Source: a virus. From it: a DNA stretch of 64,000 nucleotides. A program made the position numbers and the translations under genes. The DNA is taken from the IMG/VR virus record IMGVR_UViG_3300043313_000346, positions 1-64,000 of that record; one strand, given 5' to 3'. Below the pieces are notes generated by a model. It was not told the DNA's origin and made no database searches. It worked only from the letters and a program-made list of their open reading frames with translations. Shown here one piece after another: positions 1-64,000 of this stretch. Each line of letters starts with the position of its first letter. Within the stretch, counting starts at the first letter, position 1.

Positions 1-62
1 TCGAGCGCCGCCGCGCCGGGCCGCAGGGAACTATTTTAATTTTTGGCACCTCCCCCCCGGGC
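1..62 (-). other. Probable cos/packaging-end region
   Basis: The minus strand reads GGGGGGGAGGTGCCAAAAATTAAAATAG followed by GC-rich CCCGGCGCGGCGGCGC, downstream of an HNH gene. This is the usual arrangement in HK97-like cos phages. Confidence 0.5.
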
Positions 63-198
63 GAGGCTTCCACGAGATAGCCCATTGGCTGCAGGAGAGG
101 CGTGGGGAGGCTCCCGCCCCTGCCCCGCCTACTGGAGAGCTTCGAGGAAAACGAACGCATTCCACGGGCTTCCCTGCGAACCACTTGTGCCGCACCTG

Positions 199-211
199 TA
201 AGCCTTTGATA
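199..211 (-). promoter_or_regulatory. IHF-like binding site
   Basis: Minus strand TATCAAAGGCTTA matches WATCAA-N4-TTR. A weaker copy lies at about 249-261. Confidence 0.5.
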
Positions 212-393
212 TTGTTATCGTTTCAGATCAACAGATCCAACCCCCATTCAACCCATTGATCTAATTGCGCTTTTGCCCTCTCTGCTTGCTGCGGGAGAAC
301 ATCCTTCTATGCCCTGATGCATCAGGTTGTATCATGAGCGTTCCTGATCCGTGCTGACGCATCATGACGTATCATGACGTAACACCAATGCAA

Positions 394-600
394 GAAGTGC
401 CTGTGCTGCAGCCACTTCTGCGATCAAAGAAGTGCCTGTGCCACAGGGGTTTCTCGTTTCACGTGAAACAGGGGCCAGCATTGCCCTGCCTCTCATGTGT
501 GAGAAGTGCCTGCAGCACAGGGGTTTCTCACATCACTGCAAGATGTCCCTGTGCTGCAGCACTTTCCTGCACTGTGCGGGGGGCCCTGCTGTGCAGAAAA
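394..600. repeat. Cluster of GAAGTGCCTG(TGC/CAG)..CAGGGG-like direct and inverted repeats
   Basis: Copies at 394-418, 429-455 and 503-529, and an inverted copy at 547-566. Confidence 0.7.
455..470. promoter_or_regulatory. parS-like palindrome (ParB binding site)
   Basis: CGTTTCACGTGAAACA is a 15/16 match to the chromosomal parS consensus TGTTTCACGTGAAACA. Confidence 0.7.
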
Positions 601-1370
601 TGCCAGCGCTTCACGCCGTTGGTCAGGTCCGCAACAGCATGAGCCCGAGCAGGGTCAGCATGCAGTCGCTCAATGCAGACGTCGGCCGGGGTGTCGAGCA
701 CGATGACGTTTTCCCGATCGATGCCGAGCGCGTCGCACCATGCATCGCGTTCGTCCTCTTCAGCGCCACCGATCACCACGAAAGCGCGACCGCGCGCCTT
801 GAGCGCGAGGCTTCGCAGCATGCTGTCGCGATAGGCCATCGCCCGGCGGAAAATCCTGCGATCGGTGTCCCAAGCTCGACCACCGACAGCGACCTTGCAA
901 TCGTCGAGGCTGACCACGCTGTCCTCGCTGCGCTTGCGTGCGTTGACCCATGTCGTTTTGCCCGAAGCTGGTGGGCCGCAGATCAGGAAAACCGGGACGG
1001 CTGACGGTCGAATGTGGTGCGGGATGGAAAAGCCGAAGCGGCGGAAGGCTTCGCGCGGCAGGTTGGCGGGGTGCTTGGGATCGATCGGCCATCCGTCAGG
1101 ACCGAGTGCGCGATCGTAGCCGCGCGCCTCGATGAATTTTTTGCGCACTTCGTGACACTGGCGGCAGACGCTCTGCAGCTTTCCGTTCCAGAATTTTTCG
1201 ACGTCGCCGAAGTGTCGCTCGACATGGTCGACGATGGTTGCCGGCGTGATCTTGCCGCGCGGCTTGCACATCATGCACAGCGGTTCGGCCTGCAATTGCT
1301 GCAGCCGCATCCGCTTCCAGCGTCGATGGCGATACCATTTCGTCCAAGGTGCTACGCTCTCGAAGGTCAT
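528..1370 (-). CDS. HNH endonuclease (terminase-associated, HK97 gp74-like) fused to a P-loop kinase/AAA_33-like domain
   Basis: CMMC..VDH..CRQCH HNH motifs and a DGWPIDPKHP tail, followed by Walker A GPPASGKTT. Confidence 0.85.
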   Translation of the reverse strand: MTFESVAPWTKWYRHRRWKRMRLQQLQAEPLCMMCKPRGKITPATIVDHVERHFGDVEKFWNGKLQSVCRQCHEVRKKFIEARGYDRALGPDGWPIDPKHPANLPREAFRRFGFSIPHHIRPSAVPVFLICGPPASGKTTWVNARKRSEDSVVSLDDCKVAVGGRAWDTDRRIFRRAMAYRDSMLRSLALKARGRAFVVIGGAEEDERDAWCDALGIDRENVIVLDTPADVCIERLHADPARAHAVADLTNGVKRWHFLHSRAPRTVQESAAAQGHLAVM

Positions 1371-1444
1371 GTCAGCACCAGCACGACGGCGATCGCGATC
1401 GTAGCGATAGCGAGCAGCCAGTACATGATGCCGCGATCAGTCAC
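1367..1444 (-). CDS. Small membrane peptide (25 aa)
   Basis: GTG start, hydrophobic stretch YWLLAIATIAIAVVLVL, and stop overlapping the HNH start (ATGA). Confidence 0.45.
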   Translation of the reverse strand: MTDRGIMYWLLAIATIAIAVVLVLT

Positions 1445-1526
1445 CGCGCAGCGGCCGGGCGGCGACAACGATGACGAAGCCGATGAGCATGGCGACGATG
1501 ATCCATGGTGCGAGGTCGGCGATCAT
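1437..1526 (-). CDS. Small membrane peptide (29 aa)
   Basis: MIADLAPWIIVAMLIGFVIVVAARPLRGD is a single transmembrane helix, coupled to the next ORF. Confidence 0.45.
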   Translation of the reverse strand: MIADLAPWIIVAMLIGFVIVVAARPLRGD

Positions 1527-1944
1527 TTTGAGCGTCAACACAAAATGATGGAAATGGTTGGGACGTGCCGGGCGCCAACACCGGGCTGGCAGTTGGTGGG
1601 CCCGAGCACGTCCCTGATCCTGCCGGCTGAACGACGCGAGACAGTTTCCCAACACGTGACGCGGAGACCGTCCGGCAGAAACGCGCTGCGCATCGGGCTC
1701 GCGCCGAATCGGCGAAGACCGTGCGGCGAAAATGCTGCGTTCGTGTTGGGATGGAACGGCTTGTACGCGCGAAGCGAAAGCCACGCAAGAGTTTGTGTGC
1801 CTTCGGGTTTCCGAATTAGCGACAATTGCCGGCAATTAGCGGCTGACGATCGGATCACGTTGTGCCTTGGCCTTCAGTCGAGCATGGCGAGGCAGACGCC
1901 GATCGCCCATCCGATGGCGAACGCGGCGATGCTGACGTCGTCGA

Positions 1945-2430
1945 TCATCGCCGCATCTCGATCGGCTCGATTGAGCCCTTGGGCATGGTGACGCTGACGC
2001 TCTGGCCGAGTAGATCGAGCAGGATGCGCTCGCGTTGTGAGCCGTTCATGCCCTGATAGATCGCGGTCCTGCCGGCGAACATCCCGGTGGTGACGCGCAC
2101 GCTCTGGCCTTCCTGCAGTGTCGCCGCCTTGGGCAGCTTGACGAAGCCGCCGCGCTCTCTGCCCTTGATCTCATCCACGATCGCATCCGCCAATTTTGCC
2201 GGTGTGTCGCCAGCCATCAACAATTTGAGCACGCCGGGGCACCAGCGGATCGGATACCAGCGCACGACCACGCGCACCATCAGATAACCGGGAAACAGCG
2301 GTGCCGCGCGTTTCTCCTCGCGCACCTTGGGCACATAGGTCTCGAAGCCCTCGCGCTTGAGATGCTCGGTGACGAGGTCTTCGCGTTGCGACATGGCAAC
2401 GGCGACGGTCCAGTAGGGTTGCTCGCTCAT
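1945..2430 (-). CDS. NusG/RfaH-like transcription antitermination factor
   Basis: NGN domain (PLFPGYLMVR) plus KOW motif (EGQSVRVTTGMFAG). It sits upstream of the late/packaging genes. Confidence 0.88.
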   Translation of the reverse strand: MSEQPYWTVAVAMSQREDLVTEHLKREGFETYVPKVREEKRAAPLFPGYLMVRVVVRWYPIRWCPGVLKLLMAGDTPAKLADAIVDEIKGRERGGFVKLPKAATLQEGQSVRVTTGMFAGRTAIYQGMNGSQRERILLDLLGQSVSVTMPKGSIEPIEMRR

Positions 2431-2612
2431 CTCGCCTCGCTGGTGGGTGATGGCTTGCACGGTTTCACGGGGCTATGCCTTGGCCCTGTCGCGGCCTGCC
2501 CGAACCATGCCTTGTTGCGCCTTGCACGCTCGCCCGTTGCCATCTCGGATGCGGGGAAAAGCCCGCGACAGGTATCTCGTCTCTCGACGTCGCTGGTGAT
2601 CTCGCTGCCCTT

Positions 2613-2855
2613 CCGCGAAACGGTTGTGCCGCGAGACGTATGGACTCTTTGCTTCCTTCGGCTGATCGCTTGGCGGTTGTGGGGCGAGCGCCGCGAATGC
2701 TTGCGTCGCCCTATAGGGCCAAAATGTGTATTGCCTTCCGCGAATGCGGAAAGGCTTTCGCGGGCCTTCCGCGAAACATTTTGGGCTATAGGCGACGATG
2801 TTTCGCGGACCGCGAAACCGCGAAAGACCGCGAAAGCAAAAACAGGGTTTCGCGG
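2613..2855. repeat. Iteron-like CCGCGAA(A/T) cluster, candidate replication origin
   Basis: About 10 copies in both orientations (2613, 2691, 2738, 2756, 2769, 2801, 2810, 2818, 2828, 2848) in a non-coding gap downstream of the replication genes. Confidence 0.6.
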
Positions 2856-2910
2856 AAGGGGGTTTTGCGGCCCGGAAATCCGCTCCATTTTCGGCGCTGC
2901 ACAACAGCCG

Positions 2911-3540
2911 CTAAACATGATGTTCGACTCCAGCGTGTGGGGTGATGGCGCCGATCTCGATCAGGAAAGCGTGCCGCTGCCGCTCGCTCGCGCGGCCCCA
3001 CGACGACACGATCCAGCGCGACAGGCTGTCGATCTTTGATAGCTCGCTGACATGCAGATGCTTGGTGCCGGGATCGAGCCGCTTGCCGTCGTCGGCGGTC
3101 GCGACATGGTGCCGGCGGATGAAGTCCGGCTTGGTGATCCAGCCGCCGATCTCGAACAGGTCACCGCCGAGATAGCGCACCATCACGAACACGTCGGCCC
3201 GGCACTGGTGCAGCCATTCGTTCTTGGTGATGGGCCACATCAGGAACTGCGTGCGCGTGCTCTTCACGTCGACCAGCACGCCGAGTTGCTCGACGTCCCA
3301 GCCCGGATCGAGCCGCTTCGACCAGTCGAGCTTGCGTTCAGGATCGAGCCCGAAGTGCAGGCAATAGGCGCATTCGCCGCCCTTGCCGAAAAACTGATGC
3401 GGCACGCTCTTGTCGATGCCGGGCCGCGCATAGATGCGCGAGGCTTCCTTCTCGCGCTTGTCGTAGCCGTCGACCGATTGCTCGCCGAACGCAAGCGATC
3501 GCTCCATCCATTTACGCGGCAGTTTTATAAGCGGCTTCAT
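2911..3540 (-). CDS. Hypothetical protein, possible PD-(D/E)XK nuclease
   Basis: PGWD...VDVKS motif; overlaps the methyltransferase stop. Confidence 0.55.
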   Translation of the reverse strand: MKPLIKLPRKWMERSLAFGEQSVDGYDKREKEASRIYARPGIDKSVPHQFFGKGGECAYCLHFGLDPERKLDWSKRLDPGWDVEQLGVLVDVKSTRTQFLMWPITKNEWLHQCRADVFVMVRYLGGDLFEIGGWITKPDFIRRHHVATADDGKRLDPGTKHLHVSELSKIDSLSRWIVSSWGRASERQRHAFLIEIGAITPHAGVEHHV

Positions 3541-4609
3541 GGCCCAACACGCTCCACCCTTCGATCTCACCACGCGCAAAAATCTCAACCCGGTTGTCGG
3601 CTGTGAAATCCGGGTACATGCGTTCGATCGCCTGCCTGATCTCTGGCGGCTTGGCGCTGTGCTTGCCGCGCCGATAGCGAAACACCGAAGACAAAAGCTC
3701 GATCGGCTTCGGCGGCGCGCCGCGCGATCCGTAGAGCAGCACTTCGTGTTGATTGCGGAAGATCAGGCCGAGCCCGATCACTTCCTTGTCCCAAACCGCA
3801 TGCGTCTTGTATTCGAAGCCGAGCCCTTCCATCACGGCGAGTGCGCGCTTGAGGTTCGACGACGTACACCACATGAACATCGCGCAGTCGTCCTGCGCGA
3901 GTTGCTCGATGGTCTGCCCGAAAAATTCGATGTCGATGATCTCTTCGTCGGTCATGACCGGGTAGTGATCGTCCGGCATGCGGTGCGTCATGTCGGGCGT
4001 GTGCGTCTCGAACGTCCAAGGCGGATCGAGATAGATCAGCGCGAACGGCCCGAGCTTCGCCGGCGCCGCGAGCTTGGCCTTCGCTGCCTGCCTGACGATG
4101 CGCTTGTGCTTGTCCTTGCGCTTTTCTTGATGCCAGAACGGGCGCGCGGCGGTGATCAGTTCGTTGTAGGTGACGAAGTCTTCAGTGCCGCGATAGTGCG
4201 CCAGCGTCGATTCCAGCTTCGGCGGCGGCAGCGCGCCGACGCGCTGGACGGCAACCGCCGTCTGTTTGGTCAGCCCGAGCTTCCCTAAAACTGATGTAAA
4301 TCCACTTGACGCCAGTTTCCCCTTGCCGGGATGTTTGGCCCGCTCGATCTTCGCCAGCATCCGGCCGAGCTTCCAGCGTGCCCTGATCTTTCCTTCGTTC
4401 GCCTCGCGCACCTGTTCAGACTTGAACAGCCCGGTGCTGCGCATCATGTGCTCGATCGATTCCAGCTTGCGTTCGATGTCGAGAACCTCTTCCGGATCGG
4501 TAGCTTTCTCCAGCGCGCGCAGCCCGGCGCTGATCATGCGCAGCACCGCCGCCGGATTCTCCGTCTTCTTCCTGACCGCATTTCCCGCCACAGTTTTTCT
4601 CCCTTTCAT
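3512..4609 (-). CDS. MT-A70 family DNA adenine methyltransferase
   Basis: DPPW catalytic motif, FRNQHE, HSAKP and EIFAR motifs. Confidence 0.9.
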   Translation of the reverse strand: MKGRKTVAGNAVRKKTENPAAVLRMISAGLRALEKATDPEEVLDIERKLESIEHMMRSTGLFKSEQVREANEGKIRARWKLGRMLAKIERAKHPGKGKLASSGFTSVLGKLGLTKQTAVAVQRVGALPPPKLESTLAHYRGTEDFVTYNELITAARPFWHQEKRKDKHKRIVRQAAKAKLAAPAKLGPFALIYLDPPWTFETHTPDMTHRMPDDHYPVMTDEEIIDIEFFGQTIEQLAQDDCAMFMWCTSSNLKRALAVMEGLGFEYKTHAVWDKEVIGLGLIFRNQHEVLLYGSRGAPPKPIELLSSVFRYRRGKHSAKPPEIRQAIERMYPDFTADNRVEIFARGEIEGWSVLGHEAAYKTAA

Positions 4610-6780
4610 GCCTCATCGATCGTTGTGCCGGGCAGCTTGCTCATGTTGACGCGCAGCCCCTTGCGCGACTTGCCCTTGCTGGTCGACGTCGTGACATCGA
4701 CTTCCTTCAGCACGCCGTTCTTGACCCACACGTTGAGCAGCTTCTGCGCTTCCTTGTCGGCGCACTCGACGTGCTCCTGCACCACGGTGCCGGCCCATCG
4801 CGTGGTCTTGCCGCGTCGCGTCAGCGTGTAGAGATCAGGCGTCGGATCGATCCGCGCGCCGTCGTCGGTGGCGAGACGCGGCTTGTTCTCGACGATCACG
4901 CCCTTGTCGATCGCGAGCAGGATCGTGCGCGCGAGCCCGGCGTCGATCTTGTCGAACACGTTCTTCGGCTTGAACACTTCGAGCACGCCAAGCTCGTCGG
5001 CCGGCTCGTCGTCGCCGCCCTTGTTCGGCAGCGTGAACGTGCGCTTGAAAAACCAGCGCGCCTTGAACGTCACCAAGCTCAGGTTGGCCTTGGCATCGTC
5101 GAAGCGCAGATATTCGTGGCGCCGATCCGGATCGATCTCGAACGCCTGCGCCTCGATCTCGGTCATGGTGAACAAGGTCGAGACCACGCGCGCGACACCG
5201 AGCAGCGCGCCGGCCCCACGCGAGACATCCATGTCGCCGGGCGCGTTGGCATATTTGCGCGTGTGATGCACCAGCCAGACCGCGCAGTTGGTGCGGCGCG
5301 CGATCTCGCGCCACAGCACCGCGCACCATTTCAATTCGCTGTTGCTCGACTCATCGCCCTCGAAGGTCTCAGCAAACGGATCGACGATCAGCACATCGAT
5401 CTTGTCGGCCTCGATGCGCGCGATGATGTTCTCGATCATCGGCGTGCGGACCACGGTTTTCGTGCGGCTGTTGGCGCGCGCGATCACGATGTCTTCCGGT
5501 CTGTCGGCGAGCGCGAGCCGATCGTGCAGCACCGCCTCGTCGCAGTTCATGATCTTGGCCGCCGCATAGAGCCGCCGGCGCATCTCGTCGCCGTCGTCCT
5601 CCGAGTTGATCACCAGCACCTTGAGCGGGCCGCGCGGATGCCAGCCGGCCCACGGCACCGCCGTCGTCATCATCAGCGCCATCTGCAGGGTGAGCAGCGA
5701 CTTGCCCGAGCCCGGTGGCGCCACCATCACCGAGACGTGGCGGCGCAATAACAGCCCCGGCACGACCCACGGCCGGCGCGGAATCTCTTCAGGCCGAATC
5801 GGGAACGGATAGACAACCGGCACCGGCACGATCGGCGCCGGCTTGGCCTCATCGCCCGGCGGCTGCCAGTCCTGTGCAAACGTTGACCCATCTTCGTGCT
5901 GGTCGTGGCCGTTGGTCGCCGGCATCTCTTCGATCGGCAGGCTGTCGAGCGCCTCGCGCGTGCCGCCGCGTTCGATGTACTCGCTCAAATCCTTCGCCGG
6001 CAGCTTGAGCAGCGCGACGCTCGCCGCGATCGGCTTCAGCCGCTTGGCGATGACGCGCGCAAGCTCGCCGCCCTTCATCGGATCGTCGTCCTGATCCGGC
6101 ACCAGCACGACGTTGGCGCCACGGAAAAAATCGTCGTAGGTGCCGCGCTCCCAAAAACCCTTGCCGGCGGTGCCCATCGCGGTGGTGGTCGTCACCAGCC
6201 CGAGCGCCGCGCCGTTGTCGGCATCCTTCTCGCCTTCGACCCAGTAGACCGGATGACCGTGTGCAATGCCCTCGATCAGATCGGGCAAGCGATACGGCAC
6301 CATCCGCACGCCCTGCAGGTTCTCGATCCATTGATCGGGATGCACCGGGTCCGGCCGGCGCTGCGAGAAGCTCTTCGGATCGGCATAGCGGCAGACCTGA
6401 TAGTTCACCGCGTCGTGCTCGTCGGTGTAGTCGTAGGCGCACGAGAACTTGCCGCGCGGCTTTGACTTGCCCTTGTGCGTCTTCGGCGCGTCATCCTTCG
6501 GCGGCGGCTCGCCGGTGATGATCTCGACCGCCTGCACGAAGCTGACGCCGTCGAGCGCCATCACAAGGCTGATCGCGCCGTGCCCCTTGGTGCCGCAGCC
6601 GCGACAGTTGAACACCTGCTTTTCCAGATCGACCGCGAAGCGATCCTCGCCACCGCATTTCGGACACGGGCCGGCGCGCTTGTTGCCGCGTCCCATCAGC
6701 TTGATCTGGCGGCTGCTAAGTATCGCGTTGACGTGAGCATCCCGCGCACGATCGACCCAATGGCGGAACGCGGGCGTCAT
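4606..6780 (-). CDS. Primase-helicase (CHC2 zinc finger + TOPRIM + RepA-like AAA_25 helicase)
   Basis: CPKCGG..FNCRGC zinc finger, VEGEKD and PDQD TOPRIM motifs, Walker A APPGSGKS, LIVDP and VHHTRK. Confidence 0.9.
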   Translation of the reverse strand: MTPAFRHWVDRARDAHVNAILSSRQIKLMGRGNKRAGPCPKCGGEDRFAVDLEKQVFNCRGCGTKGHGAISLVMALDGVSFVQAVEIITGEPPPKDDAPKTHKGKSKPRGKFSCAYDYTDEHDAVNYQVCRYADPKSFSQRRPDPVHPDQWIENLQGVRMVPYRLPDLIEGIAHGHPVYWVEGEKDADNGAALGLVTTTTAMGTAGKGFWERGTYDDFFRGANVVLVPDQDDDPMKGGELARVIAKRLKPIAASVALLKLPAKDLSEYIERGGTREALDSLPIEEMPATNGHDQHEDGSTFAQDWQPPGDEAKPAPIVPVPVVYPFPIRPEEIPRRPWVVPGLLLRRHVSVMVAPPGSGKSLLTLQMALMMTTAVPWAGWHPRGPLKVLVINSEDDGDEMRRRLYAAAKIMNCDEAVLHDRLALADRPEDIVIARANSRTKTVVRTPMIENIIARIEADKIDVLIVDPFAETFEGDESSNSELKWCAVLWREIARRTNCAVWLVHHTRKYANAPGDMDVSRGAGALLGVARVVSTLFTMTEIEAQAFEIDPDRRHEYLRFDDAKANLSLVTFKARWFFKRTFTLPNKGGDDEPADELGVLEVFKPKNVFDKIDAGLARTILLAIDKGVIVENKPRLATDDGARIDPTPDLYTLTRRGKTTRWAGTVVQEHVECADKEAQKLLNVWVKNGVLKEVDVTTSTSKGKSRKGLRVNMSKLPGTTIDEA

Positions 6781-6784
6781 GGCT

Positions 6785-7372
6785 TTAGCCCTGCTGCTTT
6801 GCTTGGCGCGCCGCCGCGACTTCCTCCCATGAGCCGAACAGCGGCGTGGTTGCCAGCGCCGAAGCCGGGTTGATCAGCCCGGCGGTGTAGCTCCACAGCG
6901 CGAGCGCGTCGGCGGCGTTGTCGTCGCTCGCGGTCCAACCCAGCATCTTGCAGCGCTCGTAGACCGCGCGCTTGGCCGCCTCGCGCTTGAGCGTGCGTTC
7001 CTGAATGAAGTGCTGGCGCACGTCGAGCACGCTGGCCGAGATCACTTCCGGAATCTGCGCATGCCGCGCCAGCCCGCGCACGATGCCGTGGAAGCCGGCG
7101 AGCTTGTGCTGCACGCCGGTGTTGGTGGTGCCAAGCCGCGCGGTCGGCGGCAGCAATTCCTCGATCGCGAGGATGTCGGGGTTGGGCTCGCGTTCGAGCG
7201 TGTCGGAAAACCATTCGAGGCAGGCGCCGAACAGCGTGTCACTGGTCGAGCCCACCGGCGCGAAGCGAACCGAGTGTGCCTTCGGCCTTTCGTTGGCGCG
7301 GCCGATCGCAAACCCGGTGACGGTGGCAATGTCGAGTGCCCAGATCAGCGGCTTGCGATCGGCTGCTGTCAT
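6785..7372 (-). CDS. RuvC-like Holliday junction resolvase
   Basis: ALDIATVTGFA, IEE and DDNAADALA acidic RuvC motifs. Confidence 0.8.
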   Translation of the reverse strand: MTAADRKPLIWALDIATVTGFAIGRANERPKAHSVRFAPVGSTSDTLFGACLEWFSDTLEREPNPDILAIEELLPPTARLGTTNTGVQHKLAGFHGIVRGLARHAQIPEVISASVLDVRQHFIQERTLKREAAKRAVYERCKMLGWTASDDNAADALALWSYTAGLINPASALATTPLFGSWEEVAAARQAKQQG

Positions 7373-7653
7373 GCGCGCCGCCTCAAGCTGATGCGGTCGG
7401 ACGCGCGATCGATGCGGATGGCGAAGCCGTTGGGGGAAAGCTCGGCGTTGATCGAACCGATATAGCTTTTCAGCCGGTCGATCGTGGCGCCGTTGCGGTT
7501 CTCATATACCGCCCGAAACAGGTCCGGCGTGGTGATCCCGCCCGGGCCGGCGCGCTCGATCGCATCGATGATGCGGATCGCGAGGGGGCCGAACGTCGCA
7601 CCGTAGCGCAACGGCTTGATCGGTTTGTCGCAGTGCGGACAGCGCTGCAGCAT
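7369..7653 (-). CDS. Small winged-helix-like protein with N-terminal CxxC
   Basis: CPHC followed by a helical segment resembling OmpR-type winged helices; coupled to the resolvase start. Confidence 0.5.
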   Translation of the reverse strand: MLQRCPHCDKPIKPLRYGATFGPLAIRIIDAIERAGPGGITTPDLFRAVYENRNGATIDRLKSYIGSINAELSPNGFAIRIDRASDRISLRRRA

Positions 7654-7859
7654 CGGGTGTTTCCCCGGGCCCGGTTCAGGGTTACCCGCAAACGGCTTTT
7701 GTCGTGAGAGCATCGCGCAGAGAAAGTGCTGAGAGCGGAAAGCTCTAGCGGCATAGCGGCGTCGCGGTCGTTGAAGAGGCTCGACCATGCGCCGCTGAGC
7801 GCGACGCGCAAGCAAAAATTTTTGCGATGAGATTCTTGCAAGGCGCTCCGTCACTTACC

Positions 7860-8139
7860 CGGTGACAACCAAACGGCGCGATCGTGACGTCGGGTTGACG
7901 ATCGAAACCGATCGTGGTGACATCTCCTGAACGGCCAATAAGCATCTCTAAATGCTACGAAATACGGAACAAAGTTTGCGTCATAGTGCGTCACAGTGTA
8001 TCACAGCGTAAAATAGCGGATCATTTTTCGACGGGGTTGGGGAACGAAACCGAGGCACGGCACGTCAACACCAGTTAGGGTGACACAACATGACAAGCCA
8101 CGATCAAGTGGAGATTCACCGCAGCGACGAGGGGCAATT
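7860..8139. promoter_or_regulatory. Divergent control region with operator-like boxes
   Basis: AT-rich gap between divergent gene blocks, with tandem TCA(T/C)AGTG units at 7979-8010 and GGTGACA-CAA-CATGACA at 8079-8095. Confidence 0.55.
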
Positions 8140-8964
8140 ATGACCCCGATCGCGTTCCGACTATTCCGCCGGGTGATGAGCGGCGCCAAGATGTCCACCG
8201 ACGAACGCACGTTCGCGATGAAGCGCTTGATCGACGTGCGCTACTTCGAGGCCACCGAGGTCGCGCCGCTGATCTTCGATCTGACCAAGCGCCTCACTGA
8301 CCAGTGGTCGCGTGACCGCAGCATGCCGAAGCTCCAAGCGTTCTTGCCAGCACCGCGAACATGGATCGAATACGTGGTGCCGGATGATCCGCACTTCGCC
8401 AAGGGACGCCAGCAAAAAGCGGATCGCGGCGCTTTCCTGTTCGAGACTCATGACGACGGCCACGTGAGCGTCACCGGCATGCTGAAGTGGCCGGACGGAA
8501 GGGTGCAGTCTTCAGCCGGCTTTGCTGAGCCGAACCATCCGCGTGCTTTCTTCCCGTTGAGCAGCGAGGATTTTGTGCCCGAGACGCCTGTCGCGCAGAC
8601 GTTCGAGCGCCAGCATCACATCTATTTCGAGATGCACGCGATGCTCGCCGTCATCAATTCACCGCGCGTGATCGAACAGGAGAGCCGTGAGCCGCATCGC
8701 GGGCTCGTGCGCGAGATGCGCAACGCCAACATGCCGCACAAGTTCACGCCGTGGTCGGTCATCAAGTACAGCGTCACGCGTGCGGCGATCGATGCCGCAG
8801 GCGAGACCGGCGAGCACGGCGGCGAGCGCTGCCTGCATTTCGTGCGCGCTCACACCCGCTGGCTGACTCAGCAAGGACGCATCACCTTGGTCACGGCGCA
8901 CAAGCGCGGCAACCGCGAACGCGGCGATAAGACCATCGGTTCAACATACACGGTGAGCCCATGA
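8140..8964 (+). CDS. Hypothetical protein (related to 38941..40047)
   Basis: GAGGGG RBS; C-terminal HFVRAH motif; coupled to the YqaJ gene. Confidence 0.7.
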   Translation: MTPIAFRLFRRVMSGAKMSTDERTFAMKRLIDVRYFEATEVAPLIFDLTKRLTDQWSRDRSMPKLQAFLPAPRTWIEYVVPDDPHFAKGRQQKADRGAFLFETHDDGHVSVTGMLKWPDGRVQSSAGFAEPNHPRAFFPLSSEDFVPETPVAQTFERQHHIYFEMHAMLAVINSPRVIEQESREPHRGLVREMRNANMPHKFTPWSVIKYSVTRAAIDAAGETGEHGGERCLHFVRAHTRWLTQQGRITLVTAHKRGNRERGDKTIGSTYTVSP

Positions 8965-9899
8965 GCGCCGATGATCATCTCAACATCCATCCGATCACCG
9001 ATGCCTGCCACGGCGAAGAGACTCTGACGATCTTCAACGCCAGCGACATGGGCAGCCTGTTCGGCGTCGGCTTCAAGTCGCTCGCCTATGTCTCGGCCAA
9101 GAAGCGCGGCATCGTTCCGCTGGCGTCCGACGATCCCGAGAATCCGCTGATGGAACGTGGGCTCGACTTCGAGGACGCCGCGCGCAAACGCGTGGCACGC
9201 AAATATCCCGCGTGGCAGATCACAAAATGCACCGATCATTATGTTGCGGATCGCATCGGCGCCAAGCCGGACAATCTGGTGATCGATCCGGCACGCGAGG
9301 GTGTCGGTGTGCTGGAGCTAAAGGTAACCGCCGAGCCGATCCACCGGCGCGAGTGGCTCGATGACACGCCACCGCTGAAATACTTGCTGCAGCTTTCGAC
9401 GCAGATGATGCTGGTGCCCGACTGCACATGGGGCGCGATCGGCGAACTGGTGGTCGGCCCGTTCACCTACGAGACCAACGTCTACATCGTCGAGCGCAAC
9501 CGCAGCGCCGAAATCCGGCTGCGCACCGCCGTTGCCGAGTTCTGGCAGACGTTCGACGCCGGCGGCGAACCGGCGATCGACTTCGAGCGCGACGGCGCGC
9601 TGATCGCGCTGATGTTCCCGCATGAAGTGCCGGGCAAGGTGATCGACCTGTCGTCCGACAATGCGATCCGCGATCTGTTGCAGCGTCGCGACATTCTCAA
9701 GGACACCGAGAAGGACGTCGTGAAGCGGCTGAAGGAATGCGAAAACGAGATCAAGGCCAAGCTCGGCGATGCCGAAGGCGCGATCGTGCCGGGCTGGCGC
9801 GTGACGCTCAAGACGCAGCACCGCAAAGGCTACACCGTCGAGCCGTCATCGTTTCGTGTGCTGCGCACCACGCGCCACGAGCAGGAGACGGCATCATGA
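8961..9899 (+). CDS. YqaJ-like (lambda exonuclease family) recombination exonuclease
   Basis: ASD, RGLDFE, GAKPD..LELK and YLLQLSTQM motifs; adjacent to RecT. Confidence 0.88.
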   Translation: MSADDHLNIHPITDACHGEETLTIFNASDMGSLFGVGFKSLAYVSAKKRGIVPLASDDPENPLMERGLDFEDAARKRVARKYPAWQITKCTDHYVADRIGAKPDNLVIDPAREGVGVLELKVTAEPIHRREWLDDTPPLKYLLQLSTQMMLVPDCTWGAIGELVVGPFTYETNVYIVERNRSAEIRLRTAVAEFWQTFDAGGEPAIDFERDGALIALMFPHEVPGKVIDLSSDNAIRDLLQRRDILKDTEKDVVKRLKECENEIKAKLGDAEGAIVPGWRVTLKTQHRKGYTVEPSSFRVLRTTRHEQETAS

Positions 9900-10123
9900 C
9901 CGCTCTCGCAATGTGGACCGTCTACGATCACCCCACCGATTATCCCGACAAGTTTGTCGCGCGCCGCTTCGATGTCGACGGCAACGGCGCGAAGCCGTCC
10001 GAGAGCATCATCATCCATTCGGACCTGAACAAGCTGCGCGACATGCTCTGTTTCGAACTGCATCTGACCTGCTTGACGCGCAGCGAGGGTGACGATCCGA
10101 AGATCATCGAGACGTGGCTGTAA
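9896..10123 (+). CDS. Hypothetical protein
   Basis: ATGA-coupled ORF with WTVYDHPTDYP..ETWL. Confidence 0.7.
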   Translation: MTALAMWTVYDHPTDYPDKFVARRFDVDGNGAKPSESIIIHSDLNKLRDMLCFELHLTCLTRSEGDDPKIIETWL

Positions 10124-10138
10124 AACGAGGGAGTCGAT

Positions 10139-11248
10139 ATGAGTACCACTCAAGTGATGGAGCGTGAGACCAAGACGCAGCCGGCGATCACCGTGCTGCG
10201 CGATCGGCTGTTGCAACGGCGCGCCGAGCTTGAGCATGCGCTGGAAGGATCAGGCATCAGCCCCGATCGCTTCATCCGCGTGGCGGTGACCGCTGCGATG
10301 ATGCAGCCCGAACTGATCAGCGACGTCAGCTTTCAATCGCTCTGGCAAGCGCTGCTCGAAGCCTGCAACGATCGGCTACTGCCCGATCGCCGGCAGGGCG
10401 TGATCTTGCCGTACAAAGGCAAGGCCAAATGGCAGCGCATGTATCACGGGATGATCGATCGGTTTCAGCAATCGGGCGAATTCAAATGGATCGGCGCCGG
10501 GCTGCACCGCGAAGACGATCGCGAGTTCGACGTCTGGCTCGATGAGCACGGCCAGCACTTTCTGCATCGCCCGGGCCCGGGCAACGGCAAGGTGGTCGAG
10601 AGCTACGCGGCAGCGCTCACCAAGGGCGGTGGATTCTTCGTCACTACGATCAACGAAACCGAGATGCAGAAAATTCGCAACGTCTCGCGCGCGCGTGGCG
10701 AGGATTCACCGTGGCAGCAATGGACCGATCAGATGCGGCTGAAGACCGCGCTGAAGCGGCTGTGCAACTTGCTGCCGGTGCCGCAGGGGCTCGACACTCT
10801 GGTGAGGGATGAGGGTGACGACGCCGGCGAGACGCCGGCCACAGGCTACACGCTGCCGACACCGAAGCCGCCGGCACGCCCGCGCGGCGCGCAGAACGCG
10901 CTCGATCATTTCGGCGGTGAGCCCGATGACGGCGCAGGCGAGCCCGACACGCGCCCGCCGCCGACGGCGAAAGGCGATCGCTTCTATCGCGAGCCCGAAC
11001 CGACTCCGGAGACCGACAAGCCCGAGCCGAAGACGGTCGACACGGTCGATCAATCCACCGGCGAGATCACCAGCCATGCGGAGATTCCGCAGGTCCGGCT
11101 CGATGTCGCCCACGAGCGCGGCGTCGAGGCCAAGCGCACCGGGCTCAAGCGCACCACACCGCCCGGCGAATATCGCGAGGCCAACCGCGAAGGCGAGCTT
11201 CGGGCATGGCTCAAGGGTTGGGACGGCGAACCGCTAGGGAGCGGGTGA
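10139..11248 (+). CDS. recT: RecT/Redbeta-family single-strand annealing protein
   Basis: SPDRFIRVA, ILPYKG..MYHG and SPWQQWTDQMRLKTALKRLCNLLP RecT motifs. Confidence 0.88.
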   Translation: MSTTQVMERETKTQPAITVLRDRLLQRRAELEHALEGSGISPDRFIRVAVTAAMMQPELISDVSFQSLWQALLEACNDRLLPDRRQGVILPYKGKAKWQRMYHGMIDRFQQSGEFKWIGAGLHREDDREFDVWLDEHGQHFLHRPGPGNGKVVESYAAALTKGGGFFVTTINETEMQKIRNVSRARGEDSPWQQWTDQMRLKTALKRLCNLLPVPQGLDTLVRDEGDDAGETPATGYTLPTPKPPARPRGAQNALDHFGGEPDDGAGEPDTRPPPTAKGDRFYREPEPTPETDKPEPKTVDTVDQSTGEITSHAEIPQVRLDVAHERGVEAKRTGLKRTTPPGEYREANREGELRAWLKGWDGEPLGSG

Positions 11249-11442
11249 TGCCAACCACGGGCGACAATGCACCAGTGCTCACGCTCAAAGAGGCGTCGCA
11301 GTTTCTCGGCCTGAGCATCCCGACGCTGTATCGGCTCGGCAAGAAGGGCGACATCGAATTGATCCGCGTCGGCGAGCGCGGCACGCGCGTCACCAAGGTC
11401 AGCCTCGATCGCTACCTGAAGAACGCCAAGCGCGTGAAGTGA
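11248..11442 (+). CDS. Excisionase-like HTH_17 protein
   Basis: LTLKEASQFLGLSIPTLYRL motif. Confidence 0.8.
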   Translation: MPTTGDNAPVLTLKEASQFLGLSIPTLYRLGKKGDIELIRVGERGTRVTKVSLDRYLKNAKRVK

Positions 11443-11452
11443 AAGGTGCGTC

Positions 11453-11911
11453 ATGGTTCGCACGGCTTTGATCGACACCGTCGCGCGGATCGTCGACGAA
11501 AAGCCGATCCGGTTTGCGTTCGTGCTGGCGATGATCCCGGTGGTGATGTTCACGATCGTGGACATCGGCCGGACCAAGACGCCGGCGCCGATCGTGCCGG
11601 CGAAAGCGCCGCCGGCCGACGTCGGGCCGCGCGTCGTGAGGACCGAGAGCATCAGCACGCTTGACGGTCGATGGAGCGCGTTCGCTTCACCGCCGCCGGC
11701 GATCGAGAAGCAAGAGGTTCGCCCCGTCACTCGCGAGCGTGACGTGGCGGGCGCGGTGTCCGGGGCGGCTGGCCTAGCCCCCCAGCCGGACAAGCCGTCC
11801 CGGCACCGTCTCAAGACCACGCGCGTGCGGCTCGATGTTTGCCAAAGGCACAACATGCGCCGCGTCGAGATCAGGCGCGGCCGATGGACCGGATGGAGAT
11901 GTCGCCGATGA
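11453..11911 (+). CDS. Hypothetical membrane-anchored protein
   Basis: N-terminal transmembrane segment, Pro-rich linker and basic C-terminus. Confidence 0.6.
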   Translation: MVRTALIDTVARIVDEKPIRFAFVLAMIPVVMFTIVDIGRTKTPAPIVPAKAPPADVGPRVVRTESISTLDGRWSAFASPPPAIEKQEVRPVTRERDVAGAVSGAAGLAPQPDKPSRHRLKTTRVRLDVCQRHNMRRVEIRRGRWTGWRCRR

Positions 11912-12147
11912 CCGAGATGGAAAAGTACATGACGCCGAAGGACATTCGCCGCAAGGGGATGCGCGCGAAGATTCGCAGCGTCGAGAAAGAGATCATCGAC
12001 GGGCGGCCACGACTGGTCCTGTATTTCGAGCGCCAGAAAAAAGGTCTCGTGCTCACGCGCCGGCTGGCTGACGAGATCACCCGCGCGATCGGCCCGAACC
12101 GCATGGTGCAAGAGTTCTTCGCTTCCCCCGAAGGCGCGGAGCACTGA
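11908..12147 (+). CDS. Hypothetical protein
   Basis: Coupled ORF with GGAG RBS. Confidence 0.6.
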   Translation: MTEMEKYMTPKDIRRKGMRAKIRSVEKEIIDGRPRLVLYFERQKKGLVLTRRLADEITRAIGPNRMVQEFFASPEGAEH

Positions 12148-12149
12148 CC

Positions 12150-12365
12150 ATGACCAACAATAGCGTGCTGGTGACGCCGCTGCAGCCTCCGTTCGACGGT
12201 GAGATGGTTTTCTTCACGCTCGCAGAAGGCAGGGAGTTGGCTGTTTCGAGGACTGACGGCGCCAAGATCAAGCGTCTGCTCGGTATCAACCTGATCGATC
12301 GCCACATCACTCTATCGGCACACGACGACGGCGTTCGCATCCGAGTCAGCGTGGTGCCGTCATGA
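12150..12365 (+). CDS. Hypothetical protein
   Basis: Member of the tightly packed ORF train. Confidence 0.6.
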   Translation: MTNNSVLVTPLQPPFDGEMVFFTLAEGRELAVSRTDGAKIKRLLGINLIDRHITLSAHDDGVRIRVSVVPS

Positions 12366-12625
12366 CCGACAAAGACATTGAATGGCAGGACGCCGGCCGC
12401 GAGCCGAAGGTCGCGCCAAATCCGCTCTATCCGAACGGCATCGATCTCGACGTCTCGGACGGCATCAAGCCGGCGTGCTTCGTCAAGCTGGCATACCCTG
12501 CGCGGCGCGTCGGCCGTTACGTGATCAAGTGCAGGACGTGCGGATGGGTTGGCATCATCTCGACCGCCGGCCGTCCGGACGATCCGCGCTCGGTGACGAT
12601 CCCGTGCCTACGGGTGCTGCAATGA
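12362..12625 (+). CDS. Hypothetical Cys-containing protein
   Basis: ATGA overlap; CRTC motif. Confidence 0.65.
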   Translation: MTDKDIEWQDAGREPKVAPNPLYPNGIDLDVSDGIKPACFVKLAYPARRVGRYVIKCRTCGWVGIISTAGRPDDPRSVTIPCLRVLQ

Positions 12626-13125
12626 CCGCCACGCTCAAGCAAGACTTCACGCTCACGCTGCGCGACTTCATCACTGCCATCGACAGGAATGTCGTGAAGA
12701 TTTTCGAGCGCAACGGCGTGATCGAGCCGATGTGGCACTGCATCACGGCATCCGGCGAGCACCGGATCGAGCTGTCGCCGGCAGTCGACAAGGATTTGGC
12801 TGCGATCCTGATGCGCGTCTACTTCGTGCTGCACAACGTGACGCGCTATGCCTTCATCGATGAGGCATGGACGCTGATGCTGCCGCTCGGCTTCAGCGAC
12901 GCTGAAATTCGCGAGATCGCGCGGCGCGGGCTCGCCGATCATCCCGGCCGTGTCGAAGTGCTGATGTATCAGGTCGAAGACGAGAGCGGAGCGCTCACTG
13001 CGCATCGCAACATCATCCGCGCGGGCGGCGGCAAGCCCACGCTCGGCCCGCTCACATTCTTTGAGACCAAGGAAAGCGAAGGTCGCTTCATCGGCATGTT
13101 GCCTCAACGGGGAACGATGCAATGA
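12622..13125 (+). CDS. Hypothetical protein
   Basis: ATGA overlaps at both ends. Confidence 0.65.
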   Translation: MTATLKQDFTLTLRDFITAIDRNVVKIFERNGVIEPMWHCITASGEHRIELSPAVDKDLAAILMRVYFVLHNVTRYAFIDEAWTLMLPLGFSDAEIREIARRGLADHPGRVEVLMYQVEDESGALTAHRNIIRAGGGKPTLGPLTFFETKESEGRFIGMLPQRGTMQ

Positions 13126-13340
13126 CGCGAGATGAGCATCTGGCTTGGTGCAAGCGGCGCGCTCTCGAATACGTCGACCACGGCAATCTGTTGCAAGCAT
13201 GGGCGTCGATGGGAAGCGACATGAACAAGCATCCCGAAACACGGAATCACCCGGGCCTCGAACTCGGCATGACGCTGATGATCAGCGGTGACCTATCGCG
13301 CAGGGATGCGATGAGACGTTTCATCGAGGGCTTCCAATGA
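13122..13340 (+). CDS. Hypothetical protein
   Basis: ATGA overlaps. Confidence 0.65.
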   Translation: MTRDEHLAWCKRRALEYVDHGNLLQAWASMGSDMNKHPETRNHPGLELGMTLMISGDLSRRDAMRRFIEGFQ

Positions 13341-13561
13341 CTGACCTACAGCAATTTGTCGAGAAAATGCACTTCGGCGCAATCGCGATCAGTGTCGCCG
13401 GATCATCGCCAGTCGTGCATTGCCTGAATCAACTCGCCGCCGCACAGGATGATTGGCAGCGCTGCGAGCTTGCCAACCGCATGCGCGAGTCCATCGAAGC
13501 CGATGGGCTGAAGCTCGAACACGGCGCCTATGATTTTCTGTTGGGGATGGTTGCGCCGTGA
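13337..13561 (+). CDS. Hypothetical protein
   Basis: ATGA overlap. Confidence 0.6.
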   Translation: MTDLQQFVEKMHFGAIAISVAGSSPVVHCLNQLAAAQDDWQRCELANRMRESIEADGLKLEHGAYDFLLGMVAP

Positions 13562-13857
13562 GGCAGCCGTTCCACTTCGGGCCCGATCACCATCTCAAGC
13601 GCGCCGGCGCGTGCCCAAGCTGCAGCCGGCAACTCACCGGCGCGACCGCCATCGGTCAGGGCGACAAGCCGAGCGACAATCGTCCGAAACGTGGTGACGC
13701 GACGATCTGCATTTACTGCGGCGCGTTGCTGGTCTTCACGCGCGGGCTGAAGTTGCGCCACGCGACCGAAGACGAGCGCCGTGAGATCGGCGCGATGCCG
13801 ACGGTGCAAACCATCCTGATGGCGCAGGCTGCAATGAGCGGGAAGAAACCGTCATGA
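13558..13857 (+). CDS. Hypothetical zinc-finger protein
   Basis: CPSC and CIYC pairs; GTGA overlap. Confidence 0.65.
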   Translation: MRQPFHFGPDHHLKRAGACPSCSRQLTGATAIGQGDKPSDNRPKRGDATICIYCGALLVFTRGLKLRHATEDERREIGAMPTVQTILMAQAAMSGKKPS

Positions 13858-14138
13858 CCGGAAAGTATTCGCTCGGAGATGGGCCGATCTCGCCGGAATA
13901 CGAACGGCAGATGAGCGCGCTCGCAAAAGCGCTCAACGAGATGTTCAACGGCCAGCTTAAAGGTCGCGATCGCAAGACCGGCTTCGTCCTGATGGTCTAT
14001 CCGTTCGACGACCACGGCGGCACCGACGGGCGCTGCAATTACATCAGCAACGGTGCCGATCGGCGCGACGTCGTCAAGCTGATGAAGGAAATGATCAAGC
14101 GGTTCGAGGGACAACCAGAAGCCAAGGGAAGAGCATGA
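13854..14138 (+). CDS. Hypothetical protein
   Basis: ATGA overlaps. Confidence 0.65.
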   Translation: MTGKYSLGDGPISPEYERQMSALAKALNEMFNGQLKGRDRKTGFVLMVYPFDDHGGTDGRCNYISNGADRRDVVKLMKEMIKRFEGQPEAKGRA

Positions 14139-14395
14139 CGAGTCACCCGCCGAAACGGATAGACGCACTCATGGCCTGCGACCGCTTGATGCAAGTCGCT
14201 TCCGCGCTGCGTCTCGATCTTGCGCCGCGCGATCCGGAAGGCCGCTCGCTCTCGTTGGGGGTGTGCATGTTCGTTGGCGTCTTCCTCTCAACGATCCCCG
14301 AGGAATATCGCCAGCAATTCTGTGACGCCGCGAACGGCTACGCGCTCCGCACCCGCGAGCTTCTGCAAGAGATTGAAGAGAAGGGGAAAGCGTGA
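14135..14395 (+). CDS. Hypothetical protein
   Basis: ATGA overlap. Confidence 0.6.
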   Translation: MTSHPPKRIDALMACDRLMQVASALRLDLAPRDPEGRSLSLGVCMFVGVFLSTIPEEYRQQFCDAANGYALRTRELLQEIEEKGKA

Positions 14396-14625
14396 TGGCG
14401 AGCCGCGAGTATTTCGTCGTCGACTGCGAGGGCTATATTTCCATTTCGCCTGAGACGAAGGGGCATGAGCTTGAGCCGGAAGCGTTCGCGACGCTCAAGG
14501 CGGCGACGAAGCGCGCCACCAAGCTCGCCGAGCACGAGCCCGGCCGCACCGTCGTGGTCACGCGCGCGGTCGCTTACATCACGTGCCCGGTGCTCAAACC
14601 GAAAATCGAGATTCGCAAACTGTGA
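14392..14625 (+). CDS. Hypothetical protein
   Basis: Coupled ORF. Confidence 0.6.
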   Translation: MMASREYFVVDCEGYISISPETKGHELEPEAFATLKAATKRATKLAEHEPGRTVVVTRAVAYITCPVLKPKIEIRKL

Positions 14626-14638
14626 GGACATTGTGCCG

Positions 14639-14887
14639 ATGAGACGCGCGCCGTGGAGCGATGAAGAGGTCAAGGCCCTGAACCGTTTTCAGGGATACGG
14701 ATTCGTTCACCCGTTCACGTGCGGCAACGACCACGGGACTCAGGATGACCGCGTGTTGGTCGCGACCAAAGACGGCTGGATATGCCCCGGCTGCGACTAC
14801 AAGCAAACATGGGCCTACGAAATCATGTTCGAACCGCTGGTCAACCCGCTCGACAGCCTTCAACCGGAGAAAGGAAACGACGCATGA
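14639..14887 (+). CDS. Hypothetical zinc-binding protein
   Basis: HPFTC...WICPGC motif. Confidence 0.6.
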   Translation: MRRAPWSDEEVKALNRFQGYGFVHPFTCGNDHGTQDDRVLVATKDGWICPGCDYKQTWAYEIMFEPLVNPLDSLQPEKGNDA

Positions 14888-15282
14888 TCATCACCGTTGA
14901 GAAGCTCGCCACCGTGCAGACATCGATCGACAAGCTGGTCGAGCAAGGGCAATCGCTGTTCACCGACATCGGCGAAACCGTGCGAGATCGCGCACGCCTT
15001 TTGCAAGAGGTTCTGAACCACGAAAAGACGATCAACGATCTCAACGGCGAGATCGCCGATCTGCAGGCGCGCAACCGTGATCTCGAACTGCGCAACAGCC
15101 GGCTGGTCGACGACCTGATGAAGTTCGAGACGCAGTACAACGAAGCGAGCGCGCTGCTCGACAACGTGCGCGCCACGGTCGCGAGGCCGAAGCCGAACGG
15201 CGGCGCGGCTAAGAACGACACGCATCCGGTGCCGCTGCGACCGCAAGGCATGCTGCCGCGCGACAACGGCACGCTGCGGTGA
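14884..15282 (+). CDS. Hypothetical coiled-coil protein
   Basis: Heptad-rich central region; ATGA overlap. Confidence 0.65.
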   Translation: MIITVEKLATVQTSIDKLVEQGQSLFTDIGETVRDRARLLQEVLNHEKTINDLNGEIADLQARNRDLELRNSRLVDDLMKFETQYNEASALLDNVRATVARPKPNGGAAKNDTHPVPLRPQGMLPRDNGTLR

Positions 15283-15530
15283 CCACCATGAAAGCATCAA
15301 TCGAAGTTGAGAACCGCAACGAAGCCAAGGCGATCACCACCGGGCTCGAAGACCCGGCGACGCGCGCCTTCGTCGTCGTCATGGGCGCGCTCGCGGCGTT
15401 GCCGAGCGATCGTGCCCGCAAGCGCGTGCTGCAATACGTCACCGATTATCTCGACGAGCAGCGCGAGCAAGCCAACGCCGATTATACCGAACAGCACAGG
15501 GGAACGGCAGCGTCCGATGGTGGCACGTAA
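15279..15530 (+). CDS. Hypothetical protein
   Basis: Coupled ORF. Confidence 0.6.
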   Translation: MTTMKASIEVENRNEAKAITTGLEDPATRAFVVVMGALAALPSDRARKRVLQYVTDYLDEQREQANADYTEQHRGTAASDGGT

Positions 15531-15744
15531 AAACACGTTCAATACTTCGTTTCAGGGCAAGCCAAGCCAGCGCCCTGATCGCAAGGCGCTCGCGCTGATG
15601 CGCCGCGCCGACACCGAGCGCGACAGCCACGGCTTCTCGATGACCGGCGAGCGCAAGCGCGGCGTGTTCGTTGACCCGAACATGAAGGTGACGCTGCCGC
15701 GCCTGCAGTTTCTGGAAAAGCCTGACGAGGGCGACCTGCCATGA
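15517..15744 (+). CDS. Hypothetical protein
   Basis: Coupled ORF. Confidence 0.55.
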   Translation: MVARKNTFNTSFQGKPSQRPDRKALALMRRADTERDSHGFSMTGERKRGVFVDPNMKVTLPRLQFLEKPDEGDLP

Positions 15745-16016
15745 CCGCACCGATGCGCCGCTACCTGCTCAACAAGCAGATCGCGATCGAGTCGCGGCGC
15801 ATCGCCCACGTGGCGACCAAGACATGCAAATTTGCATTTGACGGCACTGATCACGACGACGAGCACACCGGCAACTGCAACAAGCTCAAGCGCGCGATCG
15901 AGACGCTCGCGCTGCAGGTCAAGCTCGCCGCACTGCAGCCGGTGCCGGTCGAGCGTGAGGAAGCGCCGCCACTGTTCGAACAGGAGGAAGCCGATGACGA
16001 CGCACAGCGACTCTGA
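15741..16016 (+). CDS. Hypothetical protein
   Basis: ATGA overlap. Confidence 0.6.
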   Translation: MTAPMRRYLLNKQIAIESRRIAHVATKTCKFAFDGTDHDDEHTGNCNKLKRAIETLALQVKLAALQPVPVEREEAPPLFEQEEADDDAQRL

Positions 16017-16278
16017 AGGGCGGCAGAATTACGTTGTCGGCCTCGTCAGCCAGATCAACAACGTGCTCGCGGGTGAGGATATGGCAGAGGCTGCCACCGC
16101 TCTGACGTTGGCGGTCGTCTGCCAGATGGTCACCGTCGCACCAACCAACAGCGAGGAACGTGTGGCGCAGGCTGATGCGTTCGCCGCTCAAGTGCGCGAC
16201 TACGTGCGGCGTGACGACATCGTCGAGTGGATCAGGCACTGCACCACGCACATCCAAAGATCGGAGAGAGGGCAATGA
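15994..16278 (+). CDS. Hypothetical protein
   Basis: AGGAGG RBS. Confidence 0.6.
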   Translation: MTTHSDSEGRQNYVVGLVSQINNVLAGEDMAEAATALTLAVVCQMVTVAPTNSEERVAQADAFAAQVRDYVRRDDIVEWIRHCTTHIQRSERGQ

Positions 16279-16532
16279 GCGATTTCGATCCGATCAAGGC
16301 GCAGCGCGAAGAGCTTGTCGGCTGGAACGACTGGCGCAAGCGGCTGAAGGTGATCGCGATGCACAAAGAGGAATTGATCGACGAAGCCACCACCGAGCGC
16401 GATGCGCTCTTGGGCACGGCTTCGCTGCTCGACGGCATGATCGAGAAGGGACAGGCCCGGCTGCGCGCTCTGGAAGATGAGCGCGACGCCAAGGCGAAGG
16501 GCGAGCCGTCGCCACAGGAAGCGCCGCCGTGA
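16275..16532 (+). CDS. Hypothetical coiled-coil protein
   Basis: ATGA overlap. Confidence 0.6.
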   Translation: MSDFDPIKAQREELVGWNDWRKRLKVIAMHKEELIDEATTERDALLGTASLLDGMIEKGQARLRALEDERDAKAKGEPSPQEAPP

Positions 16533-16658
16533 GCGACCGCGCCATCCGCTGGATTGCCGTGTCCGTCTCGCTGGTCGCGTGGGCGATGATCATTTGGGCG
16601 GTGGCCAGCGCCGTCAACGGTTGCGGGGTGCATGCAGCATGACAAGGGAGTCACACCG

Positions 16659-16880
16659 ATGAAGGGCCACAGCGTCATCCGTCTGCCCGAAGTCGAGCGG
16701 CGCACCGGCTTCTCGCGCCCGACGATCTATCGGCTGATGGACGCCGGCACGTTCCCGCGCTTCGTGCGGATCGGTGCGCGCTCGATCGGTTGGGTTGAGG
16801 AAGAAATCGACCGCTACGTCGAGAGCAAGATCGCAACGCGCGATCGCGACGCGGTCCACCGGCAAGAGCAGGACCGATGA
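16659..16880 (+). CDS. AlpA family transcriptional regulator/excisionase
   Basis: IRLPEVERRTGFSRPTIYRLM..GTFP..IGARSIGW is the canonical AlpA pattern. Confidence 0.9.
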   Translation: MKGHSVIRLPEVERRTGFSRPTIYRLMDAGTFPRFVRIGARSIGWVEEEIDRYVESKIATRDRDAVHRQEQDR

Positions 16881-17065
16881 CGTTCTCGTCGAAGTTCGCG
16901 CTGCGCGATCGCGTGTGGATCGACGGCGACGACACGATCAACGCGACCGTCGTCGGCTTCGCGTTCTATGGGCAGACCACCGAGGTGCAAATCTCATGGG
17001 TCCACGCGGGCGCGATCCAGACGGCGTGGGTCGCGGAGTGGCGGCTGACACACGCGGAGGGATGA
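16877..17065 (+). CDS. Hypothetical protein
   Basis: ATGA overlap. Confidence 0.6.
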   Translation: MTFSSKFALRDRVWIDGDDTINATVVGFAFYGQTTEVQISWVHAGAIQTAWVAEWRLTHAEG

Positions 17066-17457
17066 TGAAGCCGGCTGAGATCATCGCGCACATCGAGCAC
17101 GTCGCGCGCATGGGCGGGCCCGGCGCGTGGATGCGCAACCAAGAGCTTCTCGCCGGCCGCTGGCTGGTGAAGCCGGGCTCGGTGCCGTGGCTGCCGGCGG
17201 AAGATTGGGACGATGGCAGCATCATCAGCGTCGACGCTGACGACCGCGTGCGGCTGGTCGCGCTGGCGGCCAAGCGTCCGGGGCGCGGTGCCTTCAAGCG
17301 GCTGGTCGCGCTGATCCGCGCGGCCGGGCTCTCGCCGGTGGTGGTGACGCCGACGGATCGGCTCGCGGCGCATCTCAAGCGGCGAGGCTGGCGCATGCGC
17401 GTGACCGGCAGCGGCGAGGCGGCGCAGACGATCTGGTATCCGCGCAAGCGGCGCTGA
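17062..17457 (+). CDS. Hypothetical protein, weak GNAT-like motif
   Basis: PGRGAFKRLV..LKRRGW loosely resembles the acetyl-CoA-binding motifs. Confidence 0.5.
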   Translation: MMKPAEIIAHIEHVARMGGPGAWMRNQELLAGRWLVKPGSVPWLPAEDWDDGSIISVDADDRVRLVALAAKRPGRGAFKRLVALIRAAGLSPVVVTPTDRLAAHLKRRGWRMRVTGSGEAAQTIWYPRKRR

Positions 17458-17487
17458 AAGCTGCGTCAGAGTTGGTGGGTCTTTGTC

Positions 17488-17676
17488 ATGGGTAAAGCGA
17501 ACAGCACATTCCGCCAGCGCGACGTTGTCGCAGCGATCCGCGCGGCCAAGCGCGCGGGACAAAATGTGACATCGTTTGAAATTCTCCCAAACGGCAATAT
17601 AAAGGTCCACGTCGGCGCTCCCGCCGATGATTCCTCCAACCAGAAAACGGATGCCGATTCATGGGACGACGTTTGA
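17488..17676 (+). CDS. Small protein preceding the integrase (possible recombination directionality factor)
   Basis: FRQRDVVAAIRAAKRAG..EI..G.I; overlaps the integrase start. Confidence 0.6.
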   Translation: MGKANSTFRQRDVVAAIRAAKRAGQNVTSFEILPNGNIKVHVGAPADDSSNQKTDADSWDDV

Positions 17677-18770
17677 AACCGGGGCTGCCACACGTTGACA
17701 GCTTCCCCGACAGGCACGGCAGGCGACGCTATTTCTTTCGGCTCAATCGACAATCGAAGCGCATCCCGCTTCCTGACATCGACGATCCGAATTTCATGGC
17801 AGCCTATGAGGCCGCGAAGGCCGGCACACCGACTCAACTGCCACCGAAGCCGCTCGGCGCCTCGAAGATCAGACCGGGCTCGGTCGCCGAAGCGATGGCC
17901 GAGTTCTATGCCGATGACACGTGGACGGCGCTCGCCGACACCAGCCGTTCGCAAATCAAGTGCTACCTTGAACCGTTCCGCGAAGAGCACGGGCACCGCA
18001 TGATGCGCGAGCTTGCGACGCTCAAGCTGCAGAAGATCGTCGACAAGCTCGGCCCGCACTCGCAGCGTCATCTGGTCGCCGGCATCCGCAAGCTCACCAA
18101 GTTCTGCCGGCGCGTCGGCTACCTCGACAAGACCACGCCCGATCCGGCGCGCGATCTGGAAATGAAGGACAAGCCGAAGACCGACGGATTCTATACGTGG
18201 GTTGAGAGCGATCACGTCGCCTTCAAGCGGCGATGGGGCAAGGACACGCGTCCGCGTCTGGTCTATCAACTGATCAACAACTTCGGCCTGCGTCTGTCGG
18301 ACGTTCGCAAGGTGGCACCGCGCCACATCGTCAGCGGCGTGATGACGATCAAGCCGCAGAAGACGCAGAACAGCAGCAAGGTCGACGTCGACATCGAGGT
18401 CTGGCCCGAGACGCTGGAGATCATCGCGGCGAACCGGCAGCGGCAATTCAAAAACGTGGTGATCCTCAACGACGCGAACCTGCCGTTCGTGTTGACCAAC
18501 ACCAACGCTGCGCCGCGACCGCTGAAGGTGAAGTCGCTCGGCATGGACATGCGCGAGGCTTACGACGCGGCGGGGCTCACGCACTGCACCAGCCACGGCA
18601 TCCGCAAGTCCGGTGCTGCGGTGGCGGCCGAGCAGGGCGCGACCGTCAACGAGTTGATGGCGATGTTCGGATGGGTCACGCCGAAGGAAGCGATGCGCTA
18701 CACCGAGAAGGCTGACCGCAAGCGCATGGCCGCAAGCGGCACAAAGAAACGCGCTGCGGCAGAAGGCTGA
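17661..18770 (+). CDS. int: Tyrosine integrase
   Basis: Catalytic R (GLRLSD), K (QKT), HGIRK, GW and RY residues; N-terminal arm-binding region. Confidence 0.93.
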   Translation: MGRRLKPGLPHVDSFPDRHGRRRYFFRLNRQSKRIPLPDIDDPNFMAAYEAAKAGTPTQLPPKPLGASKIRPGSVAEAMAEFYADDTWTALADTSRSQIKCYLEPFREEHGHRMMRELATLKLQKIVDKLGPHSQRHLVAGIRKLTKFCRRVGYLDKTTPDPARDLEMKDKPKTDGFYTWVESDHVAFKRRWGKDTRPRLVYQLINNFGLRLSDVRKVAPRHIVSGVMTIKPQKTQNSSKVDVDIEVWPETLEIIAANRQRQFKNVVILNDANLPFVLTNTNAAPRPLKVKSLGMDMREAYDAAGLTHCTSHGIRKSGAAVAAEQGATVNELMAMFGWVTPKEAMRYTEKADRKRMAASGTKKRAAAEG

Positions 18771-18774
18771 ACAT

Positions 18775-18962
18775 GCGATTCCCAAACCACAGAACAGGGT
18801 TTGGGAATGGGACAATTACCCCAATGATTTCAACGTCAATATTTGCACCAGACAATACGGCTTCTTGTCGCTGGTGCATGGAAAATCAAGGGGTTACAAA
18901 TCCCAAACCGGATAAGATGATCCCACACGCTTATTCGGTGTTCTTTCATCGTTCCCAAACCG
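18775..18962. other. attP-like site
   Basis: AT-rich gap directly after int. Arm-type TCCCA(A/C)AC repeats (18780, inverted ~18799, 18901, 18921, 18953), IHF box AATCAAGGGGTTA at 18884-18896, and a central imperfect palindrome at 18844-18878. Confidence 0.75.
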
Positions 18963-19008
18963 CCGTGCCCCGTGACAGGGTGCGGCGGTTTTTTAATGGA
19001 GGATTCTG

Positions 19009-19704
19009 ATGCGCCCATTGAACGCCGCGATCGCCGACATTCCGCTGCCTGATCGGATGCGCCGGCTGCCAGTGAGCGACACCGGGTTTCCGGTCCCGTG
19101 GTTCGTCGAATGGATCGACGACAAGCCGGATTTCCGCGTGATGGATTCACGCAAATGGGTCCGCGCGGTGAAGCTCGATTTATGTTGGTTGTGCGGCGCG
19201 ACACTGGGCCGCTTCAAGGTGTTCACCGCTGGCCCGATGTGCGCCGTCAACAGGACGTCGGCCGAGCCGCCATCGCATCGTGGCTGCGCCGAATACGCCG
19301 TGAAGGCGTGCCCGTTCCTGACCAAGCCGCGCATGCGCCGCAACAACACGGACCTGCCAGAGCAGCACCAGAAGCCCGGCGGGCTCATGCTGGAGCGCAA
19401 CCCCGGCTGCACGCTGCTGTGGATTTGCCACGACTATCGGGTGATCAAGACCGACGGTGGGCCGATCATCAAGATGGGCGAGCCGGTCGAGATCGTCGCC
19501 TATGCCGGCGGCGGGCTCGCGACGCGCGCAGAAGTCGACGCCTCGATCGCGTCCGGCCTGCCGCTGCTCAAAGCTGAATGCTTCAACGAAGACGACAGGC
19601 GCGTGCTCGCGCGCCAGATGGAGCGCGCCGAAGCGGTGTTCAAAACGAAACTGAAGACGGTGGTCACCGAGAGCGATCGCGCTGCGCTGGCGGGGCGTGC
19701 ATGA
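19009..19704 (+). CDS. Hypothetical Cys/His-rich protein
   Basis: GFPVPWFV, CWLCG and EPPSHRGC..ACPFL; GGAGG RBS. Confidence 0.75.
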   Translation: MRPLNAAIADIPLPDRMRRLPVSDTGFPVPWFVEWIDDKPDFRVMDSRKWVRAVKLDLCWLCGATLGRFKVFTAGPMCAVNRTSAEPPSHRGCAEYAVKACPFLTKPRMRRNNTDLPEQHQKPGGLMLERNPGCTLLWICHDYRVIKTDGGPIIKMGEPVEIVAYAGGGLATRAEVDASIASGLPLLKAECFNEDDRRVLARQMERAEAVFKTKLKTVVTESDRAALAGRA

Positions 19705-19925
19705 GCGAGAAATTCACGCTCTCGCCGGCTGCGGCCGGCAACTTCGTTATCGGGCTGTCGAGTCCGATGTATTGCGCGAAGATCACCGCCGACGGTGTGG
19801 TCTTCATCGACTGGAAGGCCACCGAGAACGCCGCCGCAAATCTCAAGCCCACCGATGCGATGACGCTCGCCATCGTGCGCCTGATGCTGGCGATCCGCGA
19901 CGGCACGTTCAAGCCGTTGGAATGA
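19701..19925 (+). CDS. Hypothetical protein
   Basis: ATGA overlap. Confidence 0.6.
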   Translation: MSEKFTLSPAAAGNFVIGLSSPMYCAKITADGVVFIDWKATENAAANLKPTDAMTLAIVRLMLAIRDGTFKPLE

Positions 19926-19938
19926 AGGGAGCAAGATC

Positions 19939-20523
19939 ATGGACACGCAGAGCATCACCCTCGATCCGTCAAAGGCGCGCGAACTCTGGCGTGCCTATCG
20001 CAAGCATCAGCACTACAGCGAGCCGATCGACCGCGAGATCATGGCGGCCTATCAGAAGCTCGCGCAGGGCAAGCTGATCATCAAGGCGCTCGACTCGATC
20101 GTGAAGGCCGGGCTCGGTGCCGATCGACTGCCCAAGCTCGCGCTGGTGCGCGCCGACAAGAAGGCGTGCCGCTGCACCATGGACGCCAACGGCTCGGCGG
20201 TGATGTCGGCTGAAGGCTACGACGTGCCGTGGCGTGGTGATGCGCCGCCGAACTCCTGCTACTTTCGCTGGCCTGCGGGGACGTTCTCCGGTGCAGCCAC
20301 ACGCTACGGCGGGCGCGCGATCACACCGCTGATCCCGATCGACCATCGGCCCAAGCGCGGGCTCGCGAACTATCACATCTTGTTCGAGGCCGAATGGTCG
20401 CGCGTGCCGCCGCGCGATCCGTATCTGCTGCGCCGCATCGGCAAAAGCGATATGTGGGTTGTGCTGGCTATGTGGGACTTGACCGAGATCGAGCGCGCGG
20501 CGCTGGCGGCGCGGATCGCATGA
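19939..20523 (+). CDS. Hypothetical protein
   Basis: RBS present; C-terminal DPYLLRR..WDLTEIE. Confidence 0.7.
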   Translation: MDTQSITLDPSKARELWRAYRKHQHYSEPIDREIMAAYQKLAQGKLIIKALDSIVKAGLGADRLPKLALVRADKKACRCTMDANGSAVMSAEGYDVPWRGDAPPNSCYFRWPAGTFSGAATRYGGRAITPLIPIDHRPKRGLANYHILFEAEWSRVPPRDPYLLRRIGKSDMWVVLAMWDLTEIERAALAARIA

Positions 20524-20948
20524 GCGACGACGCCAAGGCGGGATGGGAAGTCGAAGGCTTCATCGAGCGGCTGACCCGGCGCGATGACAGCAACAGCGAG
20601 CGGCTTGTGCTCGAAGCCGTCTCGCACTTGCGCGCGTTCTCGCGCGACTGCGACGCGCTGCGCGCCGCTCGCCATACCGACTCGCAGCGCATGGTCGCAA
20701 TGGCTGATAACTACGAACGGCTCGACGACAGGGTGTCCGATCTCACCGAAGCGCTGCAGCGGATCGCGCAATGGGCCGACGCCTATCCGCTCGCCGTGTT
20801 TCCCGAACCTGATCTAGCGAAGGCTGCAGCGGTGCTGCGCATGCACGGCATGACGATCGACGGCATCAGCGCGCACGTTGCCCGCCACGTCGTCGAGGGC
20901 GTCGGCAAGATCGCGCGCGAGGCTCTAGGGGAGTCCACCAATGGCTAA
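20520..20948 (+). CDS. Hypothetical protein
   Basis: ATGA overlap. Confidence 0.6.
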   Translation: MSDDAKAGWEVEGFIERLTRRDDSNSERLVLEAVSHLRAFSRDCDALRAARHTDSQRMVAMADNYERLDDRVSDLTEALQRIAQWADAYPLAVFPEPDLAKAAAVLRMHGMTIDGISAHVARHVVEGVGKIAREALGESTNG

Positions 20949-21123
20949 AGCATCATGGACGATCTGCCCGGGCTGCGGACGCGGTCGCGGCGAGGATCAC
21001 AAGCGCGACTGCGAGCATGGCAAGCCGCCGCCGATCCGCGACTATAGCAAGCTCGAAAACAATCGCGGGCCAGAGACAATGCGCGGCGTGCCGGTGCCGC
21101 TGCAGCCGGTGACGGAGGAATAG
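20941..21123 (+). CDS. Hypothetical small zinc-binding protein
   Basis: CPGC..H..C; GGAG RBS. Confidence 0.55.
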   Translation: MAKASWTICPGCGRGRGEDHKRDCEHGKPPPIRDYSKLENNRGPETMRGVPVPLQPVTEE

Positions 21124-21127
21124 CCCG

Positions 21128-21721
21128 ATGGCTGAAGACACAAGCATCGAGCCGATCCGCAAGCTCAACCGAAACGAGTCGCACGACCTGTCGATGATCA
21201 TCAAGGATCGCGCGAAAGTTTTGAAGGCGTACATCGAAGAGGAAGCGGCGCGGCACATCGCGGACTTCGAGCAGCACATCTCGACGGTCTATAAATTCGA
21301 TGAGGATGAGGTCTGGCGCGAAGCCGCCGAGAAGGCGGCAGAGGTCGTCGCCGAAGCGAATAAGAAGATCATGGCGCAATGCAAAAAGCTCGGCATCCCG
21401 GCGGCGTTCGCGCCCGGGCTCTCGCTGCAATGGGCTGGCCGTGGTCAGAACATGATGCAGAGCCGGCGCCAAGAACTGCGCGCGGCTGCGATGACGCGCA
21501 TCGAGGCGATGAAGCGCCGCGCCGCCACCAAGATCGAACAGCAGTCGCTCGATCTGCGCACGCAGGTCGTCGCGATGGCGATCGTCTCACCGCAGGCAAA
21601 GATGTTTCTGGAGTCGCTCGCGCCGGTGAGCGAAGCAATGGGCTCGCTCGATTTCAAGGCGATCGAGAGCGAGATCAGCAAGCGCGACGAAGTGCGCCGG
21701 CTGCGCTACGGGGAAGACTGA
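21128..21721 (+). CDS. Hypothetical helical protein
   Basis: GGAGG RBS; 197 aa. Confidence 0.7.
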   Translation: MAEDTSIEPIRKLNRNESHDLSMIIKDRAKVLKAYIEEEAARHIADFEQHISTVYKFDEDEVWREAAEKAAEVVAEANKKIMAQCKKLGIPAAFAPGLSLQWAGRGQNMMQSRRQELRAAAMTRIEAMKRRAATKIEQQSLDLRTQVVAMAIVSPQAKMFLESLAPVSEAMGSLDFKAIESEISKRDEVRRLRYGED

Positions 21722-22074
21722 TGGATCACATCGACGCCATCGTGTTCGCGATCGAGGCTCTCGGCTTCAACATCGGCGACAACGATCTTGAGCGGCGCGC
21801 GAAGGCGAGCTTCGTCGTGCAGGCGTTGACGCTGGTGGGATGCAAGATCGTCACGTCAAAAGAGATCGCGGATTTGATCGAGGCGCTGCGGCCGTTCACC
21901 GAAGTCCCGCCGCATTCTCCACCGGAGCGCAAGCTGTTGGTTGTCGATGCTGGTAATGGACCGTGGCACCTAAAACAAATCGCATTCGACAACGCCCGCG
22001 CGGCGATAACCGCAGGCGCGCGCAATCCTGATCCGCCCGCCGATCATGGTTCGGTGATCCGGAAGAACCTGTGA
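21721..22074 (+). CDS. Hypothetical protein
   Basis: TGATG overlap. Confidence 0.6.
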   Translation: MDHIDAIVFAIEALGFNIGDNDLERRAKASFVVQALTLVGCKIVTSKEIADLIEALRPFTEVPPHSPPERKLLVVDAGNGPWHLKQIAFDNARAAITAGARNPDPPADHGSVIRKNL

Positions 22075-22259
22075 TGAAGCATGCTTCGAACCGAAACGCT
22101 TGGGCGATCGGCACGCAGAAGCGCAACGGCTTCCATGTGCGTCGTGTCGTGTGGGGCATGCTCATGGCTAGCGTCGAGCGCCGGCCGGACGAAGAAATCC
22201 GCAAGGCCGTTATCATCGTCTCTGGAAAACGCTCGCGACCGATCAAGGTATTCGAATGA
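22071..22259 (+). CDS. Hypothetical protein
   Basis: Coupled ORF. Confidence 0.5.
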   Translation: MMKHASNRNAWAIGTQKRNGFHVRRVVWGMLMASVERRPDEEIRKAVIIVSGKRSRPIKVFE

Positions 22260-22468
22260 TCGAGACCCTCGCCGTCATCGAATACGAGCACACGCTTGGG
22301 CACGTCACCGCCGGCATCGTGCTGTTCGACGACGTCGTCGTCGAGGCGGCGCCGATCGTGAACTACATGAAGCGCGGCAAGTGGACACGCGCGCGCGTGC
22401 GGGCATACTGCGCCGACAAGGGATGGAAGATTAGCGTGGTTCACCAACTCGAACGGGAGAGACCGTGA
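22256..22468 (+). CDS. Hypothetical protein
   Basis: ATGA overlap. Confidence 0.6.
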   Translation: MIETLAVIEYEHTLGHVTAGIVLFDDVVVEAAPIVNYMKRGKWTRARVRAYCADKGWKISVVHQLERERP

Positions 22469-22496
22469 TGCCGAGCGACCGCGACGGAGGAACAAG

Positions 22497-22739
22497 ATGA
22501 GCACCAGAGCCACGAATTTCGTGTCTTGGCTTCTTGAGGACGTTGACAGCGTTCACGCCGAGGCAGGCACCCCGCGTGATGAGCAGTTGCGCGAGTTCGA
22601 GCGCGACGGGTTTCTCCGGTTCTCGGGCTGCACACGCGGAACGAACAATTACGAAATCGTCACGGGCGGCTTCCGCGCATTTTGGGAAGCAGCCGCCGTA
22701 CACGGCCGCGCGCCACACATGGACGAGGAGCGAAAATGA
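22497..22739 (+). CDS. Hypothetical protein
   Basis: GGAGG RBS. Confidence 0.55.
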   Translation: MSTRATNFVSWLLEDVDSVHAEAGTPRDEQLREFERDGFLRFSGCTRGTNNYEIVTGGFRAFWEAAAVHGRAPHMDEERK

Positions 22740-22972
22740 TGAAGCCGAACGGAGAGGAGTTGCGCGCCTTCGATGACGCCGGGATGCCCGCCTCATGGTC
22801 GGCGGGACGGCCAACTGTCGAAATTGTCCGCAACGTTATTCAAGCAGCATGTGATGGCGTTATGAGCGCGCAATCGGCCGCAGAGGTGATGTTCTCTCTG
22901 TTCCGCCGAGAGATTGAGGCGCCCGAAATGTGCTGGCACACGAACGCCGCGCGCATGGACGAACAGCGATGA
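22736..22972 (+). CDS. Hypothetical protein
   Basis: ATGA overlap. Confidence 0.55.
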   Translation: MMKPNGEELRAFDDAGMPASWSAGRPTVEIVRNVIQAACDGVMSAQSAAEVMFSLFRREIEAPEMCWHTNAARMDEQR

Positions 22973-22999
22973 CCGGGCAACGAACGGGAGAGACCATAA

Positions 23000-23266
23000 A
23001 TGCCGAGCTTGGACTTCAACCTCAACGGCGATAATTGCTGGCCCGATCTTCGCGAGAAGGAAGTGATCGAGTTGATGGGCGACGGTGCGCCACCGATCGG
23101 CGTCGCGCTGCTCGACAACGGCATGACCAGCGGCAGGCCGAGCATCACGCTGCGCCTCGATCTTCCCGATGGCCGCGTCGTGATGACCGAGACCAGCGCG
23201 CGGCTGTTCTGCACCGCTGCGCGCATGATCATGGCGAAGCATCCCGATCTGTTCGAGGGAGACTGA
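23000..23266 (+). CDS. Hypothetical protein
   Basis: GGAG RBS. Confidence 0.65.
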   Translation: MPSLDFNLNGDNCWPDLREKEVIELMGDGAPPIGVALLDNGMTSGRPSITLRLDLPDGRVVMTETSARLFCTAARMIMAKHPDLFEGD

Positions 23267-23267
23267 C

Positions 23268-23549
23268 ATGCACACGAAAGATTTTCTCGCGCAGGAATTA
23301 CAGAAGGCCGGGCTCGACGAAATGGCTGCCAAGGCGGCTGATGGGTACTATCACGATTTCCTCTCGCCGCTCGACACACCGGAGCTTCAGCTATTGGCAG
23401 ACTTGCGCGCGATCGGCACGCCGGCAGCCGAAGCGCTCGCGGCTCGCCATCTCACCGGCGAGTTCGATGCGAGCAAGGAAGAGAGCGACGCATGGGCGCA
23501 GAGTCCCGAAGGACAGGACGCATTCGGCAAGCTGATGAGGGGCTCATGA
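23268..23549 (+). CDS. Hypothetical protein
   Basis: GGAG RBS. Confidence 0.65.
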   Translation: MHTKDFLAQELQKAGLDEMAAKAADGYYHDFLSPLDTPELQLLADLRAIGTPAAEALAARHLTGEFDASKEESDAWAQSPEGQDAFGKLMRGS

Positions 23550-23782
23550 TCTTCACCGGCAAAGTGACAGGTCTGGCCGAAGGCTCGACGTTCATTGTCC
23601 GGCGCTACTTTGACGGACGCCGCGACGGCTATCAGCACGGCTGGAGTCAAACAGGCTACCGTGTGACGCGTCGCTTGACGGACAGTGTCGAAGCCGAAAC
23701 CACGGTGATCGGCATGGGCGACGCGAGCCTGCCTATCTTTCAGGTCGTGGGTCCGGATCACAGCCGGCTGGCGCCGTGGTGA
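23546..23782 (+). CDS. Hypothetical protein
   Basis: ATGA overlap. Confidence 0.5.
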   Translation: MIFTGKVTGLAEGSTFIVRRYFDGRRDGYQHGWSQTGYRVTRRLTDSVEAETTVIGMGDASLPIFQVVGPDHSRLAPW

Positions 23783-23961
23783 TCAGAACCGGCGCCGACT
23801 GGCTCAAGCTGCCGCTCAAATTGCGACAACGCTGGTGGCGTGAGACGGACTACGGTAAACGCGAGCCGAGCGACGATCTGAAAAACGAGATCGAGAAAAT
23901 CCTTTCAGCGGTTGGGGCAATCCATGAAGCTGACCAAGCGCCAAAGCGAACTGGTGTGTGA
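23776..23961 (+). CDS. Hypothetical protein
   Basis: Coupled ORF. Confidence 0.5.
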   Translation: MVIRTGADWLKLPLKLRQRWWRETDYGKREPSDDLKNEIEKILSAVGAIHEADQAPKRTGV

Positions 23962-24184
23962 ACTGTCGAAGGGGCTGTCGAACAAGGCGATAGCGCGCAA
24001 CCTCAATGTCACCGAAGGCACGGTGAAAATGATGCTGCATCTTCTCTACGCCAAAACCGGCACCGCCAACCGCACCGCGCTCGTGATGCAGTGTGCGCTT
24101 GCCGAGTCCGGGAAAGCAGCCGAGCAAATCATTGCACTATCACCGGGCCAAGCAGCAACGGCCCCGGCTCGACTTGACCCGTAG
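23924..24184 (+). CDS. LuxR-type HTH regulator
   Basis: LTKRQSELV..GLSNKAIARNLNVTEGTVK..LYAKTG..NRT. Confidence 0.85.
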   Translation: MKLTKRQSELVCELSKGLSNKAIARNLNVTEGTVKMMLHLLYAKTGTANRTALVMQCALAESGKAAEQIIALSPGQAATAPARLDP

Positions 24185-24365
24185 CTTCGTAGCGCTGCAG
24201 CGCGGCGAACGTGGCGGCCGATGTTGCGAAGCGGATGAACTTCGTTTCCAGTTCGATCAGGGTGAAGTGCTCGAACAGATGCACGTCGATCACGTCACCC
24301 GGGAACGTGCGCTTGATTGACTCTTCGATCGGCTCGCAGCGATAGCGCTTCCCATACTCCGTCAT
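24129..24365 (-). CDS. Hypothetical protein (single reversed gene)
   Basis: GGAG RBS on the minus strand; operator-like boxes upstream. Confidence 0.5.
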   Translation of the reverse strand: MTEYGKRYRCEPIEESIKRTFPGDVIDVHLFEHFTLIELETKFIRFATSAATFAALQRYEATGQVEPGPLLLGPVIVQ

Positions 24366-24396
24366 GGCATGCTGACTCCGGTTGATGGCGCGATGC

Positions 24397-24437
24397 TGTC
24401 ACATGGTGTCGCAAGGCTATTATCACAAAATGTTACA
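24397..24437. promoter_or_regulatory. Two operator-like boxes
   Basis: TGTCACA-TGG-TGTCGCA and TATCACA-AAA-TGTTACA. Confidence 0.6.
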
Positions 24438-24669
24438 TCGGTGCCATACGGCTTTCTTGAATCGCACTCGCTCAAAACCGTTCAAGATGTCCAGCATCCA
24501 TCGCACCTAATGATTTTTTTCTGCGCGAGTTGTCGCTGTGCCACGCGGAGTCGCGTCGGCAAAAACGATCCGATTCCGAAAAGTTGAAAAGTCGATTTGC
24601 TATATTGCTCGTGTCGCAGTCAGAGAGCGACGGGCTGTTTGAAATGCAAAATCTGAAATGGAGACGAAC

Positions 24670-24930
24670 ATGGCGCAAGCCATCGACACGACGAACTATG
24701 TCTACCTTGCAATGACCGCGAACTTTTGGGCGTCCTCGAAAACGAGCGAGGAAGCTGCGGTGCGATCTCTTCGGGCTCAAGCCGGATCGTCACAGGTCAC
24801 GAAGTATGGATGGGTCACCTATCACATCCATCCTGACTTCGAGGTCTGCGGGATCAACGGCGACGTGATGACGCCGATCGGTCACAAGGCGATCAAGCTC
24901 ACCGACAAGATCAAACGCAAGGCGGCATAA
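24670..24930 (+). CDS. Hypothetical protein
   Basis: AAATGGAGA RBS; TGCTATATT extended -10-like element upstream. Confidence 0.65.
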   Translation: MAQAIDTTNYVYLAMTANFWASSKTSEEAAVRSLRAQAGSSQVTKYGWVTYHIHPDFEVCGINGDVMTPIGHKAIKLTDKIKRKAA

Positions 24931-24999
24931 AGCAAAGAGCCCGGGACGTGGACGCGTCCCGGGCCCCTCACTCGCAACGCAAGTACATGGAGACCTAAC

Positions 25000-25500
25000 A
25001 TGCAGACCATACCACTACGCGAACGACGCCACCAGCAAGCGCTCAAGGATCGCGCCCGGCTGGAGCGACAACGCGACGACACGCTCGACAAGCTCAGCCG
25101 CATCGCCGCCAAGCTCAAGGCGGTGCGCCGATCGGTCGAGCGCTACGAGCGAACGCCGATGCACCCGGTGAAGCCTGAGCCTCTCGCGGTGACGATCTTC
25201 CGCGAGATGGCAAAGGACGCGCCCGCTGCATCGGTGAACGTCGAGCCGCCGGCGCCGACACCAGCGCCGCAAGCAGCCGCGCCAGTGCCCGCGCCGGCGA
25301 GCGTCGACGATGACATGCCGGACTTCCTTCGGCGCTCGAAGCCCGATGCCGTCGGTGAAGCGATCGCCGCTGAGCAGGAAGCGAGGCGCAAGGCCAAGGC
25401 GCACGGGCGCATCGCGACGCTGAAGGCCAAGAAAAGCGGCGCCACCAAGCAGATGCCGCTCGAAGGCAAGGCCGCGCTCGCCGCGATCCGGGGCGGATAA
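25000..25500 (+). CDS. Hypothetical protein
   Basis: ATGGAGA RBS; coiled coil, Pro/Ala linker and DMPDFLRR motif. Confidence 0.7.
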   Translation: MQTIPLRERRHQQALKDRARLERQRDDTLDKLSRIAAKLKAVRRSVERYERTPMHPVKPEPLAVTIFREMAKDAPAASVNVEPPAPTPAPQAAAPVPAPASVDDDMPDFLRRSKPDAVGEAIAAEQEARRKAKAHGRIATLKAKKSGATKQMPLEGKAALAAIRGG

Positions 25501-25520
25501 AAAACCCGCGCTACCCCAGC

Positions 25521-25549
25521 AAAGCCGCCCTTCGGGGCGGCTTTTTCTT
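25521..25549 (+). terminator. Rho-independent terminator
   Basis: AAAGCCGCCC-TTCG-GGGCGGCTTTTT hairpin with U-tract. Confidence 0.85.
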
Positions 25550-25597
25550 GTGTGTTTTCAGCCGCTTGCCAAAGGCAAAAAAGATGTGGCTGGCCTC

Positions 25598-25626
25598 TTG
25601 TGTCACATCATGTGACATGCCATATA
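25598..25626 (+). promoter_or_regulatory. Sigma70-like promoter overlapped by a perfect operator palindrome
   Basis: TTGTGT-N17-CATATA, with TGTCACA-TCA-TGTGACA (25601-25617) overlapping the -35 box and spacer. Confidence 0.65.
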
Positions 25627-25629
25627 CGT

Positions 25630-26018
25630 CTCTCGTTACTTGATTGGTTGCTCCCCTGCGGTGCCTTCGGGCGCTCACTTGACGAGGGGGGTCCGGCACC
25701 AGACCCGGTTGATTGATGAGCATCGCTCTCACAGCCGCACCGCTCCCCTCAGAAGGATCGGCTCAGTCACTGCCCGGGGTACCAGTAAAATGGCCACACC
25801 AATTTCACTGCAGAACATGCGGACGCAACGCGTCGCGCGAACACTGCAGCCACCTCCCCGACGAATAGCGGCGCGCACGCACGATGCGCGCACGGTGCGA
25901 GGACAGACGACGCAATGGTCAAGAGCGCGAGGGCGCGGCCATGACGAAGACGACACGGTCAAGAGCACGAGGGTGCGACCCTGTTGATGCTGACACTGCG
26001 CGGCGCCACGCGCCGCAG
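25630..26018 (+). ncRNA. Candidate long structured leader RNA
   Basis: About 390 nt without a convincing ORF; multiple hairpins, including two tandem covarying hairpins at 25917-25940 and 25957-25980. Confidence 0.4.
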
Positions 26019-26114
26019 TGACCACTGAAGAGCGGCGACCAGACGAAGGCGCGCCGCTTCACAGTGTTCATGCACTCGCGCCTCGCAACGGCGCGCCAAC
26101 AAATGGAGAATGCA
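26019..26114 (+). repeat. Structured intergenic cassette element, copy A
   Basis: TGACCACTG..GAGCGGCG..CGCCGCTTC-ACAGTGTTCATGCACT-GCGCC-TCGCAAC-GGCGC..AAATGGAGA. Confidence 0.85.
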
Positions 26115-27140
26115 ATGACTGCTCTTCTGAACGAAGTTGAATGCACGATCGCGGAAGCGGCTGTGCTGCTCGAAAGGCAACTTGCCAAGGGCAAGCCCGT
26201 GATGATGTGGGGCGCGCCCGGGCTCGGCAAGTCGGCGATCGTCTGGCAGCTTGGCGCCAAGCAGGGCCGCAAGGTGATCGAGTATCGCGCCAACCTGCGC
26301 GAGCCGGTCGACGTGCGCGGCATCCCGGTGCCCGATCTGGTGAGCGGCACGACACGCTGGCTTGTGCCGGAAGACCTGCCGAACGCCGAGCGCGACGGCG
26401 AGTTCGGTTACCTGTTCCTCGACGAGATCAACACGGCGTCGCCGCAGATGATGGCGGTGCTGTTCGGTCTCGTGCTCGATCGGCGCATCGGTGACTACGT
26501 GCTGCCGGCTGGCTGGCAGATCATCGCTGCCGGCAACCGCGTGAGCGATCGCGCGGCGGCTCAACGGATGCCGACGGCGCTGCGCAACCGCTTCTCGCAT
26601 CTGACCGTACTGCCCGACGTCAACGCGTGGGCGGTGTGGGCGAACGCGAACGGTGTGGCGCCTGAGATGGTGGCGTTCGTCCGCTTGCGGCGCGAACTGA
26701 TCCACCGGATGCCGCGCGGCGATGAGAACGCATTCCCGACGCCGCGCTCGCTGACGGCGGCTGCGGAGTTCGTTGACGAGCCGAGCATCGCGCTGCGGCA
26801 AAAGCTGTTCGCCATGCACGTCGGCAATGACGTCGCCGGCGAGTTGAACGGCTTCATCGAGCTTTATCAATCGCTCGGTTCGCTCGACGACATCGTCGCC
26901 GATCCTGCCAATGCGAAGGTGCCCACCGAACCTTCGCAACTCTACGCGGTCTGCACCGGGCTCGCGCGTCTCGCGACGCGAAAGAACTGGTCGCAGATCG
27001 TGACCTATGCCGAGCGGCTGCGCGGCGAGCATCAAGTTCTGCTCGTGCATGACGCCGTGATGCGTGACCCGAAGCTGAAAGAGACGTCGGCCTATTCCAA
27101 GTGGGCCGTCGCCAATCAGGGCGCGCTGATGCAATCGTGA
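26115..27140 (+). CDS. MoxR-like AAA+ ATPase
   Basis: Walker A GAPGLGKS, Walker B LFLDEIN, AAGNR and ALRNRF. Confidence 0.9.
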   Translation: MTALLNEVECTIAEAAVLLERQLAKGKPVMMWGAPGLGKSAIVWQLGAKQGRKVIEYRANLREPVDVRGIPVPDLVSGTTRWLVPEDLPNAERDGEFGYLFLDEINTASPQMMAVLFGLVLDRRIGDYVLPAGWQIIAAGNRVSDRAAAQRMPTALRNRFSHLTVLPDVNAWAVWANANGVAPEMVAFVRLRRELIHRMPRGDENAFPTPRSLTAAAEFVDEPSIALRQKLFAMHVGNDVAGELNGFIELYQSLGSLDDIVADPANAKVPTEPSQLYAVCTGLARLATRKNWSQIVTYAERLRGEHQVLLVHDAVMRDPKLKETSAYSKWAVANQGALMQS

Positions 27141-27230
27141 GCAGTAAGGGCGGCGCCGTGTGCGCCGCCCCATAGTGCCCATGCACTGCGCCGTCGCAAC
27201 CGGCGCCAACCTTTCAAATGGAGATTCCCA
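27138..27230 (+). repeat. Structured intergenic cassette element, copy B
   Basis: Starts at the upstream TGA. GGGCGGCG..CGCCGCCC; AGTGC-CCAT-GCACT; GCGCCG-TCGCAAC-CGGCGC; AAATGGAGA. Confidence 0.85.
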
Positions 27231-28127
27231 ATGAACGCGAAAACGAAAGTGATCGCCTCGCCGCTGTCGCGGAAGGCAACGCTGGTGTCGGTCGACATCA
27301 GCCAATGGACGGCACGCAAGCTCGACAAGCGGGTGACGGACAAGGTCAACCGCGAGCACAACGCGGCCGACGACGCCGGCCGCTATCACAAGCTGCTGAT
27401 CGAGGCCAAGCGGCTCGAAGCGATCAACTCGCTGGTCGCGCAGGCACGCCGGCTGCACTACACGATGACGAAGCCGTGGGCCGACGAAGGCTTGCGCATC
27501 CTGCCGAACAAGCTGCACGAAAAGTTCGCCAGCGAGTTTCGCAAATTGAAGCGCGAGTTCGACGTGGCTGCTGATGACTTCTGCCGCGAATATCCGACGT
27601 TCATTGCCGAGCGCAAGAAAGCTCTCAACGGCTTGTTCAACGCGTCGGACTATCCGCCGGCCGATGAGATCAGGAGCAAGTTCCGGCTGACGACGAAGAC
27701 GTTCCCACTGCCTGAGTCGGATGACTTTCGCTCGGACGTGCTCGACGCGGACACGGTCGAAGACATCAAGCGCGAGCTTGCCGAGACGAACGAAGCGGTG
27801 CTTGCCGATGCGATGAAGCACACGGCCAAGCAGATCACCGAAGTCGTCGGGCACATGGCCGAGAAGCTGAAGGCGTACAAAAAGCCGGGCAAAGGTTCGC
27901 GCAGCTTTTTCTCGCACACGCTGGTCGAGAACGTGCGGCAGCTTGCCGAGCTTCTGCCGGCCTTCAATCTCGACAACGATCCGGCGCTCGACGCGATCGC
28001 CGATCGCATCAACAAAGAACTTTGCGTCGAAGACGCAGAGACACTGAGACACGACGACAACGCGAGGAAGTCGGTGGCCAAGAGCGCCGACGACATCCTG
28101 CGCGATGTCGAAAGCCTGCTCGGCTGA
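27231..28127 (+). CDS. DUF3150-like protein
   Basis: LVSVDISQWTARKLD and DYPPADEIRSKF; lies between the AAA and vWA genes. Confidence 0.65.
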   Translation: MNAKTKVIASPLSRKATLVSVDISQWTARKLDKRVTDKVNREHNAADDAGRYHKLLIEAKRLEAINSLVAQARRLHYTMTKPWADEGLRILPNKLHEKFASEFRKLKREFDVAADDFCREYPTFIAERKKALNGLFNASDYPPADEIRSKFRLTTKTFPLPESDDFRSDVLDADTVEDIKRELAETNEAVLADAMKHTAKQITEVVGHMAEKLKAYKKPGKGSRSFFSHTLVENVRQLAELLPAFNLDNDPALDAIADRINKELCVEDAETLRHDDNARKSVAKSADDILRDVESLLG

Positions 28128-28174
28128 GAGCGCGCCCGGCCGCAACCCGGGCGCTTTTCAAAATGGAGATGACA
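28125..28174 (+). repeat. Structured intergenic cassette element, copy C (last hairpin and RBS only)
   Basis: GCGCCCGG-CCGCAAC-CCGGGCGC..AAATGGAGA. Confidence 0.8.
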
Positions 28175-29614
28175 ATGCAGACGATCGACACGGTGACGGC
28201 ACAAGCCGCCGAGCGCGTGAGCAAGGCGCGCCAAGAACTGATCCTTGAGCGCACGTTCTACGGCGTGCTGGTCAGCCAAGTCGAGGCCAAGCCGTCGCGC
28301 GACTTCCCGACGATGGCGACGAACGGCCGGACGCACTTTTTCAATCCGGACTTCATCGCCTCTCTGTCGCAGGTCGAAGTGCTCGGCGTGCAGGCGCACG
28401 AGACCGAGCACGATGCGCGCCGCCATCACACGCGGCGCGGTAACCGCGATCCGCAAGAATGGAACGTGTGCTGCGATCTCGCGATCAACCCTGACCTGAT
28501 CCGCGCGGGCTTCAAGCTGCCGGAAGGCGCCCTGCTCGACTGGCGCTTCGAGGGCATGTCAGCCGAAGACATCTATCGGACGCGCGAGCTTGAGCGGCAG
28601 CCGCCGCAACAGCCGCAGCCCGAATCGGACAAATCGGACAAAGCGGACAAAGCGGACAAATCGGACAAATCGGACAAATCGGACGGAACCGATGGAACCG
28701 ACGGCGACGATGCCGACGGCGACGAAGGCGCTGGCGAGGGCGCTGGTGAAGCCGGCGAAGAGCCGGGCGACACTGGCACCGGCGAAGGCGCCGGCGACGC
28801 TGGCGAGCCCGGTGAGGGCACCGGCGAGGGCTCTGGCGAGGGCGAAGGCTCGGACGCTGGCAGCGATGCCGGCGAGGCCAAGCCGGGGCCGTCTTCGGGC
28901 GATCCCGGCCGCTGCGGCGAAGTGCTCGACGCGGCGGTTGATGCCGCCGAGCGGGCCGACGTCGACGCCAAATGGGAACGTGTCGTGCGCGAGGCCGCAA
29001 GCCTCGCACGCAAGCGCGGCGACGCTCCCGGGCACGTGTCGCGCGAGATCGAGCGGAACGATCATCCCCCGCAAGACTGGCGCGAGACTTTGCGTGCCTT
29101 TTTCGACGGCGGCGCGGTGACCACCGAAACGTGGTCGCGTCCGAACCGGCGCTTCATCGGCGGCGGGCTCTATCTGCCCGGCCGCGAGCGTGACGGCGTC
29201 AACCGCGTCGCCATGCTGGTCGACACGTCCGGTTCGATGGATGATGTCGCGCTTGCGGCGATCGGCGTCGAAGTGCAAGCGGCGCTCGATGAGAACATCA
29301 TCGACGAGCTTGTCGTGATCTACGGCGACACGCGGGTGACGCGCGTCGACACGTATCGCGGCGGCGACGAGATCGAGTTCGATCCGCGTGGCGGTGGCGG
29401 CACCCGGTTGATGCCGCTGTTCGATCACGTGGCGAACGAAGTCGATGCTTCGCTGATCGTGTGCTTCACCGACGGTGAGCACGAGATCACCAGCGCGCAC
29501 GCTGAGCCGGCTTGCCCGGTCCTGTTTGCGATCACCGGCTTCCCGCAGGACGTTCGCCACTACGTCGCGAATGCACCGTGGGGCGCCACCGCGATCGACG
29601 TCGGATCGCACTGA
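28175..29614 (+). CDS. DUF2201-like metallopeptidase + vWA domain protein
   Basis: TMATNG, HETEH (HExxH), WNVCCDLAIN, acidic Gly-rich linker, DTSGSM MIDAS motif, GGGGT and FTDG. Confidence 0.88.
   Translation: MQTIDTVTAQAAERVSKARQELILERTFYGVLVSQVEAKPSRDFPTMATNGRTHFFNPDFIASLSQVEVLGVQAHETEHDARRHHTRRGNRDPQEWNVCCDLAINPDLIRAGFKLPEGALLDWRFEGMSAEDIYRTRELERQPPQQPQPESDKSDKADKADKSDKSDKSDGTDGTDGDDADGDEGAGEGAGEAGEEPGDTGTGEGAGDAGEPGEGTGEGSGEGEGSDAGSDAGEAKPGPSSGDPGRCGEVLDAAVDAAERADVDAKWERVVREAASLARKRGDAPGHVSREIERNDHPPQDWRETLRAFFDGGAVTTETWSRPNRRFIGGGLYLPGRERDGVNRVAMLVDTSGSMDDVALAAIGVEVQAALDENIIDELVVIYGDTRVTRVDTYRGGDEIEFDPRGGGGTRLMPLFDHVANEVDASLIVCFTDGEHEITSAHAEPACPVLFAITGFPQDVRHYVANAPWGATAIDVGSH
28625..28685 (+). 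repeat. 9-bp in-frame tandem repeat (T/G)CGGACAAA
   Basis: About 6.5 copies, encoding SDK/ADK. Confidence 0.85.
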
Positions 29615-29705
29615 CCACTGCAGGGCGGCGTCGCAAGGCGCCGCCTCACAGTGTTCATGACGAACACCCGGCCCGCAACGCCGGATCACAAATGGAGTAA
29701 TGACA
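29612..29705 (+). repeat. Structured intergenic cassette element, copy D
   Basis: TGACCACTG-CA-GGGCGGCG..CGCCGCCT-CACAGTGTTC-ATGAC-GAACAC-CCGGC-CCGCAAC-GCCGG..AAATGGAG. Confidence 0.88.
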
Positions 29706-30104
29706 ATGAAAAAGCTTGGTGGAGTTCTGATCATCATCGTCGGCCTGATCTGGCTGAGCAACGGCAAGCCCGCCGACACGACGCCGGCATCGCCGTGCAA
29801 ATCCGATTGGACAAAATGCACCGACAACGCCGACATGGCGAACAACTTCGGCGGCTGGTCCGGCGTGCAATATGACTGCAAAAAACAGGCGGAAGAACTC
29901 GCCAAATACGGCACGCCAGAATGGCCGTGGTTCGCCTTCTCATCCTTCCGCCCCGGCAGCAACTACAGCACCGGCACCGTCACGGTGATCGAGCCCGATG
30001 CCAAATTCCAGAACGGCTTCGGCGCGATGGTGCGCTCGCGCGTGGTCTGTGAATACGATCTGCGCAGCAAGAAGGTGACCAACGTCGACATCAGCGCGCG
30101 ATGA
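29706..30104 (+). CDS. Exported/membrane-anchored Cys-containing protein
   Basis: MKK plus hydrophobic N-terminus; four Cys; QNGFGAMVR motif. Confidence 0.75.
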   Translation: MKKLGGVLIIIVGLIWLSNGKPADTTPASPCKSDWTKCTDNADMANNFGGWSGVQYDCKKQAEELAKYGTPEWPWFAFSSFRPGSNYSTGTVTVIEPDAKFQNGFGAMVRSRVVCEYDLRSKKVTNVDISAR

Positions 30105-30193
30105 GCACCACCGAGCGGCGCTTCGGCGCCGTTCCATAGTGCCCACGACGGACACTGCCGGCGCAACCGGCGCATCAAATGGAGACTTTCAAA
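30102..30193 (+). repeat. Structured intergenic cassette element, copy E
   Basis: Starts at TGA. GAGCGGCGC-TTCG-GCGCCGTTC; AGTGCCC..GGACACT; GCCGG-CGCAA-CCGGC; AAATGGAGA. Confidence 0.85.
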
Positions 30194-30403
30194 ATGGCGA
30201 ATCTCTACACCTACGAATGCCGCGCTTGCGGCTTCGCTCAAGTCTTCCGCGAAGACAACAGCATGCATTGCCCGCACTGCCGCGCGTGGCCGATGCGCGA
30301 GGCGCTGCCGAGCGTCGACGCGATGCTCGCGACGATCGACACCGTGATCGGCTGCGATGATACCGAGATGGCCGACAAGGCAACCCGGAGGGCAGCACGA
30401 TGA
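30194..30403 (+). CDS. Zinc-ribbon protein
   Basis: YTYECRACG...CPHC. Confidence 0.7.
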   Translation: MANLYTYECRACGFAQVFREDNSMHCPHCRAWPMREALPSVDAMLATIDTVIGCDDTEMADKATRRAAR

Positions 30404-30567
30404 GCCGGAAGACCGAAAGCAAGAAGGCCGCGCGCGTGCTGCGCGAAGTCTTCGACGCCAAGCTGCCAGTGCCCGGCGTGACCACGCGTGATCGCGACGC
30501 GGCGCTGTGGCTGGCGATCACGATCCTTGAAGCCCGCGCGCAAGATGCAGACAGTGAGGAAGGATAA
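30400..30567 (+). CDS. Hypothetical protein (55 aa)
   Basis: GGAGG RBS and ATGA overlap. Confidence 0.55.
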   Translation: MSRKTESKKAARVLREVFDAKLPVPGVTTRDRDAALWLAITILEARAQDADSEEG

Positions 30568-30570
30568 AAA

Positions 30571-30987
30571 ATGAAACATCTGACCAAGGCACAGGTAGCA
30601 ACGCGCGACGAACTGATCGCCGCGCTGCGCGGGAAAGACAAGGCGATCGATGATGCCATCATCGAGATCAACAACAAGATCGACGAAGTCAACGTGCTGA
30701 TCGAAGAGAACCTCAAGCCCGCGATCGACGACTACAACGGTGCGCTCGGCGATCTCGAAGAACTGCGCAATGAGATCGTCGGCCAGATGGACGACTATGT
30801 TAACGCGCGCTCTGAGAAGTGGAGCAACAGCGATGCCGGCGCGAACTATTCGTCGTGGAAGGACGAATGGGAAGGCATCGACATGAGCCCGCTCGACGAC
30901 ATCGAGCCGCTTGCACATCTCGAAGCATCGGACCCGGCACACGCCAACGAGTTCGAAGCGCTGTCGAGCGAGGTTCAAGAAGACTGA
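30571..30987 (+). CDS. Acidic helical protein
   Basis: D/E-rich; RSEKWSNSDAG motif. Confidence 0.7.
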   Translation: MKHLTKAQVATRDELIAALRGKDKAIDDAIIEINNKIDEVNVLIEENLKPAIDDYNGALGDLEELRNEIVGQMDDYVNARSEKWSNSDAGANYSSWKDEWEGIDMSPLDDIEPLAHLEASDPAHANEFEALSSEVQED

Positions 30988-31086
30988 GTGCTGCCAGAGC
31001 GGCGCGGGACAACTCGCGCCGCTTCACAGTGTTCATGCTGAGCACTCCCGCCGCAACGCGGGCAAAAATCCAAATGGAGAAAAACG
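30985..31086 (+). repeat. Structured intergenic cassette element, copy F
   Basis: Starts at TGA. GAGCGGCGCG..CGCGCCGCTT; AGTGTTC-ATGCT-GAGCACT; CCCGC-CGCAAC-GCGGG; AAATGGAGA. Confidence 0.88.
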
Positions 31087-31434
31087 ATGAAGTATCTACT
31101 GCCTCTTGCCGTCGCGCTTGCAATGACATCCGGCGCGAATGCCGGCTACACCGCCGGCGAGCTATTGAAGGAATGCAAGGCCGACTCGAAGAAAGCGGCT
31201 TGCGCGACCTATGTGACGGCTACATGGGATACATTCGAGGCACTGGCTTGGACTCATAAAGAGCTTGTCATTGCCAACATCTGCATCCCGCACGGCATCA
31301 CGGTCGTGCCGGCCGAGATGATCAAGCTCGCTGAAACGCGGATTCAGGAACAGAAGGCGACGCCGGATATGTCCGCTGCGGCGGTGCTGCTTGCTGGCCT
31401 GCGATCCAAGTTCAATTGTTTCGATCGACGCTGA
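31087..31434 (+). CDS. Rap1a/Tai-family immunity-like exported protein
   Basis: Signal peptide, then TAGELLKEC..CATYV..ICIP..AAAVLLAGLRSKFNC four-Cys pattern typical of Rap1a. Confidence 0.7.
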   Translation: MKYLLPLAVALAMTSGANAGYTAGELLKECKADSKKAACATYVTATWDTFEALAWTHKELVIANICIPHGITVVPAEMIKLAETRIQEQKATPDMSAAAVLLAGLRSKFNCFDRR

Positions 31435-31510
31435 TCACTGCAGAGCGGTGCCAAATCTGGCGCCGCTTTTCATGCCGGTCGCAACCCGGCTCAACAAATG
31501 GAGAACTGAA
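31432..31510 (+). repeat. Structured intergenic cassette element, copy G (middle hairpin missing)
   Basis: TGATCACTGCAGAGCGGTGCC..GGCGCCGCTT; GCCGG-TCGCAAC-CCGGC; AAATGGAGA. Confidence 0.85.
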
Positions 31511-32164
31511 ATGAAGACGCTGAAATGCGTCGCGCTCGCTGCCGCACTGCTCGCCAGTGCTTCGAGCGCGCACGCTGCAATGAAGGCCTACCAGACATCC
31601 GGCCTTTGGTCCGCGAATGCCGGCACGGCCAACGACGGCACGCCGATGTGCTCGATGAGCATCCAAGACAAGGAACGCGCGGCCTTCATCAAGTGGCAGG
31701 CGGGAAGCGAAAATCTGTTCGTGCAGGTTTATAAGTCAAGCTGGAATATCCCGATCGGCACAACGATGCCGATGACGATCCAGTTTGATCGCGCCGAGCC
31801 GTTCAAGGGGACCGCGACATCGATTCCCGGTGGCAACGGGCAGATGATCGAAGTGTCTCTCAAAAACGAGGAAGGCAGCACGATCCCCCGGTCGTTCATG
31901 GAGGAATTCGCATCGGCGGTGAAGATGTACTTCATCTTTCCCGGCGGCAACGAAACGCTATGGTCCGCACCGATGGAAGGCTCGCGCATCATCGCCGGAT
32001 CGTTTGCGAAATGCGTGATCGACTATTCCAAATATGCGACGCCCAAGACGCAGCCGCACAAGGGCGGTGGCGGCGGCGGGGCGACGCAGCCGCACAACAG
32101 CACCCCGGCTGAGCCGGTGGCGCCACCACCACTGAGCGGCAGCGCCAAACGCAACGACATCTAA
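31511..32164 (+). CDS. Exported protein
   Basis: Sec signal peptide ending AHA; beta-rich domain with two Cys; Pro/Gly-rich tail. Confidence 0.75.
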   Translation: MKTLKCVALAAALLASASSAHAAMKAYQTSGLWSANAGTANDGTPMCSMSIQDKERAAFIKWQAGSENLFVQVYKSSWNIPIGTTMPMTIQFDRAEPFKGTATSIPGGNGQMIEVSLKNEEGSTIPRSFMEEFASAVKMYFIFPGGNETLWSAPMEGSRIIAGSFAKCVIDYSKYATPKTQPHKGGGGGGATQPHNSTPAEPVAPPPLSGSAKRNDI

Positions 32165-32167
32165 AGG

Positions 32168-32267
32168 TGACCACTGCAGAGCGGCGTGCCACAAGCGCGC
32201 CGCTCGACAGTGTTCATGCGAACACTCGCCCGCCGCAACCGGGCGCAAAAAAATGGAGAACCTTACA
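32168..32267 (+). repeat. Structured intergenic cassette element, copy H
   Basis: TGACCACTGCAGAGCGGCG..CGCCGCTC-GACAGTGTTC-ATGC-GAACACT-CGCCCG-CCGCAAC-CGGGCG..AAATGGAGA. Confidence 0.88.
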
Positions 32268-32498
32268 ATGACGATAAAGTCCCTCATCCTGACGGCGGCG
32301 CTCTTGCTCGCCGGCCCGCACATGCTGCGCGCCGATGACGCCAAGGGCGCGGCCGATGACGCATCCCGCGAATGGAGTCCGATCGAGGTTGTCTACTTCT
32401 GCAATCTTCCTCTGGCCGAAGCCAAGATCGAGAACTGCACGGCAGCGCAGCCGAAGCGACAGCGACAAGCGCGCTTGCGCAAGAAGGTGATCCGATGA
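32268..32498 (+). CDS. Small exported protein
   Basis: Signal-peptide-like N-terminus and two Cys. Confidence 0.6.
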   Translation: MTIKSLILTAALLLAGPHMLRADDAKGAADDASREWSPIEVVYFCNLPLAEAKIENCTAAQPKRQRQARLRKKVIR

Positions 32499-32905
32499 AA
32501 CCCACCAAGCGCGAATGCGGCGGCTGCACGCTGTGCTGCAAGTTGTTGGCTGTGCCGGCGATCGAGAAGCCGCAAGACAAGTGGTGCAAGCACTGCACCA
32601 TCGGTGTCGGCTGCGCGATCAACGGCAGCGAGCAGCGACCAGAGGCTTGCGGCCTGTTCGATTGCCTCTGGCTGCAAGGCTACGGCGACGACAACATGCG
32701 GCCCGACAAATCGAAGGTCGTCATGGGCATGACGTCGGACGGCAAAAGCCTCGTGCTCTATGTCGATCCGTCGCGGCCGGAAGCGTTCCGCGAACCGGCG
32801 ATCGACAAGACGATCGACAAGCTGATCGCGAACGGCATGAAGGTGTTCGTCGTATGCGGCGACAAGCGCCGGATGATCTCAAACCAAAATGGAGAACCGA
32901 CATGA
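32495..32905 (+). CDS. CxxCxxCC (YkgJ-like) cysteine-cluster protein
   Basis: CGGCTLCCK..C..C..C..RPEAC..C. Confidence 0.78.
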   Translation: MKPTKRECGGCTLCCKLLAVPAIEKPQDKWCKHCTIGVGCAINGSEQRPEACGLFDCLWLQGYGDDNMRPDKSKVVMGMTSDGKSLVLYVDPSRPEAFREPAIDKTIDKLIANGMKVFVVCGDKRRMISNQNGEPT

Positions 32906-33147
32906 CGAACGAAGAGAAAGACCTGCTGCGCCGAATCGCAACGGTGCTGCAACAGCCGCGCAATCGCTTCGGCTGCATTCAAGGCGGGGCGTCGCACGCG
33001 CGCGACGCTGCGCCGGCTGATCTGGTGAAGCGCCTGCCGCACGGCGGCGTCGACGCTGCTGATCAGTGCGCCATGCTCCTGCAGTCGCTGATCGGCGATC
33101 CGGTGATGTCGATCGGCGACATGGGCAACATGAGGACTCGGGCATGA
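32902..33147 (+). CDS. Hypothetical protein
   Basis: AAAATGGAGA RBS and ATGA overlap. Confidence 0.6.
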   Translation: MTNEEKDLLRRIATVLQQPRNRFGCIQGGASHARDAAPADLVKRLPHGGVDAADQCAMLLQSLIGDPVMSIGDMGNMRTRA

Positions 33148-33803
33148 CCGACATTTGGCCCGTGATCCATCTCTCAACCGTCGACAAGCTCACGGTCGAG
33201 AACGCCAGCATGGCCGCGCGCTGCGGCTGTCCCGGCGTGTTTCTCATCTCGATGAGCGGCTACGACGACGCGGTCGATCCTGCGGCGGCGCTGATCCGGC
33301 GCGAAGTGCCGGGGCTCAAGATCGGCATCAACCTGCTGACCAAGTCGCCATCGTGGGCGGTGTGCCACAGCATGAACCAAGGCTATGACGCGACATGGTC
33401 CGACTTTGCGTGGCAGGGCACCGGCGTTGATGCCTACATCGAGAAGGCCGGCGTCGATCACAAGTTCTTCGCCGCCGTCGCGTTCAAGGGCGAGACGCAC
33501 AACGAGCCGGACCCGCACGCGAGCGCGCGCGAGGCCGTGGCGCGCGGATTTATTCCGATGACGAGCGGCAGCGGCACCGGCGTCACCGCGCCGTTCGAGA
33601 AGATCGAGCGGCTGCGCAAGGCGATCGGTCCCGCCGCGCCTCTCGCGATGAGCGGCGTGCATCCACCGCACGCCGATCGGTTGGTGCCGCTGGTGACGCA
33701 CTTCCTCGTCGCCACGTGCATCAGCCGGGACTTCTACACGTTCGATGAAGCGATGCTGCAATACTTGATCGGCAAGACTGCCGGCGCTTCTGTTGTTGCC
33801 TGA
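33144..33803 (+). CDS. BtpA/SgcQ-like TIM-barrel protein
   Basis: PVIH, GVFLI, IGINLL, VAFK and TSGSGTG motifs. Confidence 0.6.
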   Translation: MTDIWPVIHLSTVDKLTVENASMAARCGCPGVFLISMSGYDDAVDPAAALIRREVPGLKIGINLLTKSPSWAVCHSMNQGYDATWSDFAWQGTGVDAYIEKAGVDHKFFAAVAFKGETHNEPDPHASAREAVARGFIPMTSGSGTGVTAPFEKIERLRKAIGPAAPLAMSGVHPPHADRLVPLVTHFLVATCISRDFYTFDEAMLQYLIGKTAGASVVA

Positions 33804-33810
33804 ATCAAAA

Positions 33811-33846
33811 TCCCCGGCCGAGCTTCACGCTCGACCGGGGACTCTT
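33811..33846 (+). terminator. Hairpin, probable terminator
   Basis: TCCCCGGCCGAGC-TTCAC-GCTCGACCGGGGA, with only a weak U-tract. Confidence 0.5.
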
Positions 33847-34023
33847 GCTCGTGCGATCGCAACTTCGGCAACGAGCCTCGCGATCGGACCAAATGGAGAA
33901 AGCCCCGATTCGCGAGTGGGTGTCATTTAAGCGCACTTGGAACTTTTTTCAACTTTTGGCCGCTTCGAAGGCACGTGCGGTCTTCATCGCTTTTGCTTCA
34001 ATAGCTTGGGGCTGGAAGCATCA

Positions 34024-34040
34024 TGTAACAAGTTGTGACA
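34024..34040. promoter_or_regulatory. Operator-like box
   Basis: TGTAACA-AGT-TGTGACA upstream of the first XRE gene. Confidence 0.6.
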
Positions 34041-34108
34041 AATTTTTGCGAACGCCCAACGGAGGTTAGAATTTCGACAGGCAAAAAATACAGTTTCCCA
34101 AGGCGGCT

Positions 34109-34333
34109 ATGCGAAGACGAACGGCTCAATTTGTTAGACTCGCGCGCGCTAAGCTCAAGATGACACAAGCAGAATTTGCGAAACGGCTTGGGCTCGAACG
34201 TCGCAGCATCTTGCGATACGAGAAGGGCGAACCGTTGCCACCGACGGTGTACTTCGCGATCAAATTTCTGGTCGCGCGTGACAGGCTCAACAAGCAACGA
34301 GCCAAAGAGCGGATCAACAAAAGAGCCAATTAA
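34109..34333 (+). CDS. XRE-family HTH regulator (paralog 1)
   Basis: RAKLKMTQAEFAKRLGLERRSILRYEKG. Confidence 0.85.
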   Translation: MRRRTAQFVRLARAKLKMTQAEFAKRLGLERRSILRYEKGEPLPPTVYFAIKFLVARDRLNKQRAKERINKRAN

Positions 34334-34508
34334 AGCGCTCTGCCCTCCCCTTCTCTAGCTTCCTTCCCCTCCCCAAAGCTGTGCAAGAACTTGCACACCT
34401 TCAAAGGTGTTGCGGTGCGACCTTGCGCACTCACGCGGCTTAGTGACATCTTATGACTCGCAAATGCCGGGAGCCCCCGGAAAAATACCTGCGATGAAAA
34501 GAGGCGAG

Positions 34509-34769
34509 ATGACTACGACGGACTTCGCTACCGACACGATGACTCCAATGAAGAGCACTGCAGGCTTCGTGAAGCGTGCGCGTGCGAAGCTCCAGATGAC
34601 TCAGGGTGAATTCGCTGAGCGTCTCGGGCTCGAACGCCGCACCATCATAAGATACGAGAAAGGCGAGCCTCTGCCTCCGACGGTTTACTTCGCAATCAAG
34701 CATCTGGTCTCACGTCATAAGCTCAACAAGCAAAGAGCCAAAGACCGAGCGACCGCCAAGGAAGACTAA
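34509..34769 (+). CDS. XRE-family HTH regulator (paralog 2)
   Basis: RAKLQMTQGEFAERLGLERRTIIRYEKG, highly similar to paralog 1. The start is uncertain. Confidence 0.85.
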   Translation: MTTTDFATDTMTPMKSTAGFVKRARAKLQMTQGEFAERLGLERRTIIRYEKGEPLPPTVYFAIKHLVSRHKLNKQRAKDRATAKED

Positions 34770-34861
34770 CGCGCCTGATTTTTCGTTCACCTAACCGCCC
34801 GTGCTTCACCGCTTGAAGCGCGACGCGGGACAACGCTGTCTCAGAGAGGACAAAAGCCATT

Positions 34862-35338
34862 ATGCCGAAACCCTTCTTGATCGGAATCGAAGTCGAGGAA
34901 GTCGCGCTCGGGCTGGTGATGCGCAAGCTCAACAGCCTGCCCGGCGTCGTCAAGCTGCACATGGACTTGGACCTGATAGGACCGAAGGCGAAGTCGAACG
35001 GCGCGGACCCGCACGGCAAGCGACGCGGGCGCCCGCCGGGCCGCCCGCACCGAACCTTCGACATGACCGGAGAGCAGGCAATCATCGCCATGCTGAAGGG
35101 CAAGACGATGTCGATCGGCGAGATGAAGGATGTGTTCGCGGCACAAGGCCGCGCGCCGGGCTCGGTCAACTCGTGCCTGTTCAAAGTTCAGAAGCAAGGC
35201 GCGGTTGTTCGCACGGCCCCGAACACTTACGCGCTGGCGAAGTCGAAGAGCAAGCCGAAGCCGAAGACGAAGGCGAAGAACAAGCCCAAGCCGAAGACAC
35301 CGAAGACGAAGCCCACGACAGCACCAGAGGGAGCGTAA
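34862..35338 (+). CDS. Basic DNA-binding-like protein
   Basis: RRGRPPGRP AT-hook-like motif, winged-helix-like segment and K/P-rich tail. Confidence 0.65.
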   Translation: MPKPFLIGIEVEEVALGLVMRKLNSLPGVVKLHMDLDLIGPKAKSNGADPHGKRRGRPPGRPHRTFDMTGEQAIIAMLKGKTMSIGEMKDVFAAQGRAPGSVNSCLFKVQKQGAVVRTAPNTYALAKSKSKPKPKTKAKNKPKPKTPKTKPTTAPEGA

Positions 35339-35341
35339 CCT

Positions 35342-35722
35342 ATGGCCCGCGTGCATCTGTATCGGACCTATCGATGGATCGACAAAGACCCGATCATAGG
35401 GGCGGTGAAGACGATCGTGCAGGATGAGAAGCTGAAGAACAACGCGGTCCACGAAATCACGGGGATCGCGACAGCCACGCTCGACGGATGGTTCAACGGC
35501 GGCACGCGCAAGCCGCAGAACGTCACGGTGACAGCGGTTGCGTCGGGGCTCGGCTACGTGCGGCGCGATCGATTGTTGCCCGATGGCACGGTCGAGGTTG
35601 GCTTCGAGAAGGCACGCAAGCTCGACTGGAAAGAGGAAGCCGAGAAACAGACGAAGTTCATGCTGAAGTATAACCCGAAGAAAAAGCGCAAGGCGAAGCG
35701 CAAGAAAAATGGTGCCGGGTGA
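35342..35722 (+). CDS. HTH-like basic protein
   Basis: VHEITGIATATLDGWFNGGTRKPQ resembles an XRE HTH. Confidence 0.65.
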   Translation: MARVHLYRTYRWIDKDPIIGAVKTIVQDEKLKNNAVHEITGIATATLDGWFNGGTRKPQNVTVTAVASGLGYVRRDRLLPDGTVEVGFEKARKLDWKEEAEKQTKFMLKYNPKKKRKAKRKKNGAG

Positions 35723-36078
35723 TGAGCGATACAGACATGGGACGAACACCAATGACCGATGGCGACATGAAGCGTCTGCTCGATTACGTGGCGTTCGTCC
35801 CGATCCCGGTGACGGTGAAGGCGAACGACTACGCCTATGACGGCTGGCTGATCGGCGGCGGCGAGAAGCGTCACGGCGAGTTTCGGGTGATGGTCGAGGA
35901 CAGCTTCGGCCGCATCTACATCCACAACTGCGGTCAGGTCCGCGTGCGCGACGAGGCCGAGCCGCGCTCGCGCGAGATCGTCATGCGCGACGTGATCGCG
36001 CTGCTGCCGAACGACCGCGAGGCCGGGCTGGCGGTTCTCGATCTGGCGCGACGCATGGTGGAGAGGTTCAAGCGATGA
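35719..36078 (+). CDS. Hypothetical protein
   Basis: Coupled ORF. Confidence 0.6.
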   Translation: MMSDTDMGRTPMTDGDMKRLLDYVAFVPIPVTVKANDYAYDGWLIGGGEKRHGEFRVMVEDSFGRIYIHNCGQVRVRDEAEPRSREIVMRDVIALLPNDREAGLAVLDLARRMVERFKR

Positions 36079-36335
36079 GCGATACAGACACGAAGCATCT
36101 CGACTGGATCGCCGTGCCCTTGCTGGTCGCCGGCCAGCCGCGATCGTGGGGCGCCGGCGTGTGGCCGTGGACGTTCGCCGTCACCTTCAACGGCACCACC
36201 TACGCGGCGAGCGCTAACGACAGCCGGGCGCGCGGGACCGGGCACACCAAGCTCGGCGCCGATTTCACGACGCTGGAGTCGGCCCAGAAGGCGTGCGCGG
36301 CGTTTCTCCGCGAGCAGAAGGACGCGCGGTCATGA
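36075..36335 (+). CDS. Hypothetical protein
   Basis: ATGA overlap. Confidence 0.6.
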   Translation: MSDTDTKHLDWIAVPLLVAGQPRSWGAGVWPWTFAVTFNGTTYAASANDSRARGTGHTKLGADFTTLESAQKACAAFLREQKDARS

Positions 36336-36613
36336 CCGGCGACCAGCTTCCGCAGCACGCGCTCGACACACTCACGCGCGGGCACTGTCCCGCGTGCGAG
36401 TCGCGCGGCTTCATCATCGGCCCGCAGGGCGGTGCGGCGATCAACATCGAATGCGCGTTCCTCGACTGCCGCGCGCGGTTTAACGTCGTGATGTTCGGCG
36501 GGCGCTGCCTGATGGCGCAGGAGATCGAGCGCGAGGCGCAAGGCGGCAGCGTGTGGCCCAGCGCACCAGCATCCGCCGGTGAGGGCTCAGGCCACAGCGG
36601 GAGCTTCTCATGA
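36332..36613 (+). CDS. Hypothetical zinc-ribbon protein
   Basis: CPAC..EC..DC. Confidence 0.6.
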   Translation: MTGDQLPQHALDTLTRGHCPACESRGFIIGPQGGAAINIECAFLDCRARFNVVMFGGRCLMAQEIEREAQGGSVWPSAPASAGEGSGHSGSFS

Positions 36614-37089
36614 GCGGCATCGGTCGCGTGCATGAACGCATCAACGCCGACATCAACCGCGTCGGGCGGTCGCTGATGGGCGTCGGCGACGATCCGCCGT
36701 TCTGCTATTCGATCGGCAATTACTTCCAGCGCTGGACCGTTGGTCCTCCCCCGGGCAATGTTGTGATCATGCCCGAACTGCTGGTGATCGGCACCGCCAA
36801 GGGTAACTTCCTCAACGATCTATCAAACATGATGATCGAAGCGCGCCAGCCGTTCGATGATGGTCAGGTCGTCCTGATGCACGGCGCGCGGCAGCCGGTG
36901 AGGATCATCCGCGCCAACAACGACGCGCGCACCAAGTATATGATCCAAGCCGGCGTGATCTTGCGCGTCAACGACTATCCGGTCATGCAGGTTCTGATCC
37001 CCGACACCGCCGGCAAATTTCCCGGCGAGTCTGGATGCGCGCCGCCGTATTCCTTATGGCCCGTTCTGCACGAGAGGCTGCTGCAATGA
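36610..37089 (+). CDS. DUF4262-like protein
   Basis: FCYSIG, PELLVIG and MQVLIPDTAGKFP motifs. Confidence 0.7.
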   Translation: MSGIGRVHERINADINRVGRSLMGVGDDPPFCYSIGNYFQRWTVGPPPGNVVIMPELLVIGTAKGNFLNDLSNMMIEARQPFDDGQVVLMHGARQPVRIIRANNDARTKYMIQAGVILRVNDYPVMQVLIPDTAGKFPGESGCAPPYSLWPVLHERLLQ

Positions 37090-37628
37090 ATCGCACGTGC
37101 GGCGGCTGCACGCTGTGCTGCAAGTTGCTCGCCGTCAACGAGCTTGGCAAGCTCGCCGGCCAGCACTGCCAGCACCAGAGCGCGGCAAAGGGCTGCAAGG
37201 TCTATCACGACTCTCGCCGCATGCCGGGATCGTGCCGGCTGTGGAATTGCCAATGGATCATCGGGCAACTGCCGCGTGATCTGCGCCGGCCCGATCGCGC
37301 GCACTACGTCGTCGACATGATACCCGACTATGTGAACACCGTGTTCGACAACGAGACGATCAACATCCCGGTGGTGCAGGTCTGGTGCGATCCGGATTTT
37401 CCGAACGCGCACCGTGATCCGGCGCTGCGTGCGTGGCTCGATGCCGAGCGCACGTGCGCGCTGATCCGTTTCAGCGCCAGCTATGCGCTCTTCATCGCGC
37501 CGCCGTCGGTCAACAGCGAAGGCGTCTGGTACGAAGACGTCCCCCGCGAGAGCGGAGAGAAGCAACACGCGCTCGATGACATCCTCGCCGTCACCGGCGC
37601 GCGCGTGCGCGTGGAGATCGAGCCATGA
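37086..37628 (+). CDS. CxxCxxCC cysteine-cluster protein (paralog of 32495..32905)
   Basis: CGGCTLCCKLLAV is identical in both; RPD motif. Confidence 0.78.
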   Translation: MNRTCGGCTLCCKLLAVNELGKLAGQHCQHQSAAKGCKVYHDSRRMPGSCRLWNCQWIIGQLPRDLRRPDRAHYVVDMIPDYVNTVFDNETINIPVVQVWCDPDFPNAHRDPALRAWLDAERTCALIRFSASYALFIAPPSVNSEGVWYEDVPRESGEKQHALDDILAVTGARVRVEIEP

Positions 37629-37921
37629 TCAGCCACGGCAACGCACCGATCCCGCCCGGCAAAGGCATGTTCGTGTTTGCAGAACTTGGCGCGGTGTCGT
37701 GCTCGATCTGCGCGCCGGCCGCCGTCACCAAGGATGAGGTTGAAGCCTTCGCGACCGCGACGCTCGGCCGGCCGTTCGGCGGTTGGGAAGCGGTCGACAA
37801 ATCGAAGATCAGCATGGGCCAGCCCACACCGAATCCGTGCAACGTCGCGGCCGATCGCAAGCACTGGTTTCTGCTCAACGGCGCCACGGCGGCCGGGCTC
37901 GGGCTGGAGACGAAGGCATGA
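37625..37921 (+). CDS. Hypothetical protein
   Basis: ATGA overlap. Confidence 0.6.
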   Translation: MISHGNAPIPPGKGMFVFAELGAVSCSICAPAAVTKDEVEAFATATLGRPFGGWEAVDKSKISMGQPTPNPCNVAADRKHWFLLNGATAAGLGLETKA

Positions 37922-38130
37922 TCGGCCCGGGAAACACACGCCCGACTGACGGCGATCACAGCCCAACCGCGAAGGCGGCGCGGCGTCATGCGGTTGCCAG
38001 TATGGCCTGTCCGAAATGCGGTTCACTGGCTGGTGATGCCTGCAAGGCGAAGGGCGGCGGCACCTACGATCCGGCTTACACAGTGCATGCGGCGCGGCTC
38101 GATCTCGCCGTGCAAAAGGCATCAATATGA
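37918..38130 (+). CDS. Small zinc-finger protein
   Basis: CPKC..C..H..R. Confidence 0.6.
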   Translation: MIGPGNTRPTDGDHSPTAKAARRHAVASMACPKCGSLAGDACKAKGGGTYDPAYTVHAARLDLAVQKASI

Positions 38131-38348
38131 TCGGCCCCGGGAAATACGACGACGCCTGCACCGCCGCGCGCGAGATGGCGCAAGCCGAAGCGGCGATCGT
38201 GATCATCCTCAACGGCAACAAGGGCTCGGGCTTCTCGATCCAAGGTGACGTCAAGGCCAGCGCCAGCCTCACCGTCGAGAAGGTCGCCGCCTTGCTGCAG
38301 CACGTCGCCGCTGAGATGCTGCGCGATGCCGAGAGGCTGCGGACATGA
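38127..38348 (+). CDS. Hypothetical protein
   Basis: ATGA overlap. Confidence 0.6.
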   Translation: MIGPGKYDDACTAAREMAQAEAAIVIILNGNKGSGFSIQGDVKASASLTVEKVAALLQHVAAEMLRDAERLRT

Positions 38349-38611
38349 GCGAGCGTAAGCGCATTCGCGACAAGCCGATGCGTGGGCGCTTCTGGCGCGT
38401 GAGCGAACTGCGCCACTTCAGGCCACGACAGCGCAAGGCAATGATCGCAGAGACGCACGACGAAAATCTGCGACGGTTCGAAGCGGCGGCTGAGTATGTC
38501 GAATGGGCCAAAGACGAGCGACCATTCGGTGAGATGTTCCACAGGCAGCAGATCATTTTGTGCTGCATCGGATTTATCTATCTGTTGAAGCGAGAGCGGC
38601 TCAGGACGTGA
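38345..38611 (+). CDS. Hypothetical protein
   Basis: ATGA overlap. Confidence 0.55.
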   Translation: MSERKRIRDKPMRGRFWRVSELRHFRPRQRKAMIAETHDENLRRFEAAAEYVEWAKDERPFGEMFHRQQIILCCIGFIYLLKRERLRT

Positions 38612-38615
38612 TGCC

Positions 38616-38954
38616 ATGCTGCGCTATTACGTGCTCGACGAAGAGAACCACCCGGTGCGCGTCAGAGACGTGATCGCGTGGGCGCAGCAATTCGAGAACC
38701 TGAGCAACCGCATTGTCGCATGGACGCAGGTCACCAGCGAGATCACGGTGAGCACGGTTTTTCTCGGGCTCGATCACCGGCACTTCGGCAAGGGCCCGCC
38801 GATCCTGTTTGAAACGATGGTGTTCGGTGGGCCGCTCGATCAGGCGTGCGTGCGCTATGCGTCATGGGACGATGCGCAGACCGGCCACGCGATCTCGGTG
38901 CGCAAGGTGCGCGAGGCGATCGGACAGAAGGTGAAGACCGATGAGACTTGCTGA
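38616..38954 (+). CDS. Hypothetical protein
   Basis: VSTVFLGLDH..PILFETMVFGG..RY..W..A..GH pattern. Confidence 0.7.
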   Translation: MLRYYVLDEENHPVRVRDVIAWAQQFENLSNRIVAWTQVTSEITVSTVFLGLDHRHFGKGPPILFETMVFGGPLDQACVRYASWDDAQTGHAISVRKVREAIGQKVKTDETC

Positions 38955-40047
38955 TCAGATCGCGGCGGTGTGCGGCACCGATCTCGATCTCGACGACATC
39001 ATGACGAAGCTCGCGTCGGGCATCGCGCGGGCGCAGCGCTTCAAGATCGACGACGACGTTGCGCGCGCAGCCGTGGGCGTGGTGCGCTCGAAGCCGTCTT
39101 CGCTGGTCGCCGCGCTGCCGCTGTGCCGCCTGCCCTATCCCGTCATGTGGCTCGAATGGGACTGTGCGTCGATGCTTGGGACACGCGGCAACGAGCGTGA
39201 CGAAGACGCACCGACGCCACAGAAGATGGGCGTGCTGATCGAGGCGCTAAGCAACGATCAATTGCAGGTCGGACAAATGACGTGGGCGTGGGTCCACGCC
39301 GATCGTCCGGACGAAAATGTTCTGCCCGGTCTGCCGAACATGACCGTCTGCCCGTTCTCGATCATCTTCGACTGGCGCGAGGACGGTAATTTGCTGGAGA
39401 CGCTTGGCCCGGCCTTCGACAAGATTCACAAGGAACGGCCGAATTCGTTCACGGCCTTCCTTGCGATCCTGCGTGACACGTTCCTGCGCGAAGGCTCGCT
39501 CGATCTGACCGCCAAGATTATGCGCTCGGCCGCAATGACGCGCGGTTGGGACAAGCTCGCGGACAACCCGCGCGAAGTCGAAGCCGTCCATGAACTGATA
39601 AGGCATGCGACGCCGTGGGTCTCGACGCACGCGCAGCGCTTTCTGATGCGCCTTCTCGCGACAATCCCGATCGAGCGGGCGAAGCATATGCTTGCTTCGT
39701 GGCAAGCAGACCTGCAAGGCGAAGAGCCGTTCGCGGCGGCCCTGATCACGATGATGAACTCGCGCAACTGCGTCGACCACGAGCCGGCCAACCTCGACAA
39801 GCTCAATCGGTCACGCCGGCGCGGCGGCAAGCCGGAATTCCTTGCCTATTCGACGACGCGGCTGCGGCTATCGCAGCATCTCGATCGCGCCGTCGGCGCT
39901 GGCCACATGACACGCGCGCAGGCGCGCGGGACGCTGGTGCGCGGACATTTCAAGCTGCGCAGGACCGGCGTGTTCTGGTGGTCGCCGCACGAACGCGGCG
40001 ATCAATCGCATCGCGTCCCACGGCGTGAATATGAGGTTGTGCCGTGA
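38941..40047 (+). CDS. Hypothetical protein
   Basis: 368 aa; CRLPYP and C-terminal KLNRSR..LVRGHFK..FWWSPH. Confidence 0.75.
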   Translation: MRLADQIAAVCGTDLDLDDIMTKLASGIARAQRFKIDDDVARAAVGVVRSKPSSLVAALPLCRLPYPVMWLEWDCASMLGTRGNERDEDAPTPQKMGVLIEALSNDQLQVGQMTWAWVHADRPDENVLPGLPNMTVCPFSIIFDWREDGNLLETLGPAFDKIHKERPNSFTAFLAILRDTFLREGSLDLTAKIMRSAAMTRGWDKLADNPREVEAVHELIRHATPWVSTHAQRFLMRLLATIPIERAKHMLASWQADLQGEEPFAAALITMMNSRNCVDHEPANLDKLNRSRRRGGKPEFLAYSTTRLRLSQHLDRAVGAGHMTRAQARGTLVRGHFKLRRTGVFWWSPHERGDQSHRVPRREYEVVP

Positions 40048-40163
40048 TACCCGGTGAGCATCATGACGCGCACGTGCGGCTGTGGCGGGCGTGGCTGATC
40101 CTGCGTGATGTGCCGCCTCATCTCCTGCGGGTGCTGCGCTTGTTGCGCGAAAGGCGGTGACCA

Positions 40164-40607
40164 ATGACAGCGCTTGTAATCACACCGGAGAAGGAATCCG
40201 AGATCAAGGCGGCGATCGTCAAGGCGCGCGCGAACGTGATCCCGTGGGCAAAGACGCGCCACACCGCAGCCGACGCCGACACGTTCATGCTGACTCTCGC
40301 TGACCGCAAACCGGGCAGCGAGAAGCGTCCGGAGTCCGTGGGCGTCATCTTCGAAGGCGGCGTCACCGCCGCGATCAGCTTCGAAGAGCAGCCCGCCGGC
40401 ATCATGCGCCACGTCTCGTTTGCGACCGGCAAGCCCGGCAAGAACCATCTCATGAATCCGATCATGGTCGCCGCGCTCTGCGAACTGTTCGGCATCCGCG
40501 AATTCCCGCCGACGCATGGCAAGGTCTGGATCGAAGAATACAAGCCGAACCATTTTGCGGTGAACGTCATCGAGCTTGAGCACGAGCGCGAGGCGGGCCA
40601 CGCATGA
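40164..40607 (+). CDS. Hypothetical protein
   Basis: ORF in the plus-strand train. Confidence 0.65.
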   Translation: MTALVITPEKESEIKAAIVKARANVIPWAKTRHTAADADTFMLTLADRKPGSEKRPESVGVIFEGGVTAAISFEEQPAGIMRHVSFATGKPGKNHLMNPIMVAALCELFGIREFPPTHGKVWIEEYKPNHFAVNVIELEHEREAGHA

Positions 40608-40870
40608 GCACGACGCCGACACCAGAGCAGATGCTGCGCGACGTGCGCCGGTGGGTCTGGCTCGGCTATGCCGCGCAATCGATGGCCGCGCTCGCCGGCG
40701 CGCTTTGCCTGTGGGCCGCGATCGACGATTGGCTGACCGGGCATCCGTTCCGCTCGGCCGTGTTCACCGTCGTCGCGTTCTGGAACGGCTACAACTTCGT
40801 GAACAGCCGGCTGACGCACCGCAACACTAAGCGCTTGCTGCACAAGCTGCGCGACCTGATCGGGAAATAA
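40604..40870 (+). CDS. Two-TM membrane protein
   Basis: Two hydrophobic helices; ATGA overlap. Confidence 0.65.
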   Translation: MSTTPTPEQMLRDVRRWVWLGYAAQSMAALAGALCLWAAIDDWLTGHPFRSAVFTVVAFWNGYNFVNSRLTHRNTKRLLHKLRDLIGK

Positions 40871-40872
40871 AG

Positions 40873-41172
40873 ATGATGCCGAAACTGAAGATCACCACCG
40901 ACAAGAAAGAAATGGCGAGCGCCGACGTGCTGGTCTGCATGCCGGTGACGATGCCGCTGGTGATGCCCGACAACAAGGTCGGCGACTGCGCCGCGTGCGG
41001 GCGGCGCATCCAGTATCGCCCCTATGCGCCGAAGAAAGTGACGCGGATGTGCGTCGATTGCGTCAAGGAGATCGTCGCCGAGAAGGAAGCACATGGCATC
41101 AAGACCGAGATGCTGGCGACGCCGACGGCGATCGCGGAGTTGATCGACGAATTGAAGAAAGACCGGCAATAA
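40873..41172 (+). CDS. Hypothetical zinc-finger protein
   Basis: CAAC..CVDC. Confidence 0.65.
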   Translation: MMPKLKITTDKKEMASADVLVCMPVTMPLVMPDNKVGDCAACGRRIQYRPYAPKKVTRMCVDCVKEIVAEKEAHGIKTEMLATPTAIAELIDELKKDRQ

Positions 41173-41199
41173 AAAAGGCGCCGGGGTGAGCCGGCGCCC
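41170..41199 (-). terminator. Terminator at the convergence of the early and late blocks
   Basis: AAAAAA-GGCGCCGG-GGTGAG-CCGGCGCC; the U-tract is on the minus strand. Confidence 0.6.
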
Positions 41200-41224
41200 A
41201 AAGGCGTGCAAGGTGTGGCTGGCC

Positions 41225-41893
41225 TTAGCCGAGCGTCACCGGCACCCGGTTGACCGTCACGACCACGGGCCCGCTGATCTCGATGTCGACGTGCGCGACG
41301 ATCGCCGGCTTCACCGGCTGCGGTGGCGGTGTCGTCTCGCCCACCGGCGGCGGCTCGGGCTCGGTGGTGTCCTGCTTGCCGCTGAGCACGCCGGCGAGCG
41401 CGCGGCAGATCGCATCGAACTGTTGCCCGTAGATGTCGGCATCGGCTTCGCTGTCGACGAAGCACACTTCGAGCAGCACGCACGGCATCTCGGTGTTGTT
41501 CAGCACATAAAGATCGTCGCGATACTTGCCGCCGCGATCGATGAAGCCGCACGACGCGATCGCGGCCGACAGTTCGCTCGCGAGCGCTGACTGCGTCACG
41601 TAGAGAACCTCACAGCCCATCGGCTTCTCGGTCTCGACGTAGGCGTTGAAGTGGACGCTGATGTCGAGATCACGCGTGCGGCTGTTGTGGAAGTTGGTGA
41701 TGGTCGCGAGGTTGGTGCTCTGATCGTGGCTCGTGTCGTCGTGGAAGATGTCGACGGCGACGCCCCGGTTCTCAAGCTCATCGGCGAGATGCTCGACCAC
41801 GCGGCGGGCTTCGTCGACTTCGTCGAGCACGCCGCTCGCGCCGCGCACGTGCATCCCGTGGCCGGAAGATATGACAACCCTGCCATAGCTCAT
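41225..41893 (-). CDS. Endolysin, N-acetylmuramoyl-L-alanine amidase (Amidase_3)
   Basis: SSGHG, E, SVHFNA and LLEVCFVD zinc-amidase motifs. Confidence 0.9.
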   Translation of the reverse strand: MSYGRVVISSGHGMHVRGASGVLDEVDEARRVVEHLADELENRGVAVDIFHDDTSHDQSTNLATITNFHNSRTRDLDISVHFNAYVETEKPMGCEVLYVTQSALASELSAAIASCGFIDRGGKYRDDLYVLNNTEMPCVLLEVCFVDSEADADIYGQQFDAICRALAGVLSGKQDTTEPEPPPVGETTPPPQPVKPAIVAHVDIEISGPVVVTVNRVPVTLG

Positions 41894-42120
41894 GATGGTG
41901 GTCCTTGCTTACAGTCGCGGATGTCTTTGACCAGCGTGCTGATCAATTCGTTCTGCGTCTTGTTGCGTTCAGATGCATTCGCCGCGACCTGCCCCAACAC
42001 ATAGGCCGCGAACGAAAGGAAGCCGATGTTGACGAGCAACAGCGCGATCGCGAGCGGCGTCGACTTCATCGCCGACAGCGCTTCGGTAGCGACCTTCCCG
42101 GTGGTGTCGATGACCATCAT
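41890..42120 (-). CDS. Holin-like membrane protein
   Basis: Single TM helix; coupled directly upstream of the endolysin; Met-Met start. Confidence 0.55.
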   Translation of the reverse strand: MMVIDTTGKVATEALSAMKSTPLAIALLLVNIGFLSFAAYVLGQVAANASERNKTQNELISTLVKDIRDCKQGPPS

Positions 42121-42135
42121 GGCAGCCCTCACCAG

Positions 42136-42303
42136 TTAGAGCGCGGCGTGCTCTTTGCTGTCGTCATCGTCGTCTTCATCTTCGTCGGCGGGCTTGGGCT
42201 TCGGCGGCACCGGGGTTTGTCCCGGCTGCGGCGGGTCCATGATCGGCGGTCGCTCGCGTGGCGTTGGTGCTTGGCCGGGTGTCTGGCCGGGGCTGCTTGC
42301 CAT
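42136..42303 (-). CDS. Small Pro-rich/acidic protein
   Basis: GGAGG RBS; MASSPGQTPGQAP..DEDEDDDD. Confidence 0.5.
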   Translation of the reverse strand: MASSPGQTPGQAPTPRERPPIMDPPQPGQTPVPPKPKPADEDEDDDDDSKEHAAL

Positions 42304-42390
42304 CGTGGTGTCCTCCTGTTCTGGGTTGGATCAGGCCGCGCAAAGCTGCGGCAAGTCTGGCTCGCCTCTCAGCGCAAGCGCGGCATGGCA

Positions 42391-42627
42391 TCAGGTCTTC
42401 TCTTGCCCTGCTGCCTTTCGCTTCGCCGCGTCGGCTTCCGCGCGCCGGCGCATCTCGACGCCATCCATGTGCGCGCGCCACGGCGCAGCGAACACGCCGA
42501 AGTTTCTCATGTTGTCCGGCGTCACCAGTTGCGTGCGCTGTTGCTCTGCCGCCGGATAGAGCGCGATGAATTCCACCATCTCGGGGACGGGCGGCGGCGG
42601 TGGCGGGCGCAGGTCTTCATCAGCCAT
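42391..42627 (-). CDS. Hypothetical protein downstream of the tail fibre
   Basis: AAGGAG RBS. Confidence 0.55.
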   Translation of the reverse strand: MADEDLRPPPPPPVPEMVEFIALYPAAEQQRTQLVTPDNMRNFGVFAAPWRAHMDGVEMRRRAEADAAKRKAAGQEKT

Positions 42628-42639
42628 GATGATGCTCCT

Positions 42640-44949
42640 TTATGCCTTGGCCTCAAGCGCCTCGATGCGCGCCTGTGCTTCCTGCAATGCCTTGGTGAGC
42701 GCAGCGATCACCGTCCACGGGTTTGGCTGCTGCACGGTTGCTGGATCATCCTTCACGCCAGTGGCGGCGCTCCCGGTCAAGGTTTCCTGAAGCTCATGTG
42801 CGATGAAGCCCCAGCGCTCGATGTCGTCGGCAGGGATAAATGGCTTGCCTGCCTCGGCCGCGCGGACTCTTTCTCCCGGCGGTGTGTATTCGGCCTGCGT
42901 GAATTTGACCGGGCGCAGCGCCTTGACTGTCTCCCACTTGTCGGGGAGATCGGCGACGTCCTTCTTGATGCGATAGTCTGACTGATACGCGATGACGCCA
43001 AGATAGGTAGCGTCGACAAAAGCCTCCAGTTGGCCGCTCCACCAGAAATTGACCGCGTTGTTGCTCGTTCCACCAGCCGCCCCCTGCTTAGAGCCAAGCC
43101 CGCTGTGCAGATGGACCGGACCACCGCTCTGGTTCTGCACTCGAACCTCGCCCGATGGCGCGTTCCAGTAGAAGATGGCTCTGGAAGTGTTGGTGTCCGA
43201 CAAATAAACGTGGGCGCTTGTGTTGGCTGGCGCCTTGCTGACGATGACGCCGCTGTTGCACGTGATGTCATAGTTACTGGTGATCTGGTTGACGATCGTC
43301 TGGCCGCCGATGGTCGCGCCGCCGGGGAAAGTGACCGCGCCGTTGGCGGTCAGGCCGTTGTTGATCGTGACGAGCCCGGTCAGCCGGGCGATCGTGAGCG
43401 GCGCGCCGATGGAGTTGCCGTTGTTGTCGTAGTTGTGGAAGTTGAAGCCGCTGGTGTCGTTGCGCAGAAGCCACTGCGCCTTGTTGCTGACGTAAAACCA
43501 AATGTCGCTCAGACTGCCAGCGGCCCCCGCTGTGGCATGGATTTGAATGCCCGGATACTGCGGCGCGTTGATTCCCAAAGTGTTGGTGACGCTAATTCCT
43601 CCGCTGAACGTGCCGCCGGTCACCGGCATCTTGGTGTCAGCATATTGCTTGGTCGCGATGCCGAGCGGCGCAGTCGGATCGCCCTTGATCGTCGCCAGTC
43701 CGGTCGAGCGGCTGATGGTCAAAGGAATGTCGATCGCCGCACCGCTGTCGTTGTAGCGTTGCAGCATGTAATCGCCGCCGAGATATTCGACCCAGCGTTC
43801 CAGACCGTTCACCCGGCCGATCACCACGGGGACGCTGCCGGTCGGCGCATTCAGATAAACCCGCGCGTTGCCCGCCGCCTTGTTGACGTACACATCGCCA
43901 GAGAAGGTTGCATCTGCGGTCGCGCGATTGATCCTGAACGGCTTGTCGATGAGCGCGCCCGCATCGGCATAGCGCGCGAGCGCGAAGTCCGATCCGGTAT
44001 TGCCCGACGTCTCTGTCGCACCGTCACCAAGCTGCAAGCCCCAGCGCGGCACCAGCGCGTTCGCACCGATCAATGGCGGGATGATTGACGGCGAGCTTCC
44101 GCTGAGCACCAGCTTGATCTGCGTCCCCGGCTTATTGAGGATCACATCGCCCGCGAAGGTGTCACCCTCGCGCGAGGCGAAGTTGAGCCGATCGCGCATC
44201 AGCAATTGCTTCGGCGCCGTGTCGGCGTCGAGCAGGTTCGGCGTGATCTGGTCGTCGACGATCGACGCGCTGCCGGCCTGCGCGAGCAAATCCCAATTCG
44301 CGCTCGGCGGCTGCGAGTTGGTGTTGACCGCCTTCGCGATATAGCTCGCGCCCGCGAGCGCGACGCCGTCGAGTGTCTGATAGGTGTCGGTGCTGTTCCA
44401 GTTGCCCTTCCAGATCAAGCCAGCCGGGCCGGCTGCGCCGGGCGTGCCGGGCGTGCCGGCCGGACCCGTTGCGCCCGTCGGTCCTACGGCGCCGGTGTTG
44501 CCCTGCGGACCCTGCGGCCCGGTTGCGCCGGTTGCGCCGGTTGCGCCTTGCGGCCCCACCGGACCAATCGGCCCCTGCGGGCCGCCCTCGATGCCCTGCG
44601 GACCTTGCGGGCCTGCGGGCCCGATCGCGCCCGGTTCGCCCGCCACACTGATCGACCAACCCGCGAGCGTGCCGACGCCATGCACCAGATCGATGTTCAC
44701 GATCAGGTCTTGATTTGAGTACGACGTGACGACGCCTTCCTGCCACGAAGCCGCGTCGTGGCTCGCGCGCACGCGCACGCCGGGCAGGAAGCCGAGACCG
44801 AATTGCTGCATCACGTACAGCTTCGGGCCGAGCGAGAACGTCACGGTCGACTGCGACGTGCCGGCGACGATCGGACCACGCGGCGCGAACGGCGCAGCGA
44901 CCACCGTTGCGCTCGGAAGCTCGACATCGTTGATTGCGATTATGGCCAC
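42640..44949 (-). CDS. Tail fibre with collagen-like segment and C-terminal intramolecular chaperone (peptidase S74)
   Basis: Gly-X-Y run; [18 protein letters not shown]..coiled-coil terminus. Confidence 0.88.
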
Positions 44950-45341
44950 TTCGTCACCCCTTCGATGATCTCAAGCGTCATCTGGATCACGACTCGATCG
45001 ATGTTGTCGGCCGATGCCACGACGTCGCCGACATAGATGCCGGCGAACTTTGCCTTCATCGTCTCATAGGGAATGTTGATGATCAGGAAGCCGTAGTCGG
45101 GCGCCGAGCCGATCGACAGGCTGCCGTCGTCGGTCGACGCACTCAGGATCACTTCGTGATCGTCAGCCTCGCGACGCACTTCCATCTCGAAGCGGATGCC
45201 GCGCAGATCAAGCTGCGGATAGGTGTCGATCGTACCGCCGTCGACCTCGACAAGATATTTGAGACTGTCGATCCAGTCTTCGTTGTTGCCGGTCACCGCA
45301 TCCAAGGTGACTTTCGGAATAGCGAGGATGTTCGTCGGCAT
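44940..45341 (-). CDS. Tail/baseplate-associated protein
   Basis: Lies between two fibre genes; acidic and beta-rich. Confidence 0.6.
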
Positions 45342-45352
45342 CGGTTAATGCC

Positions 45353-46951
45353 TCACGCGTAGACGCTGCTGGCATCGATGCTCCCGGGGATATTGCCGGG
45401 CAGGAAGTCGGAGCCGCCGCCGCCAACCTTGATGATGGAATTGAACGCGGCGTTGTAGCGCTTGCCGTAGGCGCTGCCGGTGAACGTCATCCAGCCATAG
45501 GACATGGTGATCAGCCCGCCGTCATAGGCTTGGCAGAACGCGCCATCAAACGAAATGCCGTGCATATTCCACAGATGGAACCAAAGCGGCGCGACGAATG
45601 AACCGCCAAAGCACACGACGCAGTTGCCGATGTTGCTGTACCAGTGGATATAATTTCCCGTGACCACCGAGCCGCCGAACACCGCAATTCCGATGCCCAT
45701 CGGAATGCCGGTGAAGGCGATGTCCGAAATGTTGAGCGACGCCTGATCATGACACTCGATGATGTTGGACGCCGAAGCCTGCCCAGCGACCGAGAGCCCG
45801 CTGAGCGTCACGTTCGCGCCGGACCCGGAGACGCTGAGCGTGACCGGATAGGACGACGATTGCGGAAACACCGGGTTGTTTGACAGCGTCGGCCCCAACA
45901 GCAGATAGGAGAGCATGTTCGCCGGATCGCCGCGAATGACGACACTGCCCGGCATGTTCTGGATGACGACTTGCCCCTGATAGGTGCCGGGCGTGCCAAG
46001 CTGGATCGTGACGGTGCGACCGCCGATCAGAAAGCTGTTCGCAACGTAGGTGACTGCAGCCTGAACCGTGCGGAACGCGGACGCGGCGGTGTTCGCCGAT
46101 CCATCGTTCGCGTCGTTGCCGTCGGTGCGAACGTACAGCGTCAGGTCCGCTGTCAGCTTCATGTAGACCTGACTGCGCACCATACGCATCACTTGGAAAT
46201 AGCTGACGTTCCAATTCAGCAAGAGGATTTCGTTGGCGACCAAATCCTGCGACTGCAGATGCGTGCCGTCATTGCGCATCACATAGTAGGGCGTGTTCGC
46301 GCCAACCTTGAGCGTGACCGGGCCCGTGTTCTTGCTGGCGACGCGGATCAAAAACAGATCGCCGGTGACCCAACTGGTGACGGCGGGTGCGAAGTTGCCA
46401 ACCATCGCATTGGCCGCGCCAGTGTCCTGCGCATAGGGAATGTCGACGGTGTAATTGTTGACCGTGCTGGCGACCGCGCCGAGATAATTCGTAAGCTGGA
46501 ACGACGTGCCGTCGTCGACCAGCACCGCGACTTGGCCGGCGCGCATATCGTTCGCTTCAAGCTGCGAACCTGAGCCGCGCTTGATCGGGCGGTTGCCGAG
46601 CGAGTTGACGTTGATGGTCGACGGGCCCGTGTTGTTGTGCGCCACCAGCACGCGCAGCGGCAGCCCCTGCCGGTATGCCGTGAGCGACGGATCGAGCATC
46701 GTCTGCAGCGCGTTCGCGGCGCCCGTGTCGATGCAGAAGTTGACGCCCTGAGAGCGCACGCCGCGCGTCAGTTGCTTCAGGTCGGCATCATCCGGCACAA
46801 GGCTGCTCGCCTTGATCAGATTGACGATCTCGCGTTGTGGATATTCGATCGAGGCTGCCGGCGGGATGCTGCCTTGCTGACCGATCGACGGATCGCCGTT
46901 GATGTAAGGATCATCGGCCCCGGGCGAACCGTATGGCGGTTGATATTTCAT
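45353..46951 (-). CDS. Tail fibre/spike protein
   Basis: QREIVNLI..PDDADLKQL fibre N-terminus, duplicated DTGAANA..NTGP modules, LYVRTDGND and a beta-helix-like C-terminus. Confidence 0.82.
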   Translation of the reverse strand: MKYQPPYGSPGADDPYINGDPSIGQQGSIPPAASIEYPQREIVNLIKASSLVPDDADLKQLTRGVRSQGVNFCIDTGAANALQTMLDPSLTAYRQGLPLRVLVAHNNTGPSTINVNSLGNRPIKRGSGSQLEANDMRAGQVAVLVDDGTSFQLTNYLGAVASTVNNYTVDIPYAQDTGAANAMVGNFAPAVTSWVTGDLFLIRVASKNTGPVTLKVGANTPYYVMRNDGTHLQSQDLVANEILLLNWNVSYFQVMRMVRSQVYMKLTADLTLYVRTDGNDANDGSANTAASAFRTVQAAVTYVANSFLIGGRTVTIQLGTPGTYQGQVVIQNMPGSVVIRGDPANMLSYLLLGPTLSNNPVFPQSSSYPVTLSVSGSGANVTLSGLSVAGQASASNIIECHDQASLNISDIAFTGIPMGIGIAVFGGSVVTGNYIHWYSNIGNCVVCFGGSFVAPLWFHLWNMHGISFDGAFCQAYDGGLITMSYGWMTFTGSAYGKRYNAAFNSIIKVGGGGSDFLPGNIPGSIDASSVYA

Positions 46952-46965
46952 TTTGTGCTTCCCCT

Positions 46966-47655
46966 TTACGGTGTCCCTGCCATCGGATCGTCGCCGCTCA
47001 GCCCGCTGTAGTCGTAGACGATGTCGGTGTGCGCGGGCTTCCAGCGATCGAGCAGACATTCCAAGTCTTCGGCGATGCCGATGCGCAGATGCGGATCGAC
47101 GCCGCATTCGGCTTCAGCGCATCGAAACCAAGTGAGCCGCGCGTTGGCGACCGAGACTTCCCAATAGAACCGCATCTCGGGAGGACCGATCTCCCAGCGC
47201 GGCTTGCCGTTTTCGTCTGGCGTGTTGCCACAGCGCGAGATGCCCACCATGAACGGCGAATGCTCGCTCACGTGGATGGTGACGCCGAGCCATGACGCGA
47301 CTTGCTGAAACCACGCTTCCGATTGACCGCCGATCAGCGTCATCCAGAACACGAGGAAGCGCTGCCGCTCGCCGATGCTCATCCCGCCTTCAAGACACGG
47401 ATCGGGCAGGCCCCATGCTCTTTCCCAATCGGGCAGAAGCTCGATCGTCTTGCGCGGATCGCTCTCGCGTTCGAGCAGATCGCCGGCGCGTCCGTCGACA
47501 TAACCCCAATACTGCGCCAGCCCGTTGCACGCGCGCTCCAGCGTCGAGCCCGGCGATCGCGGCCACGCTTGCCCTTGTGGCAACAGGCTGAGAAACGAAA
47601 CGGCGTAATCATCACCGGATCGTCGCACATGCCGATCAGGGGGCGGTGATGGCAT
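46966..47655 (-). CDS. Baseplate wedge protein (Mu gp48/YmfQ-like)
   Basis: LLPQGQAW, ELLPDWERAWGLPD and WKPAHT. Confidence 0.88.
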   Translation of the reverse strand: MPSPPPDRHVRRSGDDYAVSFLSLLPQGQAWPRSPGSTLERACNGLAQYWGYVDGRAGDLLERESDPRKTIELLPDWERAWGLPDPCLEGGMSIGERQRFLVFWMTLIGGQSEAWFQQVASWLGVTIHVSEHSPFMVGISRCGNTPDENGKPRWEIGPPEMRFYWEVSVANARLTWFRCAEAECGVDPHLRIGIAEDLECLLDRWKPAHTDIVYDYSGLSGDDPMAGTP

Positions 47656-48745
47656 AAACGATGTCCCCCAACACGCCCATGTGGCCCGGGCTCGGCATCA
47701 CGTCGTCGGTGGCGATGCGCAGATTGAACGACACGACTCCCGGCGTGTTCATGATCGCCTGATATTTCCACGCGGCGTAAATCGTCTGTCCCGGCGCGGC
47801 CAAGCGAAACATCATGTCGATCAGGCTTTGCTCGATGCCGGCGCGGATCGCCGGCGTGTCGGGCGACAGGTCGTTGATGTAGACGTCGACGCGTCGCGGG
47901 ATCGGCGCCACGACGAACACATCTTTCACCGCGACCGGGCGCACCGTTTCGAGATAGGCCGCAACCGCTTGCACGTCCGCGCCGGTCGGGAAGCCTTGGT
48001 TGGCGGCGCGCAGTTCATCCATCATGAAGCGCACGGTCACCGTGCCGATGCCCATCTCCAGCGGATAGCACCACGCGCGCGTGACGCCCGGGACCGCCAG
48101 CGTCCAGTTGACGTAGTCGTGCGCGGCGCCGCCCATCGGCGGCTGTTGGATGCGCAACAGGACGCGCGCGCGCAGATACTCATCGGTCTCGGTGTCGGTG
48201 CCACCGGCGAGCGTGCCCGCCGTCACGGTGACTTCGAATTCGCCGATCTGGTTGACCAGCGTCATCGCAGTGCCGGCCGGCAGGTTGCCGATCGTGCCGG
48301 CGTCGAGCGCGCGCACCGCCGCTTCCGTCGGCGCTGCCCCGATGATGAACTCGGTCAGCGTCTCATAGCCGACGTTCGCACCAAGCCCGGGCGCTGTCGC
48401 GGTCAGTTCGGTGCCGGCCGGCACAGTGACGCCGGCGGCGATGCTCTCGAAGATTGCGGTGCCGGTGGCAAACGTTGCGACCTTGCGGCCGATCGAGCCG
48501 TCGGCGTTCACCAACCAGATGTCACCGTGACGATCCAGCCATTCGGTTTCGGCAGTGTCGGGCAGAAGCTGCAGCGCGAGCCAATCGACATATTGCAGCG
48601 TGAGATGACAGAGCGCGCCCTGATTGTCCGAGAGCACGCGTAGCACGCTGTTGGGGATCGACGCATCGGCGCCCGGCAACGACGCGCGGATATAGTCGCG
48701 CACGACGCCGCGCACTTCCCGAAGCGTGGGTGTTGCCCAAGGCAT
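47636..48745 (-). CDS. Baseplate J / Mu gp47-like
   Basis: GGTDTETDEYLRAR..PMGGAAHDY..AVPGVTRAW. Confidence 0.92.
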   Translation of the reverse strand: MPWATPTLREVRGVVRDYIRASLPGADASIPNSVLRVLSDNQGALCHLTLQYVDWLALQLLPDTAETEWLDRHGDIWLVNADGSIGRKVATFATGTAIFESIAAGVTVPAGTELTATAPGLGANVGYETLTEFIIGAAPTEAAVRALDAGTIGNLPAGTAMTLVNQIGEFEVTVTAGTLAGGTDTETDEYLRARVLLRIQQPPMGGAAHDYVNWTLAVPGVTRAWCYPLEMGIGTVTVRFMMDELRAANQGFPTGADVQAVAAYLETVRPVAVKDVFVVAPIPRRVDVYINDLSPDTPAIRAGIEQSLIDMMFRLAAPGQTIYAAWKYQAIMNTPGVVSFNLRIATDDVMPSPGHMGVLGDIVYAITAP

Positions 48746-48771
48746 ATTTCAAATGTCCTGAAAGTGTTGGC

Positions 48772-49278
48772 TCAGCTTTCGATGATGCCGGCCCACAGCA
48801 CCTGATAGCGAAGATCGACCGCGAGATCGGGCCCGCGATAGAGTCTGATCAGCGCCTGTATGCGCTCGCGCCCGACTTGCTCGACCTTGATGTCCATGCG
48901 CGACGCGATGCGCCGATCGATGAACGGCTGGATCGCCTCGCGAATGTAGTGATCGACGCGCGCGATCGTCGCGCCCTGTTCAGCGCCAGCGCCGGTGATC
49001 TTCTCGCGCTTGAGCAGCCACAGCCGCGTGCCGATCGGCCAGCCGTTCCAGATCGTTTCGGTTTCGTGGTCGCCCCACCAGCCCCGCCGGTCGGTCGAGT
49101 CGGGATCGGGCAGGCGATCGTTGCGCGTCGCCAGTCGATCGGTGCCGAGCGCGACGATCACGGCGGTAGCCAGCGCCTCGCTGCTGTCGAGCGTGCCGTC
49201 GTCCTGCAACAGCCAGTCGACCGACACTTCGGTCTGATAGGGAAAGATGCCCTGTTGAACTAGCCGGATGTCGGTCAT
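48772..49278 (-). CDS. Mu gp46-like baseplate protein
   Basis: LGTDRLA..RRGWWGD..IGTRLWLL. Confidence 0.9.
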   Translation of the reverse strand: MTDIRLVQQGIFPYQTEVSVDWLLQDDGTLDSSEALATAVIVALGTDRLATRNDRLPDPDSTDRRGWWGDHETETIWNGWPIGTRLWLLKREKITGAGAEQGATIARVDHYIREAIQPFIDRRIASRMDIKVEQVGRERIQALIRLYRGPDLAVDLRYQVLWAGIIES

Positions 49279-50351
49279 GCGATCCGCGCCTCAAGCTCGG
49301 CGAGGCGCGCTTCCATCTTCGCAAGACGGGCTTCGAGCGCGTCAGCCTGCGCCTGCTTGCGCGCGACATACGCCTGCACATCGGGCGGAAGCTCAGCCGG
49401 CTCGCCGGCAACTGCAGGGTCGAATAATGACGGCCCGCTGCTCGGCGTGCCGGTGCCCCAATCGCCGTTGCCGGGCTTGAGACCATCCATCGCGATCACA
49501 CGCTTCATCACATGGATGTCTTCGTCGAAATACTGCACGCCCTTGTGGCTGATGCTGCTCGCTTCGTTCTTGATGGTCTTGGCCTTGTGCTGCCATTCGT
49601 CTTTCTGCACGTCGTAATAGCCGACGACCTTGTCGCCGGCGCGAAACTCGATGCGGTTTTTGGTGCAGCGAATCTCGGTGTTGACCGTCTCGCCCTCGTG
49701 CTTGAAGTCCTCGTTTTTCTTCTTGATCCCGGCGACCTGTGCCGCCCATTGCTCGACGCTCAACGGCGGCTCGCCTCGCGCCTGTCGCGCCTCGTTGGTC
49801 TTTTGCTGCGACTTCTGGCGTTCCTGCTTTTTCTTCTCGACATGGCGCAGCGAAACCATGCGCTCCACTTTTTTCTTTTCGCCGCCGCCGCCGCCGCTCT
49901 CGGCGTGCTGCGTCGCTGTCGCCCCACCACCGCTGCCGCTGCTTTCCTCTTCGCTGTCGAGCGACAACAGGAACAGCCCGGTGCGGCGCATCAACGTCAT
50001 CTGCCCGTTGTCGTCATACTGCGAATTCTCGCCCGGCTTGAGACCGAGCGGGCGGAAGCGGCGATCATCCATCATGGCGGCGATCGGATGCGAGCGGTTG
50101 CCTCCGATGAACGACATGATCGCTTCGGCGCTTTCCTCGATCTGTCCGTCTTTGCCTTTCTTCGCCGGCATCACGACGCTGGAAAAGCCGTAGTTCTGCG
50201 GCGCCTCGACCTTGTCGCGCGTCTCGCCTTTCATGAAGTTGCCGGCCATCTCCTGCATCAGCGTGCCGTCGTCGACCTTGTCGACGATCGAGCGGGCGCC
50301 GCCGGCGCTGAAGGCGCGGAAGGATGTCATCAGTGGCGTGTAGCGATGCAT
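49275..50351 (-). CDS. Baseplate spike / Mu gp45-like
   Basis: QNYGFSS..GGNRSH..DRRFRP..LKPGE. Confidence 0.85.
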   Translation of the reverse strand: MHRYTPLMTSFRAFSAGGARSIVDKVDDGTLMQEMAGNFMKGETRDKVEAPQNYGFSSVVMPAKKGKDGQIEESAEAIMSFIGGNRSHPIAAMMDDRRFRPLGLKPGENSQYDDNGQMTLMRRTGLFLLSLDSEEESSGSGGGATATQHAESGGGGGEKKKVERMVSLRHVEKKKQERQKSQQKTNEARQARGEPPLSVEQWAAQVAGIKKKNEDFKHEGETVNTEIRCTKNRIEFRAGDKVVGYYDVQKDEWQHKAKTIKNEASSISHKGVQYFDEDIHVMKRVIAMDGLKPGNGDWGTGTPSSGPSLFDPAVAGEPAELPPDVQAYVARKQAQADALEARLAKMEARLAELEARIA

Positions 50352-50358
50352 GGCGTCC

Positions 50359-51516
50359 TCAAGCGCTGCTCAGTTGTTCGGGCGGGGGCTCTGCCACCTT
50401 GGCCGCCGATGGCGATGCCGGCGGCTTGGTATCGGCTTTAGCTTCCTCGGGCGGTGCCGGGGCAGCCCCTACCCTGAAGTCGCTATGATCCTTGAGCAGT
50501 CGCGGCGACACCAGTTCGAGCGTCGTCAGCGTGCCGCTGTTGCTGTCCTGCGTGAACGTTGCGGTCTCGATCTTCAGCCCCATGTCGAGCATCGCCATCG
50601 GCGACTTGACCGCGATCAGTGAGCCGGCGCGCCACAACCCGCCGCCCGGCATCATCCAGCCCTGCACGGTGATGGTCGCGCGAATATCGGTGTACTCGTG
50701 CCAGACCGATTCATTCTTGGCGCGATCCTGAAGCTCGGCTTGCGTCTTGACCGGCTGTTCGGCCGGCGTGAGCAATGGGCTGTAGCGCAACGCGGTGCCG
50801 GCGATCCGCGCGCGCATCTCGGTCGCCTGCCGGCCGTGCTGGTCGTCACCCTGTGGCGGCTGCCCGTCGACGATATAGTCGGAGTGCATCTGCTCTTTGG
50901 AGATCGTCGCCTGACACTTCAGGATATTGTCGCCTTCGACAAGCTCGGCCGCGACGTTCGAATTGTGATTGTCGATCAACAGCAGATTGCCGAGATGATC
51001 GCTGCCCATCACGATCCCGCGCGGGCGCGCGATGCGCTCCAGAAAATTCCACAGGTTCTCGCCGTGCTCGACCTGCAGTTTCTCGAACGGTTCCGCGTTC
51101 AGCTTGCCGATCGTCTTCACGCCGACACCGAACGGCGCGATCACCTTGCGCGCAACTTCCTCGAACGTCTTGCCGTCGAAGTTGCCCTTCTCGTCGATGA
51201 TGCTGCCGCGTGACGCATACCACGTCATGCCGACGCCCTGCAGCATGACGCCGTGCGCGTTGGCATCGTAGGATGCCTGCCGCAACAGGATCACGCCGGT
51301 GATCGCGAGGATGCCGCCGAGATAGATCGCGCATTCATCGCCCGGCTGGAATTGCAGTTTCTCCCACAGCGTCGCCGGGCGATCGCGCTCGGCTGCGGTG
51401 AAGCGAAACAACGGAAAGGCTTCCGCCCAGCGGTGCTGCACGAACACCGATTCCCAATCGTAGAACCGGCGCCCGCGAACCACGAGCGTTGCTGTTTCTT
51501 CTGGCTTGATCGTCAT
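50359..51516 (-). CDS. Baseplate hub / Mu gp44-like tail protein
   Basis: Position and motifs (GE..WNFLERIAR, LVEGDNI, TVQGW..LW). Confidence 0.88.
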   Translation of the reverse strand: MTIKPEETATLVVRGRRFYDWESVFVQHRWAEAFPLFRFTAAERDRPATLWEKLQFQPGDECAIYLGGILAITGVILLRQASYDANAHGVMLQGVGMTWYASRGSIIDEKGNFDGKTFEEVARKVIAPFGVGVKTIGKLNAEPFEKLQVEHGENLWNFLERIARPRGIVMGSDHLGNLLLIDNHNSNVAAELVEGDNILKCQATISKEQMHSDYIVDGQPPQGDDQHGRQATEMRARIAGTALRYSPLLTPAEQPVKTQAELQDRAKNESVWHEYTDIRATITVQGWMMPGGGLWRAGSLIAVKSPMAMLDMGLKIETATFTQDSNSGTLTTLELVSPRLLKDHSDFRVGAAPAPPEEAKADTKPPASPSAAKVAEPPPEQLSSA

Positions 51517-52181
51517 GCCGACAAAGCCCAGCCGCTCGCTTTCATGAAGGCCGGATGCACGACCTTGTTCTCATCGCGCAGTTCGTCGGCACGGCCGGCG
51601 TCGTCATAGAGCCGATGCGCTGCCACCAGCGTGGTCAGCGGCGCGGCAAACCGAAACATCAGCATGCGCGGCAACGGGCGCGCGGTCTCGATCAGGAAGC
51701 GCATGGTCGCGGCGTGCAGCCGCACCAGCGCCAGATAGGTCGCGCTGTCCATCGCATCGGCGGCGATCTCTTCGACTGTGGCGAACTCTTGGTTCACCCG
51801 CTGCCTGATCGCCTCGACGTCTTCCCGGCTGGTGAACGTCAGATCGGCGATGATGCGCGCGCCGGTGCCAAAGCAGAAGTTGGTCAGCCCGTTCTTGATC
51901 AGCGTTGCACCGAGCGTCACCGGCGTCTCGGCGGCAACGCCATCATAGATGCGAACGATGCCGGGGAGCTTGGCGCCAGCCTCGCGCGCCAGATCGAAAC
52001 AATCCGCGAGCGGCTCGCCGATCTCATCGTTTTGCAGCAGCGCCTTCACGTTGGCCAACAGCGAGCCGACAGCCGCGCGCACGTCCGAGCCCGGGCGCCC
52101 GCGATCAGACACCGTCGACAACAGGATTTTCATCGCCCGTTCGACGATCGGCTCGGCTTCCTCTGCATCATGCTTGAACAT
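51513..52181 (-). CDS. Mu N (DNA circularisation protein) C-terminal-like
   Basis: LVAAHRLYDDAGRADELRDENKVVHPAF. Confidence 0.75.
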   Translation of the reverse strand: MFKHDAEEAEPIVERAMKILLSTVSDRGRPGSDVRAAVGSLLANVKALLQNDEIGEPLADCFDLAREAGAKLPGIVRIYDGVAAETPVTLGATLIKNGLTNFCFGTGARIIADLTFTSREDVEAIRQRVNQEFATVEEIAADAMDSATYLALVRLHAATMRFLIETARPLPRMLMFRFAAPLTTLVAAHRLYDDAGRADELRDENKVVHPAFMKASGWALSA

Positions 52182-52795
52182 CAGGTCGCCGCGCCGGCGT
52201 CGGTGGTCGCGCTCGCGCCCGGGCTCTGCTGGATGCCGCGCGTGAGAATGTCGACGTTGCGATCGCGCAGTTCCTGAAAATACTTGAGCATCTCATCGCG
52301 GCTGCTCGGGGCCGGCTGCTTTGGCGGCGCGCCAAGCTCGACGAACGTCATGTCGAACACGCAATGGCCGCCGGCGCGTTCTTCCTCGGTGAGCCGATAG
52401 CGCGGGCACATCACCAACATCTCGTTGGTCATCGTGCCCCGGCCGGTCGGCAGCCGCAGCGGCAGCGGATCGCCGCTCGACAGCGCCGCCGACAGGATGT
52501 CGCGCGCGACGCGGTAGTCGCGCTGCTTAAGCTGTGGGCCATCGTTGCCGACGCGATCGTGCGGATACTGAATGCAATAGCCGCGCACGGTGAACTCGAA
52601 CGCGCGCCGCCCCATGTCCTCGGCATAGGGCAGATTCTTTTTCGGGAATTCGTGCATCACGATGCGTCGACCGTTCTCGATCGCGTTCGCCTCACAATAG
52701 AAATAAGCGTCGCCGATCTGCGCCTGCTGTAGCGCGGCGCGCCACGGGCTTTTGATCTTGCCTTCGCTGTCATAAGCCAGTTCGGTGATCAGCAT
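52181..52795 (-). CDS. Mu N (DNA circularisation protein) N-terminal-like
   Basis: WRAALQQA..GRRIVMHEFP..YAEDMGRR..MTFVE. Confidence 0.82.
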   Translation of the reverse strand: MLITELAYDSEGKIKSPWRAALQQAQIGDAYFYCEANAIENGRRIVMHEFPKKNLPYAEDMGRRAFEFTVRGYCIQYPHDRVGNDGPQLKQRDYRVARDILSAALSSGDPLPLRLPTGRGTMTNEMLVMCPRYRLTEEERAGGHCVFDMTFVELGAPPKQPAPSSRDEMLKYFQELRDRNVDILTRGIQQSPGASATTDAGAAT

Positions 52796-52802
52796 GCTTG
52801 CC

Positions 52803-55625
52803 TCAGATCGAAAGCTGTTCGTCGTCGCCGCCGCGACGCGGCGCTGACTGCGCCGGTTCCATCTGCGTCTGGCGGTCGATCTCGGTTTTCTTGAACAGCC
52901 CGCCGCCTTCGGCTTCGACCTTGGTGCCACGCGGCGCCTTCACGTCGACGCTGAGCTTGCCGGTGCCGGTGACGCGGGTTTCGTTGCTGGCGTTGCTATC
53001 GAGCACGCTGCGATCGAACGACGATTGCCCTTCGATCCCGCGCGCCATAGCTGAGCGAAACGCGCGCGAGCCCGCATAGGCGCCGCGCTGGCCACCGCGC
53101 CCGCCCGCGATGTCGAGATGAATCTTGTTCGGATCGCTCATGTAGCTGGCGCCGCCACCGATCACGCCGGCGCGCGCCGCTTCCTCGGTGAACTTCAACG
53201 CACGCGGATCATCCGGTGAGACGACGTTGCCCTTCTCATCGAGCAGATTGAAGTCGCCGGCCTTGCCGAAGTTGTGCCGATGGCTGCCGGTGCGCGGGCC
53301 GTGCGGGTCTTGCCCGCCTGACGTGACACGCGCCGTCAATCCGGTCTGCGCCCCCGCATAGTCGAGCGCGCTTCTCAGCCTTGGATCGAGCGCGAGCTTG
53401 CGAATCCCCGCGACCCTTCCCTGCGCTTCGACGACGTGGCCTGTGTCGCGTCCCGCACCGCCGCCGCTCGCCGGTGTATCGCCCGCGCCCGCGCCTGTGC
53501 CGGGTCCGACGCTCGACGCTTGCGGCGGGGCGGGCTGAGCGGCGAACTGTTCGGCCTGAGCACCGCGCACCGCCATCTCGTGCCCGGTGCGTTGCGGCCG
53601 TTCGTAATAACGGCTGACTGCAGCGCCGGCTTCGCGCGCCGTCTTCGTGCCGCGCAATTTATCGCCGGCGCCCTTCTCGGTGTTGTTCAATTCCCAATTA
53701 ACGGCGGCGAGTTGCTCCTGATAGGACATCTGCGAGATCGACTTGCCGAACTGCCGCTCGATCGCGCGCTGTCGATCCGGATGCCATTGCGCGATGCCGC
53801 TCGCTCGGCCGCCGTCGCCTCTCGCCCCGGTCTGGAATTTGCTTTCGGCGTGCAGGTTCGCCGCGATGCCGGCAGCCTGTTCGTGCGACCAGCCCTGACT
53901 CTTGAAGTATTCGATCGCCTCCTGCGCGCGGCTGCCGGGAGCGGCGCCACCACCGCGCGCGCCTGCCGGCGTGTTGCCCGCGCCCGCGCCCGTGCCGGGT
54001 CCGACGCTGCTGCCATTCGGAGCGCCACCACCGCCACCACCGCCACCGCCGCGCCCGCCTTCGCCCGGGATATTGATGTTGCTCGGCAGACCGCCGCCGC
54101 CCGGCATCTGGAAGCCGCTGCTGCCGCCACCGTCCGGTGAATACGATGCGCGCTGGAAGCCGGCCGGCGCACCACCACCACCGCCGCCACCACCACCGCC
54201 GCTCAGATAATTCTTGAAGTCGACCATGCCCTCGAACACGCCGGTGCGGATCGCGCGCGTGAATGCCGACGCGCCGCCGCTGCTACTGCTGTAGCCGCCG
54301 TCGCCGCCGCTGTAGGACATGCGGTGAAAGTTCGGCGACGTGCTGCCGGGCGCATCGCGTCGCGATGGATCGCTTCCGACGCCGGGCGGCAACGTGGGGA
54401 AACGTTCGTTGAACGATGCCGCTGGCGGTGCGGCTGGCGCGTCTGACTTGGGAAACATCGGCGTGCCCCAGTCAGGCCGCTTGGTAAACGTATCCAAGAC
54501 GTTGTAATCGCCGGACGCCCATTTCTCTTCCCACTTTTTCTTGTTCTCTTCCGACGTCTCGACGCCCATCAACTTCTGCCATCGCGGGTCCATGCCTTCG
54601 GCGATGGTCTGCTTGGGATTCGTGATCAGCTTATAAATATAGAGGATTTCCTTCGCGACCTTGGCGATTTCCTTCGATGCGTTCTCACCGAACGCCTTAC
54701 CCCAACTTTCGCCGGTGGTGCCAAGCTCGCGGTTCAGCGCTTGCAGCAACGGGATCAGGCCAGCCTGCAGCGCGGTGATGAACTCGTTATATTCGCGGTC
54801 GACCTTCCGCATTTCGGCGTTGAAGCTCTTCGCGATGTCGAGCCGCTTTTTGTATTCCGCTTCCTCGGCTGCGGTCGCGCCCGCAAAGTTCTCGTTGATG
54901 ATTTGCGCGGCAACGCTCGGATCGAGCTTCAGGGTGCTCAGGAAGCGATTGGTCAATTCGGCGGCCATTGCCATGTTGGCTGTGCCGGTCTCCCTTCTGG
55001 TGCGCTCCATCTCTGCGGCGTAGACGCTGCGCGCAGCGCGCAGGGCTTCGGTGAGCGCTTGGGCCGTTTCGCCCCGGCCGGCCATGCCGGTGATGTTCCG
55101 GAGGAACGCTTCCATCGCGGCCGGATCGCTGGTCGTTCGCAGCAAGTCTTCACGCGCCTTGCTGCCGATCCGACTGATTTCGGCCAGCGCGGTCTGGAAG
55201 TTCGCAACGGCTTGCGAGGCGGCATTGGGATCGACGCCCGCTATTTTCATCTGCTCGACGATCGCCTTCAGGTTTGCGCCGCCGATGCCGAACGTCCTCG
55301 CCGTGTTGTCGAGCCGGATCACTTCGTCGGTGAACTTGCGCAGCCCTTCGATCATGAAGTTGCTGATCAAGCCGCCCGCATAAGCCGCCATCGCGGCGCC
55401 CATCGAACGCGCCATCGACTGCACCGCGCTCGATGTCTTGGCCGCATGCTCGCGCGTTTGGCCCATCTTGACGCCCAGCGCTTCGACCTCCTTTTGCATC
55501 CGCGCGAGCGCATCGCGGTTCTCCTGCCCGCCCAAGGCGCGCAAGTTCTGACGCAGCGTTGCCAGCCCGGTCGACGCATTGTCGATCAGGGTGACTGTCA
55601 GCCTCAGTTCTTCGAATTCAGGCAT
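52803..55625 (-). CDS. Tape measure protein with phage tail lysozyme and peptidase-like domains
   Basis: Follows the chaperone genes; helical N-terminus; AAGIAANLHAES..GIAQW (lysozyme2-like) and SHRHNFGKAGD..IHLD. Confidence 0.82.
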   Translation of the reverse strand: MPEFEELRLTVTLIDNASTGLATLRQNLRALGGQENRDALARMQKEVEALGVKMGQTREHAAKTSSAVQSMARSMGAAMAAYAGGLISNFMIEGLRKFTDEVIRLDNTARTFGIGGANLKAIVEQMKIAGVDPNAASQAVANFQTALAEISRIGSKAREDLLRTTSDPAAMEAFLRNITGMAGRGETAQALTEALRAARSVYAAEMERTRRETGTANMAMAAELTNRFLSTLKLDPSVAAQIINENFAGATAAEEAEYKKRLDIAKSFNAEMRKVDREYNEFITALQAGLIPLLQALNRELGTTGESWGKAFGENASKEIAKVAKEILYIYKLITNPKQTIAEGMDPRWQKLMGVETSEENKKKWEEKWASGDYNVLDTFTKRPDWGTPMFPKSDAPAAPPAASFNERFPTLPPGVGSDPSRRDAPGSTSPNFHRMSYSGGDGGYSSSSGGASAFTRAIRTGVFEGMVDFKNYLSGGGGGGGGGGAPAGFQRASYSPDGGGSSGFQMPGGGGLPSNINIPGEGGRGGGGGGGGGAPNGSSVGPGTGAGAGNTPAGARGGGAAPGSRAQEAIEYFKSQGWSHEQAAGIAANLHAESKFQTGARGDGGRASGIAQWHPDRQRAIERQFGKSISQMSYQEQLAAVNWELNNTEKGAGDKLRGTKTAREAGAAVSRYYERPQRTGHEMAVRGAQAEQFAAQPAPPQASSVGPGTGAGAGDTPASGGGAGRDTGHVVEAQGRVAGIRKLALDPRLRSALDYAGAQTGLTARVTSGGQDPHGPRTGSHRHNFGKAGDFNLLDEKGNVVSPDDPRALKFTEEAARAGVIGGGASYMSDPNKIHLDIAGGRGGQRGAYAGSRAFRSAMARGIEGQSSFDRSVLDSNASNETRVTGTGKLSVDVKAPRGTKVEAEGGGLFKKTEIDRQTQMEPAQSAPRRGGDDEQLSI

Positions 55626-55824
55626 CGTCGCTGTCAGCCGCTTGCTGTTGCCGGCGCATGATCTCGGCAAGCTCGATCGTGCGGCTCAAGTGAAGCTGCA
55701 CTTCATCGAGTGGCATGTTCAGGAAAACATCCGGCGCTTGGTGGTAGTGGCGCGCGAGCCGGTAGCAATCGAGAATCAAGTCTTTCTCGTCGCCTACCAA
55801 GCGTCCGGATCGGGAAGAAAAAAA
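55618..55824 (-). CDS. Tail assembly chaperone, -1 frameshift extension (gpGT-like)
   Basis: The -1 frame is open from the T7 run at 55818-55824 up to the tape measure start. Confidence 0.7.
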   Translation of the reverse strand, partial: FFSSRSGRLVGDEKDLILDCYRLARHYHQAPDVFLNMPLDEVQLHLSRTIELAEIMRRQQQAADSDDA

Positions 55825-56216
55825 TTGCGTAGCCGATACGCGCACGATGCCCAATCGCGCGGGTCCATCGTATCGAGAAACGGAGACATCACGCCGCTCA
55901 GCGCGGTCATCATCAACGTCATCTTGCGTTCGTCCATGATGACATCGCCGCCAGCATCGATGCGAACCGGCAGACCGTTGCGGTTGATGTCCGCGCCGGT
56001 TGGCTGCCGGAATGACAGTTCGCGAATCTCGTTGCCCTTGTTGTCGCGGATTGGCTTGCGCGTCAGCTTGACCTTGATCGGCCACGTCTCGACATACGGC
56101 TCGGGCTCGGGCGGTGCGGACGGCGCCGCCGGCTCGGCCACAGCATCGATGACGACACCTTCCGGCTTCGCCGCCTCATCGACGGCGACGAAGCCCTCAC
56201 GAACAGGCTTATTCAT
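55794..56216 (-). CDS. Tail assembly chaperone
   Basis: Lies between tube and tape measure; LSFRQPTGADI..MDPRDW..NFF. Confidence 0.85.
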   Translation of the reverse strand: MNKPVREGFVAVDEAAKPEGVVIDAVAEPAAPSAPPEPEPYVETWPIKVKLTRKPIRDNKGNEIRELSFRQPTGADINRNGLPVRIDAGGDVIMDERKMTLMMTALSGVMSPFLDTMDPRDWASCAYRLRNFFLPDPDAW

Positions 56217-56578
56217 AGCTGGATTTCCTCACACCACAGGCCTTCCCATCGCACGCGCGCCTGCCCGTCGCGGGTGTTGCCCTCCAGCGCACTTTTGCAA
56301 GTCGCGCCGGCGAGCGTGTACTGCTTGTTGTTGGCAAGCTGTGCGACGACGGTGACATCCGTCTGCGCATCTAGGTCTTCGAGGTTGACTTCCGGCGTGA
56401 GCGAGATGTCGCCCTCGATGTACGGGACGCGCGGCAATTCCTGATAGCCGTGAACGCCATCCTGCCCGGCGATCATCGTGCGTTCCGTCGGGCTCGGCGA
56501 AACGGTGAAGTTGCCTCGCAATGGAAGCTGGTTGCCGTCGACCATCACGAAGGCAATGCCAGCAAAGCGCTGTGCCAT
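56213..56578 (-). CDS. Tail tube protein (Mu gpM-like)
   Basis: AGIAFVMVDG..GQDGVHGYQE..PYIE..QLANNK. Confidence 0.88.
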   Translation of the reverse strand: MAQRFAGIAFVMVDGNQLPLRGNFTVSPSPTERTMIAGQDGVHGYQELPRVPYIEGDISLTPEVNLEDLDAQTDVTVVAQLANNKQYTLAGATCKSALEGNTRDGQARVRWEGLWCEEIQL

Positions 56579-56618
56579 TTTAGACTCCTGATTTTAGAGA
56601 GGGATGAGCGCGAGGGGA

Positions 56619-58178
56619 TCAGGCCGCGCGCCCGGTGATGCCGACGGTGGGGCCGATGATCTCGGCGTCGATGCCGCGATCGTATTGCAGCCGGAATTGC
56701 GCCAGCACCGCGAACACACGAAGCTGGTTGATCAGGTCCGGCGGGTACAGCACGTTGAGCCGGTTCGGATCGTTCGGGTCACGCTCGACGATCAGATGCT
56801 TTTTGAAGTTGCGCGTGTCCTCGACGAGCCCGTTGTACTCATCCATGCGGTACTGCGCGATCAGTTCGGCCTTCGCGATGCCGGGAGTGATGATCGCCTG
56901 CCCGGGACCGAAGCGCGTGCCGTCGTTGGCCAGCTTGTGCCTCGGGAATTTGCTGGTGATGGCATGGCGCTGATTGCGCAACAGCCGCGCCAGCGTCGCC
57001 AGCGTGGTGACAAGCTCATAAGCATCGTCGGGGTTGCCATAGAGATTGCGCTGGTAGGTCGTCTGCTCTCGGGCGAGCATCGGCTGATTGTCCGATCCGG
57101 TCTTCTGGATCGCGATGCCGCTGAGCGCGAGGCTGTTAAGCTCGGCGAACTTGAAGCGCTCTTGCAACGCCGCCGGCTTGATCTGGTTGAGCGAGAGCGA
57201 CTGCAGCGGACGCGCCGGATCGTTGATCAGTGCGCGCTGTGCCTTCGCCGCATAGGCCGCCGCCCATTCGAACGCCGGCGACGGGCTGCCGACTTCGAAG
57301 CCAAGGATCGAGACCACGCCGGAATTGCGCGTGCCGCCGAACGTGAGCAGATCGGCGTAGATGCCGCGCTTGGCCGAGAAGATGTGGCCGAACAACTGGC
57401 GCTGCCAGCCCCACCGTCCGGAATCCGAGAAGCCGTATTCAAGCTCCCATGCCTGCAGCGACGTCGAGTCGGTGTAGGGCATCGCGACATATTCGAATTC
57501 CATCTCACCGAGATTGTCGATCGCGTCATCCATCTCGGGGACGCCGACGCCGCCGGTGAGGACGCCGCCAACCGGCAACGTGAGCGCGAGCCCGGGCGGC
57601 AGGATTTCACCGCCGATCGAACCGAAGTAGTTCACGCCGACAGCGATCTCGTTGCCGCTGACGCCCTTGAACACCGCAGTGAGCGTCACGTCGGTCGGCG
57701 AACCGACGCTCGTCACCGGCAGATCGATTTGCTCGTTGATCGCGGCCGAGATCGCGACATGGATTTCGTTCACCGTGTCGCTTGCGCCGACGTTGATCGG
57801 GATGTGGTTGCCGCCGACGTAGAGATGGATCGTGCCGGCTTCGGTCGGTGCCGACGCCACCGTGATGACGCCGCTTGCGGCGGTGCCGGCGGCGGGCTCG
57901 GCGAGTGGCAAGCCGTAGACGAGTCCCGACGTGTTGTTGTTGTAGAACGCGCGAAACATGCGGGCCAGTTCAGAGCCGGGCCCGAACGCTTCATCGGCCT
58001 GCGCCTGTGAACCGATCGCGAGCGGGATGTCGATCGGCGCGGCGCCGGCGGTGATCTTGGTGCCGACGAGCAGGGCCGGCTGCTTGAGCACCGGCAAGCC
58101 CGCCTTCGACGGATCGACCTCGACCCAGTAGAGCGGCACTTTGATTTCAGCGGGGATTTGCGAGAACGAAATAGGCAT
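56619..58178 (-). CDS. Tail sheath protein (Mu gpL-like)
   Basis: FGPGSELARM, DPARPLQ, KFPRHKLANDG and PPDLINQLRVFA. Confidence 0.93.
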   Translation of the reverse strand: MPISFSQIPAEIKVPLYWVEVDPSKAGLPVLKQPALLVGTKITAGAAPIDIPLAIGSQAQADEAFGPGSELARMFRAFYNNNTSGLVYGLPLAEPAAGTAASGVITVASAPTEAGTIHLYVGGNHIPINVGASDTVNEIHVAISAAINEQIDLPVTSVGSPTDVTLTAVFKGVSGNEIAVGVNYFGSIGGEILPPGLALTLPVGGVLTGGVGVPEMDDAIDNLGEMEFEYVAMPYTDSTSLQAWELEYGFSDSGRWGWQRQLFGHIFSAKRGIYADLLTFGGTRNSGVVSILGFEVGSPSPAFEWAAAYAAKAQRALINDPARPLQSLSLNQIKPAALQERFKFAELNSLALSGIAIQKTGSDNQPMLAREQTTYQRNLYGNPDDAYELVTTLATLARLLRNQRHAITSKFPRHKLANDGTRFGPGQAIITPGIAKAELIAQYRMDEYNGLVEDTRNFKKHLIVERDPNDPNRLNVLYPPDLINQLRVFAVLAQFRLQYDRGIDAEIIGPTVGITGRAA

Positions 58179-58218
58179 GACGGTGCTCCTGTGAAAGCTG
58201 TGCGAATACTGGCTGGCC

Positions 58219-58533
58219 TTAGGCCGGCTCGTGCGCCTGCGCCCGGCGAGAGCCACTGCGCTCGCCTTCCTTGGACTTCTCTTCACGCTTCGGTTCGGCG
58301 GTCACCGAGCCTTCCTTGATGCGGCGGCGGGTGAACTGATCGAGTGGCCATTCGACCGAGCCCTCTTTCGGGAAGGCGATGCCGCCCGACGGATGCTTGA
58401 GCGCACGGCGCAGGTCGTCGTTTGCCGGATTGACACGCACGCGCGGTGCGGGCGGGTTGAGCTTCGCCATGTGTTCCTTGCGCGCTGCGACTTGCTGTTC
58501 GCGCAAGCTCTTCTCGCCTTCGTTGCTGGCCAT
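58219..58533 (-). CDS. Small tail-associated protein
   Basis: Upstream of the sheath gene; FTRRRIKEGSV. Confidence 0.6.
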   Translation of the reverse strand: MASNEGEKSLREQQVAARKEHMAKLNPPAPRVRVNPANDDLRRALKHPSGGIAFPKEGSVEWPLDQFTRRRIKEGSVTAEPKREEKSKEGERSGSRRAQAHEPA

Positions 58534-58635
58534 TGGTCGTGTCCTCACGCGGTTCGCGTGCCGACAGGACGCCGGCGCGCTTCGGTTGCTTCGGTGGTTG
58601 GGGGAAAAGTGAAGTTAAGCGGCTTTACTTCAGAA

Positions 58636-59286
58636 TTACGCGGCGGCCTTCAGCTTGGCCGGCGTGAACTCGTATTCGGTGATGATGCGCAGCACTTCGT
58701 CGACCGGAGGGATGGTGCCGTCGTGGCGCAATGGCACGGTCTCCTGATGGATGCGCAACAGGTCGTCGGTGATGATCGGCGGGAAAGCGGCGCGGAAGAC
58801 CACGACCGCCTCATATTGCAGTTCGGCGATCGGCGTTTCGTTCGCCCCGATCTGATCCCAATTGATCTTGTAGCTGCCGCCCTTGATGCCCTCGATGATG
58901 ATGCCGTCGGGCAGCGTCACCACGCCGGCGGGCGCGCTCGTGTCGATCAGGTTCATGATGTACTGATCGCGCCACAGCCCGTTCATGATCTGCCAAAAAG
59001 CCGCGTCAAGTTTTCGCTGGCTCTCGACCGGATCGTTGTTCTGGATCACCACCGAGAAGCCGACGGTCATGTCGTTGATGAAGCGCACGTCGCCGGCATT
59101 GATGTCGCCGTCGGCGCTCATGCTCTGGCGCACGAAGTAGACACCGAGATAGGGCAGCACTTCGGGGATCAGCGGCAGCGCCTTGGTGCGCCGCGACTTG
59201 AAGCCGACGAAGAACGGCAGCGTCACGGTCTTCGCATAGAGCGTGTCGCAGATCACCATGCCGTAGCTTTGCGTGTCGGTGATCAC
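58636..59286 (-). CDS. Putative tail terminator/completion protein
   Basis: Position in the neck module. Confidence 0.6.
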   Translation of the reverse strand: MITDTQSYGMVICDTLYAKTVTLPFFVGFKSRRTKALPLIPEVLPYLGVYFVRQSMSADGDINAGDVRFINDMTVGFSVVIQNNDPVESQRKLDAAFWQIMNGLWRDQYIMNLIDTSAPAGVVTLPDGIIIEGIKGGSYKINWDQIGANETPIAELQYEAVVVFRAAFPPIITDDLLRIHQETVPLRHDGTIPPVDEVLRIITEYEFTPAKLKAAA

Positions 59287-59642
59287 GGTTTGGCCGCCTC
59301 ATACTTGCGCAGCGCGCACGTGGTCTGCCCGCCGCCGTCCTGATCGGTGTCGGTGATCTCGAACTCGCCGAGCGGCGCGCCATTGCAGTCGAACGGGATG
59401 GTGACGCGATCGCCCTGCATCGGGACCACGGTGTATTCGGCGTCGCGGATGTCGAGGATGGTGCGCTGATCGGAGAACACCGAACCATCTTCCATCGTCA
59501 CGTTGGTGTCGCCAGTGTTGAAGATGCCGCGCGCGCCATACGCGGGCACGCCCGGCTGCGACGCGAGCGGCGTCACAGTGATCGGCACCGAGAACATATC
59601 CTGACACGGCAGCTTCGCCATCGTTGAGAAGTTCACCGACAT
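59283..59642 (-). CDS. Head-tail joining protein
   Basis: RGIF..PMQGDRV..DGGG; position. Confidence 0.65.
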   Translation of the reverse strand: MSVNFSTMAKLPCQDMFSVPITVTPLASQPGVPAYGARGIFNTGDTNVTMEDGSVFSDQRTILDIRDAEYTVVPMQGDRVTIPFDCNGAPLGEFEITDTDQDGGGQTTCALRKYEAAKP

Positions 59643-59646
59643 CGCG

Positions 59647-59988
59647 TCACCATTTGATCTCGCGCGTCATCATCAGGTTCATGCGCGCACGCAGCACGTT
59701 GAAAAGCTCGGGCCGCAGGATCGGACGCTTGCCCGGCATCCGCTGCACGCGGCGGCTGATGATGCGCTGGCGCGTGCGTAGCTGCCGCGTCGTGCGCCCG
59801 CGCGGCCATATCCGCGTCTCGGCTGTCGTCGGGTTGATCACTTCGGTGATCGGATGCTTGCGATTCATGTCTTCGGTCTGCCACGCCGTCAGTTCGGCCG
59901 GCACCGGCACGACCTGCAGCTTCGCCTGCATCTTCTCGATGCGTTCCTCGATCGCCCACGTCTCGATCAGGATTTCGAAACCCATCAC
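59647..59988 (-). CDS. Putative neck protein
   Basis: Basic ORF in the head-tail module. Confidence 0.55.
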   Translation of the reverse strand: MMGFEILIETWAIEERIEKMQAKLQVVPVPAELTAWQTEDMNRKHPITEVINPTTAETRIWPRGRTTRQLRTRQRIISRRVQRMPGKRPILRPELFNVLRARMNLMMTREIKW

Positions 59989-60623
59989 ACTTCCAATCGG
60001 CTGTAGTGATAGAGCAGCGCATGCACGGCGCGGATCGCTTCGCTGCTGCTGCCGCCGCTCTCGTTGGCGCTCCCCGCTGACTGGTTCGGATCGAAGAACA
60101 TCACGCGCGAGTCCTTGTGGCTGATCGAGCGGATGCCGGCGGTGGCCTCGCGCTGCGCCTCGGTGCGGCCCTTGCGCACGAGCAGCGATGCGGCGTTCTT
60201 CAGATCGGCCGGCGCCTCATAGGGTAGATCGAATCCGCCGGTGTAGGTGACGACGATCTGCGCGCCGATCGGCCCGAAGATCGAGAGCTTGCCGGATGCT
60301 TCCTCAAGTTCGTAGCCGGTGACCGGCAACAGCGCGCCGCTCGGTGACTCGACGCTCTCGATGTCCTCTTCTTTCACAGGCCAGTGCGACAGGAACACGC
60401 GCCGATCGTTGGTGTCGCGCCACGTCTCGCGCACGCGCTCGCGCGCGAACACGCGGTTGGTGACCTCGGACACATAGGCCGAATACCAGTCGATCATCTG
60501 GCGCAGTTGCGGATCGCTCGACACGTCGGCGGCGCCGATGCCGAGCATGACTTTCAATTCGTCGAGCGACAGCAACGCGAAGCTGTCGGCCGGCGTGAGA
60601 ATCTTGATGGTGCGGTCTGCCAT
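59985..60623 (-). CDS. Head-tail adaptor (gp6/gp15-like)
   Basis: LLSLDELKVMLGI..VTYTGGF..PADLKNA. Confidence 0.8.
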   Translation of the reverse strand: MADRTIKILTPADSFALLSLDELKVMLGIGAADVSSDPQLRQMIDWYSAYVSEVTNRVFARERVRETWRDTNDRRVFLSHWPVKEEDIESVESPSGALLPVTGYELEEASGKLSIFGPIGAQIVVTYTGGFDLPYEAPADLKNAASLLVRKGRTEAQREATAGIRSISHKDSRVMFFDPNQSAGSANESGGSSSEAIRAVHALLYHYSRLEV

Positions 60624-60627
60624 GTGT

Positions 60628-62043
60628 TCAGCCGCCGTCGTTCTGGAATTGCTCGAACAGTTCGCGCAGATCGAGCGGGGCGCCTTCGGTGCCGTCGCTC
60701 AGCACCGGCTTGGCCTCATAGCTGCGCCGATCGATCAGCCAGCGCGCGATGCCCGGGCCGGCGGGCCCGCGCTCGCCGCGCGGACCCTGCACGCCCTTCT
60801 CGCCCTTGGTGCCGTGCGCCACGAGCAGTTGCCAATCATCGCCCGGGATCGGGCCCGGGTTGTCCTTGCGCGCGACGAAGCTGCCCTTGTTGAACGCCAC
60901 GATGTCGAGCGCGCGATATTTCTCGCTCTCGCTATAGGTGCCGCGCACATCCGGCGACGCGCCATCGCGGCCGCCGCGCGCGAGACAAATCCAGTCGGCA
61001 TGCGGCGGCGCATGGCCGGTGTCCTTGGTCGCCTGCCACAGCCCGCCGCCATGCGCGACGACCTGCGCCGCGTAGTGAACCGCGCCGAGCGCGTAGAGCT
61101 TGACGATCGGCAACATCCCGGGCGCGCCTCGATCGCCGACGTCGCCCTTGTCGCCCTTCTCGCCGGGCTCGCCGCGTGGGCCGACGTCGCCGGCTTTGCC
61201 GACAAGGCCAGCCACACCTTGCTCACCTTTTTCGCCGCGATCGCCGGTGGGTCCGACGTCGCCCTTCAATCCCATTTCGCCACGCTCGCCGGGCTCGCCG
61301 ATGAGCCCGCGTTCGCCGGCAGGACCGGAGGGACCGACAGCGCCGGGCTCGCCAGCGAGGCCCGGATCGCCGGCAGGGCCGGGATCGCCCTTCAGCCCAA
61401 TATCGCCTTGCGGACCTGTTCCGCCGTCAGCGCCGCGCTCGCCGGCAGGTCCGGCGGGTCCAGCAGGTCCGATGTCGCCTGCGGCGCCACGTTCGCCGGT
61501 GGGGCCGGCTGGCCCGGCAGGACCGGCTTCGCCGACGGCGCCACGTTCGCCTGCGGGTCCGGCGGGTCCGACGGCACCGATGGCGCCGCGTTCGCCTGCG
61601 GGTCCGCGCTGTCCGATGATTCCGCGCTCGCCCTGCAATCCTTTTTCGCCGCGTTCGCCGGCTGGTCCGGTGGGTCCGGTCTCGCCGGCCGGGCCGGGCT
61701 GTCCGATGATTCCGCGCTCACCTTGCAATCCTTTCTCGCCAGCCGGGCCGGCGGGCCCGCGCTCGCCGTCTTTCACTTCGGCGAGCCGCGCGCGCACCAT
61801 GTCGAGCACTTCACCGCGCAGCGTCACGATCGCGGCCTGCATCTTGTCGATCGTGCCATGCGCCTTGGCGATCGCGCTTTGCGCCTGCGCCTCGATCAGC
61901 GCGCGCTCGCGTTCCCAATGCCGGCGCTCTTGCACCAGCACTTCGCCGAGCGCCTCGCGCCATGCATCAAGCAGATCGTCGGCGGCCAATCCTTGAGGCG
62001 GCGCGTAGGATGTTTCTGACTTCCCGTTGGACGTTGTCGTCAT
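60628..62043 (-). CDS. Collagen-like (Gly-X-Y) protein
   Basis: Coiled-coil N-terminus, long uninterrupted GXY tract and C-terminal RGTYS..GDDWQL domain. Confidence 0.85.
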   Translation of the reverse strand: MTTTSNGKSETSYAPPQGLAADDLLDAWREALGEVLVQERRHWERERALIEAQAQSAIAKAHGTIDKMQAAIVTLRGEVLDMVRARLAEVKDGERGPAGPAGEKGLQGERGIIGQPGPAGETGPTGPAGERGEKGLQGERGIIGQRGPAGERGAIGAVGPAGPAGERGAVGEAGPAGPAGPTGERGAAGDIGPAGPAGPAGERGADGGTGPQGDIGLKGDPGPAGDPGLAGEPGAVGPSGPAGERGLIGEPGERGEMGLKGDVGPTGDRGEKGEQGVAGLVGKAGDVGPRGEPGEKGDKGDVGDRGAPGMLPIVKLYALGAVHYAAQVVAHGGGLWQATKDTGHAPPHADWICLARGGRDGASPDVRGTYSESEKYRALDIVAFNKGSFVARKDNPGPIPGDDWQLLVAHGTKGEKGVQGPRGERGPAGPGIARWLIDRRSYEAKPVLSDGTEGAPLDLRELFEQFQNDGG

Positions 62044-63421
62044 GGCCTTTGCCTTCGACTGGTGACGCGGGCGGCTCGGACGGTTTCTTTTCGTCGGGCT
62101 TGGCGAGCAGCGCAGTCGGCGCGCCGGGCACCGACGGCGGCGCGCCGGGACCGGGCGCTGCCGGGATCGCGCCGGCTGCGGAGAGCGGCACGACTTGTTG
62201 TTGCACGCGCGGCTCGTCGCCGAACTTGACCTCGTCGAATCCTTCACGCACGCGCGCTTCATTCGGAGCCATCACGCCGCCCTGCACGGCTTTGACCAAA
62301 CCGTCGATGCGGTCTTTGAAGGCCGAGCGCAGGAGGGCGGCGGTGTCGAATTCGAGATACTCTTCAGGCTGCCCCTTCAATTGAAACAGCAACCCGAACG
62401 CCTCTTCGATGTGGTTGAGCGCAAAGCCGAGCCCGGTGGCGATCCATTGCTGCATCAACGCTTCAGTCGACGTGACGCCGGTGCCGCCGAGACCGAGCAG
62501 CGATAGCGGGATGCGATAGGCCAGCGCGACGTTCTGCCCCGACAACTTCATGATCTCGGCAAGCTCGGCATCCTTCGCGCCCATCGCCCACGGCTGCACC
62601 TTCAGGCCGGCGGTGAGGATCGGCGTGCCGCCTTGCTGCAGCCCGCGCACCTGTTCGTTCCAGCGATCGCGCAGCGCCTGCACCTGATCCTTGTCAAGCT
62701 GCAGGTCGGTCGACAGCACGGCGCTCGGCCGCGCTTGGTTCATGTAGAAATTGATCTGTTGCTTCAGCATCGCGTTGCCTGCCGCGATGTCGTTCGCCGC
62801 CGCCTCGATCGGTGAAGCGCCGATCAGCGGAAACGGATAGCGCCGCGAGGGATGCAAGCGCACGTGCAGCACGTCGCGCTGCGGCACCAGCACTTCGCCC
62901 AAGCGCTCCATCACGTCATTGCCGCCGAGCCGATAGAACACATCTCCGGTCGAGCGCACGACCTGCGGCGCCGACTCGCGCGGGCTCATCAGATGAAGCT
63001 CGTCGATCTCGTAGCGATCGTTGCGCAGCGCCAGCGCGTAGGCATTGCCGTCGAGAAACAGCGAACGCGTCAGGCTCAGCATGAAATCGCTGATCGTCTG
63101 ATACAGGTTTGGCCTGCGCAGAATGCGCGACAGCGCCGATGTGGAGATGCGATCGCGACCGTTCTTGACGTTCATCCGCCAGTGATCGCCCGGGCACATC
63201 GCCACGGTCTGGCTGTAGGCCGAGAGCGCGGCTTCGACCATCGCCGATGAGCCCGACATATCGATCGGGTCATAGCCAAGCTGCCACCAGTTGATGTTCT
63301 CGCCGACATAGGCAGGCAGAATCCCGCCCGTGACAGGTAGCTGCCACGGGCCGGGATGATAATCGCCCTCGCCCTTCGTGACGGGCGAGGGCGCGCGGCC
63401 TACGAGCGGAACGTGCCTCAT
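61967..63421 (-). CDS. HK97-family portal protein
   Basis: LRRPN..LFLDGNAY, DVLHVR, GASPI and GVMAPNEARVREG. Confidence 0.92.
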   Translation of the reverse strand: MRHVPLVGRAPSPVTKGEGDYHPGPWQLPVTGGILPAYVGENINWWQLGYDPIDMSGSSAMVEAALSAYSQTVAMCPGDHWRMNVKNGRDRISTSALSRILRRPNLYQTISDFMLSLTRSLFLDGNAYALALRNDRYEIDELHLMSPRESAPQVVRSTGDVFYRLGGNDVMERLGEVLVPQRDVLHVRLHPSRRYPFPLIGASPIEAAANDIAAGNAMLKQQINFYMNQARPSAVLSTDLQLDKDQVQALRDRWNEQVRGLQQGGTPILTAGLKVQPWAMGAKDAELAEIMKLSGQNVALAYRIPLSLLGLGGTGVTSTEALMQQWIATGLGFALNHIEEAFGLLFQLKGQPEEYLEFDTAALLRSAFKDRIDGLVKAVQGGVMAPNEARVREGFDEVKFGDEPRVQQQVVPLSAAGAIPAAPGPGAPPSVPGAPTALLAKPDEKKPSEPPASPVEGKGHDDNVQREVRNILRAASRIGRRRSA

Positions 63422-63423
63422 GT

Positions 63424-63765
63424 TCAGCTTGTCGGTTCAGCCGGCCTCGATTGACGCGTCTGATACCCGCCCGGTGCCGGGCGCTTCGCTTCCGACTGCT
63501 TGGTCTGCTTGGGCGGGAAGCTCTGATCCTGCTCAGGGCTGCCGTCGGGCTCGTGCTCGGGCACATGAACGCCCATCGCAGCGAGATCGTTTTCCTCCTG
63601 CGTCGGTGTCGGCTTGCCGGCTTCCGGCGCTTCCTTGGCTGCCGCCTCGCGAGCTTGGCGCTGCTCGGCGACGACCTTCTTTGCGTTTTCTTGGCGCTCC
63701 TTATCCGCCTTCTGGGCTTCCTGTGCCCGCGCCTGTGCTGCTTGGTCGCTTGATTGATCGGTCAC
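63424..63765 (-). CDS. Hypothetical protein between capsid and portal
   Basis: GTG start with AAGGAGG RBS; PTPTQEEND and YQTRQ. Confidence 0.65.
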   Translation of the reverse strand: MTDQSSDQAAQARAQEAQKADKERQENAKKVVAEQRQAREAAAKEAPEAGKPTPTQEENDLAAMGVHVPEHEPDGSPEQDQSFPPKQTKQSEAKRPAPGGYQTRQSRPAEPTS

Positions 63766-63798
63766 GATGGACCTCCTTGTTTCAACGGTGGGGAGTTG

Positions 63799-63824
63799 AA
63801 AGCCCCGCCAGAGTTGGCGGGACT
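63799..63824 (-). terminator. Terminator-like hairpin after the capsid gene
   Basis: AAAG-CCCCGCCA-GAGT-TGGCGGG; U-tract on the minus strand. Confidence 0.55.
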
Positions 63825-63845
63825 CTCAGACGTCAACGCGTGAGA

Positions 63846-64000
63846 TCACCAAGTGACGCCGGCCATCCACGCGACCACGCCAGTGCGGCGCAGCGTCCAG
63901 TTCAGCGGCATGATCAACCGCAGGGCCAAGCTGTCGGTCTGGTAGAGCGACCGCACCGGAGCGGCGACAACGGCGGGCGTGCCCGGCGTGCCGATCGCGA
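63846..64000 (-). CDS. Major capsid protein, C-terminal fragment (truncated by the window edge)
   Basis: The minus strand translates as ..PVRSLYQTDSLALRLIMPLNWTLRRTGVVAWMAGVTW*, a typical HK97-fold capsid C-terminus. Confidence 0.78.
   Translation of the reverse strand, partial: AIGTPGTPAVVAAPVRSLYQTDSLALRLIMPLNWTLRRTGVVAWMAGVTW

Follow-up and report, generated by a model that had tools for sequence, protein, structure and literature searches.

Covarying three-hairpin elements between the genes of one operon in a temperate soil phage

Hairpins that punctuate polycistronic messages between their cistrons are already known as a general kind. In coliphage T7, RNase III hairpins are located between the early genes (R0.3, R0.5, R1, R1.1, and R1.3), and they probably protect the message upstream of them by leaving a hairpin on it. 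REP/BIME sequences of enterobacterial chromosomes are present in hundreds of copies, occur in both orientations, and are tied to RAYT transposases. Many REP copies are GC-rich imperfect palindromes right after stop codons, often a few bases away from them in the intergenic spaces of operons, and they are known to stabilize the upstream mRNA. T4-type phages contain PeSLs, which are composed of a sigma-70-like promoter and an effective terminator; they flank non-essential genes in plastic regions, and recombination between the units has been proposed as the cause of insertions and deletions (PMC2839356, PMC4122927). The SAS and ESAS of cluster K mycobacteriophages place a motif containing a Shine-Dalgarno (SD) sequence just 5' of many start codons, and their function is open (PMC3203893; PMC12699233). 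SAS are defined by the 13-nt consensus GGGATAGGAGCCC, found 3-8 nt before start codons (PMC12699233), whereas for ESAS the authors saw little support for mRNA hairpins (PMC3203893).

The elements described here were found in an uncultured temperate soil phage with a record of 76.9 kb, of which the first 64,000 nt are called the window here. An earlier note on this DNA had recognized eight copies starting at 26019, 27138, 28125, 29612, 30102, 30985, 31432, and 32168, and all eight were found there (copies A to H, Table 1). The block AAATGGAG is conserved in 8/8 copies. In the window, the pattern CGCAAC-N(4-20)-AAATGGAG has eight matches where shuffles predict 0.01, and all of them are on the + strand, which is the gene strand; the other 12.9 kb of the record have none. 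Forward matches to a covariance model reach 74-92 bits (33.4 bits for the partial copy G), whereas echoes on the reverse strand of the window score 29 bits or less.

A full copy is approximately 100 bases long, begins on the upstream stop codon or within a few bases of it, continues through the hairpins P1, P2, and P3 and an A/C-rich spacer, and finishes with the ribosome-binding site of the next gene, GGAG, before the ATG. The gap between GGAG and ATG measures 6-9 nt in all units, which agrees with the claim that every copy supplies the downstream ribosome-binding site. P1 is a long two-storey hairpin of ~20 bp that holds the upstream stop codon in its base. In all full copies it comprises a lower helix of 3 + 5 bp, an internal loop of 2-4 nt, and an upper helix of 9-12 bp. 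The lower helix, in which TGAnCACTR pairs with YAGTGYYCA, lies beneath the GAGCGGCG/CGCCGCTY stem; the hairpin of the earlier note is therefore present but longer than it had been described, and its lower helix is mutually exclusive with P2, a short alternative hairpin that reuses the 3' strand of that helix. Folding predictions favor the long P1 in free RNA. When the first 18 nt are blocked to mimic a terminating ribosome, P2 is predicted to form in most copies and weakly in a few. P3, located 4-22 nt 5' of the SD, is a small hairpin with a GC stem and a YGCAA loop. Its two loop classes, YCGCAAC and CUUGCAA, present GCA in different registers of the 7-nt loop. Conserved blocks are separated by 13-17 nt (GTGYYCA to CGCAAC) and 9-15 nt (CGCAAC to AAATGGAG). 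The predicted folds bear out that copy C consists of P3 and SD only and that copy G lacks P2; the short form of copy C recurs in the relatives L129 and L133, there with a longer T-run. UUUU tails are confined to P1 in copy G and P3 in copy C; 7/8 P1 hairpins have no U-run, and a terminator scan predicted none of the P1 hairpins to be terminator-like. The SD is predicted to be no more accessible than that of adjacent genes without an element.

The position of the element relative to the stop codon is narrowly set. In copies B to G the first TGA is the stop codon of the upstream ORF, as had been noted before (ORF ends 27140, 28127, 29614, 30104, 30987, and 31434), and the stop codon upstream of copy H is a TAA located 4 nt 5' of the element (32162-32164). 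A long frame lies upstream of 48 copies of the family; its stop codon falls exactly 4 nt before CACT in 36 of them and within -10 to +3 in all 48. No ORF conserved in relatives terminates at the TGA of copy A. Since the TGA is retained in the first copies of arrays, where no ORF ends, its conservation is partly structural.

Relatives were fetched via the DUF3150 protein, which is only 57-70% identical across the compared phages. The covariance-model search returned at least 55 distinct copies on >15 related contigs of viral or metagenome origin; on the contigs of relatives they lie in the MoxR ATPase–DUF3150–VWA operon every time, and in five phage records every copy has one orientation and belongs to one operon. 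A more distant clade has the conserved block GGAGTCAC in place of AAATGGAG. Across the 55 copies, P1 is 94% paired with double changes at 16/17 pairs, a level reached by 0/500 shuffles, and P2 is 95% paired with 6/7 pairs covarying, although it had been left out of the covariance model; as the copies are related to each other, these counts overstate the number of independent events. P1 and P2 also covary when 21 copies are simply aligned with MAFFT. In the lowest helix of P1, the covariation includes the stop codon itself (TGA/TCA, TAA/TTA, and GACC/GGTT). P3 uses 38 different 5' arms in the 55 copies, nearly all of which were parsed as perfectly complementary stems, while its loop reads YGCAA in most copies and retains at least GCA in nearly all. 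Compensatory changes occur in all three helices. As had been proposed from the window, its P3 stems differ yet always pair, and the structure is under selection. Two parts of P1 hardly vary, namely its central CGGC/GCCG and the AGTG on its 3' strand, which suggests sequence-specific recognition and not structure alone. The mean folding energy does not single out the + strand (-40.0 kcal/mol versus -43.1 kcal/mol for the reverse complement), and the excess of G.U pairs over A.C mismatches is small (56 versus 27 in P1, 13 versus 12 in P2), which leaves room for a hairpin in single-stranded DNA.

The copies form an uncatalogued, covarying family of structured intercistronic elements. No Rfam 15 family matched the window at gathering scores; at E<=1, positions 25500-32600 gave only weak matches on the terminator at 25521-25544 and two chance matches inside genes, so the element is undescribed there, as had been supposed. 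A pattern running from P1 (3' arm) to the loop of P3, which would miss a P1-only relative in a host genome, was scanned against one genome each of 185,579 species and gave a single match (L134), which had no covariance-model match at E<=0.001.

Table 1. Features of the element-containing operon and of the recombination genes (window coordinates).
Feature	Position	Strand	Evidence and remarks
Intrinsic terminator, strong, closing the preceding unit	25521..25544	+	10-bp GC stem, 4-nt loop, T-run; kept in L129 and L133
Candidate promoter of the array operon	25597..25627	+	read from sequence; CTTGTG and CATATA flank a 17-bp operator palindrome (25601-25617)
Structured leader	25806..26020	+	parts given in the text; DNA not conserved in L129 or L133
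Copy A, full (P1, P2, P3, SD, ATG), in the 5' UTR, heading the MoxR-type ATPase gene	26019..26117	+	82.9 bits
AAA_5/MoxR-like ATPase, core gene 1	26115..27140	+	PF07728; phrog_1297, E 5e-82
Copy B, full; TGA is the ATPase stop codon	27138..27233	+	covariance model, 74 bits
DUF3150 protein, core gene 2	27231..28127	+	Pfam PF11348
Copy C, P3 and SD only; 8-bp P3 followed by UUUU, terminator-like	28125..28177	+	fold
DUF2201_N metallopeptidase-like and VWA protein, core gene 3	28175..29614	+	PF13203, PF09967; phrog_1314
Copy D, full	29612..29708	+	covariance model, 76.1 bits
Cargo gene, 132 aa, hydrophobic N-terminus	29706..30104	+	phrog_13160 only
Copy E, full	30102..30196	+	covariance model, 78.7 bits
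Three coupled cargo genes (69-aa zinc ribbon, 55 aa, 138 aa)	30194..30987	+	no element between them
Copy F, full; one-cassette indel site relative to L128	30985..31089	+	covariance model, 80.9 bits
Cargo gene, 115 aa, predicted exported, Rap1a-like	31087..31434	+	PF18602, 27.3 bits, just below the 27.7 cut-off
Copy G: P1, UUUU, P3; without P2	31432..31513	+	covariance model, 33.4 bits; fold
Cargo gene, 217 aa, signal-peptide-like N-terminus	31511..32164	+	ORF; no family match
Copy H, full, best-scoring	32168..32270	+	covariance model, 91.7 bits; fold z = -5.0
Cargo gene, 76 aa, signal-peptide-like, the last one headed by an element; none 3' of it	32268..32498	+	ORF
RecE-like and RecT-like genes	8961-11248		
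Tyrosine integrase, the only recombinase noted apart from the RecE/RecT-like pair	17661-18770		Pfam Phage_integrase only

The block at 25597..25627 is kept in L129 and L133, whereas the leader 3' of it is not. Since the consensus scan did not call this block, it is put forward as a candidate operon promoter only. The same scan, which covers the sigma-70-type consensus, found four promoter-like sites between 20000 and 38000, none of them inside any element. The leader contains a degenerate element-like piece (25806-25849), two tandem copies of a 40-nt repeat (25906-25985), and a P1-like hairpin (25994-26020). In the three-gene cargo block at 30194..30987, the starts overlap or abut the preceding stops.

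Breaks in homology between relatives and one cassette indel coincide with elements. In blastn comparisons, the homology of L129 and L133 to the window begins inside copy A (26050), and copy D marks the other limit, with L129 stopping at its first base (29614) and L133 at its last (29708). Opposite the single copy F of the window, L128 has a further gene and a further element; this indel, the one inspected, shows no sharp shared crossover point. The cargo 3' of the three conserved genes is lineage-specific, with 24 element-headed gene families of which 14 are singletons. The array is modular, as had been suggested, with gene content changing at element boundaries. Being 75-90% alike over about 100 nt, the copies double as patches of homology. 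The phage could recombine them with its own RecE/RecT pair, and this would account for genes being gained and lost like cassettes.

Most likely, the elements act in the mRNA of one repressor-controlled operon. The reading that we prefer, and that we judge to have about an even chance of being right, is that they are RNA punctuation that would sense upstream translation and define both the ends of messages and the initiation at the next gene; recombination between copies would be a by-product. A ribosome terminating at the embedded stop codon would have to open the lower helix of P1, and the freed 3' strand could then form P2. P1 may cap and protect the upstream cistron, or an RNase III-type enzyme may cut it when that cistron is not translated. 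P3 would form the 5' end and landing site of the downstream message, and we infer that a factor probably binds its loop. Together, P3, the A/C-rich spacer, and GGAG could constitute a portable initiation module for the next gene. More tentatively, the element might be a ribosome-sensing two-state RNA adaptor, in which termination would flip the long P1 to the P1 upper helix plus P2 and thereby decide whether the downstream cistron is cut, protected, or translated. If so, phages could plug in foreign genes one at a time, because such an adaptor carries everything needed for expression inside the operon.

Several other explanations have to be weighed. The copies could be an array of RNA operators, at which one phage or host RNA-binding protein reads the YGCAA loop of P3, and perhaps the CGGC/GCCG stem of P1, and co-regulates all cistrons; this protein could repress translation in the manner of T4 RegA or be an antiterminator of the boxB/N type. 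Such an array overlaps with RNA punctuation and differs from it solely in having factor binding as the primary function, which we consider rather unlikely. The retention of the P3 loop on 38 different stems so close to the SD is in its favor, as is the U-run after P3 of copy C and of its L129 and L133 counterparts, which gives this hairpin the look of a terminator that a loop-binding factor could override. However, the compared neighborhoods of 8-10 kb contain no candidate binding protein that accompanies the element, the copies share no boxA-like partner motif, and the two loop classes place GCA in different registers. Lambdoid nut sites, moreover, occur twice per genome and not before every gene. 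Alternatively, and unlikely in our view, the elements could be boundaries of the moron or PeSL type, with P1 terminating the upstream unit and a hidden promoter between the 3' strand of P1 and P3 restarting transcription; each cassette would then be its own transcription unit, allowing expression from the prophage. The cargo does resemble lysogenic-conversion genes (small exported proteins and a predicted Rap1a-like immunity protein), two hairpins have the UUUU tails mentioned above, and indels occur at the units as with PeSLs (PMC2839356). Nevertheless, no copy contains a promoter by the sigma-70 consensus (other promoter types and hosts being outside that scan), no P1 was predicted to be terminator-like, the spacing of the conserved blocks is too variable for a two-hexamer promoter, and a promoter element would not be expected to show covariation in the P3 stem.

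It is very unlikely that the element is a non-functional or selfish REP/MITE-like repeat, that is, a harmless palindrome that has spread in the operon, with an ordinary SD and a passive cassette pattern. A GC-rich imperfect palindrome directly 3' of stop codons, limited to one small phage clade, would fit such a repeat, but each copy sits exactly between a stop and a start codon, in a single orientation and a single operon, with the stop codon in register in 36/48 copies. Furthermore, compensatory change keeps three helices among phages as diverged as the DUF3150 identities indicate, and the species genomes yielded no confirmed copy with the pattern used, their lone match being unsupported by the covariance model. 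Least probable of all is an integron-like site that folds in single-stranded DNA and is cut by the phage tyrosine recombinase. The co-directional array of unrelated genes with hairpin-forming spacers and lineage-specific cargo recalls an integron, thermodynamics permit either DNA strand to fold, and the phage encodes a tyrosine integrase. Against it, the R''/R' core motifs are absent and the GCAAC in the loop has no complementary GTTGC; the integrase has a generic domain only and is separated from the array by other genes (its best NCBIfam match scores 19.8 bits against a cut-off of 220, and no integron-integrase model exceeds its cut-off). Elements head genes, the first one included, the last gene has none after it, each contains the SD of the next gene, and the inspected indel has no sharp crossover. 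Of the overall interpretation in the earlier note, the real covarying family and the modular array are supported, whereas a site-specific, integron-like mechanism and PeSL identity are not.

When compared with the known systems, the element resembles attC in its hairpin-forming spacers and its co-directional array of unrelated, largely promoterless genes, and differs in carrying a ribosome-binding site. Identity with attC was not supported: the RYYYAAC ... GTTRRRY cores are absent and the element ends in TGAnCACTR and YAGTGYYCA; no integron integrase adjoins the array, the only integrase being that of the phage 8 kb upstream; and attC sites follow cassette ORFs in an array that begins with attI, whereas here copies precede genes and the first lies in the 5' UTR. 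PeSL identity was likewise not supported, as no unit has a promoter matching the sigma-70-type consensus, so that neither consensus is matched, as had been anticipated. The element shares with PeSLs the small repeated regulatory unit and the indels or replacements between close relatives at units (copy F; 26050, 29614, 29708); unlike PeSLs, it has no sigma-70-type promoter-like site, a U-run after only one P1, and an anchor on the stop codon. P3 is similar to lambda boxB in size (a 5-7 nt loop with GCAA), without a shared boxA-like block or an identified N-like protein. Similar to SAS/ESAS, an SD motif in one orientation often has an imperfect inverted repeat 5' of it at a variable spacing, but GGGATAGGAGCCC is absent, all three helices covary unlike in ESAS, and SAS sites occur across much of the genome, whereas this element is confined to one operon. 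REP sequences share the GC-rich imperfect palindrome, intergenic within an operon and close to the stop codon; unlike REP/BIME, the element occurs only in phages, in a single operon and orientation, and includes the SD of the next gene. The T7 sites, to which there is no sequence relation, are likewise a set of related hairpins that recur between the cistrons of a polycistronic early mRNA, each about two helical turns long and interrupted by an internal loop. P1 is predicted to fold into the form of a T7 RNase III site, since it is irregular, ~20 bp long, broken by an internal loop, and placed between cistrons of a single mRNA. The unit described here differs from the T7 sites in that it has three hairpins and an alternative fold, and in that both a stop codon and an SD are part of it.

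The eight elements (copies A to H) share a layout that the earlier note had read as a repeat-delimited array, and a motif search bears this out: CGCAAC-N4-20-AAATGGAG has 8 matches in the window where 0.01 would be expected, every one of them on the + strand, and is absent from the remainder of the 76,884-bp record. The copies can be aligned over ~100 nt and fold better than shuffled sequences (z -1.9 to -5.0). That copy C is short and copy G lacks P2, the shorter of two alternative hairpins, was correctly noted; copy C consists of the small GC hairpin P3 and the Shine-Dalgarno sequence (SD) only. The ORF ends confirm that the first TGA in copies B-G is the stop codon of the upstream gene, and the ribosome-binding site is indeed followed shortly by ATG, with a GGAG-to-ATG gap of 6-9 nt. 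For the long stop-codon hairpin P1, the proposed GAGCGGCG/CGCCGCTY stem stands but not its extent, as the hairpin continues below that stem, where TGAnCACTR is paired with YAGTGYYCA. P1 thus has two storeys separated by a small internal loop: a 3 + 5 bp lower helix, in which the stop codon lies, and a 9-12 bp upper helix. P2 is formed when S2, the 3' strand of the P1 lower helix, pairs with the next segment S3 (GRACACT), and the common strand makes the P1 lower helix and P2 mutually exclusive. P3 lies a few bases 3' of P2 and is followed by an A/C-rich spacer of 4-22 nt, GGAG, and ATG. According to fold predictions, the free RNA would preferentially adopt the long P1, and blocking the first 18 nt, as under a terminating ribosome, would yield P1-upper plus P2 in most copies.

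The main covariation set comprised 55 distinct copies. P1 is 94% paired, with changes on both sides in 16 of its 17 pairs; its number of double changes was reached by 0 of 500 shuffles, and pairing drops to 32-54% when the partner strand is slid. P2 is 95% paired, and six of its seven pairs covary; it had no part in the covariance model and hence did not shape the alignment. The covariation recurs when 21 copies are simply aligned with MAFFT. P3 has 38 different 5' arms among the 55 copies, nearly all parsed as perfectly complementary stems, and its loop reads YCGCAAC in the clade of the window and CUUGCA(A/G/U) in a more distant clade, with YGCAA as common core. Since the two loop classes shift the register of GCA, mimicry of an anticodon loop by P3 was rejected, and no likeness of the element to tRNA or tmRNA was found. 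The copies are kin, so independent events are fewer than the covariation counts suggest; the variety of pair types nevertheless makes a chance origin unlikely, and the suspected selection on structure is upheld in all three helices. The 3' end also varies among relatives: in the more distant clade (contigs L132, L145, L147, L148, L153, and L154) the element ends in GGAGTCAC, followed by 2-4 nt and ATG, instead of AAATGGAG. At least five copies in the related contig L129 (among them 8850-8875, 9970-9997, 12930-12955, and 13565-13592) enclose the SD between the arms of a perfect 6-bp palindrome, GGAAAT GGAG ATTTCC, an arrangement not present in the copies of the window.

The link to the stop codon is also conserved. 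A stop lies exactly 4 nt before CACT, at the element's own TGA, in 36 of the 48 distinct copies with a long upstream frame, and within -10 to +3 in all 48; by chance, one in three would have the TGA in frame. The lowest P1 helix covaries through the stop codon (TGA/TCA, TAA/TTA, GACC/GGTT). The first copies of the operons, located in the 5' UTR, also keep the TGA, though no conserved ORF ends there, which likewise eliminates a conserved leader peptide ending at the TGA of copy A. The triplet is hence a structural component of the element, and genes came to end on it.

Relatives were fetched from IMG/VR via the DUF3150 protein (57-100% identity), and a covariance model was built on 21 copies. 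Five whole phage records carry the element, in 8, about 9, about 6, about 4, and 4 copies, and in all five it is confined to this operon and to the gene strand. The model also matches L144/145, L147/148, L149-151, L153, L154, L155, L156, and several metagenome contigs, and it finds no element in L152 and L158-160, where DUF3150 is 41-60% identical. In the gaps inspected in L152 and L159 (no copy) and in L149 and L156 (weak copies only), whose DUF3150 proteins are 41-63% identical, a plain single GC hairpin and SD are present. As these distant relatives carry the plain form at equivalent gaps, the three-hairpin unit may have arisen by elaborating a simple hairpin between cistrons. Pattern scans specific to the element, run on IMG/VR and a species-genome collection, gave nothing outside this clade, and the short motif alone gave only scattered single matches in viral contigs, probably due to chance. 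Rfam contained no match at either threshold, in keeping with the earlier note, which did not recognise a described element.

Positions of the main features in the window
Feature	Position	Remark
RecE-like and RecT-like genes	8961-11248	
Tyrosine integrase	17661-18770	
Strong terminator	25521-25544	closes the preceding unit
Promoter-like block CTTGTG ... CATATA	25597-25627	conserved in related contigs L129 and L133
Leader, ~390 nt	25628-26018	highly structured, poorly conserved; upstream of copy A
Element copies A to H (starts)	26019, 27138, 28125, 29612, 30102, 30985, 31432, 32168	
Core trio	26115-29614	MoxR-type ATPase, DUF3150 protein, DUF2201/VWA protein
Acidic run in VWA gene	28600-28900	low complexity; SDK repeats, then G/E/A/D-rich
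Cargo genes	29706-32498	
Rap1a-like cargo gene	31087-31434	
Cross-matching segments, 170 bp each	34142-34311, 34578-34747	

The spacer of the promoter-like block holds a perfect 17-bp (8+1+8) palindrome, TGTCACAT c ATGTGACA. Because a consensus scan did not call the block, we infer its role as the promoter of the array operon, and the palindrome is likely a repressor operator controlling that operon. Between 25806 and 26020, the leader holds a degenerate element-like piece, CACTGCAG ... GACGCAACGCGTC ... GAACACTGCAG, as well as two 40-nt tandem repeats and a compact P1-like hairpin overlapping the TGA of copy A. The core trio is found in every relative, and the acidic run of its VWA gene varies in length between soil populations (5- and 27-base gaps and a 9-base insertion in contigs of other runs). 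The cargo genes are small, and the N-terminus of most of their products looks like a signal peptide or a membrane segment; one product is similar to the Rap1a type VI immunity protein, at 27.3 bits just below the Pfam cut-off of 27.7. This gene content suggests lysogenic-conversion or self-protection functions. Further downstream, the two cross-matching segments are ~79% alike to each other's counterparts in contig L128 (blastn), which indicates a probable local duplication around the HTH gene region.

The window covers the first 64 kb of the record, which CheckV rated complete. Besides the integrase and recombination genes, the record encodes a primase/helicase, a tape-measure protein, and tail-fibre genes, and its G+C content is ~63%; judged by these genes the phage is temperate and, given the tape-measure protein, long-tailed. 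Phage sequence is contained in soil metagenomes of 12 studies (20 DNA runs, nearly all soil, with at least 60% of sampled words each); no RNA run was among the matching runs listed. The DUF3150 protein alignment, searched against one genome per species, returned no prophage, and a near-identity DNA search of the phage collection returned no close relative. Protein matches of the ATPase are mostly in ~75-kb phages, including Acinetobacter, Pseudomonas, and Vibrio phages, at ~30% identity. N4-type hairpin promoters were abandoned as an explanation, since the longest ORF of the record has at most 955 aa and there is hence no giant virion RNA polymerase.

Gene gain or loss at element boundaries, which the earlier note had named as a check of its cassette model, is seen in relatives. 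L128 matches the window colinearly at 95-97% identity, with one exception: at the position of copy F, it has one extra 78-aa gene and one extra element. Homology with L129 and L133 starts inside copy A (26050) and stops at the first (29614) or last base (29708) of copy D. The genes headed by elements fall into 24 families, of which 14 are singletons and only the three core families are widely shared. The copy F indel lacks a sharp crossover point in common, which fits homologous exchange of diverged repeats better than site-specific cutting; the phage's RecE/RecT pair could catalyse such exchange. In four runs, the Logan contigs are interrupted at the repeats and offer no clean joint at an element; the sole joint (30162 to 31143, in X20 of this set) is compatible with the L128-type arrangement, with a shorter side of only 30 letters.

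We give about even chances to the element acting in the mRNA. This reading is favored because all copies are on the coding strand and fit exactly between a stop and a start, because the SD of the next gene is inside every copy, and because two alternative helices are both conserved, whereas a double-stranded DNA site would need no such pair. In this reading, the position of P3 would suit it to capping a 5' end left by processing or to binding a factor. Four results make the reading less than certain. Folding energy slightly favors the reverse strand, and the ratio of G.U to A.C is only about two to one in P1, with no excess in P2. Predicted SD accessibility does not surpass that of control genes, so a simple insulator that keeps the SD open is unsupported, and no partner protein emerged. 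Masking of the SD by S3, the 3' strand of P2, was rejected, as at most 3-4 bp are possible and such pairing occurs in no fold. The search for a trans factor by neighbourhood co-occurrence across element-bearing loci gives only the three core genes.

The element family is real, well supported, and uncatalogued; its tie to the stop codon is unusual and conserved, and it has clearly evolved in a cassette-like way. If acting as proposed, it would be a well-supported structured cis-regulatory RNA family, unmatched in Rfam, with 55 or more distinct copies and covariation in all three helices. It is a possible route for temperate phages to add or exchange accessory genes within an operon while leaving expression undisturbed; the genes exchanged here mostly encode exported proteins, which may alter the surface of the lysogen or protect it. 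The strict position of the stop codon at the base of a hairpin, together with an alternative fold that itself covaries, also bears on the role of post-stop hairpins in bacterial operons, and the element could serve as a natural insulator part for synthetic operons.

Among known systems, the long P1 resembles the RNase III processing hairpins of the T7 early region. REP elements do not fit the single orientation, the single operon, and the restriction to phages in the pattern scans. Integron attC sites come after genes, whereas the phage elements precede them, and the attC core motifs and an integron integrase are absent, in agreement with the mismatch to the attC consensus noticed earlier. The promoter-early stem-loops (PeSLs) of T4-type phages likewise show plasticity at their units (PMC2839356, PMC4122927). 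As had been stated, their consensus is not matched: a sigma-70 consensus scan places no promoter-like site in any copy, and 7 of the 8 P1 hairpins are without a U-run. The closest published layout is that of the SAS/ESAS motifs of cluster K mycobacteriophages, in which a conserved SD-containing block is accompanied by an upstream inverted repeat; the sequences differ from those of the element, hairpins in the mRNA found little support with the ESAS authors, and no function has been settled on for SAS/ESAS (PMC3203893, PMC12699233). Punctuation between the cistrons of phage operons is already known, and the element varies it with a new architecture.

Follow-up and report, generated by a model that had tools for sequence, protein, structure and literature searches.

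The early genes of phage T7 are separated by RNase III sites, hairpins that recur between cistrons, each spanning about two helical turns, with an internal loop between the upper and the lower stem. Cleavage at such a site would leave a 3' hairpin on the upstream message; re-pairing of the 3' arm with a conserved strand farther downstream is not known from the T7 sites. In leader attenuators of the trp type, strand 2 pairs with either of its neighbors (1:2 or 2:3), and a ribosome on strand 1 frees strand 2 for strand 3. The PeSL cassettes of T4-type phages (PMC2839356, PMC4122927) are described as short conserved regulatory modules, each a sigma-70 promoter plus a terminator stem-loop, that lie between small accessory genes and at the boundaries where related phages differ by insertion, deletion or replacement; the abstracts of the two papers mention no alternative pairing. 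The SAS/ESAS sequences of Cluster K mycobacteriophages (PMC3203893) form an asymmetric conserved block with a ribosome-binding site before the start codons of some non-structural genes, in a single orientation. According to the sections of that paper that describe them, an imperfect inverted repeat whose spacer varies lies ahead of roughly half of the SAS copies, and their function is not known. Translational coupling by unfolding, as at the MS2 coat/lysis and E. coli rpmI-rplT junctions, relies on an upstream ribosome that remodels the junction RNA and thereby uncovers the downstream ribosome-binding site; at rpmI-rplT it operates across +52 nt (PMC12548453).

Here we describe a repeated intergenic spacer of about 90 bases from an uncultured soil phage (IMG/VR record IMGVR_UViG_3300043313_000346, positions 1 to 64,000; this stretch of 64,000 nucleotides is the window) which, as judged from comparison of its copies, is a real, previously undescribed structured RNA. 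At the RNA level, the element forms a module of about 85 to 95 nt that lies between the cistrons of one phage operon and recurs at gene junctions. From 5' to 3' it comprises a stop codon (inside the strand X5 or just before it), the very stable hairpin P1, the central strand Xc, the strand X3, the hairpin P3 with a conserved GCA in its loop, and a standard Shine-Dalgarno block. X5 is nearly a copy of X3, and each is complementary to Xc, so the RNA has two exclusive folds: a long fold, L, the default, in which X5:Xc (helix P0) stacks on P1, and a short fold, R, in which Xc pairs with X3 (helix P2). The first-pass annotation had proposed two mutually exclusive folds at 29612-29667; the sequence is as it described, both pairings were recovered, and the support is now stronger than could be seen there. 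The window holds an array of eight copies, A to H, and the parts are given here for copy D.

29612-29697, + strand: copy D, in which the central strand Xc pairs with X5 or X3
29612..29620, + strand: X5, TGACCACTG, the 5' strand of P0 (P0 columns 1-9 of alignment A5)
29623..29646, + strand: P1, GGGCGGCGTC/GCAA/GGCGCCGCCT, a 10-bp GC-rich hairpin with a GCAA tetraloop
29649..29657, + strand: Xc, CAGTGTTCA, common to both folds as the partner of X5 (L) or X3 (R)
29662..29667, + strand: X3, GAACAC, the 3' partner of Xc in P2
29668..29684, + strand: P3, CCGGC/CCGCAAC/GCCGG, a variable stem whose loop has the conserved GCA
29690-29697, + strand: Shine-Dalgarno block, AAATGGAG, conserved
29706-29708, + strand: ATG start codon of the next gene (the whole Shine-Dalgarno-to-ATG feature is 29690..29708)

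The stop codon of a DUF2201/vWA gene lies at 29612-29614, within X5. A CA/CA internal loop (29621-29622 and 29647-29648) flanks P1, and TGAC separates Xc from X3 (P2 loop, 29657-29661). The minimum free energy (MFE) fold of the copy D RNA is the long bulged hairpin with the UGA included, at -31 kcal/mol and z = -6.2 (200 shuffles). The block AAATGGAG occurs 11 times on the + strand within 24.6-33.9 kb, compared with a chance expectation of about 1.1 per window on both strands. The other copies are as follows.

26019..26108, + strand: copy A, the array head, with a complete core and no convincing gene upstream
27138..27223, + strand: copy B, X5 UGAGCAGUA, Xc UAGUGCCCA, X3 GCACU; isoenergetic folds (-38.1 versus -38.0)
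28125..28168, + strand: copy C, P3 alone, terminator-like
30102..30184, + strand: copy E, X5 UGAGCAC, Xc GUGCCCA, X3 GGACACU, with a UUCG tetraloop in P1
30985..31079, + strand: copy F, with P0 resting on three G.U pairs and the short fold ahead by 1.9 kcal/mol
31432..31503, + strand: copy G, degenerate, with X5, P1 and P3 present and Xc and X3 lost; a weak covariance-model match (26 bits)
32168..32258, + strand: copy H, with the true stop TAA 6 nt 5' of a retained UGA

MFE folding gives the long form for copies A, D and H, the three in which that annotation had noted the long pairing; in copies E and F the downstream pairing (Xc:X3) is already present in the MFE folds. The examples of P2 covariation in the first-pass annotation are correct and belong to copies D (GTGTTC/GAACAC), F (AGTGTTC/GAGCACT, with a U.G pair) and B (AGTGC/GCACT). 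It had assigned the GCACT pairing to copy A; P2 does exist there, but it consists only of AGUG/CACU plus a U.G pair, and the GCACT pairing is that of copy B. All 18 distinct copies from the window and from three relatives can adopt either fold, with ddG (long minus short) from -4.7 to +2.3 kcal/mol.

To what extent are both folds maintained in related phages? A covariance model, R1, was built solely on the long fold (X5:Xc plus P1), with P2 excluded, and its search returned 74 matches at E<1e-5 (69 distinct ones), spread over the window and 28 related loci (29 phage contigs). All of the 74 matches lie on the gene strand. Among the 69 distinct copies, 87.4% of the P0 cells are paired, and changes on both sides were seen in 9/9 pairs. 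P2 (columns 77-83 in A5) is paired in 91.8% of cells, versus 26-45% with the partners slid; all 7 of its pairs have both-side changes, in 40 cells versus 9.9±2.5 in shuffles, which ignore the relatedness among copies. There are 55 distinct X5/Xc/X3 triplets, and three-way changes occur at the Xc/X5/X3 columns 68/2/77 (C,G,G, n=53; G,C,C, n=3), 65/5/80 (G,C,C, n=53; A,U,U, n=2; C,G,G, n=1) and 62/8/83 (A,U,U, n=30; G,C,C, n=5). Selection on both exclusive pairings is supported at the family level by this alignment. Family-wide, ddG (L-R) has a mean of -2.0 and a standard deviation of 2.3 kcal/mol and lies within ±2 in 51% of the copies; the energy model predicts that the long fold is favored, by about 2 kcal/mol on average. 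The family combines strand-specific conservation of two helices, their mutual exclusivity, near-equal energies and a consistently placed stop codon. Two exclusive helices with compensatory and three-way changes are rare outside riboswitches and attenuators. The remaining parts are conserved to different degrees: P3 was found in 61/69 copies with 37 distinct stem arms and with GCA in 49/67 loops, and the spacing between the conserved blocks varies by 5-15 nt. The P3 loop can be written YNNGCA, and the loop sequences UGCA and UUGCAA are self-complementary. A second repeat family of unrelated sequence (X5 CGUUUCG, Xc CGAAGCGCC, X3 GGUGNCUUC) follows the same three-strand logic; its column 53 is common to both helices, and the P0 partner pair there is C-G in 7 copies and U-A in 6. 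By its sequence, this second family appears to be an independent replicate of the three-strand logic.

The mismatches bear on whether the element works as RNA or as DNA. P1 is paired in 97.9% of cells family-wide and often carries UUCG, UACG or GCAA tetraloops, and its excess of G.U over A.C (60 versus 5) points to RNA on the + strand. In P0 and P2, A.C is as common as G.U (35 versus 29 and 22 versus 20, respectively), so that these helices, unlike P1, carry no strand signal. This balance could be taken to favor a DNA-level hairpin or cruciform, formed in single-stranded or supercoiled DNA and recognized, in an attC-like or REP-like manner, by a recombinase, transposase or replication protein. 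The core is indeed palindromic, because of which the model also matches the opposite strand weakly (18-34 bits), and the phage has a tyrosine integrase gene at 17661-18770. We nevertheless consider a DNA-level role highly improbable. Besides the 60:5 ratio in P1, 74/74 strong matches are co-oriented with the genes, the + strand of copy D folds better than its opposite strand (z of -6.2 versus -3.0), the UNCG and GNRA tetraloops are of the RNA type, and the element always ends in the Shine-Dalgarno block and a start codon. On reading, no attC-type core sites were found in the elements; against the integron attC pattern (RYYYAAC ... GTTRRRY), the loop YCGCAAC misfits RYYYAAC and has no GTTRRRY partner. 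There is no adjacent IntI integrase, the gene at 17661-18770 being the sole one of the integrase family and about 8 kb off. Host repeats such as REP, ERIC and Correia lie scattered over a bacterial chromosome in both orientations; the matches in phage contigs are all co-oriented, and the bacterial-genome pattern matches inspected among those listed look like chance.

Set beside the PeSL cassettes as described, the element is likewise a short conserved module between small accessory genes, and it too sits where related phages differ. Unlike the PeSL promoter and terminator stem-loop, the elements have no promoter-like site or U-tract, and what they conserve instead is a stop codon, a two-state RNA core and a Shine-Dalgarno block. 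A promoter scan of 23500-34500 called two sites, both near 24400 and neither within an element. A promoter reading was dropped since the elements lack sigma-70 sites, keep no fixed spacing between their blocks and have covarying stems; inspection also led us to drop sigma-54 as a reading of the TTGCA loops, there being no GG-N10-GC register. No terminator-like site was called in any element, P1 being followed by UUCACAGU or CCAUAGUG, and the GC-rich hairpin plus U-tract of an intrinsic terminator or attenuator was not seen, with no U run after L or R. A T run is seen only after P3 of copy C (TTTTCA; TTTTTT in relatives). The terminator/attenuator reading was dropped for want of U-tracts, and the earlier suggestion of a coupling to termination is not supported, as neither fold is followed by a U-tract in the elements.

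The element shares with SAS the asymmetric conserved block with a ribosome-binding site before start codons, used by a subset of non-structural genes in a single orientation. However, the 13-bp SAS sequence GGGATAGGAGCCC is unrelated to AAATGGAG, and SAS, as characterized in the relevant parts of PMC3203893, has neither three-strand alternative pairing nor an embedded stop codon; the element is an analogue, not a member. With the trp-type attenuators it has the same three-strand logic in common, but it lacks a strand 4 or terminator and a leader peptide with regulatory codons, and it sits between full-length genes.

What could switch the junction from one fold to the other? The element UGA is the true stop of an upstream open reading frame (ORF) of at least 60 codons in 42/69 copies, inside X5, and in 19 further copies the true stop lies 3-9 nt upstream; an ORF of at least this length precedes 62 copies, and in 61 of them a stop codon falls 0-9 nt from the start of X5. 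The reach of the ribosome and the extent of its mRNA channel are well established, from which we infer that a ribosome terminating in X5 or 3-9 nt before it would cover X5. The best explanation, which we hold tentatively and with less than even confidence, is a translation-coupled two-state junction. L would form first during RNA synthesis and would be slightly more stable than R; a ribosome finishing the upstream gene would then sit on X5, and Xc would re-pair with X3. Each junction would thereby record whether its upstream gene is translated. We infer further that any output would probably act on the fate of the downstream message, by processing or 5'-end protection, rather than on access to the ribosome-binding site.

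The placement of the stop codons is consistent with the ribosome trigger proposed in the first-pass annotation, but head-of-array copies (copy A, L056:3827 and L058:3126 in related contigs) keep a complete core with no consistent upstream ORF, as does the copy at L058:6872, which lies in a non-coding stretch. No consistent small ORF precedes the head-of-array copies, and a leader peptide was dropped as an explanation for them. Genome compaction alone would equally set an intergenic element flush against the stop codon. A selenocysteine or readthrough signal after the UGA was rejected by reasoning, since the length differences between copies are not multiples of three and the next gene is in a different frame. 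As in known cases of translational coupling, an upstream ribosome would remodel the junction RNA. In contrast to those cases, which hide the downstream ribosome-binding site, the Shine-Dalgarno block and AUG here are equally open in both predicted folds, and the stop-to-start gap of about 85-95 nt is unlike the known ones. The predictions do not support the proposed coupling to initiation: in 18 copies, forcing L rather than R made no difference to the accessibility of the Shine-Dalgarno block, the AUG and the initiation region; sequestration of the Shine-Dalgarno block by either fold was dropped on these grounds.

It is possible, though doubtful, that the element is a portable ribosome-actuated two-state junction that senses termination, passes its state to the message of the next cistron and doubles as a cassette swap point. 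If so, the portable junction would be a new class of cis-acting RNA switch with the translating ribosome as its ligand, passing on its state via message stability, processing or use, and found among uncultured soil phages; up to eight copies of the element occur in one operon. With the ribosome as the trigger, shuffled accessory genes would be kept under one simple translation-linked control.

The head-of-array copies bring in an equally live rival to the ribosome switch, RNase III-type processing followed by refolding, although taken singly we rate it as somewhat unlikely. Here the long fold would be a site for a double-strand endonuclease of the T7 RNase III type, and the two folds would be consecutive steps rather than the states of a reversible switch. 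Once cut in the CA/CA internal loop, the upstream message would keep P1 at its 3' end as a protective hairpin, and Xc would be free to pair with X3, capping the 5' end of the downstream message. The element has the same repeated intercistronic hairpin with internal loop as the T7 sites; cleavage at it is our proposal. The long fold is a quasi-continuous helix, with a P0 of about 9 bp, a 2x2 internal loop and a P1 of 9-12 bp, as expected of a T7-type site, whose helix runs to about 20 bp or more on the two sides of its internal loop. The 3' side of that loop is conserved (CA in 45/69 and GA in 17/69 copies), P2 starts 1-4 nt past it, and P1 bears extra-stable tetraloops. Processing would explain the core in the head-of-array copies that lack an upstream ORF, which the ribosome trigger does not, and it needs no effect on the ribosome-binding site, none being predicted. 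However, a cleavage site requires neither near-equal energies of L and R nor a stop codon inside X5. If the element is a processing site, it would amount to a T7-like system for cutting operons, with the hairpin that caps the 5' end already built in.

Another explanation is a standard junction without switching, which would insulate the cassettes and whose repeats would be the points at which cassettes recombine and are shuffled. Placed directly behind the stop, a stable hairpin would block ribosome scanning and exonucleases, a uniform 5' leader would give uniform initiation, and the second pairing would merely back up or tune the structure. The breaks in homology between the phage and its relatives do fall in or at elements. 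Homology to L056 extends from 26050, within copy A, to 29708, just past copy D; that to L058 covers 26050-29614; L055 has one additional ORF-plus-element unit between two copies; and contigs from other soil samples break off or diverge at 30131-30162 and at 31050. These soil contigs come from four runs and are fragmentary, and they mostly break or diverge at elements. The DNA of the phage is present in 12 studies, and a look-up of RNA runs containing this stretch gave none. The phage also encodes RecT and a YqaJ-like exonuclease, and structure just 3' of a stop codon reduces translational coupling according to a review (PMC12548453), a point that we count for the static junction. Recombination, however, needs sequence identity, not compensatory pairing, and a static junction leaves unexplained both why X3 tracks Xc through three-way changes and why an unrelated repeat family follows the same logic. 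We consider it quite unlikely.

No relative of the element was found outside these phages in the collections that were searched. A megablast of 10 kb against phages and plasmids gave no match, nor did a blastn of the element against phages, and no cultured phage carries it. Rfam had no match at the gathering score in the whole window; at E<=1, 25500-32400 gave only terminator-like matches (25500-25553) and two stray weak ones outside the elements. R1 found nothing in three bacterial genomes (150 candidates scored per genome) or near cellular DUF2201 homologues of Burkholderiales genomes (20 loci, about 70 kb). A protein scan of bacterial genomes gave no close relative, 401 Burkholderiales genomes have only distant DUF2201 homologues, and the best protein match to the gene adjoining the element is 33% identical.

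With this element, uncultured soil phages contribute a well-supported family of structured RNA. Whether switch or processing site, the module is compact and self-contained and recurs beside unrelated genes, and therefore it lends itself to easy testing in reporters and may be useful in synthetic operons, as an insulating or a coupling part. In these phages it also marks the sites of gene-cassette exchange. Among the cassette cargo are exported proteins and a candidate Rap1a-like immunity protein.

Copy D, one of eight repeat elements (A to H) at gene junctions of the window, is built from three strands that can pair in two ways and two further hairpins, ahead of a Shine-Dalgarno (SD) block and a start codon.

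Elements of copy D and its junction
29612-29620, + strand: 5' strand (X5), TGACCACTG, containing the stop codon of the DUF2201 gene
29621-29622, + strand: internal loop, 5' side, CA
29623-29646, + strand: hairpin P1, GGGCGGCGTC/GCAA/GGCGCCGCCT, a 10-bp stem with a GCAA loop
29647-29648, + strand: internal loop, 3' side, CA
29649-29657, + strand: central strand (Xc), CAGTGTTCA
29658-29661, + strand: linker, TGAC
29662-29667, + strand: 3' strand (X3), GAACAC
29668-29684, + strand: hairpin P3, CCGGC/CCGCAAC/GCCGG
29690-29697, + strand: SD block, AAATGGAG
29706, + strand: start codon, ATG

Between 24.6 and 33.9 kb, the + strand carries 11 copies of the block AAATGGAG, against about 1 expected per window (both strands), and 8 of the 11 have a related element (A to H) on the 5' side.

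As RNA, the 56 nt at 29612-29667 of copy D are predicted to form a long hairpin (-31 kcal/mol, z = -6.2; opposite strand, z = -3.0), in which X5:Xc (helix P0) is stacked on P1. Xc alternatively pairs with X3 (helix P2), giving a short fold. The first-pass annotation had described two mutually exclusive folds, and sequence and folding of the window copies agree with it in all checkable details. The folds lie only 0.1 kcal/mol apart in copy B, and the best fold of copies E and F already has the downstream pairing. Both are open to each of 18 distinct copies, taken from the window and from three related contigs, with a difference (long minus short) of -4.7 to +2.3 kcal/mol. Because the long fold has a mean advantage of 2.0 kcal/mol (sd 2.3; within ±2 kcal/mol in 51% of 68 copies), we regard it as the ground state. 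It would form first in transcription, and the short fold should appear once X5 is removed from pairing.

Pattern and protein scans of viral contigs yielded four related phage contigs with the element, and a metagenome scan that used an alignment of the neighboring protein added 31 loci (48 to 95% protein identity). A covariance model built on P0 and P1 only, with Xc:X3 left out, matched the window and 28 related loci 74 times (69 distinct) at an E-value of <1e-5, always on the gene strand, and had no match in 20 loci (~70 kb) around cellular DUF2201 homologues in Burkholderiales genomes. In the 69-copy alignment, P0 is paired in 87.4% of cells, with both-side changes in 9/9 pairs; the whole modeled structure (P0 plus P1) reaches 92.6%, versus 33 to 50% with slid partners. 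P2, absent from the model, is paired in 91.8% of cells, versus 26 to 45% with slid partners, and all seven of its pairs show both-side changes, with 40 doubly changed cells versus 9.9 ± 2.5 in shuffles that ignore relatedness. Its pair counts and pair types, the robust measures, exceed all 500 shuffles; none of the covariation statistics is corrected for phylogeny. X3 was aligned by sequence alone and a few rows are visibly misaligned; these lower the apparent pairing, which makes the P2 values conservative.

Where the central base changes, both partners change too, and this three-way change is the clearest evidence for both folds beyond chance. It is seen at columns 68/2/77 (C,G,G, n = 53; G,C,C, n = 3), 65/5/80 (G,C,C, n = 53; A,U,U, n = 2; C,G,G, n = 1), 64/6/81 (U,A,A, n = 55; C,G,G, n = 2), and 62/8/83 (A,U,U, n = 30; G,C,C, n = 5). 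The earlier claim that P2 covaries between copies is borne out. There are 55 distinct triplets, including the following.

Whole-strand triplets (X5 / Xc / X3)
UGAAUGAAA / UUGCAUUCA / GAAUGCC
ACAAUACGU / ACGUGUUGC / CAACACG
UGAUUACUA / UAGUGAUCUA / GAUCACC

A second intercistronic repeat family, unrelated in sequence (X5, CGUUUCG; Xc, ACGAAGCGCC; X3, GGUGNCUUC; SD, ACGGAGC), co-occurs in contigs with the window-type element.

Loci of the second family in related contigs
L057: 3036-11222
L218: 2139-2225 and 3698-3780
L212: 3597-3680
L227: 389-460

Its best fold is X5:Xc in some copies and Xc:X3 in others. X5:Xc is paired in all cells (13 copies), and at column 53, common to both helices, the pair with X5 goes from C-G (n = 7) to U-A (n = 6). 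That two repeats of unrelated sequence share this two-fold logic speaks against a historical accident in one of them.

The sequences point to an element that acts as RNA on the gene strand. P1 holds 60 G.U versus 5 A.C cells, which supports this reading, and frequently carries UUCG, UACG, or GCAA loops; strong matches to the model are all co-oriented with genes, and each element spans the interval from stop codon to SD block. In P0 and P2, G.U and A.C cells are balanced, and these helices by themselves do not indicate a strand; mismatches that recur in certain of their columns may tune the balance of the two folds. The P3 loops (e.g., 29673-29679) are family-wide CUUGCA, CUAGCA, or YCGCAAC, on 37 different stems; since UGCA, CUAG, and UUGCAA are self-complementary, it is conceivable that the P3 hairpins within a transcript contact each other through their loops. 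In the related contig L058, a small conserved hairpin directly before the start codon (GGAAAU-GGAG-AUUUCC; 3200-3232, 4325-4356, 7285-7313, and 7925-7950) has the SD sequence GGAG as its loop.

What frees Xc for X3 could be a terminating ribosome that removes X5 from pairing, a tentative reading of the sequences that we rank slightly above cleavage by an endonuclease. Given what is established about the ribosome's mRNA channel, a ribosome with this stop codon in the A site would cover X5. In 42 of the 69 copies, an upstream ORF of 60 codons or more ends at the element's own UGA, and in 19 more the actual stop lies 3 to 9 nt upstream of it. The translational coupling proposed in the first-pass annotation fits the stop codon at or near X5 in these 61 copies. 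Two results speak against simple coupling: predicted SD and AUG accessibility stayed the same in 18 copies whichever fold was forced, and the terminator scan found no terminator after either fold. Head-of-array copies keep the core, and a consistent upstream ORF was not found there. These copies would be accounted for by an endonuclease, the slightly less favored agent in our ranking, that cuts the long fold at the internal loop, leaving P1 on the upstream RNA and freeing Xc for P2. With roughly two helical turns and a conserved internal loop (3' side CA or GA in 62/69 copies), the long fold fits such a substrate, and the cut would put P2 a few nucleotides from the new 5' end; however, both the energy balance of the two folds and the embedded stop codon are left unexplained.

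Rfam gave no match to the element at gathering score over the whole window, where weaker matches at 25500-32400 lie outside the elements, and nucleotide and protein searches against phages and plasmids found no cultured relative. Rejected candidates are PeSL (the element has neither promoter nor terminator in our scans), SAS/ESAS (the sequence differs), an attC site, an attenuator (no terminator), and a classical unfolding-type coupling signal (SD/AUG accessibility is equal in both folds). By analogy, the element resembles a three-strand attenuator core, but between full genes, or alternatively a T7-type processing site plus refolding strand, and we would class it among phage intercistronic regulatory modules. 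As read from its sequence, it appears to be a two-fold module, without match in Rfam or cultured phage searches, repeated between phage genes.

The source record is a 76.9-kb virus from a soil metagenome (63% G+C). The phage looks temperate; it carries an integrase-family gene (17661-18770) and also encodes RecT and a YqaJ-like exonuclease. Homology to relatives breaks at the elements: that to L056 and L058 begins at 26050, within copy A, and ends at copy D (29708 or 29614), and at 30131-30162 and 31050, contigs of other soil samples end or depart from the window sequence. The related contig L055 has one additional ORF-plus-element unit, with an extra small ORF between F-like and E-like elements (8793-9215) in place of the window's lone copy F (30985-31079); this is gain or loss of one cassette between repeats. 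Gene shuffling by recombination between repeats was shown for PeSL cassettes of T4-type phages (PMC2839356 and PMC4122927). Given RecT and YqaJ, repeat-repeat recombination would be a natural route here as well and could explain why the element is repeated, but it leaves the tracking of Xc by X3 unexplained.

The array lies in a co-oriented gene run (26.0-32.3 kb) behind a strong intrinsic terminator (25521-25544, upstream of the run) and a leader of ~390 nt. Directly past the terminator, a promoter-like TTGTGT-N17-CATATA (25598-25626) overlaps a perfect palindrome (25601-25617, TGTCACAT-C-ATGTGACA), a likely operator of the cassette operon. The leader contains tandem hairpins (25917-25980, GGTCAAGAGCGCGAGGGCGCGGCC and GGTCAAGAGCACGAGGGTGCGACC) with compensatory differences and an identical GAGG loop, which might be a site for an antiterminator or other RNA-binding protein. 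Adjoining copy A on its 5' side, a mini-hairpin (25993-26019, CACTGCGCGGCG-CCAC-GCGCCGCAGTG) looks like a fused X5/P1/Xc unit, its last T shared with the TGA of copy A. A degenerate junction (24930-24992) before the gene at 25000 has a GC hairpin (GCCCGGGACG-TGGA-CGCGTCCCGGGC) followed by CTCACTCGCAACGC and ATGGAG, without P3 stem or X5/Xc/X3 core. The run opens with genes for an AAA_5 ATPase, a DUF3150 protein, and a DUF2201 vWA/metallopeptidase protein; later genes are small, several with signal-peptide-like starts (cassettes starting at 29706, 31511, and 32268). One small exported protein (31087-31434) is a borderline match (27.3 bits; cut-off, 27.7) to Rap1a, a type VI secretion immunity family. 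Elsewhere, two large structural genes on the minus strand, probably for tail fibers, contain long runs with a 9-nt period (44419-44640 and 61134-61768), as is typical of collagen-like Gly-X-Y repeats.
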